A DNA stretch of 64,000 nucleotides from an uncultured archaeon (GCA_964508365.1 CAZDTP010000005.1:43084-107083), one strand, 5' to 3'; shown: positions 1-64,000, numbered from the stretch's first letter. A program made the numbers and translations. Notes: generated from the letters alone by a model not told the origin.

Positions 1-498
1 TTAATCACAATTTTAGCGTTAAAAGTAGCAGGTGCCGGTAATATTTATGCTTTAGAACCAGTAGAATCAAAACACAGAATAGCGTTAGAGATGGGGGCCA
101 ATAAAGCATTCACCCCACAAAACTGGAAAAAGATTAAAAAATTATGTGATAAAATAGGACCAGCTCACATATTTGATTGCGTAGGAATAAATGAAACAAT
201 TACATCAGCAATAGATCTTGTAAGAAGAGGAGGGTATATCACAATGATTGGTATGGATCCTGAAATCACAGACCTAAAAAATTTCTATGGTATTGCAATT
301 AAAAATATCACTTTGAGAGGTATTTTTGCCTATAACCAAGATACATTTAAAACTGCTATAAATTTATTAGATCAGAAAAGGGTGAATATAAAACCACTAA
401 TATCTAAAATAATAAAACTAGATGAAGTTCCTGCCGCAATTGAAGATTTATCAAAAGGATTACATGATGATATAAAGATCATGGTTGAGATAGAATAA
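1..498 (+). CDS. Zn-dependent medium-chain alcohol/sugar dehydrogenase (MDR family), 5'-truncated by window edge
   Basis: Frame is open from base 1 (LITILALKVAGAGNIYALEPVESKHRIALEMGA...). MDR C-terminal motifs FDCVG, GGYITMIG, ITLRGIF and a KIMVE end. Confidence 0.85.
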   Translation, partial: LITILALKVAGAGNIYALEPVESKHRIALEMGANKAFTPQNWKKIKKLCDKIGPAHIFDCVGINETITSAIDLVRRGGYITMIGMDPEITDLKNFYGIAIKNITLRGIFAYNQDTFKTAINLLDQKRVNIKPLISKIIKLDEVPAAIEDLSKGLHDDIKIMVEIE

Positions 499-675
499 TT
501 CTTTAATTTTTCACTATTTTTTTTACTTTTTTTAACATTATAGCATTCTTGGATTATGATCAATTTACTATTTTTACAGATTTAATTTGTTGATTTTGGT
601 AAATATTTATAAATTCATGTAACAATAAATAAGATATTCATCAATTTTGTGAATAAAAATTAAGAGGTTAATCTA

Positions 676-2409
676 ATGGGAGTTAAAATGAGTCCATATG
701 ATGCGAAAATATGGACGAAATCTTATGATAAACATGTTAAACCGAATTTAGAATATCCCAAAGAAAGTCTTGGCGATTTATTTGATAAAGCTATGGCTAA
801 ATACCCAGAACGCATCGCTTGCTATTTTATGAAGCGAGAAATGCCTTTCAGTGAACTTAGAGAATTTACTCACAGATTTGCGACATTTTTACAGAAAAAT
901 GGTTTAAAAAAAGGAGATCGCGTAGCTATAAATTTAGCTAACTGCCCTCAGTATTTAGCTGCACACTTTGGAACAATTTTAGCGGGTGGAGTAGCATCCG
1001 GGTGTTCACCGCTTCTAAGTCCGACTGAAATTGCTTACCAAATAAACGATAGTGGAGCTAAATTTTTTGTTACCTTGGATGCTGTATATGAGAAAGTATT
1101 AATGAAAGTAATAGAGAAGCTGCCAAATCTTAAATGCGTGATTACAACTAATATTTCTGATTACATGGGGCTTTCTAAACCTATAGTATTTCTTGGTAAG
1201 CTACTAGGTAAAATACCAAAAGGAAAAGTTGAACCGTATTCCGGAAAATTAATTATTGATTTCAAGGATGTGATGGAAACATCCATTGACTTACAGGCCG
1301 TAATTATTGATGTGAAGAACGATCTTGCCCTACTTCAATATACTGGCGGAACCACTGGATTACCTAAAGGCACAGAACTTACTCATCTTAACTTAATTAC
1401 TAACATAGTTCAAGTAGCTACATGGCTTAATAGAAGTGAAGCAAAGGAAGGAGAAAATAACTTATCTGCTTTTCCGCTCTTTCATTTAGCTGGTTTAGCT
1501 ATGAGCATGATAACTTTATATACTTCAGCTGGACAAATCTTAATTGCAGATCCCCGAGATACCAACCATATTATAGAGGAAATGATAGAAAAAAACCCAA
1601 AAATAATAGTGAATGTACCAACATTATTTTTATCAATTAAAAACAATCCAAAAATAAAGGATGTACCCAAGGCTACCCTAAATAATATAGATATCTATGT
1701 TTCTGGGGCTGCGCCTTTTCCAGCAGAAGCAATTAAAGATTTCGAAGAATCTATGCTTGGTACTAATAAACTATTAGAAGTTTACGGGATGACTGAAACA
1801 AGTCCAATTCTTACCATGAATCCTTATAGCGGTAAAAAGAAAGTCGGTACTGTCGGCTTACCCGTACCCGACACTGAATTAAGGCTTGTAGATATTGAAA
1901 CCGGAGAACAAGTAGAACTCGGGAAACCTGGAGAAATAATTTGTAAAGGACCTCAAGTTACAAGAGGATATCTCAACAAACCAGACGCAAACGCAAAGAC
2001 TATTATTGATGGATGGTTTCATACTGGTGATGTAGGTGTAATGGATGAGGATGGATTCATAACGATTGTGGATCGTACTAAAGATATGTTAATCGTAAGT
2101 GGGTATAAGGTGTACAGCGTTCATGTTGAAGATATCTTAACAAAACATCCCAATATTGAAATGGTAGCGATTATTGGCTTAAAAGATCCCGATCGGCCTG
2201 GAAGTGAAATCGTAAAAGCGATAGTTCAGCTTAAAGAAGGAATCGAACCATCCGATAAGATTAAAGTAGAATTAAAAAATTACGCTGCTGAAAATCTCTC
2301 GAAATATGAAAATCCAAGAATATGGGAATTTAGAGAAACTTTGCCCTTAACTACTGTAGGAAAAGTCTTAAAACGGGCATTAAGAGAAGAATCAAAAGAA
2401 TTAAATTAA
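676..2409 (+). CDS. Long-chain fatty acid-CoA ligase (ANL superfamily)
   Basis: YTGGTTGLPKG P-loop, YGMTETSP, FHTGD and VGKVLKR A10 lysine. Confidence 0.93.
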   Translation: MGVKMSPYDAKIWTKSYDKHVKPNLEYPKESLGDLFDKAMAKYPERIACYFMKREMPFSELREFTHRFATFLQKNGLKKGDRVAINLANCPQYLAAHFGTILAGGVASGCSPLLSPTEIAYQINDSGAKFFVTLDAVYEKVLMKVIEKLPNLKCVITTNISDYMGLSKPIVFLGKLLGKIPKGKVEPYSGKLIIDFKDVMETSIDLQAVIIDVKNDLALLQYTGGTTGLPKGTELTHLNLITNIVQVATWLNRSEAKEGENNLSAFPLFHLAGLAMSMITLYTSAGQILIADPRDTNHIIEEMIEKNPKIIVNVPTLFLSIKNNPKIKDVPKATLNNIDIYVSGAAPFPAEAIKDFEESMLGTNKLLEVYGMTETSPILTMNPYSGKKKVGTVGLPVPDTELRLVDIETGEQVELGKPGEIICKGPQVTRGYLNKPDANAKTIIDGWFHTGDVGVMDEDGFITIVDRTKDMLIVSGYKVYSVHVEDILTKHPNIEMVAIIGLKDPDRPGSEIVKAIVQLKEGIEPSDKIKVELKNYAAENLSKYENPRIWEFRETLPLTTVGKVLKRALREESKELN

Positions 2410-2437
2410 TTTTTTTTATAAATATATTATTTTTTTT
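2408..2437 (+). terminator. Oligo-T archaeal terminator-like tract
   Basis: Two T runs immediately after the ligase stop codon. Confidence 0.5.
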
Positions 2438-2600
2438 TAATTTATCTTATTCTCTCAAGTTAGTAGTTAAAATTTCAGACTTCCTATTTTTAAGATGCAT
2501 CATTGACCATCAATTACTGCCTCTATTTTGGAGATTGTATATATTATAGATTTAAAGATATATGATTAGAATAAAATAAGAAAAAAAAAATGATTTTGTA

Positions 2601-3089
2601 TTAAATAGGATATGATTGCACAGTAAGCAAACACTCTCTGATAATATTTCCAGTAGTCTCGGACCAAAAGGCGATAGATATATTGTGGCGTCCCGCAGGG
2701 AATGACGCATTAAAATATTGTAAGGTAACTGAATGATAATCATAGATCGATGTTCCTTTGTATGGTCCTACACGAGTATAAGGATTCAACAATCTCGTAC
2801 CATCTATCATAATATAAAAAATGATGTCTGCAAAAGTGATGGGATCTGGAAGAATTTTAGTACTCGCTGAAAACGTGACATAGAGTTGGACTGGAGACCT
2901 TAAATCTACGATGACGTAAAGATCTGGAATTGTTTCGTACGATAAATCAGGGGCTGTGAAATAATCTGGCTCATAATCATTCCAAATGTTTACTTGTGAC
3001 TGATTTATCCCGGTTATTACCCCAAAACCTAATCCTATAGAACCTATCAAGATACCAATTATCCCTAATATAATACCAGCTTTTCCCAT
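2601..3089 (-). CDS. Membrane-anchored hypothetical protein with a predicted beta-sandwich domain; paralog of 25010-25591
   Basis: N-terminal hydrophobic helix (GIILGIIGILIGSIGLGFG) followed by a beta-rich domain with LYVTFSA and FPAGRHNISIAFWS. Confidence 0.75.
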   Translation of the reverse strand: MGKAGIILGIIGILIGSIGLGFGVITGINQSQVNIWNDYEPDYFTAPDLSYETIPDLYVIVDLRSPVQLYVTFSASTKILPDPITFADIIFYIMIDGTRLLNPYTRVGPYKGTSIYDYHSVTLQYFNASFPAGRHNISIAFWSETTGNIIRECLLTVQSYPI

Positions 3090-3710
3090 GAGGAATTACC
3101 TTCTTATTCTTTGTTTTACATTAAATGTTATTTTTAATAGATTATAAGAACTAATTACTTGATCAGAATAATAAATATTTGTATTAAAATGATTTTTTCA
3201 CATAATCAAAATTCAGATTAAGAATGAATATGATAACCAATTCGAAGGAAATTTACCATATTAAAATTATTCATTTAGGAACAAAATTCTTTTTATCCTC
3301 ATTAATAAATCCATGCTGTTCAAGTATAGAAAAGTTATATACCATAAAAGAAACAATCAAAATAATTAACCGGATTTAATAAATCTTAATTCTCATTTTT
3401 TTTAAAGCTTTTATCTTTTTGTTTGAATATCTTAAAATATATAAAATATTATGGAATACTTTTAAAGACTTTCTGTAAATTATAGAGAAGTCTATATGGG
3501 AACCTATTAAATTAAATTAATTTTTTTTACTCATTATTATAAACTTATTTTAAGGAATTAATCAAATACATATCATAATTATTAAATTATTTCTAAATCA
3601 AAGAGTTGATAAAAGTGAATAATAAAAAAGGACAAGTTCAATGTATTAACGATGAAATTCTCGAAAAACTCTCGTTAAAGACCCGAAATAAGTTTTTAAA
3701 TTACAATTTG

Positions 3711-4895
3711 ATGAGTTTTTTAAAACCGAAACACTTCGATTTCCTTAAACAAGCCCAAAAGTTTTTCGTGAAATTTGAAAAAGACAATAATATAACCCAT
3801 AACGAAGATTTCTATGAATGGATACCAGAAATTGGCAGAAACGGATATATTACTCATATGTACAAATTTGATTCTCTTGGGTTAAACTTCGAACCTTATG
3901 GGATGACTGCTGAATTTATGAGGGTTTTAGCAATGGATTTTTTTGATCCTCAGCTATCAATGGGTGCCGGAGCTACAGTTTTAGCAGTGAATCCCTTATT
4001 ACTCCATCACGAAGATGTTGATGTTCGATTGAAAGCTTTAAAAGAATTAGTAACAGGTGAAAAAATAGGTTGTATATGTATCACAGAACCAGATAGAGGA
4101 TCTGATGCAGTGCATATGCTAACTACATGTGATGAACAAAATGATGGAAATTTTATTCTCAACGGAGAAAAAATATATCAAACTAACGGTAGTAAAGCAG
4201 ATTGGGCGGTTGTATATGCAGTTACCGAAAAAGATAACGGCAATACTATGGCTCAGTTTTTAGTTGATACATCATGGGAGGGGTGGAATGCTGAACGGGT
4301 TAATATTCCTTGGACTCCGAGGATTCATATAGGAAAGGAAACCATATCAAATTTGAGGGTCCCTTCAGAATATGTCTTAGGAAAACCGGGCGAAGGGAGG
4401 TCACATTTATTCGAAGGGCTCAATCTAGAACGATTAGGAATCGTATGTTTAAATCTAGCGGAAGCTTGGAATGCGATTACACACGCTGTAATATATTCTA
4501 ACATGAGAAAGCAGTTCGATAAGGAAGTCTTGAAGTATCAAGGAGTAGGATTTCCGCTTTCTGATTTATGGGCTCAAACTATGAGCTTGACATTAGCAAA
4601 TTTAAATATTTGTCAAATAATTGATGATAAAATGGAAAAATCAGGCACGTTACCCAAGGAATTTAATTTAGCGCTGGTCGTTACTGCATCACAACTTAAA
4701 CTTGTTAGCACAAAACTATGCGAACGTGTTGTGTATGAATGTGCTAATCTTATGGGCGGAGCTGGAGTTTGTGATAATACAATAATGCATGATCTACTAG
4801 GAATTACTAGAATTCAGGAGATAGGCGGTGGAACAAGGCAAATACAACAATATATTCTAAGTTTATCTCTAAGACAGTTATTTAAAATGCTTTAA
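3711..4895 (+). CDS. Acyl-CoA dehydrogenase
   Basis: CITEPDRGSDA, LNGEKIYQTNG, GGAG and EIGGGT motifs. Start placed at ATG 3711 (MSFLKPKH); the ORF track extends to TTG 3606. Confidence 0.92.
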   Translation: MSFLKPKHFDFLKQAQKFFVKFEKDNNITHNEDFYEWIPEIGRNGYITHMYKFDSLGLNFEPYGMTAEFMRVLAMDFFDPQLSMGAGATVLAVNPLLLHHEDVDVRLKALKELVTGEKIGCICITEPDRGSDAVHMLTTCDEQNDGNFILNGEKIYQTNGSKADWAVVYAVTEKDNGNTMAQFLVDTSWEGWNAERVNIPWTPRIHIGKETISNLRVPSEYVLGKPGEGRSHLFEGLNLERLGIVCLNLAEAWNAITHAVIYSNMRKQFDKEVLKYQGVGFPLSDLWAQTMSLTLANLNICQIIDDKMEKSGTLPKEFNLALVVTASQLKLVSTKLCERVVYECANLMGGAGVCDNTIMHDLLGITRIQEIGGGTRQIQQYILSLSLRQLFKML

Positions 4896-4922
4896 TGCTT
4901 AAACTTTTTAAATTAAGTATAG

Positions 4923-4940
4923 ATTTTTTTTCTTTTTTTT
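4923..4940 (+). terminator. Oligo-T terminator-like tract
   Basis: T7-c-T9-like run about 30 nt after the acyl-CoA dehydrogenase stop. Confidence 0.45.
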
Positions 4941-5011
4941 AGTTGAAAACAATTATAAGGGAGTAAATCCAACTCTATATATATTCAAATTAAGGTTATT
5001 GAGAATTAATA

Positions 5012-5833
5012 ATGAAAATTGAAGATATTCAAGATATCATTTATAGGAAGGAAGATAATGGAATCTGTACAATAACAATTAATCAACCTAAAAGGAAAAA
5101 TGCTATGTCGTTCCTAACCTTTTTGGAAATTGAGACTGTGTTAACTGATATGGAAGCAGATAAAAATGCAAAAATATTAATTATTACTGGTTGCGAGGAA
5201 GCGAATGCTTTCTCGTCAGGTGGTTATTTTAACATGAATATTTACCCTCAACTCCCTCCTGAAATATTGAAAGAGATTGATTTAACTGATATTGCTGTAA
5301 AAAGGTTATGCATGAAATTCTGGTCCTTTTCTAAACCAGTTATAGCTGCTATAAATGGATTAGCGGTAGGTGCGGGATTTACCATGCCTTTAGCCGCAGC
5401 TGATTTAATTTACATGGCTGACGACGCATGGATAGGATTTTACTTTGTAAAACGTGCGGTTATGGCGGAGTTTAGCTCTCATTTTTTACTTCCTTTTTAC
5501 ATAGGTTTTCAGAAAGCGAAAGAACTGCTCTACTTTGGAAAGAAGATTACTGCTCAAGAGGCTTATGAACTTGGTTTTGTGAACCAAGTTTTACCGCGTG
5601 AAAAATTAATGCCTTTTGTTAGAGAACAAGCTTTAAAATTAATACCTCCTAAAGGACCATCTTTATCAATAAAATTAATGAAAAAAACATTACATGATTA
5701 TTTTAAGGAAATTTTATCAAAAACTCTAGACCTTGAAAACGAAGGCCTGAGAGAACTTTTAACTACACGAGATTTCAGAGAATCATTAAAATCCTTAAGT
5801 ACTAAAAAAGCTCCAACATTTAAAGGAAAATGA
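5012..5833 (+). CDS. Enoyl-CoA hydratase/isomerase (crotonase) family protein
   Basis: ITINQPKRKNAM, FSSGG and KPVIAAINGLAVGAG motifs. Confidence 0.92.
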   Translation: MKIEDIQDIIYRKEDNGICTITINQPKRKNAMSFLTFLEIETVLTDMEADKNAKILIITGCEEANAFSSGGYFNMNIYPQLPPEILKEIDLTDIAVKRLCMKFWSFSKPVIAAINGLAVGAGFTMPLAAADLIYMADDAWIGFYFVKRAVMAEFSSHFLLPFYIGFQKAKELLYFGKKITAQEAYELGFVNQVLPREKLMPFVREQALKLIPPKGPSLSIKLMKKTLHDYFKEILSKTLDLENEGLRELLTTRDFRESLKSLSTKKAPTFKGK

Positions 5834-5876
5834 ACTAAATTAGTATCACTACAATGTAAGGTTAATTCTAATTATA

Positions 5877-7397
5877 ATGATAGAACAAAAAATTGGATTT
5901 GATAATGAAAAATATCTAAAGGAACAATCTGAGAGCATCCTAGATCGAGCAGCTCAATTTGGGAATAAATTATACCTTGAATTTGGCGGAAAGCTTGTAT
6001 ACGATTATCACGCTTCACGAGTTCTCCCTGGATTCGATCCAAATGTGAAAATGAAGCTTCTAAAGGTGCTTAAGGATAAAATAGAGGTTATTATTTGTAT
6101 ATACTCCGGAGATATAGAAAGAAGGAAGATCCGAGCAGATTTTGGTATAACTTATGACCTAAATGCAATGAAATTAATCGATGATCTTCGAGATGGAGAA
6201 ATTAAAGTAAGCGGGGTGGTTGTTACACGTTACAATGGACAACAAGTAGTAAAACAATTTTTGAATAAACTAGAGCGCCGTAATATTAAGGTTTATACGC
6301 ATAAGTTAATTAGAGGTTATCCAACTAATATTGATTTAATTATAAGTGAAGAGGGGTATGGTACTAATCCCTACATAGAAACTTCCAAACCAATAATAAT
6401 AGTTACTGCACCCGGTCCTGGTAGTGGAAAATTAGCAACATGTCTTTCACAAATATATCACGAACACACAAGGGGGATAGATGCGGGTTATGCTAAATTT
6501 GAGGTGTTTCCAATTTGGAATTTACCATTAAAACACCCCGTAAATATGGCGTATGAATCTGCAACTGCTGACCTTGGTGATTTTAATCAAGTAGATCCTT
6601 TTCATCTTGAAGCTTATAATATAATGGCAGTTAACTATAACAGAGATGTAGAGATTTTTCCAGTAGTTAAGAAAATAATGCAAAGAATTATGGATAGCAG
6701 ATTAGTCTATAAATCACCTACAGATATGGGCGTAAATAAAGCAGGTTTTGCGATAATTGATGATAATCTGGTGCAACAAGCCGCAAGACAGGAACTCATC
6801 AGAAGATATCTACGATATAGTTGTGAATATGCGATTGGCGTTTCAGATAAGATGACTGTTCAAAGAGCGGAATTGTTGATGAAAGAACTAAATCTCACTG
6901 TACTTGATCGAAAAGTTGTAAATGAGGCTCGACAGGCTTCTATAGCTGCTAAAAAAAAAGGGAAAGGGAACGAAGGGGTATTTGCTGGAGCTGCATTACA
7001 ATTGGCAAATGGAAAAATTATGACTGGTAGCAATTCTCCTTTGATGCATGCGGCTTCAAGTTTAATCCTAAATACCTTAAAAGAATTGGCGGGTATTCCT
7101 AAAAATATACATCTTCTATCTCCCAATATTTTGGAATCCATTAGTTATTTAAAATCGGAAATTTTCAATAACAAACGATTAAGTCTCAATCTTGAAGAAA
7201 CTCTAATAGCTTTAAGCATCAGTGCTGATTTCAACCATTCTGCTAAGGTAGCCATAGATAAACTTAAAGAATTAAGTGGATGTGAAATGCACTCGACTCA
7301 TATACCCACTCCTGGAGATGAAGCTGGTTTGAGACGATTAGGTCTAAATATAACATCTGATCCAAACTTTTCATCGAATAGCCTATTTATAACCTAA
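5877..7397 (+). CDS. DUF1846 (UPF0371) family P-loop protein
   Basis: GFDNEKY, KLYLEFGGKL, TAPGPGSGKLATCLSQ, YAKFEVFP and SPTDMGVN motifs typical of DUF1846. Confidence 0.88.
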   Translation: MIEQKIGFDNEKYLKEQSESILDRAAQFGNKLYLEFGGKLVYDYHASRVLPGFDPNVKMKLLKVLKDKIEVIICIYSGDIERRKIRADFGITYDLNAMKLIDDLRDGEIKVSGVVVTRYNGQQVVKQFLNKLERRNIKVYTHKLIRGYPTNIDLIISEEGYGTNPYIETSKPIIIVTAPGPGSGKLATCLSQIYHEHTRGIDAGYAKFEVFPIWNLPLKHPVNMAYESATADLGDFNQVDPFHLEAYNIMAVNYNRDVEIFPVVKKIMQRIMDSRLVYKSPTDMGVNKAGFAIIDDNLVQQAARQELIRRYLRYSCEYAIGVSDKMTVQRAELLMKELNLTVLDRKVVNEARQASIAAKKKGKGNEGVFAGAALQLANGKIMTGSNSPLMHAASSLILNTLKELAGIPKNIHLLSPNILESISYLKSEIFNNKRLSLNLEETLIALSISADFNHSAKVAIDKLKELSGCEMHSTHIPTPGDEAGLRRLGLNITSDPNFSSNSLFIT

Positions 7398-7522
7398 TTC
7401 TTTTACATCAATATCTAGTTTTGAGATAATCTCGAAATTCTTATTAAATGTGTTTGATATTTAATATTTTTATAATAAAATTATTATTATTTTTGATCCC
7501 ATCAGAGAAGTGTAATATAAAA

Positions 7523-9214
7523 TTGACAGCTGCGATTAACAGTAATACTCGATTTATATTCGTTACGGGAGGTGTAATGTCAGCCGTAGGAAAAGGTGTA
7601 GCTACAGCAAGTTTAGGAAAAGTACTCCAATTCCGGGGATTCAACATCTCTGTAGTTAAAATTGATCCTTACCTAAATGTTGATCCAGGAACACTTAATC
7701 CAATAGAACATGGCGAATGTTTTATAACCGAAGATGTATGGGACTTTACACCTGTCCATGGATCAGACGAAAGGTCCTATAGAATCTCTGAAATAGACCA
7801 AGATTTTGGAACATATTCAAGATTCCTTGGTATTGAGATGCATCCTTCCCATAATATCACTTCTGGTCAAATTTATCTCTCAACAATTTTAAGTGAGAGA
7901 AAAGGTAAATTTTTAGGTAAGACTGTTCAATTAATTCCTCATGTAACTAACATAATAAAAGAAAGATTAATGGAGATATCCAATAATGAAAATTTAGATG
8001 TGCTTTTAATCGAATGTGGAGGAACTGTAGGCGATTTAGAATCCAGCATTTTTCTAGAAGCTTTTCGTCAAATTAAATTAGAATATCCTAATCGTACAGC
8101 CTTAGTTCATGTTACACTTGTTCCATATTCTCGCGCAGTTGGTCAACAAAAGTCTAAACCAACTCAACATTCTGTTAAAATGCTTCAAAGTATGGGATTA
8201 CAGCCAGATATAATAATAGGTAGGAGTGAAAAACCTCTCACAGATGATATAAGATCAAAAATATCCCTTTATTCGAATGTTCCAGAAGCCGCAGTAATTT
8301 CGAATCCTGATTTAAATATCGTATATGAGCTACCTATATTATTTGAAGAACAGGGATTAGGAGACTTTCTCTGCGAGCTAATAGATTTAAAAGCTAAGTT
8401 GGTGTCTTATAGCGAAGTTAATAATTATTCGGAATGGCTTAAAATGGTTGAGATGTATAAGAATGCCAATAAAAAAATAAAAATAGCCATGCCTGGAAAA
8501 TATTTCAATATCTCCGATTCATATATCTCGATAAATGACGCCTTAGAGCACGCTGCAGCTCATCAAGGCTATAAGATAGAATTGAAAATGATAAATATAA
8601 CGGAAGAAACAAACATAGAAGAGGAGTTAAGGGATTGCGATGGAATACTATTAACCCCTGGATTTGGAGAGAGAGCTGTTGAAGGAATGATTCAGTCGGC
8701 AGAATATGCTATGGCTGAAAAGGTGCCATTTTTAGGCATCTGTTTTGGTGCTCAACTATTTTATGTAGCCTTTTGTCGAAAATATTTGGGGTTAAAAGGT
8801 GCAAACTCGACTGAAATCAACCCAGACACACCCTACCCTGTTATCGATCTTCTTGAAAGTCAGAAAGTTGTTACTGAAAAAGGAGGTACAATGAGATTAG
8901 GCGCTCATAAAATTGTACTTAACGAGGGTACGAAATTATTTGAAACATATAAACAAAATGAGATAAAAGAACGATTTAGGCATAGATATCACATACAAGA
9001 AAGATATTTAACTGAAGAAGCAAAACAAAAAGGCTTAATTGTATCGAGTAGAGATGAAACTGGAAAAATTATTAATAGTATTGAGTTAAATAGGGAAGAT
9101 CATTGGATGGTTGGAGTACAATTTCATCCCGAGTTTAAATCACGACCATATGCTGCGAGTCCTTGTTATACGGCATTCATCAAAGCTTGTATATCCTATA
9201 AGAATTGTAAATAA
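7523..9214 (+). CDS. pyrG: CTP synthase
   Basis: FVTGGVMSAVGKG, KIDPYLNVDPGT, KSKPTQHSV, GICFG nucleophile and QFHPEF. Probable start is TTG 7523; the ORF track starts at 7448. Confidence 0.95.
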   Translation: MTAAINSNTRFIFVTGGVMSAVGKGVATASLGKVLQFRGFNISVVKIDPYLNVDPGTLNPIEHGECFITEDVWDFTPVHGSDERSYRISEIDQDFGTYSRFLGIEMHPSHNITSGQIYLSTILSERKGKFLGKTVQLIPHVTNIIKERLMEISNNENLDVLLIECGGTVGDLESSIFLEAFRQIKLEYPNRTALVHVTLVPYSRAVGQQKSKPTQHSVKMLQSMGLQPDIIIGRSEKPLTDDIRSKISLYSNVPEAAVISNPDLNIVYELPILFEEQGLGDFLCELIDLKAKLVSYSEVNNYSEWLKMVEMYKNANKKIKIAMPGKYFNISDSYISINDALEHAAAHQGYKIELKMINITEETNIEEELRDCDGILLTPGFGERAVEGMIQSAEYAMAEKVPFLGICFGAQLFYVAFCRKYLGLKGANSTEINPDTPYPVIDLLESQKVVTEKGGTMRLGAHKIVLNEGTKLFETYKQNEIKERFRHRYHIQERYLTEEAKQKGLIVSSRDETGKIINSIELNREDHWMVGVQFHPEFKSRPYAASPCYTAFIKACISYKNCK

Positions 9215-9288
9215 ACCAGATAGATAAGAGAATCAAATCATTTTTATAAATAATAATCGAATTAAATAAGAAAATTAAAAAAAGATTG

Positions 9289-10740
9289 TTATTCTGAGTT
9301 TATATCAAGGATTCTCTTAACTAAATTTTTCTTTTCCTCTAGATTTGCTTGGCGAGAAATCATGATTCTCTGAGCTTGAGGAGAACCTGCTCCATGCATA
9401 GATTCTGTTCGATAACTCACAGAAGCAACTCCCATTGTGAGATTTTCAATGAACCGAAGTACTTTATATCGATCTTCAGTGCACATTCCTTCACATGTCG
9501 TTAAATACTTCTCGATTAAAGGACCTATCTCCTTCGACTTGAGATCAGCCTCAGAGGGCATTGTACATATCATTCCTCCTGCAATATCTTCAGCTAATCT
9601 CCCGATCTCGTAGGGAAAGCGCGTGACATTTAGTTTACATACATTTGCTAATAACATGTCCATTTCATAATTACCTGACTCTCGTTGGAAACCTAGTGAA
9701 CTACAAGCTATTCCACAACTATACAAAGTTTCATTTAAATGGGTCATCTCAACTATTTTATCTTTTATGTGTGATGCATTTTGGGTTCCATTATATTCTG
9801 AAATTAATGCAGTTGCTCCTATTAACACATCTCCTACTCCAACCTTACATCCCCCATAAGATTGTCGATGAAATCCCGCAAAACGGTTAACTAGTTCTCC
9901 AGAAAATTCAACTTCACCGTTCATAAAAATATTTTCTTTAGGTACAAACACATTATCAAATACTACGAAAATTTCTTGACCACCGTACTTAAAATTTCCA
10001 ATATCTAACTCACCAGGTTCCATTTTTCGTGTATCACAAGATTGCCTTCCATAAATCATTGTAATTCCTTTTGCATTTGTGTCTATTCCAAAGCTTACTG
10101 CATAATCCTCCTCTCCTTGTCTTAGAGAAAGCGTGGGCATGATAATAGCTCGATGCGAGTTTAAGAATCCAGTTTGATGAACTTTAGCTCCTCGAACAAT
10201 GATTCCATCCTCGTTAGAATCTATGACATGTAAGAATCCATCGGGATCTGGTTGATCTTTCGGTCTTTTACTCCTATCGCCTTTTGTATCTGTCATTGCT
10301 CCATCAACCATGAGGTCGTGATTTTGGACTTCAATCCAATAATTTTTAAATCTGGAATGGTAATTTGTACCATATTTTTTGTCAATTTCATGAGTCACGC
10401 TATATAATGCATTAGCAGTATCAAACCCTACACATCTTTGGAAGCAGCAGGCAGTTTGCTGTCCTAATAATCGTTGCATTTTGACTTTATTAACCAAATC
10501 TTCAATCGATTGATGTATGTGAGTAAATCGATTGATTAATTCTCCGGTTAAATGAGATTTTGTAGTCATTAAATCTTTATACTCGTCCATCTGAGCTAAT
10601 TCATAAATTTTCATAACGGTGTTTATCGAAGGTTTAATGATTGGATGATTCCAAAATTCTTCTACTTTTTCACCGAACATATACAGATTAACAGGTCGCT
10701 GGATGCTTTTTAAATACTCTTCGGGGGTTTTTAATGTCAT
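9289..10740 (-). CDS. abfD: 4-hydroxybutyryl-CoA dehydratase / vinylacetyl-CoA isomerase
   Basis: CFQRC and HRQSYGGCK 4Fe-4S ligand motifs, plus GAKVHQTG and ESMHGAGSP. Confidence 0.9.
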   Translation of the reverse strand: MTLKTPEEYLKSIQRPVNLYMFGEKVEEFWNHPIIKPSINTVMKIYELAQMDEYKDLMTTKSHLTGELINRFTHIHQSIEDLVNKVKMQRLLGQQTACCFQRCVGFDTANALYSVTHEIDKKYGTNYHSRFKNYWIEVQNHDLMVDGAMTDTKGDRSKRPKDQPDPDGFLHVIDSNEDGIIVRGAKVHQTGFLNSHRAIIMPTLSLRQGEEDYAVSFGIDTNAKGITMIYGRQSCDTRKMEPGELDIGNFKYGGQEIFVVFDNVFVPKENIFMNGEVEFSGELVNRFAGFHRQSYGGCKVGVGDVLIGATALISEYNGTQNASHIKDKIVEMTHLNETLYSCGIACSSLGFQRESGNYEMDMLLANVCKLNVTRFPYEIGRLAEDIAGGMICTMPSEADLKSKEIGPLIEKYLTTCEGMCTEDRYKVLRFIENLTMGVASVSYRTESMHGAGSPQAQRIMISRQANLEEKKNLVKRILDINSE

Positions 10741-10815
10741 TTTTATTAGTTTTCCTATCTTTTTGTTATAATTACATATATCTCAATTAGTTATTAAAAA
10801 TGATTCTAATATTTG

Positions 10816-11469
10816 TTAACTTTTTCCTACTGGACAAGATTCAATGCATTTATTACACCAAATCACAGTATTTTCTGACAAATTTTTTAAATTCTTCAGG
10901 CAATAATTAAGGCATAACTCTTTATTATACTTTCCTTCTTCTAGAGCGCCAGCAGGACAAGAATCAAGGCAAATGTCACAATTTCCACAATAAGCGCTCT
11001 CATGAATAGGTGTACCGTAGGATAATTCTGCTACAGTTACCAATGCCCTTAATCTTATTTGAGATCCAAAGGTTTTTGTAATAAGGAGATTGTTTTTTCC
11101 AATCGGACCAATTCCAGCTAGCGCAGCAGCATCTTTTAAGTATAATCCTGGTTTATAAGGAATAACTTCTGATTTGAAACCTTTTTTAGCTAAAAAACTC
11201 TTGATTTGATGGCATTGATCCAGTAAAATTGAATCAGCAAAATGATAACTTTTTCCTTTCTTTTCGTCTTTACTCCAAGCATCTAGACTAAGATCGTATA
11301 AGTGAAATCCAATTACGATTACAGTTTTAGAATTTTTCAGATATGATTCAGGAGTATGATCCTTATCAAATTTATTGAAATTAGTCGGATCACAAAATCC
11401 TACAATATCTATACCTATTTTATCACAATAAGCAATAAGTTCATCTGTGAGTTCTTTAATCATTACCAT
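10816..11469 (-). CDS. Epoxyqueuosine reductase (QueG)-like 4Fe-4S/cobalamin protein
   Basis: KDAAALAGIGPIGKNNLLIT..FGSQIRL, CGNCDICLDSCP and CNKCIESCP. Confidence 0.8.
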   Translation of the reverse strand: MVMIKELTDELIAYCDKIGIDIVGFCDPTNFNKFDKDHTPESYLKNSKTVIVIGFHLYDLSLDAWSKDEKKGKSYHFADSILLDQCHQIKSFLAKKGFKSEVIPYKPGLYLKDAAALAGIGPIGKNNLLITKTFGSQIRLRALVTVAELSYGTPIHESAYCGNCDICLDSCPAGALEEGKYNKELCLNYCLKNLKNLSENTVIWCNKCIESCPVGKS

Positions 11470-11762
11470 AATTTCGCTTTAACTATATAGTATATTATTT
11501 ATTAAGAGAAAGTAAAATTTCATTTAGAATTAAAAAATACGAGAGAACGAACTTTTTTTCGTTAAGTGCTTTTTAACCATTGTTCCTTAATATTATCTAT
11601 ATAAATTTTTAATTCAATATAAAATGAAACCAAATAATTTATACCTATTTTTAATGAGAGATTAAGCTAATGCAAACAATAATTTATCCAGTTAATAAAT
11701 AAGCTTAAAAAATGTAACTTGTTATCTATATGTTAAGAATATAAAAGAAGATAAATACATTT

Positions 11763-12902
11763 TTGTCGATGCTATACAAGAAAGAAAGACCAGCAATTTT
11801 AATGTTTAAAGATGGTCGTTATTTCGAAGGGATTGGATTTGGAGCGACTAAAAAAGTATATGGGGAAATTGTATTCACGACAATTACGGGTGCTGGATAT
11901 AATGAAACTCTAACTGATCCTTCATATAAGGGACAAATAGTAGTTATGACTCATCCCCTGGTTGGAAATTACGGCGTTCCTGCTTGGGAAAAAGATTCAC
12001 ACGGGATTCATAAATATTTTGAATCAGATTCGATAAAAGTAAGTGGATTTGTCGTTAACGAATGCTGCAAAAATCCTAGCCATTACGAAAGCGTGAAAAC
12101 CCTAAACGAATTTCTATTGGAAGAAAACATTCCTGGAATCGAATGGATAGACACCAGAGCAATTACAAAACTATTAAGGGAAGAAGGAGTGCAATTAGGA
12201 ATGCTAGCAGTTTTCAACCCAGGAGAATCTCCTAACTTAGATATTTTGAAAGAAGAAGTCAAAAAAGTGGAAGACCCAAACCTTAGACACTTAGTAAGCG
12301 AGGTATCCACTAAAGAAGTTAAAATATTTACTCCCTTAAATCCTAAAGGTAAAGTAGTGGTATTAGATTTAGGAGTAAAGAATAATATCTTAAGAAATTT
12401 CTTACAGAGAAAAATCGAAGTAATATTAGTACCGTATAATTATACATTTGAAATGATTTTGTCTTACAAACCAAATGGAGTATTTATTTCCAATGGTCCC
12501 GGAGATCCTGCAAAATATAAAAATGCTATTGAAGTCGCTCAAGAATTAATCAATAATAGCATCCCTACAATGGGTATCTGTTTAGGAAACCAAATAATTG
12601 GTCTGGGTGCGGGGGGTTCATCTTACAAATTAAAATACGGTCATAGAGGAGGGAATAAGACCGTTATAAACGGTAAAACAAACAAATGTTATATCACCTC
12701 ACAAAATCACGGTTATTGTGTAAAAGAATTCAATCAAGGAGGGTTTTCAGAATTTCTTTATAATATCGACGATAAATCTAATGAAGGAATAATTCATGAA
12801 AGTAAACCTATTTTTGCTGTTCAATTTCACCCTGAAGCCTCGCCTGGGCCTTTAGACTCGCTTTATCTTTTTGATAACTTTATTAACTTAATGGGGCTAT
12901 GA
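11763..12902 (+). CDS. carA: Carbamoyl-phosphate synthase small subunit
   Basis: LTDPSYKGQI, SNGPGDP, GICLG and QFHPEASPGP. Confidence 0.97.
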   Translation: MSMLYKKERPAILMFKDGRYFEGIGFGATKKVYGEIVFTTITGAGYNETLTDPSYKGQIVVMTHPLVGNYGVPAWEKDSHGIHKYFESDSIKVSGFVVNECCKNPSHYESVKTLNEFLLEENIPGIEWIDTRAITKLLREEGVQLGMLAVFNPGESPNLDILKEEVKKVEDPNLRHLVSEVSTKEVKIFTPLNPKGKVVVLDLGVKNNILRNFLQRKIEVILVPYNYTFEMILSYKPNGVFISNGPGDPAKYKNAIEVAQELINNSIPTMGICLGNQIIGLGAGGSSYKLKYGHRGGNKTVINGKTNKCYITSQNHGYCVKEFNQGGFSEFLYNIDDKSNEGIIHESKPIFAVQFHPEASPGPLDSLYLFDNFINLMGL

Positions 12903-12906
12903 TTTC

Positions 12907-15900
12907 ATGCCGTTAGATAAATCGATTAAAATAGCGCTAGTTCTAGGGTCTGGGGGAATTCGGATTGGACAAGCTGGAGAATTTGATTATTCTGGAAGTC
13001 AAGTTCTTAAGGCCCTGAAAGAAGAGGGTATTAAAACAATACTTATCAACCCAAATATTGCAACAATCCAAACTGACCCTGAGTTATCTGATCAAGTCTA
13101 CTTGCTCCCAATAAATGTAAAATATGTCGAAGAAGTTATAAAGAAAGAAAAACCTGATGGGATTATATTAGCGTTTGGTGGGCAAACAGCTTTGAATGTT
13201 GGAGTCGAGCTAAAAGAGCAAGGAATATTAGAAAAATATAATATACGCGTTCTTGGTACGCCGATAGAAGCGATCGAGGTTACAGAAGATCGAGATTTAT
13301 TCGTAAAAGCTATGAATAAAGCAGATGCAAAAGTGTGCCAAAGTAAAGCGGTAACATCATATAAAGAGGCGATTAAAGTAGCTCAAGAATTTGGTTTTCC
13401 TTTAATGCTCCGAGTAGCTTATACTTTAGGAGGTAGAGGTTCAGGTATCATTGATGATATGAAAGATTTCGAAAGAATGGCAAAAAAAGGGTTAGCCCAA
13501 TCAAGGATTAACCAAATCTTAATCGAGGAATCCGTTTGGGGTTGGAAAGAAGTTGAATACGAAGTGGTACGAGATTCTGCGGATAATTGCTTTATAAACT
13601 GTAACATGGAAAATTTTGATCCTGTGGGAATTCATACAGGAGAGAGTATTGTAGTTGCACCGAGTCAAACTTTAACTAATGAAGAATATCATATGTTACG
13701 CTCTGCGTCAATCCGGGTTATCAGAAGTCTTGGGATCATTGGTGAATGCAACATTCAATATGCGTTAAATCCCTTTTCAAAAGAATTTCGTGTAATTGAA
13801 GTTAATGCCCGTCTTTCAAGATCGTCCGCATTAGCTTCAAAGGCAACAGGATACCCCTTAGCATACATTGCCGCTAAACTGGCCATAGGATATAATTTAC
13901 CTGAGTTAAAAAATAAGATTACTGGTATAACTACAGCTTGTTTTGAACCAGCCTTGGACTACTTAGTTCTTAAAATTCCCCGATGGGATTTAACTAAATT
14001 TCAGAAGGTGGATCGCCGTATTGGAAGTCAGATGAAATCCGTTGGAGAAGTGATGGCCATAGGGAGAACTTTTGAAGAAGTTCTCCAAAAAGCAGTAAGA
14101 ATGTTAGATATCGGTATGAAAGGATTAGTAGCGAATGATTTAGAAGAAATTGAAGATATAAACGAATTAAAATATGCGTTAAGAAACCCCACTGACTTAA
14201 GGCTTTTTAGAATTGCTGAAGCGATCAAGAGAGGCATATCAATAGATGAGATATATCGATTATCAAGAGTAGATAAGTGGTTTTTGTATAAATTAAAAAA
14301 TATTGTAGATCTTAACCGTCAAATCCAAGACATTGAATTACTTGAATCAGATGATAATACGAAAAAATATTGGTTAGAAAGAGCTAAAAGATATGGTTTT
14401 TCAGATGGACAGATTGCTAAAATAATGGGTGTCGATTCAATTTTCATTCGACAAATGAGAAGAAGATTAAATATTCAGCCTTATGTTAAAAGAATTGACA
14501 CATTAGCAGCTGAATGGCCTGCCGTGACTAATTATCTTTACCTTACTTACAGTGCTTCTGAACACGACATTGATTTTGAAAGCGAATATAAATCTAACCT
14601 TACAAAAGTTATAGTGTTAGGTTCAGGGACTTATCGTATTGGTGCTTCTGTGGAATTTGATTGGGGGTCGGTCAATTGTTTATGGGGATTAAAAAAGCTA
14701 GGAATAGATCAGGCAATAATGATAAATTATAATCCAGAAACAGTATCGACTGATTACGATATATCCGATAAGCTTTATTTTGAAGAATTATCTGGAGAAA
14801 GAGTGCTGGACATTTGCGAGCTTGAAAAAGCTGATGGTTTAGTAGTTTCTGCAGGAGGGCAAATAGCTAATAACTTGGCCGCTAAATTTTCTAAGTATTC
14901 CGATTTTTTTAGAAAGACAAGCATAAAAATTCTCGGTACTCACGGAACGCGTATAGATATGGCGGAAGATAGGAGCAAGTTCAGCACTTTATTAGATCAA
15001 TTACATATTAAGCAACCCGAATGGAATGCTTTGACTACTAAAGAAGAAGCCATTGAATTTGCTCAGAAAGTTGGTTACCCTATACTAGTTAGGCCTTCAT
15101 ATGTATTAAGTGGCGCCGCTATGAGGGTCTCCTATGACGAAAAGACGCTTCAAGATACCTTAGACCTCGCGGCATCTATATCAAGCGAATATCCCGTTGT
15201 CATAACTAAATTTTTTATTAATGCCCGAGAAATTGAGTGTGATGGCGTATGCGATGGTGAAAATGTGCTTATCGGTGCAATTGTAGAACATATTGAGAAT
15301 GCTGGGATTCATAGTGGAGATGCAACTATGGTTATACCACCACAGACGGTATCCAAAGAAGTTATATCAAAAATTGAAGATTATACCAAAAAAATCGCCT
15401 TGGCATTAAAAATTCACGGTCCTTTTAATGTTCAATATCTTGTTAAAAATAACGAGGTTTATGTTATTGAATGTAATCTGCGCTCAAGTCGAAGTATGCC
15501 TTATGTTTCCAAATCTCGGGGAATTAATTTAATGAGACTTGCAGCTGAAGTTATTATGGGCGGTAAAATTCCAAAAAGGTTAATGAATCTTCCTTTAGGA
15601 GACTATGTTTCAATTAAAGCCCCTATGTTTTCTTTTATGAGACTTGACAAAGCTGATCCCGTTCTGGGCGTAGAAATGAGCTCTACAGGAGAAGTAGCAT
15701 GTATCGGAGAAGACTTTCCAGATGCATTGATGAAATCATTAGAAGCTGCTGATATGAATGTTCCAATAGAGGGAGGAAATATATTAATTTCGGTAGGTGG
15801 AGAAAAGTTGAAAAATGAAGTAATTCCCTTGGCGAAAGAGATTAGTAAACTAGGATTCACTATATTTGCTACAGAAGATACAAAAAATGCTTTAACAAGG

Positions 15901-16218
15901 AATAACATAAACGCTGTGAAACTTTATAAAGTTCACGAATATGGTTTGGAGCCTAATATTATGCAATGTTTGCAGGATGGGCGTATAGACATGGTAATAA
16001 ACATCCCATTGCCAACTACAGTAGAAGAGAAATTTAAAACCATAATGGAAGACGAATATCAAATTAGACGCATGGCAGTAGATTATAATATTCCTGTGAT
16101 AATTAATCTACAATTAGCAAAAGCTATTATCGACGCTATAAGAAATATGCGTGAAAAGAAAATTGAAATAAAGTCGCTTAACGAGTATCATCAAACGCTA
16201 AAAGAAGTATACTGGTGA
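12907..16218 (+). CDS. carB: Carbamoyl-phosphate synthase large subunit
   Basis: GSGGIRIGQAGEFDYSG, two ATP-grasp domains (GIHTGES, GIHSGD) and a C-terminal MGS domain. Confidence 0.97.
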   Translation: MPLDKSIKIALVLGSGGIRIGQAGEFDYSGSQVLKALKEEGIKTILINPNIATIQTDPELSDQVYLLPINVKYVEEVIKKEKPDGIILAFGGQTALNVGVELKEQGILEKYNIRVLGTPIEAIEVTEDRDLFVKAMNKADAKVCQSKAVTSYKEAIKVAQEFGFPLMLRVAYTLGGRGSGIIDDMKDFERMAKKGLAQSRINQILIEESVWGWKEVEYEVVRDSADNCFINCNMENFDPVGIHTGESIVVAPSQTLTNEEYHMLRSASIRVIRSLGIIGECNIQYALNPFSKEFRVIEVNARLSRSSALASKATGYPLAYIAAKLAIGYNLPELKNKITGITTACFEPALDYLVLKIPRWDLTKFQKVDRRIGSQMKSVGEVMAIGRTFEEVLQKAVRMLDIGMKGLVANDLEEIEDINELKYALRNPTDLRLFRIAEAIKRGISIDEIYRLSRVDKWFLYKLKNIVDLNRQIQDIELLESDDNTKKYWLERAKRYGFSDGQIAKIMGVDSIFIRQMRRRLNIQPYVKRIDTLAAEWPAVTNYLYLTYSASEHDIDFESEYKSNLTKVIVLGSGTYRIGASVEFDWGSVNCLWGLKKLGIDQAIMINYNPETVSTDYDISDKLYFEELSGERVLDICELEKADGLVVSAGGQIANNLAAKFSKYSDFFRKTSIKILGTHGTRIDMAEDRSKFSTLLDQLHIKQPEWNALTTKEEAIEFAQKVGYPILVRPSYVLSGAAMRVSYDEKTLQDTLDLAASISSEYPVVITKFFINAREIECDGVCDGENVLIGAIVEHIENAGIHSGDATMVIPPQTVSKEVISKIEDYTKKIALALKIHGPFNVQYLVKNNEVYVIECNLRSSRSMPYVSKSRGINLMRLAAEVIMGGKIPKRLMNLPLGDYVSIKAPMFSFMRLDKADPVLGVEMSSTGEVACIGEDFPDALMKSLEAADMNVPIEGGNILISVGGEKLKNEVIPLAKEISKLGFTIFATEDTKNALTRNNINAVKLYKVHEYGLEPNIMQCLQDGRIDMVINIPLPTTVEEKFKTIMEDEYQIRRMAVDYNIPVIINLQLAKAIIDAIRNMREKKIEIKSLNEYHQTLKEVYW
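16161..16218 (+). repeat. Direct repeat copy 1 (last 58 nt of carB)
   Basis: 49/58 nt identical to 16953-17010 in a gapless hand alignment. Confidence 0.9.
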
Positions 16219-16299
16219 TTTTGCATATCTTGGTTATGATCTCTTCTTTCTTTTTAAAATTACTAGTCGTTCTAAAATCTCCAATTTAATGGCAATAAT

Positions 16300-16872
16300 T
16301 TATGCATAAATTTCCTGTCTCGAAATTGAAAGATTTTTGTAGTTTAAAACGAGTTTAATGCACTCCCTATAATTAGAGACCCAGCGAGAATTTATAACGT
16401 ATGGTCTCCTATCTCCAAAATAAATCCGAAGTTGAATAGTCTTCCGCCTTCTAGGTTCTTTAGAAGAATAAAAAAGAACCCAAGATGATAGCAATCGACG
16501 GTGATCTTCTTTTATTTTTACGTAATCTATATCGGCAATATCTTCAAAAGGGATAAATCTGGTTTTTAGAGATAATAAAATCGTTGGTTTACGAAGCATT
16601 ATACCGTTCTCGTAAATTATGATGTAACTTAAAAAATATCTAACGACGGATAAGAATGTGATTATACCCATAATGCACCAACCGAGAAGCAGCACAATTG
16701 CTATGATTGGACCGCCTTCACGCATTAAAGATTCATTAAAAAAATAGAAAATAAAAAACACAATGAACATTAATGTAGAACTAAGCCCATAGCTGAGATC
16801 GCCCTTCCAACCACTTTTGTTCCATTGAGCAAGCTCGTTCCTCCATATTTCTTTTAATAGCGATTTTTCCAT
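16300..16872 (-). CDS. Two-TM membrane protein with a bacterial PH-like domain
   Basis: Two hydrophobic helices followed by IIIYENGIMLRK...FIPFEDIADI, a bPH-like pattern. ATG at 16872; the ORF track extends to 16902. Confidence 0.7.
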   Translation of the reverse strand: MEKSLLKEIWRNELAQWNKSGWKGDLSYGLSSTLMFIVFFIFYFFNESLMREGGPIIAIVLLLGWCIMGIITFLSVVRYFLSYIIIYENGIMLRKPTILLSLKTRFIPFEDIADIDYVKIKEDHRRLLSSWVLFYSSKEPRRRKTIQLRIYFGDRRPYVINSRWVSNYRECIKLVLNYKNLSISRQEIYA

Positions 16873-16952
16873 GTTGAACTGTTTATTTCCTTTTATATTC
16901 AAAATAATAGTATTATCTTTTCGTTTAAAATATTATCGGAGGCATTAAAAAA

Positions 16953-17010
16953 AAATGAAATAAAATCGCTTAACAAGTATCATCAACCGCTAAAAAAAAT
17001 GTATTGGTAA
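16953..17010 (+). repeat. Direct repeat copy 2 (degenerate carB 3' end)
   Basis: Translates NEIKSLNKYHQPLKKMYW*, versus IEIKSLNEYHQTLKEVYW* for carB. Confidence 0.9.
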
Positions 17011-17048
17011 GAGAAATAAAAAAAAGATTTTAGATTTTTAAATTTATT

Positions 17049-17999
17049 TTAATCTCGTTTAATTTTTGTGAAGATCCAAGGGACTAATGTAATAACTAAA
17101 AACGCTAATACGAAATATTTAGTAAATCTCCAAACAAAAAAATCAGAAGAATAAACGCTTAATGTAAAATAAAAAACCAGAGTTAAAACTATCCCTATTA
17201 CAAGATTAACAAGTTTCTGTTTGTTATTGAGTGCTTTTGGGTCGTAATGAATTTTTTCGTTTTCGATTAAATAACCAAGCGCTATCCCCATTAGCCCGCC
17301 ACAACACAAACCGTAGTCAAGCGTAGTAGCAGGAAATATAATAAGAGCTATAGTTAACATGACAATAGGAATTATTATTGCTAGAATTATCTTGGTTAGA
17401 AAATTCAGAGATTTGGCTTTTTCAGAGATTAGTGGCTCAAAGTAGATGAACAAAACCAAGAAAAGAGTGCCATAAAAGAATCCCCCCCATACATCTTCTA
17501 AATCGTGTACTCCGACTACGATTCTCGATATTCCGATTAAATAGATGAATATTATAAATAACCATTGCAGAATTTTATTATCTTTTTTGTACGACTCATA
17601 AGACATTAGTCCCCAAACTGCTACGGCATTTTGTGAATGCCCAGAAGGAAAACCAAAGCCTGTTTCATATGTGTTAGTCACAGGACGGGGATCTTGAAAG
17701 ATGTCCTTTAAAATTCCGTTAATGTAATAAGAACCTAAAAGAGAGAACCCTACATTTCTTCCAAATTTTATATCGTATACGAATATTAAAGCCGCAAGTA
17801 ATAGGATCTGTACAATATCTTCTCCTATATAGGATATTGCCCGAAAAATTGTGAAAGTGACTGTATTACCATAAAATACTAGGTTGAAATATATGTTAAG
17901 TCCTAATAGTAACAAGATTCCTCCAACTACGAAATTGACCGCTGCGAGTATTACTATAATGAGTAATATTTTTTTTGATAAAGTACTAATTTCGCTCAA
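17049..17999 (-). CDS. PAP2-family membrane phosphatase
   Basis: K..FQDPRP, FPSGHSQ and SRIVVGVHDLED catalytic motifs; multiple TM helices. Confidence 0.9.
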   Translation of the reverse strand: MSEISTLSKKILLIIVILAAVNFVVGGILLLLGLNIYFNLVFYGNTVTFTIFRAISYIGEDIVQILLLAALIFVYDIKFGRNVGFSLLGSYYINGILKDIFQDPRPVTNTYETGFGFPSGHSQNAVAVWGLMSYESYKKDNKILQWLFIIFIYLIGISRIVVGVHDLEDVWGGFFYGTLFLVLFIYFEPLISEKAKSLNFLTKIILAIIIPIVMLTIALIIFPATTLDYGLCCGGLMGIALGYLIENEKIHYDPKALNNKQKLVNLVIGIVLTLVFYFTLSVYSSDFFVWRFTKYFVLAFLVITLVPWIFTKIKRD

Positions 18000-18232
18000 T
18001 ATTTTTCACTTTTTATTTTAGATTTTCAAAAAAACAATTAATATGATAATATTTTTTCAAACTATTATAAAAGGTTTTCTTCAAAAATTACAGATAAATA
18101 TATAATTTCACTATTAATAAAAATCATGAAAAACAATAAATAGTAATTAAAGTTTGCTTTAGATAACTGTTTAAATGTGATGAATAACAAATTATATCGG
18201 GTGTTAAACGCATTTACTATCGAGGATACATT

Positions 18233-18499
18233 TTGGTTCGCTTGAAGATTATCGGAACTCAGTGGAAGATCGTAGAGAAATTAAAATACTTTCAACCTAT
18301 TGAAGGTCACGATTGGAAAATTACTTACTCATCACCTACTTACGGTGGATGGGATTTAATTATAGAATGCGTATTTAATAATCTAGATGATTTGGATGAG
18401 ATCGTATCTTTTTGTCGGATGGACAACGATTTGAAAGAGTGGATCGATGCAACAACCACCCTAATTAGCACAAAAAAAAACTTTGATATCAAATCATGA
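18233..18499 (+). CDS. Small ferredoxin-fold protein (Lrp/AsnC ligand-binding-like)
   Basis: TYGGWDLIIE...LDDLDEIV...TTTLIS pattern; TTG start. Confidence 0.6.
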   Translation: MVRLKIIGTQWKIVEKLKYFQPIEGHDWKITYSSPTYGGWDLIIECVFNNLDDLDEIVSFCRMDNDLKEWIDATTTLISTKKNFDIKS

Positions 18500-18505
18500 A
18501 CAATT

Positions 18506-19504
18506 TCAAATCAAATTATTGATAATTATTTCTGAAATATCTGACGAATATTCGCCAGTTCTCCTTATACTCTCAATAATAAAACCTATTTCTACAAGGT
18601 ATTCTGAGTTAGGGCTAATTTTAATGGCGTTACACGCTTTTATTAACTTTTTTATCGATTCAATATTTTCATTTGCTAACTTTAAATCTTTTTGGAGCCA
18701 AGCATCTAAACTCATATTAAGTAATTCAAGAGAGATTTCGCTTGCTTTCATGATGTTATTGTATAATTCCTTATCGATTTCTTGATAGTCTATTAGAATT
18801 ACATTTCTAGCGATTTTCACGGCATGATCTCCTATTCGTTCTAAAAATCTGCTAATAAATTTGTAATTACTAGCATCCTCTAAGGTGATATCTAATTTTT
18901 GACACAAAATTATATCTCGTAATACGATATGAGCCTGGCGCTCAACTAACCAATTCAATCTATCAATATCATCATCAATTTCAATTACTTTTTTTGCTAA
19001 TGTTTTATCCCCTGTTTCCAAGGCTTTAAGTGCGTCTTCGTGCATACCGTTAGCTAAAATATACATTCTTTTTATGGTTTTTTCAAAGGGCATTTCTGTA
19101 GGGTCTACTAAATCTTTCATTTTAATACTATTTTCTGATTCTTCTTCGATTTCTATACCTATAGTAATTTTACTAAACTCTCTTACTGTGTGTTTAATAT
19201 CGGAGTTAAACTTTCTACTAGATATCACTTTTATAACATTGTAACCCATGATATAAGCACCTATTAAGAGTCTGAATAAAAAATCTGGATCCTTAATTTC
19301 CTCAACATCAAAGATTTTTTCTTTAATATTTTTCTCTGAACTCATGTATGGAATAATTAACAAATTCCCATCGGGTTGTGAAATAATACCAATTGTATCT
19401 TTAGCTTTAATTTCGTGCCTATTAATCCATTCCTTTGGTAAGCTAATAATAAAAGAAGAACCACCCGTTTTTTGTACTTTTCTTGCCTCAATGTTGAAAG
19501 ACAT
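18506..19504 (-). CDS. phoU: Archaeal phosphate uptake regulator (AbrB/SpoVT N-domain plus PhoU domains)
   Basis: RKVQKTGGSSFIISLPKEW, DDDIDRL, and two LERIGDHA-type repeats. Confidence 0.9.
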   Translation of the reverse strand: MSFNIEARKVQKTGGSSFIISLPKEWINRHEIKAKDTIGIISQPDGNLLIIPYMSSEKNIKEKIFDVEEIKDPDFLFRLLIGAYIMGYNVIKVISSRKFNSDIKHTVREFSKITIGIEIEEESENSIKMKDLVDPTEMPFEKTIKRMYILANGMHEDALKALETGDKTLAKKVIEIDDDIDRLNWLVERQAHIVLRDIILCQKLDITLEDASNYKFISRFLERIGDHAVKIARNVILIDYQEIDKELYNNIMKASEISLELLNMSLDAWLQKDLKLANENIESIKKLIKACNAIKISPNSEYLVEIGFIIESIRRTGEYSSDISEIIINNLI

Positions 19505-19719
19505 AACTTTTTCACCTTATTTAATATTTTATATATATATAATATAATTTTTATGATACTAAATATATACTATCTCTATATTCTATATATATTGATCTTA
19601 AAATGCATTAATCCCCGATTGGAGAGTTTATAGTTTAAAATTTAAAGTTTAAGATACCTTTATATAACTGAAATGCATCTCTTTTTTTATATAAGAAGAC
19701 ATCAAAAAATCCTTTCAAA

Positions 19720-19917
19720 ATGGAAAGTAAGTTTAACCTCTGCCCTCGATGCAAAGGTACTAGAATAATTGATATAGGCGATACCATTGAATGCCCAGAT
19801 TGCAGATTAGAATTTGAAAAAGCTGATATTGAAGCCCTTGAGTCTGACCAAATTTTCGCAATATCTGAAAAACTAGAGTTTATTAGGGGCATTAAGAACA
19901 ATAATAATAATATTTGA
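19720..19917 (+). CDS. Small Zn-ribbon protein
   Basis: CPRC-x14-CPDC in a 65-aa ORF. Confidence 0.75.
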   Translation: MESKFNLCPRCKGTRIIDIGDTIECPDCRLEFEKADIEALESDQIFAISEKLEFIRGIKNNNNNI

Positions 19918-20058
19918 TCTTTTTTTTAAGTAAATACCTTTTCTGTTAGTTTTTACTTATAGGTTATTATAAAAATTCTATTAACGAATCGTTATTTTTC
20001 TAATTTATAGTTGAGAATTACAAAATAACTTTTTATTAATTATAATCATCGAAATGGA

Positions 20059-20190
20059 ATGACGCTGAATAAGAAAAAATTAGTTTCTGAACCGTTAGTG
20101 GAATTTTCTCCGGGTAAAGATCCTTATATTAAAGCGCGGAAAAAAGGGCCTAGCTGGTTTAATAATATTAAAATCTTTTTCTACCAATAA
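20059..20190 (+). CDS. Possible 43-aa small protein (not in ORF track)
   Basis: ATG...TAA ORF MTLNKKKLVSEPLVEFSPGKDPYIKARKKGPSWFNNIKIFFYQ, with higher GC than its flanks, just upstream of 20221. Confidence 0.35.
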   Translation: MTLNKKKLVSEPLVEFSPGKDPYIKARKKGPSWFNNIKIFFYQ

Positions 20191-20220
20191 AAAGGATATT
20201 CTAATTAAAAACAAATAATT

Positions 20221-20901
20221 ATGTCTATTATGAACATTAAAAATTGGAAAAATCGCGCAGTTTTTTCATTATTTCTGAGTTCTGTGATATTTCTAGTATT
20301 AGTTTTTCTTGCGATGGCGTTCTATGCAGGTGGAACACGCGATAATCCCGCTTTTCCAGGATATTCTTTTTGGGGGAATACGATAAGCGACTCTGGGCGT
20401 TCTATTGCATGGTCTGGGATAATCAACACCACATCGATGGTATTTTTATCTTTGTCCTTGATAATTTATGGGGTATTTTACATACCGTTTTATCTTTTGG
20501 TTTCGGATTCACTTACCGAAGGAAAGTTAGAAAAGATTTCAAGTAAAATTGGTGCAATTTTTGGCATTCTGTCCTCAATTTCTTTAATAGGAATTGCATT
20601 TACTCCCGCTGATATTCTCTATATCTACCACATGATTTTCGTCTTCATTGGATACATCTCCATTTTCTTAAACGGCGTATTCTTTTCAATCGCATTTTAT
20701 AAAAATAAGGAATTTTCAAATACATATGCTCTAATCTTCGGAATTTATACGATATTTTATTTCATGTCCATTCTTCTAAGCTTGATTGGGTTATTGATTG
20801 ATAGAAACCTTATGGTGCTTTTTCAAAAACTTGGAACTTTTGCCGGTCTCGTTGCTTTTCTCATTATAGGATATGGATTTTGGAAATTTAAGAAAGCATA
20901 A
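20221..20901 (+). CDS. DUF998-like multi-pass membrane protein
   Basis: YAGGT...GYSFWGNTISDSG, GIAFTP and Q-K motifs; five TM helices. Confidence 0.7.
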   Translation: MSIMNIKNWKNRAVFSLFLSSVIFLVLVFLAMAFYAGGTRDNPAFPGYSFWGNTISDSGRSIAWSGIINTTSMVFLSLSLIIYGVFYIPFYLLVSDSLTEGKLEKISSKIGAIFGILSSISLIGIAFTPADILYIYHMIFVFIGYISIFLNGVFFSIAFYKNKEFSNTYALIFGIYTIFYFMSILLSLIGLLIDRNLMVLFQKLGTFAGLVAFLIIGYGFWKFKKA

Positions 20902-21081
20902 AAAAATAAAATCCTTTTTTTTTCCCTTTAAAAATTTAAAACTGGAAATCTTCTTCAAATCCCAGAAGCGCTTTTACTTATTTAAATTATCTGCACTAAT
21001 TGTCTTCTTTTATATTTCGAGTTCTAAATCTTGTCCAAATTCCCTGAAAATTATTTTTTAAAAAAAAAATAGAGAAAAAAA

Positions 21082-22446
21082 TTATAAACGAGTTATATAT
21101 CTATTTCGCTCCCATTCAGACACTACAAGTTTATAAGCGTCGTTTTCTTCTAATTTCGCATAATAAAAGTTTTTGAACGGTTGTTCCCCGAAGATTTCTT
21201 TCATGTATTCAGAATTTCTAAATTCTTTCAGCGCTTCCATTAAACTTCCAGGGAGAGAATTGATTCCTTCCTTCTCCATTTCTTTCGATGTCAGATGATA
21301 CACATTTCTATCAGTAGGTTCGTAGAGTTCAATGTCATCAGATAAAATTCCATATAAACCGGTACTTAATAGAACAGCGAACTGTAGATAAGGATTACCC
21401 GCGGGATCTGGGCAACGAATCTCGCACCTAGCAGCAGTTCTCTTGCCATGGAAGTCTGGAACTCTGATTAATGGTGATCTATTCCGGAATCCCCATGCTA
21501 TATATACCGGAGCTTCATACCCAGGTACTAATCGCTTATACGAGTTTGGCCAACTGCTTAATACTGCACACATAGCTTTCGCATATGTCAGCTGACCAGC
21601 AATCCACTTTTTCATTAATAAAGATATATGTGCTGGGTCTGATTCATCATAAAATACGTTTTTACCTTCTTTCCATAGGCTCTGATGACAGTGCATCCCA
21701 GATCCGTTTATCCCATCAAAAGGTTTAGGCATAAAAGTTGCCGTCATATTATTCTGAGCAGCCACAGTCTTTATAATTGCTTTTATCGTAATTGTATTGT
21801 CCGCACTTTCAACTGCTTTGTCGTAGCGAAAATCAACTTCGTGCTGACCAAAAGCTACCTCGTGATGAAGCGCTTCGATTTCAATTCCCATTTTATCACA
21901 GTATTCTGCAATCGTGTAGCGCATACGTTCATTAATATCATATGGATCATAATCAAAATATCCTCTCATATCAGAAGGTTTAAAAGCAGCCTGGCTATTT
22001 TCTTGGTCCAATATAAAAAACTCCATTTCTGGAGCACAAACATAATCAAATCCATGCTTTCTTGCTTTTTTTACAGCCTTCTGTAGAATATAGCGAGGAT
22101 CTCCATCGTATCTCTCCCCACTTGGAGTATAAATATCGCAGATTGCTCTGGCTACTCTGTTATTTGTCGCATTGTTTCGCCAAGGTAATATATAAAAAGT
22201 ACTAGGATCAGGCAATGCAACCTTATCGGATTCCTCGATTGCCCCATACCCCGTTATAGAACTCCCATCAAAATTCTCGCCTATTTCAAAACATTCCTCT
22301 ATTCGTTTTGAGTTAATTTCAAAGGATTTAATTATCCCATGAATATCGGTAAATTGAAGGTATATAAACTTAATGTCCTCCTCTTTAACCCGCTCGATTA
22401 CGTCTTCACATAATCCCTTCCTATTTGGATCTCCCTTTTCAATCAT
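21082..22446 (-). CDS. glnA: Glutamine synthetase type I
   Basis: LQFTDIHG, FDGSSI, HHEVAFGQHE, FMPKP..GINGSGMH, RLVPGYEAP, NRSPLIR and EIRCPD. Confidence 0.97.
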   Translation of the reverse strand: MIEKGDPNRKGLCEDVIERVKEEDIKFIYLQFTDIHGIIKSFEINSKRIEECFEIGENFDGSSITGYGAIEESDKVALPDPSTFYILPWRNNATNNRVARAICDIYTPSGERYDGDPRYILQKAVKKARKHGFDYVCAPEMEFFILDQENSQAAFKPSDMRGYFDYDPYDINERMRYTIAEYCDKMGIEIEALHHEVAFGQHEVDFRYDKAVESADNTITIKAIIKTVAAQNNMTATFMPKPFDGINGSGMHCHQSLWKEGKNVFYDESDPAHISLLMKKWIAGQLTYAKAMCAVLSSWPNSYKRLVPGYEAPVYIAWGFRNRSPLIRVPDFHGKRTAARCEIRCPDPAGNPYLQFAVLLSTGLYGILSDDIELYEPTDRNVYHLTSKEMEKEGINSLPGSLMEALKEFRNSEYMKEIFGEQPFKNFYYAKLEENDAYKLVVSEWERNRYITRL

Positions 22447-22529
22447 TTTTTATCTCATCTTAATTTATTCAGTAAAATCTAAAGATTTACATTTTGGTTA
22501 GATTATATAAATCAAAGTTCTATAATTAT

Positions 22530-22898
22530 TCATTCATAGATTAACAAATAATTTTTTTCTTTTTCGAAGATTTTTGATTCAATATTTGGTAAATTTTTGA
22601 TAGTTTTTAATTGAGAAATTCCATATTTTAAATTGAAGAAATTTCTAAATTTAAGACTCGAATTACAGTTCCAGATAAACTCCTCTTTTGGTTTAAAATC
22701 AGAAAATTTAGGTTCAGAAGCGATCTTAATGTAAAATTCATCTGGTTTTTGATGACCAAATGCAGTTGTTTGTTCATAATGAGAGTAAGTGTAGTTCTCG
22801 GGGATATTTATGCTATCAATTGATTTATCTTCACATGTGTGGCATATTTTTCTGTCGTAATAATATTCCTTTCCGCAAATTGGGCATTTTAATGACAT
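22530..22898 (-). CDS. Small N-terminal Zn-ribbon protein upstream of glnA; paralog of 32312-32539
   Basis: KCPICGKEYYYDRKICHTC ... WNCNSS. Confidence 0.8.
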   Translation of the reverse strand: MSLKCPICGKEYYYDRKICHTCEDKSIDSINIPENYTYSHYEQTTAFGHQKPDEFYIKIASEPKFSDFKPKEEFIWNCNSSLKFRNFFNLKYGISQLKTIKNLPNIESKIFEKEKNYLLIYE

Positions 22899-22935
22899 TT
22901 ATAATCAATATTCAAATCTAATTTTGTTACTAAAA

Positions 22936-22948
22936 GGGATTAATTCCC
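22936..22948 (-). promoter_or_regulatory. Candidate operator, inverted repeat GGGAATTAATCCC
   Basis: GC-rich inverted repeat in an AT-rich intergenic region, 37 nt upstream of ATG 22898; mirrors 31886-31899. Confidence 0.5.
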
Positions 22949-23188
22949 TAATTTTAATTTAATAAATATTATAATGATCACATATATAAAAATATTGACT
23001 TTTTTTAGTACATTTGTTAACATTATTGGAAGAAAAAGTTTTAACATGGTAACTTATTGAATAAGAAAATGAACGAATGAATAATTTTATACTTTTTGTC
23101 GTTATGAAAAATGATCAACCGAATATATTTTCACTTAATTTTTGGACAATTGCATACTTTTATAATGATTATATAACTTTCATATACT

Positions 23189-23683
23189 ATGACGGAACAA
23201 TCTAGCCTTGACAACATTGACGATTTAGATTTTGAGATCTTAAAGAAATTGAGCGCTGACGGTAGGATTTCCCTTCGACAGCTTGCAAATGATTTAGGAA
23301 AAAAATCGCCTGTAACGATTAAAAATCATGTTGAGAAATTGGAGAACAATGGTATTATCACGAGTTATGGAGTTCAAATTGACTACGAAAAATTGGGATA
23401 TGAAATTATTGCGCTTATCGAAATAACAGTTTCCAAAGGTAAACTGCTTGAAGTTGAAAAGAAGATTGCCCATAATCCAAATGTTTTCGCTGTATACGAT
23501 ATTACTGGAACGTATGATGCACTTATTCTTGCACGATTTAAAACGAGGGCAAAGCTCAGTGAAATGATAAAAGGCGAGCTTCTTGCTTCTCCTTTTGTTG
23601 AGCGAACAAATACTCATTTAGTCTTAAACGTGATTAAGGAACGTAGTTCGTTTAATGAGTTAATGAAGAAAAAAGAGAATTAG
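23189..23683 (+). CDS. Lrp/AsnC family transcriptional regulator
   Basis: LDDLDFEILKKLSADGRISLRQLA HTH and VYDITGTYD ligand-binding domain; divergent from the glnA unit. Confidence 0.92.
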   Translation: MTEQSSLDNIDDLDFEILKKLSADGRISLRQLANDLGKKSPVTIKNHVEKLENNGIITSYGVQIDYEKLGYEIIALIEITVSKGKLLEVEKKIAHNPNVFAVYDITGTYDALILARFKTRAKLSEMIKGELLASPFVERTNTHLVLNVIKERSSFNELMKKKEN

Positions 23684-23891
23684 AAATCTCTAATTCTAAT
23701 TAAGAAAGTTTAAATAAACATTAGCATGTCGAGTCTTTTTACCACCGATACCGCAATTAGCGCTATTAGGAGCCCGAACACGCTCATTACTTGAGATAAT
23801 TCGGAAACGATAATATCAAGAAATTAGAAAACAATTTTTAAAATATAATAATCCTGTTATTTTGAGAATTAGGAATATTCATTAAATACAA

Positions 23892-24650
23892 TTGATCTTA
23901 ACTATGGATCGCAATCAGAAGAAAATTAGCATCGTCATAATTGTAGTATTGCTTGCCACATCATCAATATTAATACCATTTATTTTTGTATTCTTGAGCA
24001 ATACTGCAACTAAACCTCAAATAGTTTTCACTCCCAATTATTTAAAGTCCTTTCCAAACCATACAGTATGGTTATTAGCGGAAGCATATTCGGGAGAAAC
24101 AGATTTTAGCGGTAACTACTCAGTAAGAATTGAAGCAAATGAATCAATTGATATAGAGTATAAAGTTTGGGACAATCAGGTTAATTATAAAGTTATAGAA
24201 TTATTCATCAAACCAAACTCTACACATCTAAATCATAAAATAGAAATAAAACTAGAGCTTGTAGATAATGAAATTATTTTAGAAAGTTTTGCCACTATCG
24301 ATGTCATTGACTGGGCACCTAAGAATATCACAGAAGTTGAAATAATGAGAGATGCTTTTATTTCTTATCTTTCATCAAATGCGAGTTCGATTGGAATCAA
24401 TGAAAGTATAATATGGGACGGGTTTGACAACGCGCCACAAATTTTGATTGTGGAGCATTATCTTTTTAGATCTGAATTTTGGGAATTGGAACTTTCTAGA
24501 CATGTTACAACTGCCCCATATGACTGGGTAAAGGTTTACATTAGGCCCAGAAATCAAATTAGTCCTATTTGGTCAGGAATCATCGAATCGTGGATTAGTG
24601 GTAACCATAATGTGTCTGAAATTGAACCTCCATCATCCATTTATCGTTAA
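23892..24650 (+). CDS. Membrane-anchored hypothetical protein
   Basis: 252-aa ORF with an N-terminal signal/TM helix. Confidence 0.75.
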   Translation: MILTMDRNQKKISIVIIVVLLATSSILIPFIFVFLSNTATKPQIVFTPNYLKSFPNHTVWLLAEAYSGETDFSGNYSVRIEANESIDIEYKVWDNQVNYKVIELFIKPNSTHLNHKIEIKLELVDNEIILESFATIDVIDWAPKNITEVEIMRDAFISYLSSNASSIGINESIIWDGFDNAPQILIVEHYLFRSEFWELELSRHVTTAPYDWVKVYIRPRNQISPIWSGIIESWISGNHNVSEIEPPSSIYR

Positions 24651-25009
24651 ATCTTAATAAAGATTTAAAATTTGAAGAAATCAACAACATCTCCATTATA
24701 AACTTGATACCCTTTTTTCTTCATATTTGTCCTTTTAAATTCAAATTCCTTTTTTGCAAAGATTTTAATCGAGATGTTCCTTAATTTTTTAGTTATTCTT
24801 ATTCTTTTTAAAAAGTCATTTCGATTTTCCTCTGGAAAAAACTTATTTATATTGTGAGTTTTTTTATTTTTCTTTAATATATTGATTATTTTACTATTCC
24901 ATCAGCCCACAGTTCACATGTCTTAAAATGTGCTTAAATTTTCGCGAATTTTTATCTAATTAGGATTTAATTTCTTAAAAAAATAAAAAGAATATGGTTA
25001 TTTCAATAA

Positions 25010-25591
25010 TTAAATTGGTTTTAATTCTTGGACGAATAAAGTTCTTGTATAGTTATATGTTGGAGCATGTGCAACACTTAATGAGTTAGCTGATCCTGTA
25101 GCGTCCCAAGTGGATTTCCAATATATTTCAATAGAATAAGTTCCAGTTGGTAGAGGTTGAGTTAATAGATTGATATGCAAATTATATGTAAGCTGACGGA
25201 AATATCCTCCTGAAGGTTCAGAATCGTAGTATAAAACTATAATAGTACGATTAGTTACACCGGTGACTACTAATGAAACATTGTAGCTAGACCTTATAGT
25301 AAAAGTATTATCCAGCGATAAGAGCGCAATGGCAGAAAATTCAACAAACAATCTTGAGTCTTGATTAATTGTTATATTTACTTAGGTATCATCCATTTTC
25401 TTATAAGTTAATTCATTATCAAAGATATATGCTGGAGAGTTCCATTCTTCGTATTGATATTGAAGGACGATATTGCGTTCAAGAGATCCTGGAAGAAATA
25501 CTGGTGCCATGAAGTAAATAAGAGCACTCGTAATTATAACGGAAAGTATTACACTCCCAATAATGCTCCCTAAAACTCCTTTTCCTGACAT
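25010..25591 (-). pseudogene. Membrane-anchored beta-sandwich protein interrupted by one in-frame TAA (25382-25384)
   Basis: ORFs 25382-25591 and 25010-25351 share a frame and join as ...KKMDDT*VNITINQDSRLFVEFSA...; similar to 2601-3089. Confidence 0.75.
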
Positions 25592-25998
25592 TTTTTCACC
25601 TTTAAAGTTATGCAGAATTTTTAAAATTAAATTGATTTAAATTTATATTAGCACAAATAAATATAAATGGTTTCACTAACTAATATGCTCTGAATTCTGT
25701 AAAAACTTAATCTGTCTTTACATTTCTACGAATTTATGAATTTAAAATAAATTAATATTCCAATTCGATTTTTTAAAAGATGCTTTCATTTCTATATTTG
25801 CGTGTTTGCATTAACGTCTTATTGTATATTTTCATTTTCTCTTATAAATTCGGCAATTTTTGGGCGTCTTATGTTCATCAAATTTTCATTGGAAAAAAAC
25901 TCTGAATTTACCTTTATAAACAGTAAATATTTTCAAACGATACAATTAAAGAAAAAGCTAATAATTCTTTTTTTGATTTAGTGATAATTATTCTCAAA

Positions 25999-26421
25999 TT
26001 ATTCAACAATTCTTGAGATCCTGGATAACGGATGCCCCTTAGCTTTCATTTCTAACTCATTAAACCATCCAAAAGGAAGGCGGAGCACTGAATAATCCTT
26101 TAATTTTAGATTCGATTCGATTTTTTTAAAAGACATGAAGGCAAATTCTAAAGTGCTAAGTTGGCCAAAAAGATGAGCAAACGGCACAATTACAATATTT
26201 GATATTTTTAGTTGTGCTGTAATTTTTTCAATTTCAACAATCCCTTTTTCTAAAAACTCTGGATTTTCTTCGTCTCGTTTTTCTGTACTAATAAATAGAA
26301 CTAAAGCATTTTTGATTTGAGCTTCTCTATTATTTTCCGTAATTTCTTCAATAATCTTTGACCGACCTTTCTTGGTTACTTTATATCGGAAATAATCAAC
26401 ATGAAACGATAAAAATCTCAT
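25999..26421 (-). CDS. Stand-alone archaeal threonyl-tRNA synthetase editing domain
   Basis: FHVDYF, VPFAHL, PFGW and KGHPLSRISR match the archaeal Thr-editing (DTD-like) domain. Confidence 0.88.
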   Translation of the reverse strand: MRFLSFHVDYFRYKVTKKGRSKIIEEITENNREAQIKNALVLFISTEKRDEENPEFLEKGIVEIEKITAQLKISNIVIVPFAHLFGQLSTLEFAFMSFKKIESNLKLKDYSVLRLPFGWFNELEMKAKGHPLSRISRIVE

Positions 26422-26460
26422 CTTTCTTCTAAACTTTTTATATTTGAATGTTACTTTAAT

Positions 26461-26781
26461 TTATTCAGATAAATTGGATCCACAAAACGGGCAAAATTTA
26501 ATATCTTCTTCGATTTTTTCGCCACAATACTTACATTTAGCGCTCAACTTTTCTGTAGTCAAAACTCCTTGCTCTATCTTTACATTGGTAGTCCTAGTAT
26601 TATCAGAGCCCAATTTCGGCACTTTAAATGTCGTTTTTGTGTCATGATCTACATTGCTATGGAGAAGTTTGTAAACGACAATAATTATAATGATGAAAAC
26701 AATAATTACAACAACAAATATCAGAACAAAAATACTAGTTATAAACCCAAAAATGTCAAACGGGAAGGAATTTTGCGGCAT
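26461..26781 (-). CDS. TM plus C-terminal zinc-ribbon protein
   Basis: Long hydrophobic helix, then CKYCG...CPFCG. Confidence 0.8.
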   Translation of the reverse strand: MPQNSFPFDIFGFITSIFVLIFVVVIIVFIIIIIVVYKLLHSNVDHDTKTTFKVPKLGSDNTRTTNVKIEQGVLTTEKLSAKCKYCGEKIEEDIKFCPFCGSNLSE

Positions 26782-26998
26782 CTTTATTCTATCAATATGA
26801 TTTAAATTTTATGCATATTAAACAAATTCAACTTAATAAAACTATGCCTAGACGAGTTTTTCATTGGAGTAAAATAATATATCCGAACCTAGATATAAAA
26901 AAGTTCGTATCTATTCCCTAGTTTTAGTTTTACCATTAAATACATTTAAATATCCCATCTTTCTATATATCCCATAAATTTAAAATTTTAAATAGAGA

Positions 26999-27781
26999 AT
27001 GAAAATGATATTTCAAGGATTTGATCTGTTATTTATAATATTGCCTATTGTAATCGTTCTTTTAATTTTTTTGGCATGCTTTCTACTTGCAGGGATAAAG
27101 GTAATATTGGAATATGAACGGCTTATAATATTCCGTCTTGGTAAATATAAGCGAACTATAGGACCAGGTGTTGTATATGTACTCCCAATCCTCGAAAAGT
27201 CTAGAAAAGTCGATTTGAGAATTGTAACCGCTGACATTCCTCGGCAAGAAGTCATTACGAGGGATAACATACCCGTTTTGGCGAATACAGTAGTTTACTT
27301 CAAGGTAGAAAAACCATCGGATGCAATCATCAAAATAGAGAACTATGCTTTTGCCGTTAGACAATACACACAGGCGGCTTTAAGAGATGTTGTCGGTAAT
27401 ATGGAATTAGATAGTGTTTTAACTGAAAGGGATAAAATTGCTGCCGACATTAGAAAGATTGTTGATCAAGAAACTAACGAATGGGGTATTGATATAAAAG
27501 CCATAAAGATACAAGAAATAGAATTACCTGCTGAAATGAAAAGAGCAATGGCTAAACAAGCAGAGGCAGAACGGGAAAAACGGGCAGCAATTATTGCTAG
27601 TGAAGGTGAGCTTGCGTCAGCAAGAAACCTAGCGGAAGCAGCCACGATGATGTCATCTCAACCTGGGGCTTTACAACTTAGAACTCTTCAAACTATTAGA
27701 GATATTTCTCAAGATCCTTCTGAAAAGATAGTTATATTCATGCCGTCTGATATAGGTAATATTCTTAAGAAATTTACGTGA
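26999..27781 (+). CDS. SPFH/Band 7 (stomatin-like) protein
   Basis: RLIIFRLGK, VDLRIVTADIPRQEVITRDN, AKQAEAEREKRA and LQLRTLQT. Confidence 0.93.
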   Translation: MKMIFQGFDLLFIILPIVIVLLIFLACFLLAGIKVILEYERLIIFRLGKYKRTIGPGVVYVLPILEKSRKVDLRIVTADIPRQEVITRDNIPVLANTVVYFKVEKPSDAIIKIENYAFAVRQYTQAALRDVVGNMELDSVLTERDKIAADIRKIVDQETNEWGIDIKAIKIQEIELPAEMKRAMAKQAEAEREKRAAIIASEGELASARNLAEAATMMSSQPGALQLRTLQTIRDISQDPSEKIVIFMPSDIGNILKKFT

Positions 27782-27782
27782 T

Positions 27783-28469
27783 ATGGAGGGTTCAAGGATG
27801 AGTAGAACTTTCTTAGATAATCAAAGATACGTACAAATAGCTTTCAATCATACAGCGGCAGATGTTTTAAGAATTTTACCCAAGATACCCTACGATCCTC
27901 GCTTAATTATCGAAGCTGGTACGCCATTCATTAAAAGAGAAGGAATTGCAGGGATAAGGTTGATTCGAAGACTTTGGCGAGGATTGCTTGTTGCGGATTT
28001 AAAAGTTACAGATGGAGCATACGAGGAAGTAGGATTCGCATATAGCGTCGGAGCTAATGCAGTTACTGCCGCGGGAACGGCCCCAACGGAAACTCTGGAT
28101 TTCTTTAACGAAATTTGTGAAAAATATGGATTAATTTCTATGATTGATATGCTTGGTCAAGAAAATCCTTTACGTAAATTGCTCCCGTTAAAATTTAAAC
28201 CTAAAGCAGTGGTAATTCATAAGGGTAGAGACGAAGAAATCAATCCACGAAGTATTATCAGATTTAAAGATATAAATAAGGTCCGATCAAAATACGGCGT
28301 TTTAATATCTGTGGCGGGTGGTTTAGATCACGATTCGGTAAGAAAAGCTTATTTCAATGGAGCAGATATAGCAATTTTAAATATTGTTAAACCCTCAGAT
28401 GAGAACAAAGGATTAATAGATACCGTGAATTTTCGATCACTGATTCCCTCAATCCTAAAAGAAGTTTAA
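27783..28469 (+). CDS. 3-hexulose-6-phosphate synthase-like protein (OMP decarboxylase barrel)
   Basis: IIEAGTPFIK, VADLKVTDG, HKGRDEE and SVAGG resemble Hps and the Hps domain of Fae-Hps. Confidence 0.75.
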   Translation: MEGSRMSRTFLDNQRYVQIAFNHTAADVLRILPKIPYDPRLIIEAGTPFIKREGIAGIRLIRRLWRGLLVADLKVTDGAYEEVGFAYSVGANAVTAAGTAPTETLDFFNEICEKYGLISMIDMLGQENPLRKLLPLKFKPKAVVIHKGRDEEINPRSIIRFKDINKVRSKYGVLISVAGGLDHDSVRKAYFNGADIAILNIVKPSDENKGLIDTVNFRSLIPSILKEV

Positions 28470-28504
28470 TAAAGTAATTTAATTACTTATTTTTTTATTT
28501 ATCT

Positions 28505-28672
28505 CTATTCTATTCTAATCGTATTTTTACAATCTTTACAGAATAATTCTAAGTAATTATGAGATTCCTTTAAGAATAACTTATGTCGTTTTATATCGCA
28601 ACCATAACATTTTCTCTTTCTATAAAAGAAATTGGGGGTAAAAAAGTTATTAGATTCTTTTATTCTACTCAT
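28505..28672 (-). CDS. 55-aa Zn-finger microprotein (not in ORF track)
   Basis: MSRIKESNNFFTPNFFYRKRKCYGCDIKRHKLFLKESHNYLELFCKDCKNTIRIE*: CxxC-x19-CxxC. Confidence 0.65.
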   Translation of the reverse strand: MSRIKESNNFFTPNFFYRKRKCYGCDIKRHKLFLKESHNYLELFCKDCKNTIRIE

Positions 28673-28803
28673 GAAGAGGAAAGATCAAGATTTTTATTTA
28701 AATCCCGCCTCGGTAACGATTTCTCGTTTTTAAAATATAATAACTAAAATTTTTGTTTTATTTTTCCTTATTAAAACCTCAGAATCTTTCTTTGGTATTT
28801 TGA

Positions 28804-30360
28804 TTAATATTCTTCTTTTTTAGCATAATTCACTTTGAATAGATCAAGCCATGGAACGAATGAAGTTAACCGTTTCTGAAAAGATTCAAAATTTTTCTTG
28901 TTTTTTAGCGACCATCCCGTTTCTGCAACAGCAATTAAGCGAGGAAATGTTTCCCAATCTAAAATTTCCTTAGTTGGTACAAATTCAGTCCATAAACAGG
29001 CTTCAAGACCCAATATATTCTTATGAAATTTTTCTTCTAAATTGCTTGGGATGGGATCATAGTTATATGTTTGATGGAGTGGAATTAATTTATAAGGATA
29101 ATCAAAATAAAGAGTTTTCATTTCCGACATCACAACTTCTCTCCCTCTGCGTACATGATCTAGCACCTCATTAAAATTATTTATCCAATATTGACACAAA
29201 GCGCTACTAATAAGATCATCGTTAAGAATATCGTTCCAAACTATTATCCTTCGACCTTTAGATGCTAAATATCTAGCAATTCTATTTGTAAAATATGATT
29301 GTAAATTCGCAACAGTGTTAAGCCCTTCAGTTTGAATAAGAGCTTGACATTTAGGACATTCTTTCCATCTCATTGTAGGAACTTCATCTCCACCTACATG
29401 GATTATCTTAGAAGGAAAGATATTAACAATTTCGTCTAAAACATTTTCTAAAAACTCAAAAATTTCGCTGTTACCAACGCAGAGGACATCTCTATGAACG
29501 CGAAACCGGGTGCTTACTTCAAAAGGACCTCCAGTACAACTTAGATGGGGATAAGAAGCTAAAATAGCAGTTGTATGACCGGGAATATCAATCTCGGGAA
29601 TAATGGAAATATGGCGTTCAGTAGCATAGCATATTATCTCTTTTAATTCTTTTTGAGTATAATATCCCATTACTGGTATTCCATCAATAGGAATTTTCTG
29701 TTTTTCAGAGCAAAGGAGTGCTTTTTGCCTAGCTGTAATAGTTCCTTCTCTCTTTGAACCAATTTCAGTAAGTAAAGGATATTTTTTTACTTCAAAGCGC
29801 CAACCTTGGTCATCTGTAAGATGCCAGTGAAATTTATTTAACTTTAAAAATGCCATTAAATCGAGGATATACTTTATAACTTTTTTTCCAAAAAAGTGAC
29901 GAGATTCATCTAACATAAATCCTCGCCACTGGAATCGAGGATAATCCTCAATTACGACACACGGAATAGAGAATTCCAAATTTAAGTTTTTTTTTCCATT
30001 TAATTCAAGTGGAATTAACTGTCGCATTGTCTGGATACCGTAATATACCCCATTAGGTGTAGAAGCCATTATCTTAATATGATCTTGTGAAACTATTAAA
30101 TCGTATCCTTCTTGGTTTAGCTGTTTTTCGTTATTAATTAGTTTAAGAATAATTACGTTATTATTTTCCTTAGTTTGCAAATCTTCCTTTATAACAATAT
30201 TTAATCCGAATGTGGACAATAAAATATCCTTCAATTGCTCGGCAGTTTCTTTTAAATTTAGATCTGTCAAAATTATTGTTTGTTCGTTTAGAGTAAATAC
30301 CCCCTCTTTTGAAGAGATATTAACAGGCTTCGGGATTATTTTCAGATATTCTTCAATCAT
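28804..30360 (-). CDS. Beta-N-acetylhexosaminidase, GH20
   Basis: DYPRFQWRGFMLDESRHF, HWHLTDDQGWR, PEIDIPGH and the catalytic HVGGDE. Start at MIEEYL (30360); the ORF track extends to 30426. Confidence 0.93.
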   Translation of the reverse strand: MIEEYLKIIPKPVNISSKEGVFTLNEQTIILTDLNLKETAEQLKDILLSTFGLNIVIKEDLQTKENNNVIILKLINNEKQLNQEGYDLIVSQDHIKIMASTPNGVYYGIQTMRQLIPLELNGKKNLNLEFSIPCVVIEDYPRFQWRGFMLDESRHFFGKKVIKYILDLMAFLKLNKFHWHLTDDQGWRFEVKKYPLLTEIGSKREGTITARQKALLCSEKQKIPIDGIPVMGYYTQKELKEIICYATERHISIIPEIDIPGHTTAILASYPHLSCTGGPFEVSTRFRVHRDVLCVGNSEIFEFLENVLDEIVNIFPSKIIHVGGDEVPTMRWKECPKCQALIQTEGLNTVANLQSYFTNRIARYLASKGRRIIVWNDILNDDLISSALCQYWINNFNEVLDHVRRGREVVMSEMKTLYFDYPYKLIPLHQTYNYDPIPSNLEEKFHKNILGLEACLWTEFVPTKEILDWETFPRLIAVAETGWSLKNKKNFESFQKRLTSFVPWLDLFKVNYAKKEEY

Positions 30361-30506
30361 AATATTAACTTCCGTTCTTAAATTTAATAGGAATAGATAA
30401 AATGGTTGATCGTAAGAAATTCTCATTCGAATAAAAATATTGTTTATTAAGAGAATATGTATTGAACCAAGAAATCTTAAAATTAGTTCATACTATTTTG
30501 ATCACC

Positions 30507-30608
30507 ATGACCGATAAGTTACTTTTTGTTGAATTCTTAGAAAAAGAGAGGAAAAAGAAAGAGGAGTTAGAGGAAATAAAAGAGTTAAAGGATTTAGAGA
30601 CTCCTTAA
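30507..30608 (+). CDS. Possible 33-aa charged peptide
   Basis: MTDKLLFVEFLEKERKKKEELEEIKELKDLETP* in a purine-rich tract. Confidence 0.25.
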   Translation: MTDKLLFVEFLEKERKKKEELEEIKELKDLETP

Positions 30609-30881
30609 GAGAAATCGACGAACAAATTTCAAAAAATGAAAGTAGCGATTAAAAAAGACAGATAAAAATAGGTAAAAATCGTAGGGAGAATGAGCTAGTA
30701 ATAGTTAACGGGAAATAAATAGTTGTTGAAAGCAAAACCCTTAATCTTATAGATTTTGGGATTATTATCTGAGTTCTTATAATTTATTTTTAATAATTAC
30801 CTTATTTTTAAAATAGAAGTTAATCACTAACGCTATCCCCTTAGGTTATACAAGGATAATTCAATCAATCTCAATCCATTA

Positions 30882-31559
30882 CTATAACTTTGATTTATTC
30901 TTTCTTTTAGTTCTTATTAGCGAAAATATTCCGTAAATTAACATTATTATTAATAAAATTAGTACTGGGAACATATCAATAATGAATGATGAATAAAATG
31001 AATCTGTAACAACTGGAACTAAACCACATATAAATAAAGAAATAATATAAACTATTGAAATAAAAAAAGTTGTTAATAGAACAACACCAAGAATTCTTTC
31101 GTTCTTAGCATTTACTATACCTTTTTTAGTATAAAATAAATTAAGCTCCTTATTCCCTATAAGAGCAAAAAATGCGCTAAAGATAAATCCCCAAATCGAT
31201 AACCGCATAACAACTAACCCGGAAAATTCATAAAATTGACTTACCATTAGTTGTATAACTGCAATTATATAAATTCGATTTTTATCGTATTGATTACCAA
31301 GTTTAGCATTACGCAACTGAACAAAATATACCCTTAATAAAACAATAGCACTAATTAACAAGAAAAGTTCAAGAAAATTGAAAACGAATTTTGGTTCCCC
31401 AACTGGATTACGAGGTATAAGGATATAAAATCCATAAACCCAATGAATCATATCACCAATATCATATCCTATAGCATGAGTTACATGAGTAGGGAAAATA
31501 AATCCACACAACGAACAACCAAGCGATAAATAAAAGTATATACTAATTTTCCAAGGCAT
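30882..31559 (-). CDS. Multi-pass membrane hypothetical protein
   Basis: 225-aa ORF with about six hydrophobic segments. Confidence 0.7.
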   Translation of the reverse strand: MPWKISIYFYLSLGCSLCGFIFPTHVTHAIGYDIGDMIHWVYGFYILIPRNPVGEPKFVFNFLELFLLISAIVLLRVYFVQLRNAKLGNQYDKNRIYIIAVIQLMVSQFYEFSGLVVMRLSIWGFIFSAFFALIGNKELNLFYTKKGIVNAKNERILGVVLLTTFFISIVYIISLFICGLVPVVTDSFYSSFIIDMFPVLILLIIMLIYGIFSLIRTKRKNKSKL

Positions 31560-31885
31560 GTGTTCCTTCTTGTTTTATAAGTTGTGTAAAATTCTCTAAT
31601 AATACATTGGTTTTTGTCAATTTAAATATATTTCTCATTTCTAGAGTAGACTCTTCAAGAAATTTTTTAGTAATACGCTATTAAATTCTCAGTTTTTTGT
31701 CGGTACGCGTTTTTTTGTGGTTAAAAATTTTTTAGCGCAAAACAATAAGTTTATAAGCAAGAAGAGCTAATTCTAAACAAAAAATGAAAATCTCGAACAT
31801 AAAATGAACAAATTTTAAGAAAAATAACGAGACAAAAGACTTAAAAGGCTACAAACCTTACTAAATTTAAAATATTTTCATTTGA

Positions 31886-31899
31886 GGGAAAAGATTCCC
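31886..31899 (+). promoter_or_regulatory. Candidate operator, inverted repeat GGGAAAAGATTCCC
   Basis: Perfect 5-bp arms (GGGAA/TTCCC), 37 nt upstream of ATG 31937 and just downstream of a TTTAAAATA TATA-like element. Confidence 0.55.
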
Positions 31900-31936
31900 A
31901 TAAAAAAATTAAAAAAAAATTGGATGTGAATTATGA

Positions 31937-32191
31937 ATGATGTTGGAAGAAATAGAAAAAAGCCCTGAGGCTGCAATAATTGCAGTAAACGAAGTATTTA
32001 AGACATACGAGCTAATGTGTTTGGATAAGTTAAAGGAAATTGGAAGATCAACAGCTCGAGAATGGTCTTTCGCAATGGGCTACACACATCGTTCTTCACT
32101 TGCGAAAATCATACGAAGAATCACAGAGAGATACCCTGAGATGATTAAAATCTATGATAACCAGTTTCCTCGACTTTACGAAGCAATATAA
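31937..32191 (+). CDS. Small winged helix-turn-helix protein
   Basis: G-RSTAREWSFAMGY-THRSSLAKIIRRI followed by a wing (KIY...PRLYEA). Confidence 0.7.
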   Translation: MMLEEIEKSPEAAIIAVNEVFKTYELMCLDKLKEIGRSTAREWSFAMGYTHRSSLAKIIRRITERYPEMIKIYDNQFPRLYEAI

Positions 32192-32311
32192 TGTTCACTA
32201 AAGAAATGTAAGCTGAGATGTCTTTCTGGAACTTTTTCACGCATTTGATTTCGCACAAATTAGAAATTCAATTTTTTTATAAATATGAAGATCAATTAAA
32301 GTGGTTGAAAA

Positions 32312-32539
32312 ATGATAATAAAGTGTAAAGATTGTGGAATAGAGTACTCATATAGCCGAAATATTTGTCATATGTGTGGAGGTAATACATTATTCTTTGG
32401 TGCAATTTTTGAAGAGGAATTATCAGAACGCAATTGGAACTGTGTTTCAAGTGCTCAATGTATTGAGATTTTATTAGAAAAACATGAATTACCTGAATCA
32501 ATTATTGAAGTATTTCCTGAAAATAGGAGGGAGCTGTGA
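32312..32539 (+). CDS. Small N-terminal Zn-ribbon protein upstream of glutamate synthase; paralog of 22530-22898
   Basis: KCKDCGIEYSYSRNICHMC ... WNCVSS; ends 6 nt before the synthase ATG. Confidence 0.8.
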   Translation: MIIKCKDCGIEYSYSRNICHMCGGNTLFFGAIFEEELSERNWNCVSSAQCIEILLEKHELPESIIEVFPENRREL

Positions 32540-32545
32540 TATAGA

Positions 32546-34195
32546 ATGACAAAATTTTCTATGACAACACACCAGACAAGCATGATTGGTTCAAGGACAA
32601 GGGTTGAAGATTCTTGCGAGTCTGGATTATGTCCAATATGCATTGCAGATTGTCCTGTGTTCTGCGAAGTTTCGAAATCAGCATTAAGAGGTCGCGAAGC
32701 GTTATATCCTCGAAGAGAATATTTTGGAAACTCAACTGCGGGAACACCAAAAGATTTTGGGTTAGCCTATGGTGATTTCCAAATTCAATTTGAAGTGCGA
32801 GGCGCTCAAGGGATCGAAGCTCATGAAGACAAGGTGATTTTTCCAAATGTGGATATGACGATGCGTTGGGGTAACATACAGCAAAAATTACCTATCGTGA
32901 TTGCTGGACTTGGCAGTACGTACGTAGCTAAACGAAATTGGGAAGGTTTAGCAATTGGCGCTGCTTTAGCAGGTGTAAGTCTTACAATTGGAGAAAATGT
33001 AGTTGGAATGGATCAATTTGCTCAATTCGCAAATCACAGCGTTTATCCCAAAGTAACTGATACAGATGATATGAAATTTCGTGTTAACACCTATCGAGAT
33101 TTTTGGGATGGAAAGCATGGTGATATTATTGTACAGAAAAATGTTGAAGACACTAGGCTTGGAGTATTCGATTATGTAATGTCAAAATTGGATATAGAAT
33201 CACTTGAGTTGAAATTCGGTCAAGGAGCAAAAGCAATCGGTGGGGAAGTAAGGTTATCATCTTTAGAAAGAGCACAATTACTTCAAGAACGAGGCTATTT
33301 AGTCTTTCCTGATCCCTCAGATCCAATGGTTGTAGATCAATGGAACGCTGGGTTAATACCTGATTTTGAGAGGCATAGCAGAGTAGGATTGTCCACGACT
33401 GAAGATGTTTTAGAAGAAATAGATCAAGTTCGCTCATCAGGAGCAAAAAATATATTTATTAAAACTGGAGCCTATCGTCCAGCGGCAACAGCATGGCTAT
33501 TAAGGTTAGCAGTGGAAGGAAAGGTAGATGGAATAACATTTGATGGTGCTGGAGGAGGAACAGGGATGAGTCCAGTGAGTATGATGAATGAAGGGTCAAT
33601 TCCAACCGTTTATTTAGAAGCTCTTGTAGTTGGATGTTTGGATATGATAAAGAAGAAGAACCCTAATGTTAATATTCCAACCGTAGCCATCGCGGGAGGA
33701 ATCGCAAACGAGACGCAGATGTTCAAAGCTCTTGCCATGGGTGCCCCCTATGTGAAGTGTATCGCCATGGCAAGAGCTCCGCTTACAGCTGCTATGAAAT
33801 CTAAGTATGTTGGTGAAATAATATCAAAAGGAATGGTCACTCCAGCAATGCTGAAGAACTTAGGATTTCCTAGAGATAAGGATCCTTCAAGTTTAAGCCT
33901 TAATGAAGCTTTCGTAGAATACGATAAATTGCAGAGGACTTACGAAGGAAAAGAAATTCCTCCCTCCGCAGTGGGAGTTTATACATATTTTGAAAGTAAG
34001 CTCGGTATAGGTCTAAAACAACTATTAGCTGGGGTTAGAAAATTTAATTTGGACCTTTTAGATCGTCATGATATCGCTTACATTTCTCAACGAGCTAAAG
34101 ATGTATGCAATAAATGGGATTTGCAAATTGAGTCTCAAGAGTCTCTTGATTTTGAATTGGTAAAGAACGAGATATATTCGGGTAACTACGAATAA
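32546..34195 (+). CDS. FMN-binding glutamate synthase family protein (archaeal GltB2-type)
   Basis: ELKFGQGAKAIGG, FDGAGGGTG, IAGG and IAMARAP; Cys-rich N-terminus (CPICIADCPVFCE). Confidence 0.88.
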   Translation: MTKFSMTTHQTSMIGSRTRVEDSCESGLCPICIADCPVFCEVSKSALRGREALYPRREYFGNSTAGTPKDFGLAYGDFQIQFEVRGAQGIEAHEDKVIFPNVDMTMRWGNIQQKLPIVIAGLGSTYVAKRNWEGLAIGAALAGVSLTIGENVVGMDQFAQFANHSVYPKVTDTDDMKFRVNTYRDFWDGKHGDIIVQKNVEDTRLGVFDYVMSKLDIESLELKFGQGAKAIGGEVRLSSLERAQLLQERGYLVFPDPSDPMVVDQWNAGLIPDFERHSRVGLSTTEDVLEEIDQVRSSGAKNIFIKTGAYRPAATAWLLRLAVEGKVDGITFDGAGGGTGMSPVSMMNEGSIPTVYLEALVVGCLDMIKKKNPNVNIPTVAIAGGIANETQMFKALAMGAPYVKCIAMARAPLTAAMKSKYVGEIISKGMVTPAMLKNLGFPRDKDPSSLSLNEAFVEYDKLQRTYEGKEIPPSAVGVYTYFESKLGIGLKQLLAGVRKFNLDLLDRHDIAYISQRAKDVCNKWDLQIESQESLDFELVKNEIYSGNYE

Positions 34196-34292
34196 CTAAT
34201 TGAGAATTTAATAAAATAACCTAATTCTTTCATACTAATTTTATTTCTTTTAACTGAAATAATTCAATGATGAGAAAAAAATAATAAAAAAA

Positions 34293-36092
34293 TTAATTCA
34301 TTGCTTTTTCAAATTCGTTAACAAATGCTTCATATTGGTTTATCCCTAACTCCCAGAAATCTTTTTTTGTGATATCTAATCCAACTATCTCACCTAAATC
34401 TTCTGGAGATAAACTACCGCCAGCCGCCAACAATTTCTTAAATTTAGGAACAAAGGCTTTACCCTCTTTTTTATAAGTCTGATACAACGCATATACAAAA
34501 AGCTGAGCGTAAACATAGGGATAATTATAGAATCGAAAATTCGGGAAAAAGTAATGCGGTTTCATTGTCCATTCCCAGTCCATCTCTTCGAACCATTCAA
34601 CAGAATTTCCGTAAATCTTATCTCTTCCAGCGCACCAGTATTTTGAAATCGTTTTACCATCTAAATTTTCACCATTTTCAATAGCTTTATACAAATCTTG
34701 TTCAAACCACACCCTCGCGCTTACTTGAAATACTGCTTGTCCTGCGTCGTCTAAAACATGTGCTAAAATAGCTAATTTTTCTTCCTTAGAGTTAGCCTTT
34801 TCGAGGAGGAGATCTGTCATTAATAACTCTCCAAAAGTGGATGCTGTTTCTGCAACTGTGTAACCTGGAAATGTGTTAAAGTACGTTTGTTCATCAATCG
34901 CTAGATAATTGTGTATAGCGTGGCCAAGTTCATGCATTAATGTAAATATTTCAGTCAATTCTCCAGTATAGGTCATGAGAATATAAGAGGATTTCCCTTT
35001 AAACCAAGAAGCGCAGTTTGCTCCATTCCGTTTTCCCTCCCGTGGACTTGCATCGATATGATTTCGATTAAACATATCACGTACAATCTCTACACATTCT
35101 GAATCGAATTTTTCATATGCTTGAATTACTAATTCTATTGCATCATCCCAGGAATGCTTTGTATGTGGAACATTAGGCAGTGGAGCTCTGATATCCGCGC
35201 AATTTAATTTAGGAAGGTTCAAAACATCAGTTTTAAGTTTTAAATATCTACGGTACACACCTACACCCTTCTCAATAGCTTTCATCAAATTATCGATAAT
35301 CTCTTGCCTTGTATCATTAGCTAAGAGACTATGGTGCATTGGACTATCGTACTTGCGCCTTTTAGAATTATTTACCCAATCTCCACATATACTTCTTAAT
35401 GCTAAAGAAAATACTGTTTCCTCTTTCCCTAGTAAGCCATAAATCGATTTATTTGCTGATATTCGGGTCCCTCTATCTGGGTGAGTAAGTAATGCGTTAG
35501 CTTCCCCATACGATAATTCTTTATCTTCACCTTCGACATTTACTGTGAATTTTCTTGTATTCAACCACTTAGACTGCAAGGTACTCCATGCTCTTACTCC
35601 ATATTGATCCTTTTCAAGAATTAGTTGTTCTTCTAATTCGGTTAGATTATGAGGAAACTTTCTTTTAATATTTTCTAAAATATGTTGATACTTCAATAAA
35701 ATGGGATCATCTACTAAAACTGGATTATCATTGACTAACTTCGCTACATCGAGTTCTAAAAAAGCTAAGTCCTTAGATATTTTAGTCGTGAAATCTTCAA
35801 CTTTGTTTTTTAAAGCTTCACTCTCAGGAACAGTCATTTTTGCACTATATAGCCTATTCTGATAGAGGTCAATTTCGCTTATATCGGCTTGAAATTTCTC
35901 TTGTCTCTTGAATAAATCTAACAAGTTTTGTGGAGTAAAGCTAGCAGAAGTAATCTTTCCTTTGTAATCGTTTATAATATTTTCTGTTTCTTTTTTAAGG
36001 CTGTTCAATATTTCAGCTATTTTGGGATCATTATGACTTGCAAAGATTTCAGTTAAATCCCATGCAATTTCATTTTCGGTCATAATAAACAA
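34293..36092 (-). CDS. pepF: Oligoendopeptidase F (peptidase M3B)
   Basis: WDLTEIF, KRNGANC, HELGH, AETAS, and HYF..FYNYPY. Confidence 0.92.
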   Translation of the reverse strand: MFIMTENEIAWDLTEIFASHNDPKIAEILNSLKKETENIINDYKGKITSASFTPQNLLDLFKRQEKFQADISEIDLYQNRLYSAKMTVPESEALKNKVEDFTTKISKDLAFLELDVAKLVNDNPVLVDDPILLKYQHILENIKRKFPHNLTELEEQLILEKDQYGVRAWSTLQSKWLNTRKFTVNVEGEDKELSYGEANALLTHPDRGTRISANKSIYGLLGKEETVFSLALRSICGDWVNNSKRRKYDSPMHHSLLANDTRQEIIDNLMKAIEKGVGVYRRYLKLKTDVLNLPKLNCADIRAPLPNVPHTKHSWDDAIELVIQAYEKFDSECVEIVRDMFNRNHIDASPREGKRNGANCASWFKGKSSYILMTYTGELTEIFTLMHELGHAIHNYLAIDEQTYFNTFPGYTVAETASTFGELLMTDLLLEKANSKEEKLAILAHVLDDAGQAVFQVSARVWFEQDLYKAIENGENLDGKTISKYWCAGRDKIYGNSVEWFEEMDWEWTMKPHYFFPNFRFYNYPYVYAQLFVYALYQTYKKEGKAFVPKFKKLLAAGGSLSPEDLGEIVGLDITKKDFWELGINQYEAFVNEFEKAMN

Positions 36093-36171
36093 AATGTAGG
36101 TCGTCTAATAAAAAAATATGTTTTTATACGAGAAAACGAATCTTCACAGTGTTTTTAAGATAGGAATGAGG

Positions 36172-37731
36172 CTACTCATATTCAATTGTGCTTGGTGGCT
36201 TGTTAGAAATATCATACACGACGCGATTAATTCCCTTTACTTCGTTTATGATGCGAGTGCCAATTTTTTCTAGTAATTCCCAATCTAGCTTGGCAAAGTT
36301 GGCAGTCATAGCGTCTAAGGACTCGACAACTCGTATAGCACAAATGTATTCATAGGTACGATAATCTCCCATAATTCCTACGGTTTTTAAAGGTAAAAAT
36401 ACGCAAAATGCTTGCCAAAGATTATCGTAAACTTTAGCTTTCCTGACCTCGTCGATTAAAATCTCGTCAGCGTCTCTTAGGATGTCTAGTTTTTTCTTTT
36501 CAATTGGACCAATTATTCTTACTGCCAATCCAGGACCCGGAAAAGGATGCCGTAAAACAATACTTTCAGGTAACCCTAATTGTATTCCGATTTTTCTTAC
36601 CTCATCTTTATATAGCTCTTTCAGTGGCTCTATAATTTTTAACGTCATATCATCTGGTAAAGTTAAATTATGGTGAGATTTAATTTTTACTGATGCACTG
36701 CTCGTAGCGCTCGTTTCTACTCGATCAGGGTAAATAGTTCCCTGAGCTAAATATTTAATATCTGGATAAGCCTTTTCTAATTCGATTGTTTTTTTTTCAA
36801 AAACCTCAATAAAAGTGTGACCGATAATCCGCCTTTTTTCTTCAGGATCATCAATGTTTTTTAACCTTTCTAAAAATAAACCTTCGGCGTTAACATAATG
36901 GAAATTTTCAAATTTTAACTCTTGTTTAAATGTTTTTTGGACTTGAATTTCCTCGTTTTTCCTTAGTACCCCATTGTTTACAAAAATACTATGCAACCTG
37001 TTTCCAATGGCTTTTTGAAATAGTGCTGCTACAACAGAAGAATCTACTCCTCCGCTTAGACCTAATATAACTCTGTTTTTCAGTCCAACTTCTTTCTTAA
37101 TATTTTCAATTGACTTTTCTATCCAATTCTCTAAGTTCCATTCTTTTTTGGCGTGAACAATTTTCTCAATAAAATTTTTCAAAATCTTCGTGCCTTTTTG
37201 GGTGTGTACTACTTCAGGGTGAAATTGAACGCCATACAATTTTAAATCTTCATTTGCATAAACTGCTATTGGACATGTAGCTGTTCTGGCTAATATTTCA
37301 AAGCCTTGTGGCATTATTTCTACTTGATCTCCATGGGACATCCATACAGTTTCCTTTTCATTTAGTGAATCTAATAATTTCCCCGGTTTCAGGATTTCCA
37401 ATTCAGTTTTTCCATATTCTTTTTTAGCATATGGTTTAATTTTACCCCCTAATTGATGGATGATTAAGTGTAAACCATAACAGATTCCTAAAACTGGAAT
37501 TTTGTCATTTTTTATAAACTTAAAGAAATCGTCTGTGAGATGGGGGCTACCATCCTCATATACACTACTTGGTCCTCCTGAAAGAATTATCCCTATTGGT
37601 TTATACTCCCTTAGCTTTTCAATTGCAATGTTATTTGGTAAAATCTCAGAATATACTCCTAGTTCTCTAATACGTCTAGCTATTAAATGAGAATATTGAG
37701 ATCCCATGTCAATAATACAAATTTTATCCAT
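36172..37731 (-). CDS. guaA: GMP synthase, fused glutaminase plus synthase domains
   Basis: DMGSQY, GICYG, QFHPEV, LSGGVDS, IKSHHN and KPPSTIEYE. Confidence 0.97.
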   Translation of the reverse strand: MDKICIIDMGSQYSHLIARRIRELGVYSEILPNNIAIEKLREYKPIGIILSGGPSSVYEDGSPHLTDDFFKFIKNDKIPVLGICYGLHLIIHQLGGKIKPYAKKEYGKTELEILKPGKLLDSLNEKETVWMSHGDQVEIMPQGFEILARTATCPIAVYANEDLKLYGVQFHPEVVHTQKGTKILKNFIEKIVHAKKEWNLENWIEKSIENIKKEVGLKNRVILGLSGGVDSSVVAALFQKAIGNRLHSIFVNNGVLRKNEEIQVQKTFKQELKFENFHYVNAEGLFLERLKNIDDPEEKRRIIGHTFIEVFEKKTIELEKAYPDIKYLAQGTIYPDRVETSATSSASVKIKSHHNLTLPDDMTLKIIEPLKELYKDEVRKIGIQLGLPESIVLRHPFPGPGLAVRIIGPIEKKKLDILRDADEILIDEVRKAKVYDNLWQAFCVFLPLKTVGIMGDYRTYEYICAIRVVESLDAMTANFAKLDWELLEKIGTRIINEVKGINRVVYDISNKPPSTIEYE

Positions 37732-38076
37732 ATGGTGTTAACTCGTTTACTATCAAATTTATGTTAATATTGATTTGATACAATAATTAACTTTCTGAAT
37801 ATATATTATATATCTCTTTAATATGCACCCTATTAATACAAGAAATTACTTGGTTAGTTATAGGCTTAGTGTTATAATTTTAGCTTATTTTTAGAAAAAC
37901 ATATATCACTCTAAAATTAATAACATAAAATGAAAAACTTTTTTATCTTTTAATTTTTAATGAACAAAAAAACAATTCTTACCTACTAATAGATTGTTTT
38001 ATTAAAAATAATTTAATTTTAAATACAATATTAAATATAAATTAATTAAAATAATAATAATTTAGAGTCTAAGCTT

Positions 38077-39327
38077 ATGATAATAAACCCCTATGAGAGT
38101 GCTAAAAAGAAAATTGATATAGCAGCAGAATTAATTAATTTACACCCGAATACTTTAGAATATCTCAAAAAGACGGAAAGAGCGCTCGTTGTTTCTATCC
38201 CAGTAATGATGGATGATGGTTCTCTCGAAATTTTTGAAGGATTCAGAGTTCATCATTCTACTTTACTAGGTCCAGGAAAAGGAGGTGTAAGATTTTCTCC
38301 CTTTGTGACTCTTGACGAGATGAAAGCTTTAGCCCTTTTGATGACATTTAAGACAGCTTTATTAGGGTTACCTCTTGGTGGTTCTAAAGGTGGTATAAGA
38401 GTCGATACTAAAAAGTTATCAGAGAGAGAATTAGAGAATTTAACGAGAAGATACACCATGGAAATTATAAATATGATTGGACCTGATAGAGATGTTGCCG
38501 CACCAGATATGTATACAGACTCGCGTATAATGGCTTGGATGATGGATACTTATAGTATGCAAAAAGGTCGAACTATTCCTGGAGTAGTTACTGGTAAACC
38601 AATTGAGATTGGAGGCTCTATAGGAAGGACTGAAGCTCCTGGTACAGGAATGATTTATTTACTACAGCATTTATGTCAAAAATTAAATTATAATTTGAAA
38701 AAAATGAGTGTTGCAATTCAAGGTTTTGGAAAAGTGGGATCTGTTGTTGCCAAGCAATTATGTAACAACTCCTGCAATGTTATAGCAATCTCTGAAGAAG
38801 AAGGAGGAATTTATTCACCAGATGGTTTAGATATAGACACATTAATCAAATGGAAACTACAAGGTAATTTATTAAAAGAATATGAGGGTAAAAATACAAG
38901 CCCAATAACTAATGATAAATTATTAAGCACTGAATGTGATGTTTTAATTCCTGCTGCTGTTGAAAATCAGATTTATAGCAAAAATGCAGATAAGATAGAT
39001 TGTAAAATAATATTAGAAGGAGCAAATAGTCCAACAACTTCCCAAGCAGATAAAATCTTGGAGGAAAAAGAAATAATAGTTGTTCCAGATATTCTTGCAA
39101 ATAGTGGAGGAGTTTGTGTATCTTATTTTGAATATATTCAAGATATGCAGAGTTATTTCTGGAAGTTAGATCGCGTTAATCAAGAAATGAAATCGATTCT
39201 TATAGATACATTTGAGAAAATATTTGAATTTTCAAAAAAAACGGATTCATCACTCAGAACGGCAGCATATGCTATTAGCGCAAATCGATTAGCAAAAGCA
39301 CATGAATTGAGAGGGTTATTTCCATAA
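38077..39327 (+). CDS. gdhA: Glutamate dehydrogenase, copy 1
   Basis: GPGKGG, FKTA, GGSKGG, APD, QGFGKVG and EGANSP. Confidence 0.93.
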   Translation: MIINPYESAKKKIDIAAELINLHPNTLEYLKKTERALVVSIPVMMDDGSLEIFEGFRVHHSTLLGPGKGGVRFSPFVTLDEMKALALLMTFKTALLGLPLGGSKGGIRVDTKKLSERELENLTRRYTMEIINMIGPDRDVAAPDMYTDSRIMAWMMDTYSMQKGRTIPGVVTGKPIEIGGSIGRTEAPGTGMIYLLQHLCQKLNYNLKKMSVAIQGFGKVGSVVAKQLCNNSCNVIAISEEEGGIYSPDGLDIDTLIKWKLQGNLLKEYEGKNTSPITNDKLLSTECDVLIPAAVENQIYSKNADKIDCKIILEGANSPTTSQADKILEEKEIIVVPDILANSGGVCVSYFEYIQDMQSYFWKLDRVNQEMKSILIDTFEKIFEFSKKTDSSLRTAAYAISANRLAKAHELRGLFP

Positions 39328-39422
39328 ATATGTGAGTTTTAGTTTATGAGGAATAATTAATTATTAGATTTAGCAGAAATTATTATATAAAATAAAATAA
39401 AAAAGAAAAAAAGTGTAAAATT

Positions 39423-40673
39423 ATGGCCGTCAATCCTTTTGAAATGGCAAAAAAACAGATTGATATTGTAGCAGAAGTGCTGGATTTAGATCCAAATATT
39501 CATAAGTTTTTAAAAAGAGTAGAACGTTCTTTAATAGTTTCTATTCCAATTATGATGGATGATGGTACTGTAAAAATTTTTGAAGGTTATAGGGTTCATC
39601 ATTCTACAATCAGAGGACCTGGGAAAGGTGGTTTACGATATTCTTTAGGTGTTAATCTTGATGAAGTTAAAGCTTTAGCAACATGGATGACATGGAAAAC
39701 TAGTCTTTTAAACTTGCCTTTAGGGGGTTCTAAAGGAGGTATATGCGTTGATCCTTTTAAATTGTCTAAAAAAGAGCTAGAAAGACTTACAAGAAGGTTT
39801 ACTGCTGAAATTATTAATATCATAGGACCAGATATTGATATTCCCGCTCCAGATGTAAATACTAACCCACAAATTATGGCTTGGATAATGGATACATATA
39901 GCATGCAAAAAGGACGAACGATTACTGGCGTTGTAACTGGAAAACCCGTTGAAATTGGCGGTTCTGTTGGCAGAGCAGATGCTACCGGAATGGGCTTGTA
40001 TTTTGTACTCCAAGCTATGGCTGAAAAACTTAGATTAGAATTAAAGTCCTTAAAGATTGTAGTTCAAGGATTCGGTAATGTAGGAGGTACGATTGCTAAT
40101 CTACTTTATAAACACGGATGTAAAGTTATTGCCGTCTCCGATATTTCAACGGGCATTTGCTGCGAAGATGGTTTAGATGTAGAAAAATTATTAGATTGGG
40201 CTAAACAAGGTAATTTATTTAAAGATTATAAAAACGAGAATTATAAACTTATTGGTAACGACGAGTTACTTACATTAAAATGCGATGTATTAATCCCGGC
40301 AGCTATAGAAAATCAAATAACAGAAAAAAATGCGGAGAAAATAAACTGCAAAATAGTTTTAGAAGGTGCAAATGGTCCTACAACACCAGAAGCGGATAAA
40401 GTTTTGTTTAAGAAAGAAATTTATGTTGTACCAGATATTCTCGCCAATAGTGGTGGGGTTTGCGTATCGTACTTCGAATATGTCCAAGATATTAATTCGT
40501 ACTTCTGGAAACTTGATCGTATTAATGAAGAACTTAAAAGAATCATAATTGAAGCATTTGAAGAAACATATAAAATCTCAGAAGAGAAAAAGATACCCCT
40601 TCGGACAGCAGCTTACATAATAGCGGTATCAAGAATTGCAAAAGCAATTGAATTGAGAGGAATCTTTCCTTAA
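39423..40673 (+). CDS. gdhA: Glutamate dehydrogenase, copy 2
   Basis: GPGKGG, WKTS, GGSKGG, APD, QGFGNVG and EGANGP. Confidence 0.95.
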   Translation: MAVNPFEMAKKQIDIVAEVLDLDPNIHKFLKRVERSLIVSIPIMMDDGTVKIFEGYRVHHSTIRGPGKGGLRYSLGVNLDEVKALATWMTWKTSLLNLPLGGSKGGICVDPFKLSKKELERLTRRFTAEIINIIGPDIDIPAPDVNTNPQIMAWIMDTYSMQKGRTITGVVTGKPVEIGGSVGRADATGMGLYFVLQAMAEKLRLELKSLKIVVQGFGNVGGTIANLLYKHGCKVIAVSDISTGICCEDGLDVEKLLDWAKQGNLFKDYKNENYKLIGNDELLTLKCDVLIPAAIENQITEKNAEKINCKIVLEGANGPTTPEADKVLFKKEIYVVPDILANSGGVCVSYFEYVQDINSYFWKLDRINEELKRIIIEAFEETYKISEEKKIPLRTAAYIIAVSRIAKAIELRGIFP

Positions 40674-40705
40674 ACCAAAATATCGATCTTTTTTTTAATT
40701 TTCCT

Positions 40706-42007
40706 TTAGGTAAAAAGAATAATGATAAACAGAAACCCCATTGCACATGCAATATGAATTAATGCAAAAATAGCTCCAGTTTTTAATAATCGTTTGTATC
40801 CAAGATTTTCAACGCCATTATCTTGTGCTACCTTAAGTGTCATGAGATCTGCTGCAGCTCCTTGTGGAATCAGATTTCCACCTAAATTAATTGCTATAAT
40901 AAAAGCAAATAAAAGAGGAACAGAAGGAAAATTAAATGTAGTAATAAGAGTTTGAATGATGGGTATAAAGATTAATGTAGTAGGGGTATTAGCAACGAAA
41001 CCTGAAATCAAACTTACTAAGATAAGAATAATAAATGCTATCAATATCGGATTAAACGATTCAAAAGGTATAGCAATAAAAATTTCCTGAAAACCGGCTT
41101 TTAAAAGACATCCAACAATAACATATAAAGAAATAAAGAAAAAGATTATCTCCCATTCAATATCTTTTAATAATTCCCCCATTGGTTTTTTAGTATAGTT
41201 CCGATTTACTAAAACAAGTATTAAGGCTGCGATGATTGCCGTTAAGTACAAAATAGGTAAGATCATAAAAAGCACGATGGTAACAATAAGCGCAAAACTA
41301 TTGAAATAGAACATCTTTTTATTTTTGATCATAATATCTGCATCCACGAGTTCTAACACGAATTTCTTGGTTTGTTCGTCAATTTTCGGCTCTTTCGAGA
41401 GTATAAAGCGATCTATTAAAAATATTGTAAAAAACAATAATAGAAAAGAGAAAACCCAATAATATTGGATGAAATATAGTGTATCAAGCCTAAACGCTGT
41501 AGAAATGATAATATTTTCTCCTGACGAGAAGGGTGTGATAATGCTCCCGATGTTTATACAAATAGTCATTCCCATAAGATAAGTACCTGCTCTAATTTTT
41601 AAGAAATGACACAATCGGACAACGACAGGAGCCAAGATTAAAACTACAACAACATCAGTAATGACTGCTGCTAATAGCGTTGTAATCGTACAAAGAAGAT
41701 AGAGAAAAGTTCTACGATTTCCTCTTGATAGTTTAAACAATTTTACTGCTACATATTCTAAAACATTTGAATCTTGTGCGATTTTAGTCAATATGCTCAT
41801 GCTTAAGATAATAAGAATAGCTTCCCATTCTACATCGAGAATAAATACCTTTATATCAATTCCTAATTGAAGACCCGTAATTGTAGCACCCAAAAACATG
41901 CAGAATAAGGATATTGCCACAAAATCTGAGCCTTTTATGGAATAACTTATAATTATTATGATAAAAAGCACTAAAAGAAAAATTAAAAGCGGTAGATTCA
42001 TCGGCAC
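40706..42007 (-). CDS. ArsB/NhaD (IT superfamily) permease
   Basis: More than ten TM helices; NIGSIITPFSSGENII and GGNLIPQGAAAD re-entrant motifs. Confidence 0.85.
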   Translation of the reverse strand: MPMNLPLLIFLLVLFIIIIISYSIKGSDFVAISLFCMFLGATITGLQLGIDIKVFILDVEWEAILIILSMSILTKIAQDSNVLEYVAVKLFKLSRGNRRTFLYLLCTITTLLAAVITDVVVVLILAPVVVRLCHFLKIRAGTYLMGMTICINIGSIITPFSSGENIIISTAFRLDTLYFIQYYWVFSFLLLFFTIFLIDRFILSKEPKIDEQTKKFVLELVDADIMIKNKKMFYFNSFALIVTIVLFMILPILYLTAIIAALILVLVNRNYTKKPMGELLKDIEWEIIFFFISLYVIVGCLLKAGFQEIFIAIPFESFNPILIAFIILILVSLISGFVANTPTTLIFIPIIQTLITTFNFPSVPLLFAFIIAINLGGNLIPQGAAADLMTLKVAQDNGVENLGYKRLLKTGAIFALIHIACAMGFLFIIILFT

Positions 42008-42132
42008 CTAAATGATAGATTTAATGTTTTATTATTTAAGTTAATAAATACCTTTTAATAAATCTAATTAAAGTATAAGATTTAACATTTTCATTACTAT
42101 AAATTAAGATATGGATATGTATGTAAGTTAAA

Positions 42133-42981
42133 TTACTTGAATAAGAAAAGCTGTAGAAGAAATTTAAATAAGTTTAATTCGTTTAATAGAGTAATATTTG
42201 AGATGAGGTAATCAAAGATATTTTCTTCGATAAAATAATGTAAAGTTACATAATAACCTTCTTCATGCTTTATCATCTCGGTGATCTTTTTAACAAGATT
42301 GATGATTTGCTTCTCTACTACAAGCATATCGCAGTTTTTAGGATTTATATTGATAATATTGATGCCAGAATTACGATTAAACGAGAATTTACTTAATTCC
42401 GGATTATTTTGAACATATTGATGGTTCAAATAATTAGTAAACATGGATTCGATCTGAACATAAATGTTCTCTTTTTTCTCGGTTGTAAAATGGCCTTCAA
42501 TTACATTTATGAGTAAATTTAAAATCTGTTGAAAGACACCTAAAATATCGAAATATTCAGCAATCGTTGATATATCTTCAGCTGTTAACCATTGGGAGTA
42601 GTACTCGTCGATAATATCTTTAAATGAACTGAAATGTTCGGTGTTGCCTTTCCATAAGCTTTTCCATTCATCTCTATTTTTAGAAACAAATTGTTCTAGG
42701 AAAGAATGCTTGATAATGTTAAGTCGAGCTTTTAACATGTTTGAACTGATGTTTTTTTCTGAAGTTGCAACAAATAATAAGTTAGCTGATTTTTCCTCCA
42801 AATAGCACCATCTTAGGCCACCCATTTCGATGCTTTCTATCCCCTCTTTTAATTCATAGGTCGTAAACTGGTTTAGGGCAGCTAATAAACCACTTATAAG
42901 ATCTTCGTCTATTGGTAAATCCATATAGGGCTTGTATAATAGCGTTATACCGCTTTCTGAATCAAGAATCCAAATATTCAT
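42133..42981 (-). CDS. Longin-domain protein (Asgard eukaryotic-signature type)
   Basis: IWILDSESGITLLY...DEDLISGLLAALNQF...IESIEMGGLRW..LLFVA...F..F...IDE is the sedlin/TRAPP/AP-sigma longin pattern. Confidence 0.8.
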   Translation of the reverse strand: MNIWILDSESGITLLYKPYMDLPIDEDLISGLLAALNQFTTYELKEGIESIEMGGLRWCYLEEKSANLLFVATSEKNISSNMLKARLNIIKHSFLEQFVSKNRDEWKSLWKGNTEHFSSFKDIIDEYYSQWLTAEDISTIAEYFDILGVFQQILNLLINVIEGHFTTEKKENIYVQIESMFTNYLNHQYVQNNPELSKFSFNRNSGINIININPKNCDMLVVEKQIINLVKKITEMIKHEEGYYVTLHYFIEENIFDYLISNITLLNELNLFKFLLQLFLFK

Positions 42982-43063
42982 AATAGAATGCGTTTTTAGA
43001 AATTACTATTGATATATAAAAGCACGATTTAATAAATGATTATTTTTAAATAAAATTTAAATA

Positions 43064-43561
43064 TCATTGTAAAAAATCTTTTAGATCTTTGGTTTTGCAA
43101 TATTTTTCAATGTTCCTTAACATTTCAGAGATTTTATTTTGCAGAACTAAATCACTTACACCGCCTATAATACTTAAGAAATCGCTACTAAGCGTAAAAC
43201 TTTCCACAAAAACCCCAACTTTTGACTTATTGGGAGATAATGGTTTGATGCGTATTCTTCCCTCCAATTCTCGGATATCTTTATTATTCCTTACATTAAA
43301 TTCGATCAGATGTCCTTTACCGGGATCTTGACCCCTATCAGACAGTACCAGTTCTCCTTCCATTTCGATTGGAATTTTTATTACATCTACTTCATCATAT
43401 ATTTTAGTATGTAGTACATTTGGTGCGGTAAATTTTGCTTCCATTTTCTTGGAAGGGTTAATTTCTTCCCAGAATTCTGGTACATAGAGTGCTTTAAAGA
43501 GGTTGTTCTCATTACAGTTATCAATTTCTAAAACTTTCGAGATTTTAGCCGTAATTTTCAC
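43064..43561 (-). CDS. SRPBCC/START-like helix-grip protein
   Basis: Pattern LF..L..PE.W..I.P followed by beta strands and a C-terminal amphipathic helix; GTG start. Confidence 0.55.
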   Translation of the reverse strand: MKITAKISKVLEIDNCNENNLFKALYVPEFWEEINPSKKMEAKFTAPNVLHTKIYDEVDVIKIPIEMEGELVLSDRGQDPGKGHLIEFNVRNNKDIRELEGRIRIKPLSPNKSKVGVFVESFTLSSDFLSIIGGVSDLVLQNKISEMLRNIEKYCKTKDLKDFLQ

Positions 43562-43768
43562 CTTAATTTATTTTAAGTATGATTTACTTATAAAAATCGA
43601 AAGTTTTTAACTTTTTATATTAATGAATACAAAAGATAGAATGGTAGCCTCAGACTTCCTTGATTATTTCATCTTTTAGACATTAAATCATTTTTAGTTT
43701 GTCATCATTGGCTCTTGTGCAAATCTCTTCAACTTAAAGAATCAGATTGATTTTAATTTTACTATAAT

Positions 43769-43969
43769 TTATTTATCACGAAATAACATACTTTTACCTA
43801 GATTTCGTTCTTCTTTACAATTGGGACATACCCAAGTAGCATCGTTTTTTTTTATCGAATTTATGCACATATCACAAATAGCTGTGTCGCAAATGCAGTA
43901 ATAGCACCTATCTAGTTTATCTTCACAACTTTTTCCGCATATATAACAATTTGGAGGATTTTTAGACAT
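43769..43969 (-). CDS. Stand-alone C4C4 RING-finger protein
   Basis: C-x2-C-x13-C-x-C-x4-C-x2-C-x12-C-x2-C. Confidence 0.75.
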   Translation of the reverse strand: MSKNPPNCYICGKSCEDKLDRCYYCICDTAICDMCINSIKKNDATWVCPNCKEERNLGKSMLFRDK

Positions 43970-44051
43970 ATCTATATTACAATTTATATTCTTTTATAAT
44001 ATTCATAATTATATTTATTATTAATTAAATTTAACAACATTTCTGAAGATA

Positions 44052-44237
44052 ATGGATAAATTTAGGTCGCGAATTCAAATACTCTCCTTGTTCATAATAT
44101 TCTTTATGTATAGAGCGATTTCAGCAGGAATCTACAATAATGCTCCAGAATTTATACTTTGGTTGCTGATCTCTATAATTTACGCGATCTCTCTTACGAT
44201 TTTATATATAGTTTTCAGACAAAGAGAAAATCGTTAA
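44052..44237 (+). CDS. Small two-TM membrane protein
   Basis: 61 aa with two hydrophobic helices. Confidence 0.6.
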   Translation: MDKFRSRIQILSLFIIFFMYRAISAGIYNNAPEFILWLLISIIYAISLTILYIVFRQRENR

Positions 44238-44292
44238 TTTTATTCTCTGAGAGATAAGAAATAGGCGAACATATATTTAGAGTCGTTTTAGT

Positions 44293-44562
44293 TCATTTAT
44301 CCCTTTTTTTAAAAATGTCAGGGATTAAACCCTCTATTCCTAAACTCTTTAACACGCTATCCCTAACATCTACTTGTACCCTCATGTCTTGCATTACTTT
44401 TAATGTATCTCCTAAAGATCTTGAGAAAGTATCGCTCATTTCCTTAATAGTATCTGATGTAAGTTTTAGAGATTCTCGAATTGATAAGTTAGTTTCATGC
44501 AATTCCGCTGTTAACTCTTCCATTGTTTTTCTCATTTCTGAGAGTTCTTCTTTCAGTCCCAT
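44293..44562 (-). CDS. Small coiled-coil protein
   Basis: 89 aa of continuous amphipathic helix. Confidence 0.7.
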   Translation of the reverse strand: MGLKEELSEMRKTMEELTAELHETNLSIRESLKLTSDTIKEMSDTFSRSLGDTLKVMQDMRVQVDVRDSVLKSLGIEGLIPDIFKKRDK

Positions 44563-44723
44563 TTATACTTGAGATTAACAATTATTCTAATAATCTTCTT
44601 AAAGTAAGTTTGATTAAAAGTTTTTTTTATCCTAAAGTTTAAAACATTATCAAATATAATCAATAGTCTTTTAAGAATTCATTATTATATTAGATCAATA
44701 ATAAGAAGACTCTTGTAAATATT

Positions 44724-44870
44724 ATGTCAGAATGGAAAAACAGAATTAAAAAGCCAGTTTCAGACGAGTATTACTGTACGGGCTGAAATATTGTTGATGG
44801 ATTTATACAAATAATCAATTCATTAAAAAAAAAACGTAAAGTAAAAAAAGCTATAAAAAATACAAATTAA
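44724..44870 (+). other. Short ORF with in-frame TGA (CTG*): selenoprotein candidate or decayed gene fragment
   Basis: MSEWKNRIKKPVSDEYYCTG*NIVDGFIQIINSLKKKRKVKKAIKNTN(TAA). Confidence 0.3.
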
Positions 44871-45091
44871 AACAAATCTCATAGATTAAATCAAAAATTT
44901 TAGGATTTTATCTAAAGTTCCGCAAGAACTCGAGATTCTACTAAAATTTAAAACAAAAGAACTCAAAGCAATTTTTAGATTTATAGGAATTTTCATCATT
45001 TAATTTTTAGCGATATTATTATTTTTAATAAAAAAATGATAGAACGAAAAATCAAGGTTACTTTCAACAATGATTTTTATTTAAATAGACA

Positions 45092-46456
45092 TTAAACCGG
45101 TTTTTTAGCACCTTCTCCGACTTTCCGGTAAATGAATCCTAATTTTTCAACAGTTTTCTTATCGAATATGTTTCTTCCGTCAATAATAATTGGAGTATTT
45201 ACTCTTTTTTTAAGATCATCCAAATCTATATCGTAATATACAGAATGATTCGTAGTGAAAAGTAAAACATCAGCATTATCAACAGCTTTGTTGAAATCGC
45301 TTGTAAGTTCAGTAAGATTATAATCTCGCTCTTTTACAAAAGGATCATGGGCTAAATAGATGATATTGTGTGAATGATATCGTGTTTTTAGGATTTTTAC
45401 AATATTTTCAGTTGGAGTATTTCGGGTATCGTCAGTATTTGCCTTGTAAGAAACACCTAAAAGAGTGATTTTAATATTGTCTACTAACCGATGCGAGTCT
45501 CTAAATACATTTTCCATCAACTCGATCATATGATATGGCATGAAATCATTTAATTTTCTTGCATCAGGAATAATTTTCATTTTCGATTCGTTAATTCTTT
45601 CAGTGTATTTGTTAAAACCGTAAAGTAAAAGCCAAGGATCCTTCGTGAGACAATGACCTCCTACTCCAGAACCGGGATAATGCATCATTCTGTCATGACG
45701 GTTATTGATTAAAGGGATAATTTCGAATATATTTCTATTAAAATCTTCACATAATAAAGCCATTTCATTTGCAAATGCGATATTCACATCTCTATAAGCA
45801 TTTTCTATGCATTTTGTTAGTTCTGCTGTAAGCGTATCAGTTACTTGTAGTTCTTTTTTAACGACCTTACCGTATAAAAATTTAGCTCTTTCATTGGCTT
45901 GTTCGCATCCACCTCCTATTACGCGAGGAAAATCTGTAATATATTCAATTAATTTTCCCGGCATAACTCTCTCAAACGAAAACACTAAATAAAAATCAAT
46001 TCCTCTTTTTAGACCACTTTTTTCCTCCAATATAGATTGAACAATGTTATCTGTTGTTCCAGGGGCGACCGTAGATTCAATTATTATTGTTGCTCCCTTT
46101 TTTATATATTTGGCAATATTTTTGGATACTTCCTTTAAAGAAGAATATCTTGGAACTTTTTCGTCATCAACGGGAGTTTGGACATCAATCAAAATGAAAT
46201 CAGCTTCGTTTGCATCATCGTAGCTATCTGTAACTTTAAATTTTCCTGTTTTTACCACTCTCTCGATTAGTTGATCTAAACCCGGTTCTTCTCCCTCGTA
46301 AGGATTCTTACCGTTATTAAGCCAATCAATTTTCCATGCTGATCTGTTCGATCTCCGCTGAATTCCTGTAACATAGAAGTCATCAACATCAGCTAAAATT
46401 GCTGCCATAGGAATCCCAACATATCCCATTCCAATTACTACGATTTTTGTTGTCAT
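45092..46456 (-). CDS. UDP-N-acetyl-hexosamine (WecC-type) nucleotide-sugar dehydrogenase
   Basis: VIGMGYVG, IIESTVAPGTT, AELTKCIENAYRDVNIAFANE and GVGGHCL. Confidence 0.92.
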   Translation of the reverse strand: MTTKIVVIGMGYVGIPMAAILADVDDFYVTGIQRRSNRSAWKIDWLNNGKNPYEGEEPGLDQLIERVVKTGKFKVTDSYDDANEADFILIDVQTPVDDEKVPRYSSLKEVSKNIAKYIKKGATIIIESTVAPGTTDNIVQSILEEKSGLKRGIDFYLVFSFERVMPGKLIEYITDFPRVIGGGCEQANERAKFLYGKVVKKELQVTDTLTAELTKCIENAYRDVNIAFANEMALLCEDFNRNIFEIIPLINNRHDRMMHYPGSGVGGHCLTKDPWLLLYGFNKYTERINESKMKIIPDARKLNDFMPYHMIELMENVFRDSHRLVDNIKITLLGVSYKANTDDTRNTPTENIVKILKTRYHSHNIIYLAHDPFVKERDYNLTELTSDFNKAVDNADVLLFTTNHSVYYDIDLDDLKKRVNTPIIIDGRNIFDKKTVEKLGFIYRKVGEGAKKPV

Positions 46457-46579
46457 TTTCTTAAATTAAAATTGAGTACTATTTTTGAGTTATTAGTGGA
46501 TTAAATAAATCATAGTTCAATAAATTATAGATCAAAAAGTAAAAAAAAAGATAAAAAGTTAATTATTTGTTTTTTATAA

Positions 46580-47251
46580 TTACTTCGGTTTCTCCTTATA
46601 AGAACTACCTTTTACGGATTTAAAGATTATCGCTATTATTGCACCAGCAACAAAGCCGCCTACATGGGCAAAATGAGCTGTTCCAGTTAACTCAAAAGAG
46701 AAAAATGCATAAATCAATTCCGTAATAAAGTAGGTAATTATAAAGTAACTTGCAGTCACTTTACGCATGTAAGTTCCGGTAGGGAGATAAAACTTATTAT
46801 TGGGATAGAGTATCACATATACTGCCATAAGGCCAAAAATCGCTCCGGACGCTCCAAGTGAAGGGATATATTGTGCTATTGTTGTCCCCCAGAAAGGAAT
46901 GAAGACCGTACTCCAAGCGTGAAGCATTGTCGCGAAAATACCAGAAGCGAAATATGTTATTAAATATAGAAGATGCCCCATTGCGTGTTCGCAATTATCC
47001 GTAATAACCAAAAAAAACCACATATTCATAATAATATGAACGAAATCTCCATGCATAAACATAGAAGTGAAAATAGTCCATAATTTCACTCCTGCAAAGA
47101 ACTCTGCAGGGACAAAAGCTGCTTCAATATGCATTTGACCAGAAGGATCCATCAATTGCCAAATGAAGAAACCTATATTCGCTATTAAAATTAAAACCGA
47201 AAAGTACTGCTTAAAAAAAGAAATTTTGTCATCAGTTGCTTCTAATACCAT
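46580..47251 (-). CDS. Rhomboid intramembrane serine protease
   Basis: TSMFMHG, HIIMNM, GASGAIFG and AHFAHVGG. Confidence 0.93.
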   Translation of the reverse strand: MVLEATDDKISFFKQYFSVLILIANIGFFIWQLMDPSGQMHIEAAFVPAEFFAGVKLWTIFTSMFMHGDFVHIIMNMWFFLVITDNCEHAMGHLLYLITYFASGIFATMLHAWSTVFIPFWGTTIAQYIPSLGASGAIFGLMAVYVILYPNNKFYLPTGTYMRKVTASYFIITYFITELIYAFFSFELTGTAHFAHVGGFVAGAIIAIIFKSVKGSSYKEKPK

Positions 47252-47406
47252 ATTAAAACATCGATTAGTTATTGTTTGATTAATACTTAAATAAATATAT
47301 TGATTTAAAGAGTTATTTAAAATTATTCTAAATAATTAATAAAAAATTGGAAAACTTTATCCAAGGAAATTAAAAATTAAAATACTAATTAATGCTTATT
47401 TAAACT

Positions 47407-48591
47407 ATGAAATTAGGTAAATCGAGTTTAAACGATATAGCAAGGATACAACCAGATTCCGTGAAAAGAAGAAGAATTTCGAGTTATGATGTTTCTGGTG
47501 GCAATCATGATTGGGTTGATATCGAACCAAGGGAAAAGGTTGTAATAGGCGAAGTGAATGATCCAGGTTGCATTACTCATATTTGGTGCACGATTTTATG
47601 CAAGTCACGCTATTATCTAAGGAATATTATACTAAGAATGTATTGGGATAACGAACAAGAGAATTCTCCGAGTGTAGAAGCCCCTATAGGAGACTTTTTC
47701 GGATTAGGTCATGCCAAACACAAAAATTACGTCTCATTACCGCTCCAAATGAGTCCTCAGTGGGGTAAAGGATTTAATTGTTGGTGGCCGATGCCGTTTT
47801 TAAAAGGGTTCAAAATTACAGTAGAAAACGATAATTCAAAACCCATGAGATTTTTTTTCTATATCGATTACGAAATATATCAAGAGGGATTTGAAAACGA
47901 AAAAGATTATGGCCGGTTTCACGCTCTCTGGCATCGAGTAAATCCAACAATACCAAAAAAGAAAGATAGCAATACGAGCAAGAAATTTACTAAAACAAAA
48001 CCTAAAAACTATTGCTATGAAGGATGTAACATCGAAGACCCCCAATCTCAGAATTATAAAATTCTCGAAGCCCGAGGAAAAGGTCATTTTGTAGGATGTC
48101 ATTTAGATATTGATAACATAACATTTCTCCCGTGGTATGTAAATTGGCCAGGTGAAGGCGACGATATGATATATATCGATGAGGATATAGACAGAAAAAC
48201 TCCCACCTTACACGGAACTGGAACCGAAGATTACGTAAACCAGTCTTGGGCGCCATTTCAGAAATATCACGCTCCCTACCACGGTACAATCAAAGCGGGG
48301 GGAATAAATTGGTGGGGAAAAATTTCTTATTACAGATACCACATTGAGGATCCTGTCTATTTCAACAAAAAGATTCTTGTAACCATTGAACATGGACACG
48401 ATAATCATCGTAAAGATGATTGGTCTTCCACTGCCTATTGGTATCAGATAGAACCACACGATCAAGCTTTATTTCCTAACTTATTGGATAAAAAAGGAAG
48501 AAAACCACGCTTTCACTATGCACATATGGCTAGAAAAACATGTTGTATTGTTTTAATACTTAGTATTGCATACGTTTGGATTTTTTTTTAG
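47407..48591 (+). CDS. DUF2961 / GH172-like glycoside hydrolase with C-terminal TM segment
   Basis: GCITHIW, SVEAPIGDFFG, GEGDDMIYID, GTGTEDY and IEHGH. Confidence 0.85.
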   Translation: MKLGKSSLNDIARIQPDSVKRRRISSYDVSGGNHDWVDIEPREKVVIGEVNDPGCITHIWCTILCKSRYYLRNIILRMYWDNEQENSPSVEAPIGDFFGLGHAKHKNYVSLPLQMSPQWGKGFNCWWPMPFLKGFKITVENDNSKPMRFFFYIDYEIYQEGFENEKDYGRFHALWHRVNPTIPKKKDSNTSKKFTKTKPKNYCYEGCNIEDPQSQNYKILEARGKGHFVGCHLDIDNITFLPWYVNWPGEGDDMIYIDEDIDRKTPTLHGTGTEDYVNQSWAPFQKYHAPYHGTIKAGGINWWGKISYYRYHIEDPVYFNKKILVTIEHGHDNHRKDDWSSTAYWYQIEPHDQALFPNLLDKKGRKPRFHYAHMARKTCCIVLILSIAYVWIFF

Positions 48592-48675
48592 CTTTTTGAC
48601 TTTATTGTTTAAAAAGTGAGCTGAAAAAATTAACAAGTGAAAATTATAAGATATAATAATTTTTAACTAATATCT

Positions 48676-49683
48676 ATGTCAGAAGTTAATTTAATTAACG
48701 TAATTGTTGGAATAATTCTTGCTTTAATCACTACTTTTTGTTTTAATATAGGAATTGTTTATCAAAAAAGGGGTTTGAAAGAAGCTGCAGTGAAGGGCAT
48801 TGAGATAAAAACTGAAGAAGGCTTTATCAACGTAATAAAAACTTTTTTGAAGTTATTTAAAATTAGGCCATGGTTAATTGGTGCGATTTTAGGAGTCGTA
48901 GGTTGGTTTCCGTATATCATTTCTATTGGACTGGTTGGAGTTCTAGTTACAGAACCTGTAATGGCGACCGGTTTTATATTTTTTGTATTTGCAGCTATGA
49001 AAATATTAAACGAAAGAGTAGGCATTATCGAATACATTGCAATAGGAATATTAACGGTTTCGCCAATTCTCATTGGACTCGCCGGGATATCCGATGTTGA
49101 TCTAAATCTGTACGAGTTTGTGCCTTCCCTTATTCTATTTTTAATAGTATCGCTTTCGCTCAGCATTATATCTTTGACAATCGCAAGGAAAAATAGAGGG
49201 AAGAGCTCTGAGGGACTCTTTATAATGTTTGGAGGCGCTATCCTTTTCGCTCTCGGAGGATCTGCTACAAACATATTAGCACAAGCGTTAATTCAGACAG
49301 GCGAAGGTTTTCAATGGTATACTTTATTCCAATTACCTTTTGGCATATTCTGGTTTATTTTTGGAGGAAACTACGCTGTTTTATGGGTATTTTTAGGATT
49401 TTGGATGATGGCTATTTTTAATCTTAGTAGTCTTCCGTATTATCAAGGTGGATTCCAAAAAGGGAAAATTCTTATAATGTATCCAATATTAGATTCAATT
49501 GCTTTACTCTTTCCCATTTTTGCGGGTATTTTTGTATTCAAGCAAACTTTTGCGAATTTTCCGTTATTCTTTATTGCTTTACTCCTTACAGTTTTTGCGA
49601 CAATAGTTCTAAGTAAGTATCAAGTAGCAGTTGAAGAGATGGGCACTGTTCGTAACCCAACTAAAGAAAATGTAGATAGCTAA
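48676..49683 (+). CDS. DMT-superfamily (NIPA/EamA-like) transporter
   Basis: About ten TM helices; GIVYQKRG, PWLIG and LVTEPV pattern. Confidence 0.75.
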   Translation: MSEVNLINVIVGIILALITTFCFNIGIVYQKRGLKEAAVKGIEIKTEEGFINVIKTFLKLFKIRPWLIGAILGVVGWFPYIISIGLVGVLVTEPVMATGFIFFVFAAMKILNERVGIIEYIAIGILTVSPILIGLAGISDVDLNLYEFVPSLILFLIVSLSLSIISLTIARKNRGKSSEGLFIMFGGAILFALGGSATNILAQALIQTGEGFQWYTLFQLPFGIFWFIFGGNYAVLWVFLGFWMMAIFNLSSLPYYQGGFQKGKILIMYPILDSIALLFPIFAGIFVFKQTFANFPLFFIALLLTVFATIVLSKYQVAVEEMGTVRNPTKENVDS

Positions 49684-49875
49684 TCAGACATCTCCATAAA
49701 ATCGGGCTGATATTACTGTTATTTTCTATTTTAAAATAATTCTACTAAAATAAAATTATTAAATTGACAATTTTTCAATCAATGTAATATATCAAATAGT
49801 AATTAATCAGAAAAAATTAACGAAATATCTTTTCAATAGTTCCTATTATAGTTAGTTTTAATAGAAAGTCAATTA

Positions 49876-50259
49876 TTAGTTTGATTTTGTTTTGAGGATA
49901 TTTTTAATGTAAGCTAAAATTTCATTACCAGAAACAGCTTTGACCAAGTAACCATCAGCTCCTAATTCCTTACCTTTTTGAATATCTTCAAAAAAATTTT
50001 TCACAGAAAATAAAACTACAAGAATATTAGGATATCGTGATTTGATTTCCGTTAATATTTCATATCCGTTCCTTCCAGGAAGCATAATATCAAGCAAAAT
50101 AAGCGCTATGTCGTCATGTTTTTCTTCTACTATATCTAACGCATCGTATCCATTACTACAAGTAATTGTTTCATATTTCTCCAATTGCAAAAACTTTTCA
50201 GTCAAATGTGTAATATCTTCCTCGTCGTCAACTATTAAAATCTTTTTTATTAATGACAT
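49876..50259 (-). CDS. Stand-alone response-regulator receiver domain
   Basis: ILIVDDE, LILLDIMLP (phospho-Asp) and GADGYLVK. Confidence 0.92.
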   Translation of the reverse strand: MSLIKKILIVDDEEDITHLTEKFLQLEKYETITCSNGYDALDIVEEKHDDIALILLDIMLPGRNGYEILTEIKSRYPNILVVLFSVKNFFEDIQKGKELGADGYLVKAVSGNEILAYIKNILKTKSN

Positions 50260-50493
50260 TGAAACGCTAATTTCAGATAAATCTAATTTTTATTTAAAAT
50301 TCTTAAAATTTAATCTTTTTTTAATAACTACCTAATATTGTTTCATTTTAGTTATATAAAAAGTATATATAATTCGCAGGTTTTGATCCCTAGGCTCGAT
50401 CAATTTTTTTATTTAAAAAGGGATTGAATCCTTGTGATTAAGCATTAAGAGATGTTATAAAAGTCCGATAATTGAACTAATAATCAATAAAAC

Positions 50494-50874
50494 TTAATTA
50501 TTTAATATTTTCTTTACATAAGATCGAAGCTCGTTTCCTGAAAATGGTTTAGTTACATAACCATCTGCACCTAATTCCTTTCCTTTTTCTATATCTTCCT
50601 TAAAACTCTTAACTGTAAAAAGAATTACTTTAACATTTTTATAGGAATCCTTCGATCTAATGGTTCTCAGAACTTCAAATCCGCTGAGCGCTGGCATCAT
50701 AACATCTAACAATATTAATAAGATTTCATCATATCTTTCTTCTAGAATTTTTAATGCTTCTTTACCGTTACTACATGTAAGGGTATTGTAATTATCAAGC
50801 TGTAAAAATTTTTGAACGAGACTAACTATATCAGGCTCATCATCACAAATAAGAATAGAATTTTTATCTGACAT
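50494..50874 (-). CDS. Stand-alone response-regulator receiver domain (tandem paralog)
   Basis: ILICDDE, LILLDVMMP and GADGYVTKPF. Confidence 0.92.
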   Translation of the reverse strand: MSDKNSILICDDEPDIVSLVQKFLQLDNYNTLTCSNGKEALKILEERYDEILLILLDVMMPALSGFEVLRTIRSKDSYKNVKVILFTVKSFKEDIEKGKELGADGYVTKPFSGNELRSYVKKILNN

Positions 50875-50987
50875 ATTAAATCTTAATTCCTTTTTTTAAT
50901 CACTAATATTAAATTTCGTTTAAATATATCAATTTATTTAACTAATTTATATGTATACTTTTTACTATTCTTAATTAAAATTCAATT

Positions 50988-51644
50988 ATGTCAAATCACG
51001 ATAGCACTCCGAAGTTCCCTGACTCTTATCTTGGGAATAATTCCCTAGACTATGATTCATCAATATGGATGGAGAGAAATCAAAAAAAAACTACACTCCT
51101 TTGTTTACAATATTTGTATGATGAAAGATTAGATAATCTAGAGAAACCGGATTTTTTAAAAGATGAATCTTTTTTCATTATTGATTTAGGCTGTGGAACT
51201 GGTTTTTCCACTGAGATTTTAATAGAGAGAGGTTTTAGAGTAGTTGGAGTCGATGTCTTACACGACATGCTTTCAAAAGTGAAACCTAAGAAGAATCATA
51301 TGAACAATCAAAACAACCTCGAGCTCATTTTAGCAGATATAAACTATATACCCTTAAGAGGTTCCTCAATTAATCACGCAATTTCTATCTCAGCCTACAA
51401 TTTCATCACCCATAGAGCAGAGTCGATTCGAGACAAAACGAAAATTACAAATAATACCGCAGAATATTTGTATAAAATATTAAAACCAGATGGAAGAATT
51501 ATAATCGAATTTTACCCTAAAGACGAAAATGAGCTGGAAATGTTTACTTCATCATTTAACAATAATGGGTTTAATGGGTTTGTCATCAAACAGAATCCTA
51601 ATCAAAAATCAGGACAGACTTTCTTATTGCTAAAAAAGCGGTGA
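50988..51644 (+). CDS. Class I SAM methyltransferase, Bud23/WBSCR22-like
   Basis: IIDLGCGTGFSTEIL, AISISA, LY..LKPDG...EFYPK and GFNG...P..K. Confidence 0.8.
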   Translation: MSNHDSTPKFPDSYLGNNSLDYDSSIWMERNQKKTTLLCLQYLYDERLDNLEKPDFLKDESFFIIDLGCGTGFSTEILIERGFRVVGVDVLHDMLSKVKPKKNHMNNQNNLELILADINYIPLRGSSINHAISISAYNFITHRAESIRDKTKITNNTAEYLYKILKPDGRIIIEFYPKDENELEMFTSSFNNNGFNGFVIKQNPNQKSGQTFLLLKKR

Positions 51645-51650
51645 TTAAAT

Positions 51651-52748
51651 ATAGGAACATGTAAATTTTGCGGTAGCTCTGACAAAACCATTTCAAATAT
51701 ACTCAATACATGTAGGAATTGCATTATTAACAACAATTGGAATTTAATTAAACCACACATCTTAGATGTTCATAAACAAGTTAGAAAGTTAGTGGAATTA
51801 CCATCTACACCCCCAAGAGCAAGTAAAAATGAACTAAAGTTGAAATGCAACTTCTGTATTAACGAATGTGCGTTATCTGAAAACGATATTAGTTATTGTG
51901 GGTTGCGAAATATTAGCAAAAATAAAAGTGGGAAACTACCATTACCTTCGAAACAAAAAGGATATATGCATGGTTACCTCGATCCGATACCTACCAATTG
52001 TTGTAACGCATGGTTTTGTTCTGCCGATAACAATACTTATTCTTACGCAGCTTTTCTATATGGCTGCTCATTTGACTGTCTTTTTTGTCAGAATGCATCT
52101 CATAAACATTTTTCTAATTATAACTTAACTGATGTTGAACTTATAGCGAATAAAATATATATGAATAAAAAAATTACCTGTATATGCTATTTTGGTGGCA
52201 CACCAGAAGTACAACTACCTTTTACAATTAATTTAGCTAATTTAATTATTGAGAAGATTGAGAAGGAAGATATTTCACGAAAATTTAGAATATGCTGGGA
52301 ATGGAATGGAACTGGGAATACGGGTTTGGTTGAGGAATGCATGAGAATTGCAATTAGTTCCGGAGGTAATATTAAGTTCGATTTAAAAGCATTTAGCGAA
52401 AAGTTAAATATAGCATTATGTGGAATAAGCAATAGGCGAACGCTGGAAAATTTTCGATACTTGGGGGAAGAATATTTTGGTAAGCGAAATAATGATGTAC
52501 CAGTAATGAGTGCCTGTACTTTATTAGTTCCAGGGTATGTAAACCACGAAGAGATTAGTCTGATTGCAAAATTTATTAGTGATATTGACATAAACATACC
52601 TTATAGCCTGTTAATCTTCCATCCTGATTACCAGATGAAGGATTTACCTATAACACCTCGAAAACAGGTAGATCAGTGTATCAACGCTGCAAAGAAATAT
52701 CTAAACAGAGTTAATTTAGGAAATAAGTTTCTACTAGGATTCTCGTAA
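51651..52748 (+). CDS. Radical SAM protein (PflA/AmmeMemoRadiSAM-like) with N-terminal CxxC..CxxC
   Basis: CSFDCLFC cluster motif, FGGTP, WEWNG and LLVPGY. The frame stays open upstream of GTG 51792 through CKFC/CRNC to the methylase stop; start uncertain. Confidence 0.85.
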   Translation: MGTCKFCGSSDKTISNILNTCRNCIINNNWNLIKPHILDVHKQVRKLVELPSTPPRASKNELKLKCNFCINECALSENDISYCGLRNISKNKSGKLPLPSKQKGYMHGYLDPIPTNCCNAWFCSADNNTYSYAAFLYGCSFDCLFCQNASHKHFSNYNLTDVELIANKIYMNKKITCICYFGGTPEVQLPFTINLANLIIEKIEKEDISRKFRICWEWNGTGNTGLVEECMRIAISSGGNIKFDLKAFSEKLNIALCGISNRRTLENFRYLGEEYFGKRNNDVPVMSACTLLVPGYVNHEEISLIAKFISDIDINIPYSLLIFHPDYQMKDLPITPRKQVDQCINAAKKYLNRVNLGNKFLLGFS

Positions 52749-52899
52749 TTTTCTTTAAAATTTCCATAATATTCTATAAATTTAAGTCAATTTTTAGAGA
52801 TTTTTCCAATTTTACGACTACTTTTCTTTCAATAACAATCATTAATAGTAAAACAACATTTTTGTATAAATATTATAGGAAAAAAAATGGGATAGAAAA

Positions 52900-53997
52900 A
52901 TGAAGAGAGTCCAGACCATTGATATGATTCGAGGATTTTGTATATTTCTTATGGTATTCGGACACTTACTTGATTGGTGGATAATAATCTCGGATAGATG
53001 GTTAATTTTTTATTTATTCTCATTTATAGCGTCTATAGCCGCTACGGGATTTTTATTTATCTCTGGATTCAGCGCAGCAATAGCATTTAAAAGTAGGGTT
53101 AAAAAGGCAGAAATTTCTACTGACAATAGTATGACCCAGGCCAGGAACATCTATATCATTCGAGCATTACTATTATTAGCAATAAGTTTAATTTATAATA
53201 CAGCAATTGCTTTAACACTAAACGACTTGAGGTGGATTTGGGCTTGGAATGCTCTCCAAACAATTTCAATATCGCTCATATTGGCGTGGCCTTTATTACG
53301 CACCCCTAAATACTTGCGAATTGGTTTAGGAATTGGATTATTAGTTGTTAATGAATTGCTATCACCATTTTTACTTACATATAGCGGTCAACTAAATACT
53401 TATGGCGTTTTATTCCAGATATTTTATCATCCAATAGAAGCATTTACGATTTTTCCTTATTTCGCAATATTCATAATCGGAACTGTAGTTGGAGATTTCT
53501 TCTTTAATTTCAATATCATTAAGGATTCAGATGAAAGGAAAGAGTCTATAAAGTGCGTGTTTATAAGGACGATATTAATAGTAGGGATAATATTTACTTC
53601 ATTCGGAATTATATATCGTTTTTATGATTTTTTTTATCGCCGAACTCTTTCGGCTATGTTTTATTCTATTGGGGTTATCTTCATTTTGCTCGCAATACTC
53701 TTGTATCTCGAGGAATTTGAAAAAATAAAACCGAAAAAAAGATATAGATTCTTCTTTTATTTCTCATTTTACTCTTTTACTATCTATTTAGCTCACGATC
53801 TGTTGTATTTTATATTTTACCGTCAATTAAACGCTATAAATATCTGGTTAGTTGTTATAGCGATAATTATTTTAATAACACTTTTACTCAAGGGTATACA
53901 TAAAACGTTAGGAAGAAAAGCCTCATTAAAAGCACAATTGGGTATCTTAAGTGTAATAATCGCAAATAAAATCGAACAAAGGAAAAGTAGAAATTAG
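52900..53997 (+). CDS. DUF1624 / HGSNAT-like membrane acyltransferase
   Basis: RVQTIDMIRGFCIFLMVFGH, FLFISG and WNALQTI; multi-pass. Confidence 0.8.
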   Translation: MKRVQTIDMIRGFCIFLMVFGHLLDWWIIISDRWLIFYLFSFIASIAATGFLFISGFSAAIAFKSRVKKAEISTDNSMTQARNIYIIRALLLLAISLIYNTAIALTLNDLRWIWAWNALQTISISLILAWPLLRTPKYLRIGLGIGLLVVNELLSPFLLTYSGQLNTYGVLFQIFYHPIEAFTIFPYFAIFIIGTVVGDFFFNFNIIKDSDERKESIKCVFIRTILIVGIIFTSFGIIYRFYDFFYRRTLSAMFYSIGVIFILLAILLYLEEFEKIKPKKRYRFFFYFSFYSFTIYLAHDLLYFIFYRQLNAINIWLVVIAIIILITLLLKGIHKTLGRKASLKAQLGILSVIIANKIEQRKSRN

Positions 53998-54084
53998 AAA
54001 ATTAAGGTCTTTTAAGGTATTAATGATAAAATTTATTACATTTTGATAATTTTTTTAACTACTCAATTAAAAAAAGTTTAAAAA

Positions 54085-54390
54085 ATGCAACAAGCACGTA
54101 TAAGACTTAGTAGCACTCAATTAACTGCTTTGAAAGCTGTGTGTGAGCAAATTGAAAGCGTGTGTAAGAATCAAGGAATTAGAAAACTAGGTCCTATTCC
54201 ATTACCTACAAAGAGTTTACGAGTTCCCGTGATGAAAGCACCATCTGGGCAAGGTACATCGACTTGGGCAAAATTCGAAATGAGAATTCACAAACGCCTT
54301 TTTGAAATAACTGCCAACGAACGTTCGATGCACCTTATTATGAAAATTCAAATTCCTGAGTCAGTTTTAGTAGAAATTGAGTTAATGTAA
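54085..54390 (+). CDS. rpsJ: Ribosomal protein uS10
   Basis: ARIRLSS, GPIPLPTK, G.GT.TW and FEMRIHKRL. Confidence 0.9.
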   Translation: MQQARIRLSSTQLTALKAVCEQIESVCKNQGIRKLGPIPLPTKSLRVPVMKAPSGQGTSTWAKFEMRIHKRLFEITANERSMHLIMKIQIPESVLVEIELM

Positions 54391-54460
54391 TAAACTTCTT
54401 TCTTTGGATTTTTAATATTTCTTCAAGAGAATTAATATAGAATGAATTTATCCATTATTT

Positions 54461-55837
54461 ATGCCCTTTACACCATTTCATTTTGGTCCAGGGTTACTTA
54501 TTAGTTTAACATTTCTTTCGTTCATTGATATTCCTACTTTCTTGATAGCGAGTGTAATTATTGATGTTGAACCATTTTTAGTTTTGGTTTTTCAATTAAA
54601 TTATCCACTTCATGGATTTTTCCATAGTTTTTTAGGAGGTTTTATCGTTGCCGTTCTTTTAACGATGGTTATGAGTAAAATTAGGAGGTACTTTACACCT
54701 TTGCTTACATTTTTTAAATTAGAACAATCTATATCGTTTAAAAAAATATTTTTTTCGAGTACTTGTGCTATTTTTCTCCATATATTATTGGACTCTCCTA
54801 TGTACTTGGATATTCGACCCTTTTTTCCTTTTGATTTTAATCCCTTTTATCAAAGTAGCGTTATACCTGGCTTAATAGAGCATATGATTTGTGTTTGGTG
54901 TTTTTTAGGGGCAATATTAGTATATATAATTAGACTGCTTCAACATCAAATTAAAATTAAAAAAACCCTATTAAATGAACTTAATAAAACCCCCTTAATG
55001 TTATTAGATATGTCTGACGATTTTTCTCTTGATTCCGGTTCCATAGAAGAAACTATGCTAGGACCTTTGTGGGCTCGAGCAACCTATAGTAAACTATATC
55101 CTAAAATATTAGATGACCAACAAGCCATACAAATTATTGAGAAGCTAGATTACGATTTTACTGAAATCTCGAATTATTTGGAAGAGTGGAGATCTCTCGG
55201 ATTGTTAGTTAGAGCTAAAAGTTTTGATGAAGCAATTAAGAAGTACATTGAAAACTATCCCGATTCAACAGTGGTAAATATAGGATCTGGGTTAGATACT
55301 ACGCTTTTTCGCGTTGATAATGGTACCATTAAATGGTTTAATTTAGATTTGCCTGATGCAATTAAATATCGCAATCAAGTTATATCGGAAACTTCTAGAA
55401 GTAAGAATATTTCTAAATCTGCGTTTGATTACAGCTGGATGGATGATATTGAGTTCAATCCAGAGAATGGGATTATCTTTTTTGCGGGTGGTTTTGTTTA
55501 TTATTTTAAGGAAGAAGAAATCTATAAACTTATCACTAATATGGTAGAAAGATTTCCTGGAGGAGAATTTATTTTTGAGGGAATTTCAAAACTAGCTATT
55601 AAAGTTATTAATAGGAGGGCAAAAAAAGCCGGTGTAGATATACGCGTTCATTATGGAATAGGTAATCCAACGAATGAATTCTCAACATGGTCGAAAAAAA
55701 TTGAACTGATTGATTGGTATACTATCTGGGCTCGTACACCCATTAATCCAAAATGGTCAAAAAAAACCCTAAAAATGCTCAAAGTTTCAGAGCGACTTAA
55801 AACAAGTAAAATTATTCACTTAAAATTTAATGGATGA
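54461..55837 (+). CDS. Apparent fusion: membrane metal-dependent hydrolase (N-term) plus LCM/TcmP-like SAM methyltransferase (from 55010)
   Basis: MPFTPFHFGP, DVEP, HGFFHS and HILLD; then ETML.PLWARA, VVNIGSGLDT and NLDLPD. Confidence 0.75.
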   Translation: MPFTPFHFGPGLLISLTFLSFIDIPTFLIASVIIDVEPFLVLVFQLNYPLHGFFHSFLGGFIVAVLLTMVMSKIRRYFTPLLTFFKLEQSISFKKIFFSSTCAIFLHILLDSPMYLDIRPFFPFDFNPFYQSSVIPGLIEHMICVWCFLGAILVYIIRLLQHQIKIKKTLLNELNKTPLMLLDMSDDFSLDSGSIEETMLGPLWARATYSKLYPKILDDQQAIQIIEKLDYDFTEISNYLEEWRSLGLLVRAKSFDEAIKKYIENYPDSTVVNIGSGLDTTLFRVDNGTIKWFNLDLPDAIKYRNQVISETSRSKNISKSAFDYSWMDDIEFNPENGIIFFAGGFVYYFKEEEIYKLITNMVERFPGGEFIFEGISKLAIKVINRRAKKAGVDIRVHYGIGNPTNEFSTWSKKIELIDWYTIWARTPINPKWSKKTLKMLKVSERLKTSKIIHLKFNG

Positions 55838-55892
55838 ATTTAAATCAATAGATAATTATTATGTTTTTAAAATATAGAGCTCTTTTTGAATT

Positions 55893-56615
55893 ATGACAGA
55901 CTATCATACTAAAACATTTTATGGTCAAAAATCAAGCATTACCCTGACAAGCCCGTCTAAGTCGGTTCCATATGTTTTCTTAAATTGTATAAATCGTAAG
56001 GAAGATGGGACATGGGAGAAAACTTCGGAGGGAGAAGGGAAAACTGTTAAGATAAGCATTGAAGAAATCATTTGTATATTAGAAGTTCTTCTTAAAAAGA
56101 GCGCAAATTGGAGAGGTTTTCACGTCTTTAAAGAGCGTAAAACAGAAATATATGTAGGCTGGGAAAAAGAATCTCGTGAAGTAATTCAAATTAGAATTGG
56201 TGAATACATTAAGAAACTCCGTTTTCCTAATCTAAATTTTTTCTCCTTAATGCTTGAACATATATTAAGCGAAAAAATTGAATTTGCTACTAGCGGAAAA
56301 TCTAAGAAGAAATCAAAAGACGGAGATACTCAGGAAGAGGGCGATTATAGCGTATTTTCTGAACAAATCATTGCAAGAGACGGATTACAAGTAGTAGAAA
56401 CTACGGAATTTGGTGTTTTAGAAGAAACAATCGAGATTAAAGCTAAAGTTAAAGTAGAAAGCCCTAAAGCTCTTTTAATATCATTAGAATCGGATAAAGA
56501 ATTTTGGATTCCAAAAAGCACAATTCACAACAAATACGATGTGGAAAACAAACAAAAACTGCAAACATTTATTGTGGATAAATGGATTATAGAAAAACAA
56601 AGAATAATCAAATGA
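55893..56615 (+). CDS. Hypothetical protein with a Whirly/PC4-like N-domain and a small C-terminal beta domain
   Basis: FYGQKSSITL..VFL..GTWEK..VKISIEEI..L..W.GFH; C-terminal ESPKALLI...FWIPKSTI. Confidence 0.65.
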   Translation: MTDYHTKTFYGQKSSITLTSPSKSVPYVFLNCINRKEDGTWEKTSEGEGKTVKISIEEIICILEVLLKKSANWRGFHVFKERKTEIYVGWEKESREVIQIRIGEYIKKLRFPNLNFFSLMLEHILSEKIEFATSGKSKKKSKDGDTQEEGDYSVFSEQIIARDGLQVVETTEFGVLEETIEIKAKVKVESPKALLISLESDKEFWIPKSTIHNKYDVENKQKLQTFIVDKWIIEKQRIIK

Positions 56616-57871
56616 TAAGTATGGAGTCAAGTGAAAAATTTTATAGTAAGCCATTATTTGTGAATTTACTATTATTAGTTATGAATCTACTTTTGTTTTT
56701 ATTCAAACTTATAGTCTCAAGTATAAGTGGAAGTTTAGCCCTTCAAGCAGATGCTTTTGATAATTTAACAGATATAATTATGGTTTTTGCAGCTGTAGTT
56801 GGAATAATCTATTCAAAAAGAAAACCTAATAAAAAATTCCCCTATGGCTATTACAAAATCGAAAATATAATAAGTCTAATTATTTCAATGGTCATATTTT
56901 TTACGGCTTATAACATAATTACTTTATCATTTTCTGAAATTTTTGAATTCATTGCTGGATTTCCAAAACAGATAATAGTTACACCTACCATTTTTCTTTT
57001 TTTAATAATCTCTTTACTAGTTTCGTTCTTATCAACTATATATTTAAAAGTAATAGGAAAACAGACAAAATCACCCATAATTCAATCTCAAGCTACTGAA
57101 AAGCTCTACGATAATCTGATATCTTCTTCAGTAATAATCGGATTTATTAGTGCTTTATTTGGTATAAATCTCGTAGATTCAATTATTAGTTTAGCTATTG
57201 CCCTGCTTATCATTAAAGGAGGTTATGATATTTTCTTAACATCTACTAAAACATTATTAGACGCAGTGATAGATTTTGATAAAAGAAATGAACTCTATAA
57301 AATAATAGATACTTTTCCAAATGTTAAAAAGATTGAAAATATTGACATACGCTCCTATGGGCGATATATTTTTCTTGAAATTATAATTGAATTAAATAAA
57401 GAACTTCATTTACATCAAGTAGATTTATTAAAAAATGCAATATCAGCTAAAATAGTGAAAGAGTTCCCTGAAATCTTTAAAATTATAATTATTTCTCAGT
57501 CTCAACCAAAAGAAATGATTAAAATTGCTGTGCCCTTAATGAACGACAACGGTTTAAATTCTAAAATTTCTGAGCATTTTGGAGAATCTCCTTTCTTTTC
57601 TATAATGGAACTGCAAGAAGAAAAGAATCAATTCAAGTTAATCAATCATTACATCTCCCCAAATAAGTTTAAAGACGAAGAGAAAAGGAAAGGAATTTTG
57701 ATTTCTGAGTGGTTGTTAGAAGAAAAAATCGACAAGCTTTATTTAAAAAATGCTTTAAAAAAGGGTCCAAAATTAGTTTTAGAAAGTAGTTTAGTTCAAA
57801 TGACAATTACTAAATTTGATAGTTTACAAAAGATTGTCGAACAAGAAACACAAATCCAAGTCGTAAAATAA
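56612..57871 (+). CDS. Cation diffusion facilitator fused to a NifB/NifX (FeMo-co binding) domain
   Basis: SGSLALQADAFDNLTD, FPYGYYKIEN and ZT_dimer; KIAVP...ISEHFGESPFF. The ATG overlaps the upstream TGA (ATGA). Confidence 0.88.
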   Translation: MISMESSEKFYSKPLFVNLLLLVMNLLLFLFKLIVSSISGSLALQADAFDNLTDIIMVFAAVVGIIYSKRKPNKKFPYGYYKIENIISLIISMVIFFTAYNIITLSFSEIFEFIAGFPKQIIVTPTIFLFLIISLLVSFLSTIYLKVIGKQTKSPIIQSQATEKLYDNLISSSVIIGFISALFGINLVDSIISLAIALLIIKGGYDIFLTSTKTLLDAVIDFDKRNELYKIIDTFPNVKKIENIDIRSYGRYIFLEIIIELNKELHLHQVDLLKNAISAKIVKEFPEIFKIIIISQSQPKEMIKIAVPLMNDNGLNSKISEHFGESPFFSIMELQEEKNQFKLINHYISPNKFKDEEKRKGILISEWLLEEKIDKLYLKNALKKGPKLVLESSLVQMTITKFDSLQKIVEQETQIQVVK

Positions 57872-57916
57872 GAAATATTTACCTATAACTATTTTATTAT
57901 TTAATTAACCTTTTGA

Positions 57917-58753
57917 TTGATTTCTATGGAACTATCTATTAACCTGTTAAAAAAAATTGCGATAACTGTATATGAGGTAATTCATCCTATTTTAGGATCT
58001 AGCATAGCCGCAGAAAAATCTCAGAGAGGCGCAGGAGGTGATATCTCTATGCATATAGACTTACTTGCAGAGAAAATCATTATTGACACTTTAAAAAGTG
58101 AGAATGTAGATACTTTGCTTATTAGCGAAGAAATTGGAGAAAAATACATTGGAAATAGAGATAAAGCGATTAACAATCATAATGTAATTATTATCGATCC
58201 CGTTGACGGTTCCAACAATGCTGTAAGAGGGATTCCTTATTGTTCAGTTTCAATCGCCTATGCGATAGGTAAGAGTATGGAGGACATAAAAAAAGGTTTA
58301 GTATTAGATTTAGTTTCAAAAGACATATATTGGGCTGTTAAAGGAGAGGGTGCTTATCTAAATGATAAGAAAATTCTAGTCTCAAATCTGGACCTTTCAG
58401 ATAATTGCTTTTTTGAGCTGAATCTTCCAAAAAAAAACGCTTTTCAATATTTAGGTAAACTAAAACCTATTATTGAACGATTGCATCGTATTAGAATATT
58501 AGGGAGTAGTGCTTTAACCTTATGCCAAGTTGCCAAGGGCAGTATGGAAGCTTTTATTAATTTACGAAAAACTAATAGGTTAGTTGATGTTGCTGCTGGC
58601 CTTCTAATACTCAAAGAAGCAGACGGTCTATTTTTCTCTCTTGATGGAAACGAGATTGATCAAAAACTTTCTATGGACTCAAAATTTCCCTTTGTTGCTT
58701 GTAATGCGAATTTAGAAACTTTCTTAAAAAACGAATTAAGTACCAATTATTAA
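57917..58753 (+). CDS. suhB: Inositol monophosphatase / archaeal FBPase-IMPase
   Basis: SEE, IIDPVDGS, RILGSSA and DVAAG. Confidence 0.88.
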   Translation: MISMELSINLLKKIAITVYEVIHPILGSSIAAEKSQRGAGGDISMHIDLLAEKIIIDTLKSENVDTLLISEEIGEKYIGNRDKAINNHNVIIIDPVDGSNNAVRGIPYCSVSIAYAIGKSMEDIKKGLVLDLVSKDIYWAVKGEGAYLNDKKILVSNLDLSDNCFFELNLPKKNAFQYLGKLKPIIERLHRIRILGSSALTLCQVAKGSMEAFINLRKTNRLVDVAAGLLILKEADGLFFSLDGNEIDQKLSMDSKFPFVACNANLETFLKNELSTNY

Positions 58754-58798
58754 TAGGAAAAAAAGAAGTTTCCAACTAATTACATTAATTATAAAAAG

Positions 58799-59884
58799 TC
58801 AAGGAGGAATATCAATTGGATATTTTCCGTATTTTCTTCTAATATTTTGCATGGCTTCAAATCTATCAACAGTAACTGCAGGATTTATACTATGACCAGA
58901 ACTGAATATGTATCCTCCACCTGGTGCTAATTCTCGTATTAGTTTTTTAGCATAATCTTCAATCTCGTAAATCTCTCCAATTGCTAACATAATGGGGCTT
59001 AGATTGCCAATAAAAGTTATCTTATCACCGTATTTTTTGTTAAGTTCAAAAATATCATAATCCTTATTAGCAGTTGTAGACTCAACAGGATTGATGGCAT
59101 CCACTCCACAATCTACAATATCGCTAAAAATTTCCATTAAATCGCCATCCGAATGCAAAATTATCTTGCAATCTTGCTTATGAGCGGCATCGCATATTTT
59201 TTTTAACCATGGAAATATATAGTTACGATATAAACTCGGTTTCATGAATAGACCATTTTTAAATCCGTAATCATCCCATAATAATACCATTTGAGCGTCA
59301 TTTTCTGCGAGAATTTTAACAATTTCTAGTGTAAAGGAACCCCTATCGTCAAATACTCTTTTAATTTGCTTCTCGTTGCCTAATATTCTTGAAAATGTTT
59401 CGATTCCAAAACCCTCCCATGTGCATTCCATAAGTGCCCCTGTGGATGGAATTGAAAATACTGTATCATCCATTTCTTTCTGTATTTTTCTTCCGCTTTT
59501 AAATTGCATTAATCTGGTTTTTAAATTCGGATCTGGCTGCTCCCAACTTTCATAATCTTCAAAACTTTTAAAATGTCCGCCGTGATATGTAAGAATCTGA
59601 GTTCCATCTTTGTAAGCTTCGAATTTCATTAACCTTCCATACTCATCAATAAATCCTTGCCCATGTTTAAGAAATGTTCTCGGGAAAAGGCTTACTGTAG
59701 TAAGGACTAAATCAATTCCAACTTTCTCAAAGAATGCATAAGCACCCTTGTATCCTCCTGATGCACGTGGATCAATACCATAATGTTTTATAATTGTATT
59801 GTTTGTAAAGGCACTTTCAAAAGCAGGAACACGATCCGGTTCTCTATGTTCAATAGTATTTAGAATTCTTTCTGGAGCTTTCAT
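58799..59884 (-). CDS. Uroporphyrinogen decarboxylase-fold protein (MtaA/CmuA-like family)
   Basis: HREPDRVP, WDDYG, LHSDG, GNLSP and GGGYIFSSGHSI. Confidence 0.85.
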   Translation of the reverse strand: MKAPERILNTIEHREPDRVPAFESAFTNNTIIKHYGIDPRASGGYKGAYAFFEKVGIDLVLTTVSLFPRTFLKHGQGFIDEYGRLMKFEAYKDGTQILTYHGGHFKSFEDYESWEQPDPNLKTRLMQFKSGRKIQKEMDDTVFSIPSTGALMECTWEGFGIETFSRILGNEKQIKRVFDDRGSFTLEIVKILAENDAQMVLLWDDYGFKNGLFMKPSLYRNYIFPWLKKICDAAHKQDCKIILHSDGDLMEIFSDIVDCGVDAINPVESTTANKDYDIFELNKKYGDKITFIGNLSPIMLAIGEIYEIEDYAKKLIRELAPGGGYIFSSGHSINPAVTVDRFEAMQNIRRKYGKYPIDIPP

Positions 59885-59990
59885 TCTATCACAAGTTAAT
59901 TATCTTATATTACAATCTTTTATTACATTAAAAAGGGCTTTAAAATATATAAACATTTAATTTTAAAAATATGGGAGAGACCGTTCCGAT

Positions 59991-60584
59991 TTGACCGAAT
60001 TCAATAGACTTACAAGGGACTTTTTTTCAAGAGATACTGTCAAAGTCGGGAAAGATATTTTAGGTAAGTATTTAATACACAGAACAGAGAAAGGAGATAT
60101 TATTGGAAAAATTATAGAAGTTGAAACATATTTAGGTCAAAACGATAAAGCTTGTCACGCTTATAATAACAAAAAAACAGAAAAAACTAAAGTAATGTTT
60201 ATGAAACCAGGTACTCTTTATGTTTATTACATCTATGGTATGTATTTCTGTCTTAATGTTATTACTGAACCAGAAGGGATACCATGTGCTATTTTCATAA
60301 GAAAATTGTTCCCAATTGGGGGAATAGAATTAATGAAAGAAAACAGAACGGTAAAAATCGGAAGGAATTATAAGAATTTGGCTGATGGACCAAGCAAGTT
60401 GTGTATGGCATTGAATATAACTAAAGAAAAAAATAATGGAAAAGATTCTTGCAAAGAAAATTCAAAACTCTATTTTACACAAGGGGAGATGATTAAAGAT
60501 AAAAAAATATCATTTAGTAAGAGGATTGGGATAAAATATGCTGAAGAAGACAAGGATCGCCTTTTGCGTTTTACTTTAGAATAA
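59991..60584 (+). CDS. DNA-3-methyladenine glycosylase (MPG/AAG family)
   Basis: IIEVETY, DKACH, PGTLYVYYIYGMYFCLNV, GPSKLC and RIGI. Confidence 0.93.
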   Translation: MTEFNRLTRDFFSRDTVKVGKDILGKYLIHRTEKGDIIGKIIEVETYLGQNDKACHAYNNKKTEKTKVMFMKPGTLYVYYIYGMYFCLNVITEPEGIPCAIFIRKLFPIGGIELMKENRTVKIGRNYKNLADGPSKLCMALNITKEKNNGKDSCKENSKLYFTQGEMIKDKKISFSKRIGIKYAEEDKDRLLRFTLE

Positions 60585-60604
60585 GCGTTATAAAAGACCT
60601 AAAT

Positions 60605-60898
60605 CTCGATTCCAATTCAAATACTATGACCAGATAATATGCTCCTCCCCGACCTTACCATAAAGCGTGAACACCTAAACTTACGATTGCTCCATCCCTG
60701 GCCTGATCGGTTTTGTTATTACGAGCTTATGCCTTTCCTACGAAAGGCACTACTCTGGCACCCACCATTATGGGGATCGCTTCGACGGAACATAAAATTG
60801 GATAATATTCCTCATGAAACCTGAATCTAGGCAATTTGCGCTAAAGACCATTTTACGCTTCATCCAATATAGGATTGCAGAACGGGCCTAATGTTCCA
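60605..60898 (-). ncRNA. ffs: Archaeal SRP (7S) RNA
   Basis: Minus strand has helix 8 GAU-CAGG-CCA-GGGA-UGG-AGCA-AUC (60685-60708) and helix 6 GUGCCUUUC-GUAG-GAAAGGCAU with a GNAR loop (60730-60751). Long helix 5 pairings (UAUGUUCC/GGAGCAUA, GUGGGUGCC/GGUGUUCAC) are present, with a TATA-like element about 25 nt upstream. Ends are approximate. Confidence 0.92.
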
Positions 60899-60968
60899 AG
60901 AAATACAATGAATGCATTAATAAAAACTTGATGAACTATTGAGAATAAGAGAGATCAAGCTTAAGGGA

Positions 60969-61112
60969 TTAATCTAAAGTTAATTCTTTATTGATTTTAC
61001 GTCGTAATATTGCTAAAAATTCTTCCGTATCTGGAAAGACATAAGTTATGTTGTCTCCATCGTCCTCAATCGTAACTTCTTTGAAAAATTTACCTTCTAC
61101 TTTCATTCTCAT
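60969..61112 (-). CDS. 47-aa small protein (not in ORF track)
   Basis: MRMKVEGKFFKEVTIEDDGDNITYVFPDTEEFLAILRRKINKELTLD*; protein-like composition, upstream of and co-oriented with the SRP RNA. Confidence 0.5.
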   Translation of the reverse strand: MRMKVEGKFFKEVTIEDDGDNITYVFPDTEEFLAILRRKINKELTLD

Positions 61113-61272
61113 ATCGTTTAATATCATACTAAAAGAATATTAATCGAATTTCAAAAAACCACATAACATGGAAGTAATATTAAGTTAAACTTTATGTAAA
61201 ACCAAAAATAAGCTAGAATATAGTTCAATTATCATAAAATAATGAATTATTAGTAAATTTTAAGGGATTACT

Positions 61273-62376
61273 ATGTCTGAAAATATTATATATCTCGACA
61301 CAGAAACACTTGAAAGTTTCATGAGAGATGTTTTTATTGGGCTTGGGGTGTCTAAAGACGACGCTCACATTATTGCTGAAGTATTAATTGCTTCTGATAT
61401 TAGAGGAATCGATACCCATGGGATACAACGCTGTAAAATGTATTTTGATAGAATAAAGGCGGGTATCTATGATGTAGATACAAAAATCGATATCATTAAG
61501 GATGGTCCAACAACTGCTCTTTGGGATGGAAATTGTGGGATGGGACATGTTATTGCTTATAAGGCCATGAAAACAGCAATTGAAAAAGCGAAACAATATG
61601 GACTTGGCTCTGTAGCAGTGAGAAATTCAACTCATTTTGGTATTGCGGGCTATTATTCGCTCATGGCAATAAAGGAAGGGATGATTGGTTTTGCAGTAAC
61701 TAACGCGCGACCCTCTATGCCCCCTACATTTGGAGTTGAACCAATGCTTGGTACAAATCCTTTAACTGCGGGTGCCCCTACGGACGAAAATTTCCCATTT
61801 TTAATCGATTGTGCAACTACTATTGTTCAAAGGGGTAAAGTAGAGTTATATAATAGAATAAATAAACCTTTGCCTGATGGGGTTGTAATAACGGATGAGG
61901 GAAAGACAGAAACTGACCCTGCTACAATATTGGAAAATATGGGTAAGGGTAAAGCTGCTTTACTACCTTTAGGTGGTAAGGGAGAAGGAACATCAGGTTA
62001 TAAGGGTTATGGATACGCCACTTTAGTTGAATTACTATCTGCTGCATTGCAAGATGGAATATATCTTAAAGATACTATAGGAATTGTTGAAAATGGTCAA
62101 AAACGCTTAAAAGTAGGACACTTTTTTTTAGCCATTAATATTGAAAGTTTTCTGCCTCTAGAGAACTTTAAAAAAACCGCAGGAAACATTATGAGAGGGC
62201 TTCGAAATTCAAAGAAGGAACCAGGTGAAAACCGAATTTATACAGCAGGAGAAAAGGAATATGATGCAGAGATAGACCGAAAAAAAAAGGGAATACCTCT
62301 AAATCGAAGTTTACAAGCAGATATTAAAACTATGAAAGACGAACTGGATTTAGATAACTATGAATTTCCTTTTTAA
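61273..62376 (+). CDS. Ldh_2 family (malate/L-sulfolactate/ureidoglycolate-type) dehydrogenase
   Basis: DIRGIDTHG, VRNSTHFG, GTNP and SGYKGYG. Confidence 0.9.
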   Translation: MSENIIYLDTETLESFMRDVFIGLGVSKDDAHIIAEVLIASDIRGIDTHGIQRCKMYFDRIKAGIYDVDTKIDIIKDGPTTALWDGNCGMGHVIAYKAMKTAIEKAKQYGLGSVAVRNSTHFGIAGYYSLMAIKEGMIGFAVTNARPSMPPTFGVEPMLGTNPLTAGAPTDENFPFLIDCATTIVQRGKVELYNRINKPLPDGVVITDEGKTETDPATILENMGKGKAALLPLGGKGEGTSGYKGYGYATLVELLSAALQDGIYLKDTIGIVENGQKRLKVGHFFLAINIESFLPLENFKKTAGNIMRGLRNSKKEPGENRIYTAGEKEYDAEIDRKKKGIPLNRSLQADIKTMKDELDLDNYEFPF

Positions 62377-62378
62377 AT

Positions 62379-63821
62379 TTAAAATATAATTCCCTCAGTT
62401 CGTCCTTCTAAGGGTTCAGAATGAAGAATTACTTCGGTTAAATTTTCAATTTGCAGAGTATTTTTTATTTGCTGCTCTACTTTTGTTATCAAAGTATGAA
62501 CTCGAGATATATTAAGAGCCCCGTTAAAAAAAACATGGAGTTCGAGAACACAAAAATCAAGGGCAGCCCAAAATTCCAAACCATGATATCCTTTAACCTC
62601 TGGAATTGATCTCAAAAGACGATCTAAGGAAGCTTGAATTTCTTTCTTCTTTTCAGGTTCAATAGGTATGTAAACCAGATGATCTGTTAGAGATTCTTTC
62701 TGCTTGGTTTGGGATTCTATATGGGTAATAATTCGCGAGATAAATGGGATTTGCTTTTGTAACTGTTTTTCAAACAGACTGCTTAATTCGTGAGCCTCTT
62801 CTAAAGATAAACTATCATCGACAACTATAGCTAATGACAAGAAGTAATTGTTTTCAATTCTAAACACGTTCAAATCTTTAAAATCTGATATCTCTTTAAA
62901 TTCACTTTTCATAGTATAAAGCAAGTTGACAATCTTTTCTCCGAGCGAAGATTCTCCACTTAAGGGATTCATTTCAACTAATGTCTCTACATTATAGGAC
63001 GGAAAAAATTTTTTGCTCAAAGCTCGAATCGCTTTAGTAATATCATTCGCATGTACTATAGATATATGATCCTCCACAGCTAGTCGAATTTCTAAAAATA
63101 AGGTGTTACCACTAAATCTAACTTTTAAATCCTCAACGCCATTAACATGATCAAGATTGAATACACTTAGCTTTATTTCCTCTATAATAACTGAGCTTAC
63201 TGGGTTTACATCGATTAAATCTTTAATTCCTTCTTTAGTAAGATTGATTGAACTCATAATTATCAATATAGAAAGAACGATACTAAAATAGGGATCTAAA
63301 AATTGAACGCTAAAAAGTATTGTTAAAACAAAATTAAGTATAACTATGAGTGCTCGAAGAGAGTCTTGGAACAAATTTAACCCTTGAATTTTAAGGGATA
63401 AACTATTCTGTCTCTTTCCTTGCCATATTAATATTCTAGAAAATACTAAATTAATGATAAATGATATTATTAGTATAAGGAATCCCCAGTCGGGATTTAT
63501 TATTCCAAATGAACTAGTTAAAATGGTTTGAATTGCAACAAAAATAAGAATACAATATATATTGATTAAAACAACACCTTGAACCAATCCTCCTAGCGAA
63601 TCAATTTTGGAATGCCCGTACATATGTTCGAAATCTGGGGGTTTCTGACTATTGTAAATAGAATATATCGTGAGAGAAACAAAAAAAATGTCAGTTATTG
63701 TATCCACGGTCTCAGATAAAAAGCTTAAACTACCCGTTATTAGTACTCCTATTGTTTTTAAGCTGGATTGGATAAGAATTATAAAAAATGCTATAATTCC
63801 ATATTTTATTTTAATATCCAT
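62379..63821 (-). CDS. Cation diffusion facilitator with three tandem cytoplasmic ZT_dimer domains
   Basis: TGSLSFLSETVDT and PPDFEHMYGHSK; three repeats ending ETLVEMNP, ITHIES and ILHSEP. Confidence 0.88.
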   Translation of the reverse strand: MDIKIKYGIIAFFIILIQSSLKTIGVLITGSLSFLSETVDTITDIFFVSLTIYSIYNSQKPPDFEHMYGHSKIDSLGGLVQGVVLINIYCILIFVAIQTILTSSFGIINPDWGFLILIISFIINLVFSRILIWQGKRQNSLSLKIQGLNLFQDSLRALIVILNFVLTILFSVQFLDPYFSIVLSILIIMSSINLTKEGIKDLIDVNPVSSVIIEEIKLSVFNLDHVNGVEDLKVRFSGNTLFLEIRLAVEDHISIVHANDITKAIRALSKKFFPSYNVETLVEMNPLSGESSLGEKIVNLLYTMKSEFKEISDFKDLNVFRIENNYFLSLAIVVDDSLSLEEAHELSSLFEKQLQKQIPFISRIITHIESQTKQKESLTDHLVYIPIEPEKKKEIQASLDRLLRSIPEVKGYHGLEFWAALDFCVLELHVFFNGALNISRVHTLITKVEQQIKNTLQIENLTEVILHSEPLEGRTEGIIF

Positions 63822-64000
63822 AATCTTCGTAGAATTTCAATATTTACTAACAAAAAACTTAAAGCAATTATAAGAATTAAATATTTGGCAATAAAATAGT
63901 AATAAAAATAAAGAATTTAACAATTTTAAAGGTTTCTCGGAATGATAATTTCGAGATCTGTAATTGGATAAGATGCACATGGATGAAAGTAGTTAAATTT

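What the first reader, a model, noticed from the sequence alone, without database searches (positions are those of the whole stretch)
22530..32539. Paralogous Zn-ribbon microproteins dedicated to the two ammonium-assimilation genes
Seen: 22530-22898(-) lies directly upstream of glnA and 32312-32539(+) lies 6 nt upstream of glutamate synthase. Their N-termini align at 13 of 22 residues (KCxxCGxEYxYxRxICHxC), and both carry a later WNCxSS motif and LP...F. Known: GS and glutamate synthase form the GS/GOGAT cycle, whose characterised archaeal regulators are NrpR, GlnK/PII and the GlnP peptide; none has this motif. Inference: the same small family placed independently in front of both cycle enzymes suggests an undescribed accessory or regulatory factor, either an enzyme-binding modulator or a transcription/translation regulator.
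Basis: partly seen in the sequence, partly recalled or inferred. Interest (0 to 1): 0.85.

Follow-up and report, generated by a model that had tools for sequence, protein, structure and literature searches.

The report
Asgard zinc-ribbon proteins heading nitrogen operons
Two small zinc-ribbon proteins in front of glutamine synthetase and a glutamate-synthase-like gene belong to an unnamed, lineage-restricted Asgard family whose paralogs head the GS, GOGAT and GDH operons, sit beside or are fused to DNA-binding regulators, and so look like a home-grown control system for nitrogen assimilation.

Summary
Both ORFs exist at the stated coordinates: 83 nt before glnA, and 6 nt before a 549-aa FMN glutamate-synthase-domain gene. 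They share a zinc-ribbon N-terminus (BLASTP E 4e-8).

They belong to an undescribed family with no Pfam or NCBIfam model. Its signature is KCPxCG..YSYGR.I[C/Y]HxC, then G.IF, then WNC. Many members carry a second WNC and end in hydrophobic-hydrophobic-[Y/F]-E.

The family was found in only one family-level group of its phylum (42/68 genomes against 0/232), at 1-7 copies per genome.

Of 119 distinct members examined:
- 56 sit at glnA, GOGAT-component or gdh genes.
- 16 head a PfkB-like kinase operon.
- 29 lie beside a histidine kinase/receiver pair, and 17 of these are fused to a complete Lrp/AsnC regulator.

An 84-aa HTH-like gene directly precedes 35 of 38 GOGAT-type members. Lrp flanks 15 of 21 glnA-type members. 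A GGGA-N5/6-TCCC palindrome precedes many of these operons. In this genome it lies 37 nt before a start codon at exactly two places: these two operons.

The genome has no PII or NrpR.

Best reading (0.45): operon-specific regulatory adaptors that work with HTH partners. The main rival is pure enzyme-binding modulators (0.3).

Structure models were poor, and the complex prediction gave no verdict.

The scan had already noted the zinc-ribbon-Lrp fusions on other genomes.

The parts
22530..22898 (-). P0001, 122 aa. It is the glnA-clade member of the zinc-ribbon family: C5-x2-C8...C19-x2-C22, a second-repeat WNC at 76-78, and a C-terminal LLIYE.
   Evidence: AF2 is confident only for residues 1-30.
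21082..22446 (-). glnA, type I glutamine synthetase, 83 nt downstream of P0001.
   Evidence: TIGR00653, 489.8 bits, above cut-off.
22936..22948 (.). Palindrome GGGAATTAATCCC, 37 nt before the P0001 start codon. Candidate operator.
22975..22990 (-). TTTATATA followed by TGTGATCA. This TATA-like box plus second short palindrome is conserved upstream of glnA-type members in both genera.
23189..23683 (+). Lrp/AsnC regulator, divergent from P0001 across a 290-nt spacer.
   Evidence: Lrp lies within 1.2 kb of 15/21 glnA-type members.
31886..31899 (.). Palindrome GGGAAAAGATTCCC, 37 nt before the start codon of the 84-aa gene. Candidate operator.
31937..32191 (+). Conserved 84-aa protein, HTH-like and without a Pfam family. 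It is the first cistron of the unit and precedes 35/38 GOGAT-type family members.
32312..32539 (+). P0002, 75 aa. It is the GOGAT/GDH-clade member of the family: C5, C8, H20, C22, WNC 42-44, and no YE end.
32546..34195 (+). 549-aa FMN glutamate-synthase-domain protein with an N-terminal Cys-rich motif, 6 nt after P0002.
34293..36092 (-). Oligoendopeptidase-F-like gene, convergent. It marks the locus in relatives that have lost the gltB-like gene.
   Evidence: The name rests on sequence similarity among neighbours; it was not scanned against Pfam here.

Best explanation
P0001 and P0002 are two paralogs of a lineage-specific family of small zinc-ribbon proteins. They most likely act as regulatory adaptors of the glutamate/glutamine node.

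**What is shown**
- Each old paralog lineage is tied to one kind of operon. The kinds are glnA, GOGAT components or gdh, a PfkB-like kinase, and a kinase/receiver/Lrp cluster beside gdh.
- The proteins are usually the first or second cistron.
- They are paired with a DNA-binding-type protein: an 84-aa HTH-like protein directly upstream, an Lrp/AsnC gene alongside, or Lrp fused to their C-terminus.
- Many of these operons share a GGGA-N5/6-TCCC palindrome between a TATA-like box and the ribosome-binding site.

**What is inferred**
- The N-terminal 47-residue zinc-ribbon/WNC module is an input or docking module for the HTH partner. In the fusions it occupies the place that a receiver domain holds in a sister Lrp.
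- The poorly modelled, probably disordered tail carries short docking motifs: WNC repeats and the C-terminal hydrophobic-hydrophobic-[Y/F]-E. These bind a partner, probably the cognate enzyme.
- The state of GS, GOGAT or GDH would then feed back on transcription of the palindrome regulon. This resembles GlnR/TnrA with glutamine synthetase in Bacillus and Brz with Bat in Halobacterium.

This would supply nitrogen control in genomes that lack PII and NrpR.
For: **Family is real and conserved**
- C5, C8, C22 and W42 are invariant in 149 sequences, at 32% mean column identity.
- About 77 clusters at 50% identity exist among 1.84 billion representatives.

**Context**
- 56 of 119 members sit at glnA, GOGAT or gdh genes.
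- Neighbour type follows the family tree: 25 changes against 78.5 when shuffled, 0 of 200 shuffles as low.

**Link to HTH proteins**
- The 84-aa gene lies within 250 nt upstream of 35/38 GOGAT-type members.
- Lrp lies within 1.2 kb of 15/21 glnA-type members.
- 17/29 kinase-linked members are complete ZnR-Lrp fusions.
- ZnR-Lrp and REC-Lrp paralogs flank the same kinase/receiver pair next to gdh.
- The 84-aa gene and the family occur in the same genera.

**Independence from the enzyme**
- The pair of 84-aa gene and family member persists in five genomes with no intact gltB-like gene.

**Shared cis element**
- 36 of 119 members have the palindrome ahead of the operon's first cistron, including most operons led by the 84-aa gene.
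- In this genome only 2 of 30 copies lie 37 nt before a start codon, and they are exactly these two operons.

**Missing canonical regulators**
- No PII and no NrpR were found in the 100%-complete genome.
- PII was found in 0/21 and 2/20 genomes of the two family-bearing genera, against 18/39 in the other genera of the taxonomic family.

**Published analogue**
- Brz is a small CPxCG zinc-finger protein encoded directly upstream of bop. It regulates bop transcription, possibly together with the HTH protein Bat (PMC2253796).
- Lrp next to glnA is usual in haloarchaea, and Lrp activates glnA there (PMC8229911).
Against: - No DNA, RNA or protein binding has been shown for any member.
- The 84-aa protein has no significant HTH family match, only weak HTH_18 hits in 5 of 21 members. 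Language-model look-alikes (FaeA, HTH_5, LexA-type) scored 0.90 or less.
- It shows no profile similarity to Lrp.
- The PfkB-type and gdh-type members have no HTH neighbour.
- The kinase-linked and gdh-type members have no palindrome.
- Tight spacing to the enzyme gene (1-30 nt at gltB) and subfamily-specific tails fit an enzyme subunit equally well.
- Why each operon would need its own paralog if all act at one operator is explained only by the inferred enzyme contact.
- Related genomes are not independent. The PII anti-correlation may reflect one ancestral event.
Confidence: 0.45

Rival explanations
1. Pure post-translational modulators or small subunits. Each paralog binds the enzyme encoded next to it (GS, GOGAT FMN subunit, amidotransferase, GDH, kinase) and tunes its activity or assembly, as sP26 does for M. 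mazei GS or IF7/IF17 for cyanobacterial GS. It would have no role in transcription.
For: - Members are the cistron directly before the enzyme gene. Gaps are 1-30 nt at gltB and 25-100 nt at glnA.
- The tails are subfamily-specific and conserved across two genera.
- The glnA association is nearly perfect within clade A.
- The tails are poorly modelled, as expected for regions that fold on a partner.
- Small GS-binding proteins exist in archaea (10.1101/2020.05.06.080432; PMC10651883).
Against: - Intact members persist where no intact gltB-like gene is found.
- One clade is fused to Lrp, and another pairs almost always with an HTH-like gene.
- The same C-terminal motif occurs in members next to unrelated enzymes. 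This points to a common partner rather than an enzyme-specific one.
- Tandem proteins join a glnA-type and a GOGAT-type module.
Confidence: 0.3
2. RNA-binding translational regulators. The zinc ribbon binds the leader of its own mRNA, perhaps the GGGA...UCCC hairpin if it is transcribed, and controls translation of the downstream enzyme through coupling.
For: - The only weak PDB-sequence matches are to RNA-binding zinc ribbons (bL32, Nop10, uS14), and only over the CPxCG knuckle.
- The palindrome lies between the TATA-like box and the Shine-Dalgarno sequence, and may be transcribed.
- Members are the first cistron, closely followed by the enzyme gene.
Against: - The stem would have only 4-5 base pairs. 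Its sequence is invariant rather than covarying, which suits sequence-specific recognition of DNA.
- The fusion to a DNA-binding Lrp points to transcription.
- The PDB matches are not significant beyond about 10 residues.
Confidence: 0.1
3. The invariant C-terminal Glu is chemically used or docked. The protein would be a LysW-like carrier, a Pup-like tag activated by a GS-fold ligase, or a docking tail for the proteasome of the HbYX type.
For: - 63 of 119 members end in hydrophobic-[Y/F]-E, including 19/19 glnA-type and 14/14 PfkB-type members.
- The terminal Glu is invariant in the glnA subfamily.
- The architecture of a small zinc ribbon plus a flexible tail resembles LysW (own knowledge).
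Against: - There is no LysW or Pup family match.
- There is no ATP-grasp, PafA or Dop neighbour.
- glnA is a canonical GlnA equivalog.
- P0002 and whole clades lack the motif.
- In HbYX the last residue is free, whereas here it is fixed.
- C-terminal YE is not enriched in the proteome: 12 seen, 10.5 expected.
Confidence: 0.05

Closest known systems
Brz and the 'CPxCG-related' small zinc-finger proteins of archaea (Tarasov et al. 2008, PMC2253796)
   Same: - It is a small protein with a CPxCG knuckle and a second Cys/His pair 7-40 residues away.
- It is encoded directly upstream of the controlled gene in the same orientation.
- It is thought to act with an adjacent HTH regulator (Bat).
   Different: - There is no detectable sequence relationship beyond the knuckle.
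- Here the family has an extra G.IF...WNC segment, repeated WNC motifs and a fixed C-terminal motif.
- It has one paralog per operon, and some members are fused to Lrp.
- No effect on transcription has been shown here.
GlnR/TnrA with glutamine synthetase in Bacillus (glnRA operon; own knowledge)
   Same: - A small regulator is encoded immediately upstream of glnA.
- Its conserved C-terminal tail contacts the enzyme, so that the enzyme's state controls transcription.
   Different: - GlnR and TnrA are MerR-type HTH proteins.
- P0001 has no HTH and would need a separate DNA-binding partner.
- Contact with GS has not been shown.
sP26 (23 aa) and GlnK1 acting on M. mazei GS (10.1101/2020.05.06.080432; PMC10651883); IF7/IF17 of cyanobacteria (own knowledge)
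   Same: These are small proteins dedicated to glutamine synthetase.
   Different: - They have no zinc ribbon.
- They are not encoded in the glnA operon.
- They are single proteins, not a family spread over GS, GOGAT and GDH.
NrpR repressor system of methanogens (operator recalled as GGAA-N6-TTCC; own knowledge)
   Same: An inverted repeat with GGAA/TTCC-like half-sites lies just downstream of the TATA box of nitrogen operons.
   Different: - The spacing differs: GGGA-N5/6-TCCC, which is GGAA-N4-TTCC at most.
- No NrpR domain is present in this genome.
LysW amino-group carrier protein
   Same: It has a small N-terminal zinc ribbon, a flexible tail and a C-terminal Glu.
   Different: - There is no EDWGE motif.
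- There are no LysX/Z/Y/J/K neighbours.
- There is no significant sequence match: E 0.12-0.69, and only over the knuckle.

Membership tests
CPxCG-related small zinc-finger proteins (motif class of Tarasov et al. 2008) | [quoted passage not shown] | tested here: met
   P0001 has CPICG at residues 5-9 and P0002 has CKDCG at 5-9. C5 and C8 are invariant, and G9 is conserved in at least 90% of the sequences in the 28-sequence alignment.
CPxCG-related small zinc-finger proteins (motif class of Tarasov et al. 2008) | A second Cys/His pair, spaced by 2-3 residues, lying 7-40 residues away from the first | tested here: met
   C19-x2-C22 in P0001 and P0002. Many relatives have Y19 H20 x C22 instead, a pair spaced by one residue, which falls outside the strict definition.
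CPxCG-related small zinc-finger proteins (motif class of Tarasov et al. 2008) | For Brz itself: control of transcription of the downstream gene | not testable with these tools
   This needs deletion or expression data.
Lrp/AsnC regulators | AsnC-type HTH plus the RAM ligand-binding domain | tested here: not met
   P0001 and P0002 have neither domain. The 195-aa relatives such as L023 have both (HTH_AsnC 3e-14, AsnC_trans_reg 2e-7) after the zinc-ribbon module.
LysW amino-group carrier proteins | C-terminal EDWGE motif and lysX/argX (ATP-grasp) gene neighbourhood | tested here: not met
   The C-terminus is LLIYE in P0001 and NRREL in P0002. No ATP-grasp neighbour occurs among 119 loci. The PDB LysW match has E 0.69.
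Pup-type modifiers | C-terminal GGQ/GGE and a PafA/Dop ligase partner | tested here: not met
   There is no GG before the terminal Glu. The adjacent GS-fold gene is a canonical GlnA equivalog.
HbYX proteasome-docking tails | C-terminal hydrophobic-Tyr-any residue | tested here: inconclusive
   The pattern is formally met in 63/119 members. However, the last residue is fixed as Glu and Phe can replace Tyr. Binding to the 20S proteasome is not testable here.
PII/GlnK and NrpR nitrogen regulators | PF00543 or PF01995 domain | tested here: not met
   Neither domain is present anywhere in the genome, and neither is in P0001 or P0002.

The most novel reading that the evidence does not exclude
One family-level Asgard lineage would have replaced PII/NrpR-type nitrogen control with its own system. 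Paralogous zinc-ribbon adaptors would each read the state of their own enzyme (GS, GOGAT or GDH) through WNC and C-terminal hydrophobic-Tyr-Glu tail motifs. They would pass that state to an 84-aa winged-helix-like repressor or to Lrp at a GGGA-N5/6-TCCC operator. The same input module would be wired covalently to Lrp in a kinase-controlled gdh circuit.
Probability: 0.25. Interest if true: 0.85.

Novelty: new variant of a known kind. Interest (0 to 1): 0.72.

Why it matters
Nitrogen control in Asgard archaea, the closest known prokaryotic relatives of eukaryotes, is essentially uncharted. These genomes lack both PII and NrpR.

Here a single unnamed protein family marks the heads of the GS, GOGAT and GDH operons. 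It travels with a conserved candidate operator and with candidate DNA-binding partners.

That gives concrete, clonable parts for testing how this lineage senses and controls the glutamate/glutamine node:
- two small proteins,
- an 84-aa partner,
- Lrp,
- two promoter fragments.

It is also a clear case of small proteins that gene callers and family databases miss, and of a zinc-ribbon module used as an alternative to a receiver domain on Lrp regulators.

Tried and rejected
- **Complex prediction** of GltB, the 84-aa protein and P0002 as partner gave no verdict: score 0.00, controls not run. It counts neither for nor against binding.
- **AF2 monomer models** were poor. P0001 had mean pLDDT 60.9, with only residues 1-30 above 70. 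P0002 had 57.7. No fold search was run, because matches to such models are meaningless.
- **Profile search of PDB sequences** found only the 10-residue CPxCG knuckle (C2H2 fingers, bL32, Nop10, LysW). Nothing covered the domain.
- **ESM Atlas** gave no usable hit for a family member.
- **Profile comparison** of the 84-aa protein with a ZnR-Lrp fusion showed no similarity. Its Pfam and PDB searches were empty or weak.
- **A proteome-wide C-terminal YE signal** was rejected: 12 seen against 10.5 expected. The YE ends of GltB and GuaA look coincidental.
- **Other small zinc-ribbon ORFs** in the window (19720-19917, 28505-28672, and the C-terminus of 26461-26781) do not match the family HMM.
- **A chance ORF or non-coding reading** was rejected by invariant Cys/Trp columns across 149 sequences.
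- **My first motif regex** had a spacing error and found nothing. It was corrected.


Full report
**1. Observation**

Both ORFs are present as described.

- P0001 (22530-22898, minus strand, 122 aa) ends 83 nt before glnA. That glnA passes the GlnA equivalog threshold.
- P0002 (32312-32539, plus strand, 75 aa) ends 6 nt before a 549-aa protein. That protein passes Pfam Glu_synthase but matches no NCBIfam equivalog.

The two small proteins align only over their first 27 residues: 13 identities, E 4e-8. Neither reaches any Pfam or NCBIfam cut-off. In the window they are the only ORFs that match the family model. The genome holds a third, more divergent paralog on contig C12.

**2. The family**

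Relatives from the same genus gave a 52-residue core alignment, later widened to 149 sequences.

- C5, C8, C22 and W42 are invariant. G30, N43 and C44 are nearly so.
- Position 19/20 is C-H, C-Q or Y-H, so the third metal ligand is either Cys19 or His20.
- The core reads KCPxCG.EYSYGR.I[C/Y]H.C ... G.IF ... WNC.
- Longer members repeat a Y.WNC motif about 40 residues later.
- 63 of 119 members end in hydrophobic-hydrophobic-[Y/F]-E.
- P0001 has lost the first WNC and keeps the second. P0002 keeps the first and lacks the YE end.

An exhaustive HMM search of 1.84 billion representative proteins gave 177 hits. About 77 are true family clusters. The rest share only the knuckle.

Across the phylum the family was found in 42 of 68 genomes of one family-level group and in 0 of 232 genomes of 29 other groups. 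Within that group it occurs mainly in two genera, at 1-7 copies per genome. Sources name the relatives 'hypothetical protein', one of them from a Promethearchaeota MAG.

**3. Neighbours**

I fetched 1.5-8 kb around the hits. I called ORFs with a simple longest-ORF rule, clustered the neighbours by BLASTP, and named the clusters with Pfam and NCBIfam.

For 119 distinct members, the neighbouring genes were:

| Position | Gene | Members |
|---|---|---|
| Next downstream, same strand | glnA | 19 (plus 2 with an Lrp gene between) |
| Next downstream, same strand | gltB-like FMN gene | 16 |
| Next downstream, same strand | HdrB/HdrC-like Fe-S protein followed by a class-II amidotransferase | 11 |
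| Next downstream, same strand | class-II amidotransferase directly | 2 |
| Next downstream, same strand | gdh | 4 (plus 2 divergent from gdh) |
| Next downstream, same strand | weak PfkB-family kinase | 14 (plus 2) |
| Convergent | receiver-only response regulator plus histidine kinase | 29 |
| Convergent | pepF-like gene | 9 |

The nine pepF cases are the window's GOGAT locus without the gltB-like gene. One still carries a short gltB remnant fused to the small ORF. Five such genomes, 92-99% complete, have no intact gltB-like gene detectable with this query; the one match is a 49-residue remnant.

Larger flanks showed that the kinase-linked cluster lies next to gdh in three of four cases.

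A tree of the core domain has two well-supported halves.

- One half holds all glnA-type members plus the first module of 165-172-aa tandem proteins.
- The other half holds a PfkB clade, a kinase/Lrp clade and a GOGAT/GDH clade.
- Neighbour type needs 25 changes on the tree, against 78.5 after shuffling.

P0001 and P0002 are thus old paralogs, each tied to its own operon type. The caveat is that related genomes are not independent. The number of independent juxtapositions to GS, GOGAT or GDH genes is small, roughly five or more, not 56.

**4. Links to DNA-binding proteins**

- **Fusions.** Seventeen of the 29 kinase-linked members are 195-aa fusions. In these the WNC motif runs directly into a complete AsnC-type HTH and RAM domain.
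- **Twin Lrp paralogs.** Earlier notes of this scan on other genomes pointed to a sister Lrp carrying a receiver domain instead. I confirmed the arrangement REC-Lrp, kinase, receiver, ZnR-Lrp beside gdh in three loci. The zinc-ribbon module therefore sits where an input domain sits.
- **The 84-aa gene.** The gene upstream of P0002 is highly conserved, with 67% mean column identity. It lies within 250 nt upstream of 35 of 38 GOGAT-type members. It shares the family's distribution: 40/41 and 42/53 genomes in the two genera, and almost none elsewhere.
- **Its DNA-binding nature is only a lead.** It has weak HTH_18 hits, and language-model look-alikes to winged-helix families scored 0.90 or less.
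- **Lrp beside glnA.** An Lrp/AsnC gene lies within 1.2 kb of 15 of 21 glnA-type members, usually divergent, as in the window. The same pairing of lrp and glnA is known in haloarchaea, where Lrp activates glnA (PMC8229911).

**5. A shared cis element**

A GGGA-N5/6-TCCC palindrome lies ahead of the first cistron in 36 of the 119 members' upstream regions. That includes most operons led by the 84-aa gene, about a third of glnA-type operons and about half of PfkB-type operons. None of the kinase-linked or gdh-type members has it.

In this genome 30 copies exist. Only two lie 37 nt before a start codon, and they are those of P0001 and of the 84-aa gene.

Aligned promoters place the palindrome between a TATA-like box and the Shine-Dalgarno sequence. 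glnA-type promoters also share TTTATATA-TGTGATCA. The position suits a repressor site, but the start of transcription is not known.

**6. Missing canonical regulators**

The genome is 100% complete by marker genes. It has no PII and no NrpR domain, while the control genomes do.

Across the taxonomic family, PII was found in 0/21 and 2/20 genomes of the two genera that carry the zinc-ribbon family. It was found in 18 of 39 genomes of the other genera. This is suggestive of replacement, but it may be one ancestral event.

**7. Structure and binding**

AF2 models were confident only for the N-terminal ribbon. The tails are probably disordered and carry short motifs. The complex prediction gave no verdict.

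**8. Reading**

The family is real, unnamed and strongly tied to the glutamate/glutamine node. Three observations argue against a simple enzyme subunit and for a regulatory adaptor that works with HTH partners:

- the fusion to Lrp at the place of a receiver domain,
- the near-obligate pairing with an HTH-like gene,
- survival after loss of the enzyme gene.

The operon-specific tails suggest that the adaptor also touches its own enzyme, as GlnR/TnrA touch GS. I give this 0.45. I give the pure enzyme-modulator reading 0.3, an RNA-level role 0.1, and chemistry or docking at the terminal Glu 0.05.

The nearest published analogue is Brz of Halobacterium (PMC2253796). The family meets the CPxCG motif definition but shows no wider similarity to it.

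The characterised small GS partner in archaea is sP26 (10.1101/2020.05.06.080432).

Noticed in passing
window 38086-39324 and 39420-40670 (+): Two tandem glutamate dehydrogenase genes are 61% and 71% identical to a relative's gdh. Together with glnA, the gltB-like gene, pepF and guaA (36172-37731) they make this stretch a glutamate/glutamine island. No family member precedes them here.
   Followed up: partly
L079 (G133:C8) 2418-10001; also L108, L090, L101: The sister genus has a compact island. Its order is glnA, glnA-type member, divergent Lrp, short HTH-like gene, tandem two-module member, HdrBC-like Fe-S protein, class-II amidotransferase, then a 4Fe-4S/FMN gene. It looks like a split archaeal GOGAT with an Hdr-like electron-input subunit.
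   Followed up: partly
L142-L144 (for example L143 1499-6287): Twin Lrp/AsnC paralogs, one with a receiver domain and one with the zinc-ribbon module, flank a histidine kinase and a stand-alone receiver next to gdh. The stops of gdh and REC-Lrp overlap by 4 nt.
   Followed up: partly
L017 1501-1710 (G005), L019, L085: Where the gltB-like gene is lost, the small ORF runs into a short remnant of it (residues resembling GltB 355-375). This records the deletion.
   Followed up: partly
G000 contig C12 67861-68085 (L008 1489-1716): The third paralog of this genome is 75 aa, has a shortened knuckle (CEKCG...YHDC) and ends in LLIYE. It lies 117 nt before a weak PfkB-family kinase. In relatives that operon often carries the same palindrome and a radical-SAM or acyl-CoA dehydrogenase gene. 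The substrate is unknown.
   Followed up: partly
window 31937-32191; alignment A4: The 84-aa protein ends in an almost invariant P-R-x-Y-E-A-[LIM]. This recalls the L-[LI]-Y-E end of the zinc-ribbon proteins. It may be chance or a shared docking motif.
   Followed up: no
G000 contig C23 53259-53477 (-): A second, 72-aa copy of the HTH-like protein stands alone near an amidase-like gene, without a palindrome. Most genomes of the genus have such a second copy.
   Followed up: partly
L071, L078, L117 (gdh-type members): A 110-aa gene lies divergent from the gdh-type members, 130-200 nt away. It may be another small DNA-binding protein. It was not scanned.
   Followed up: no
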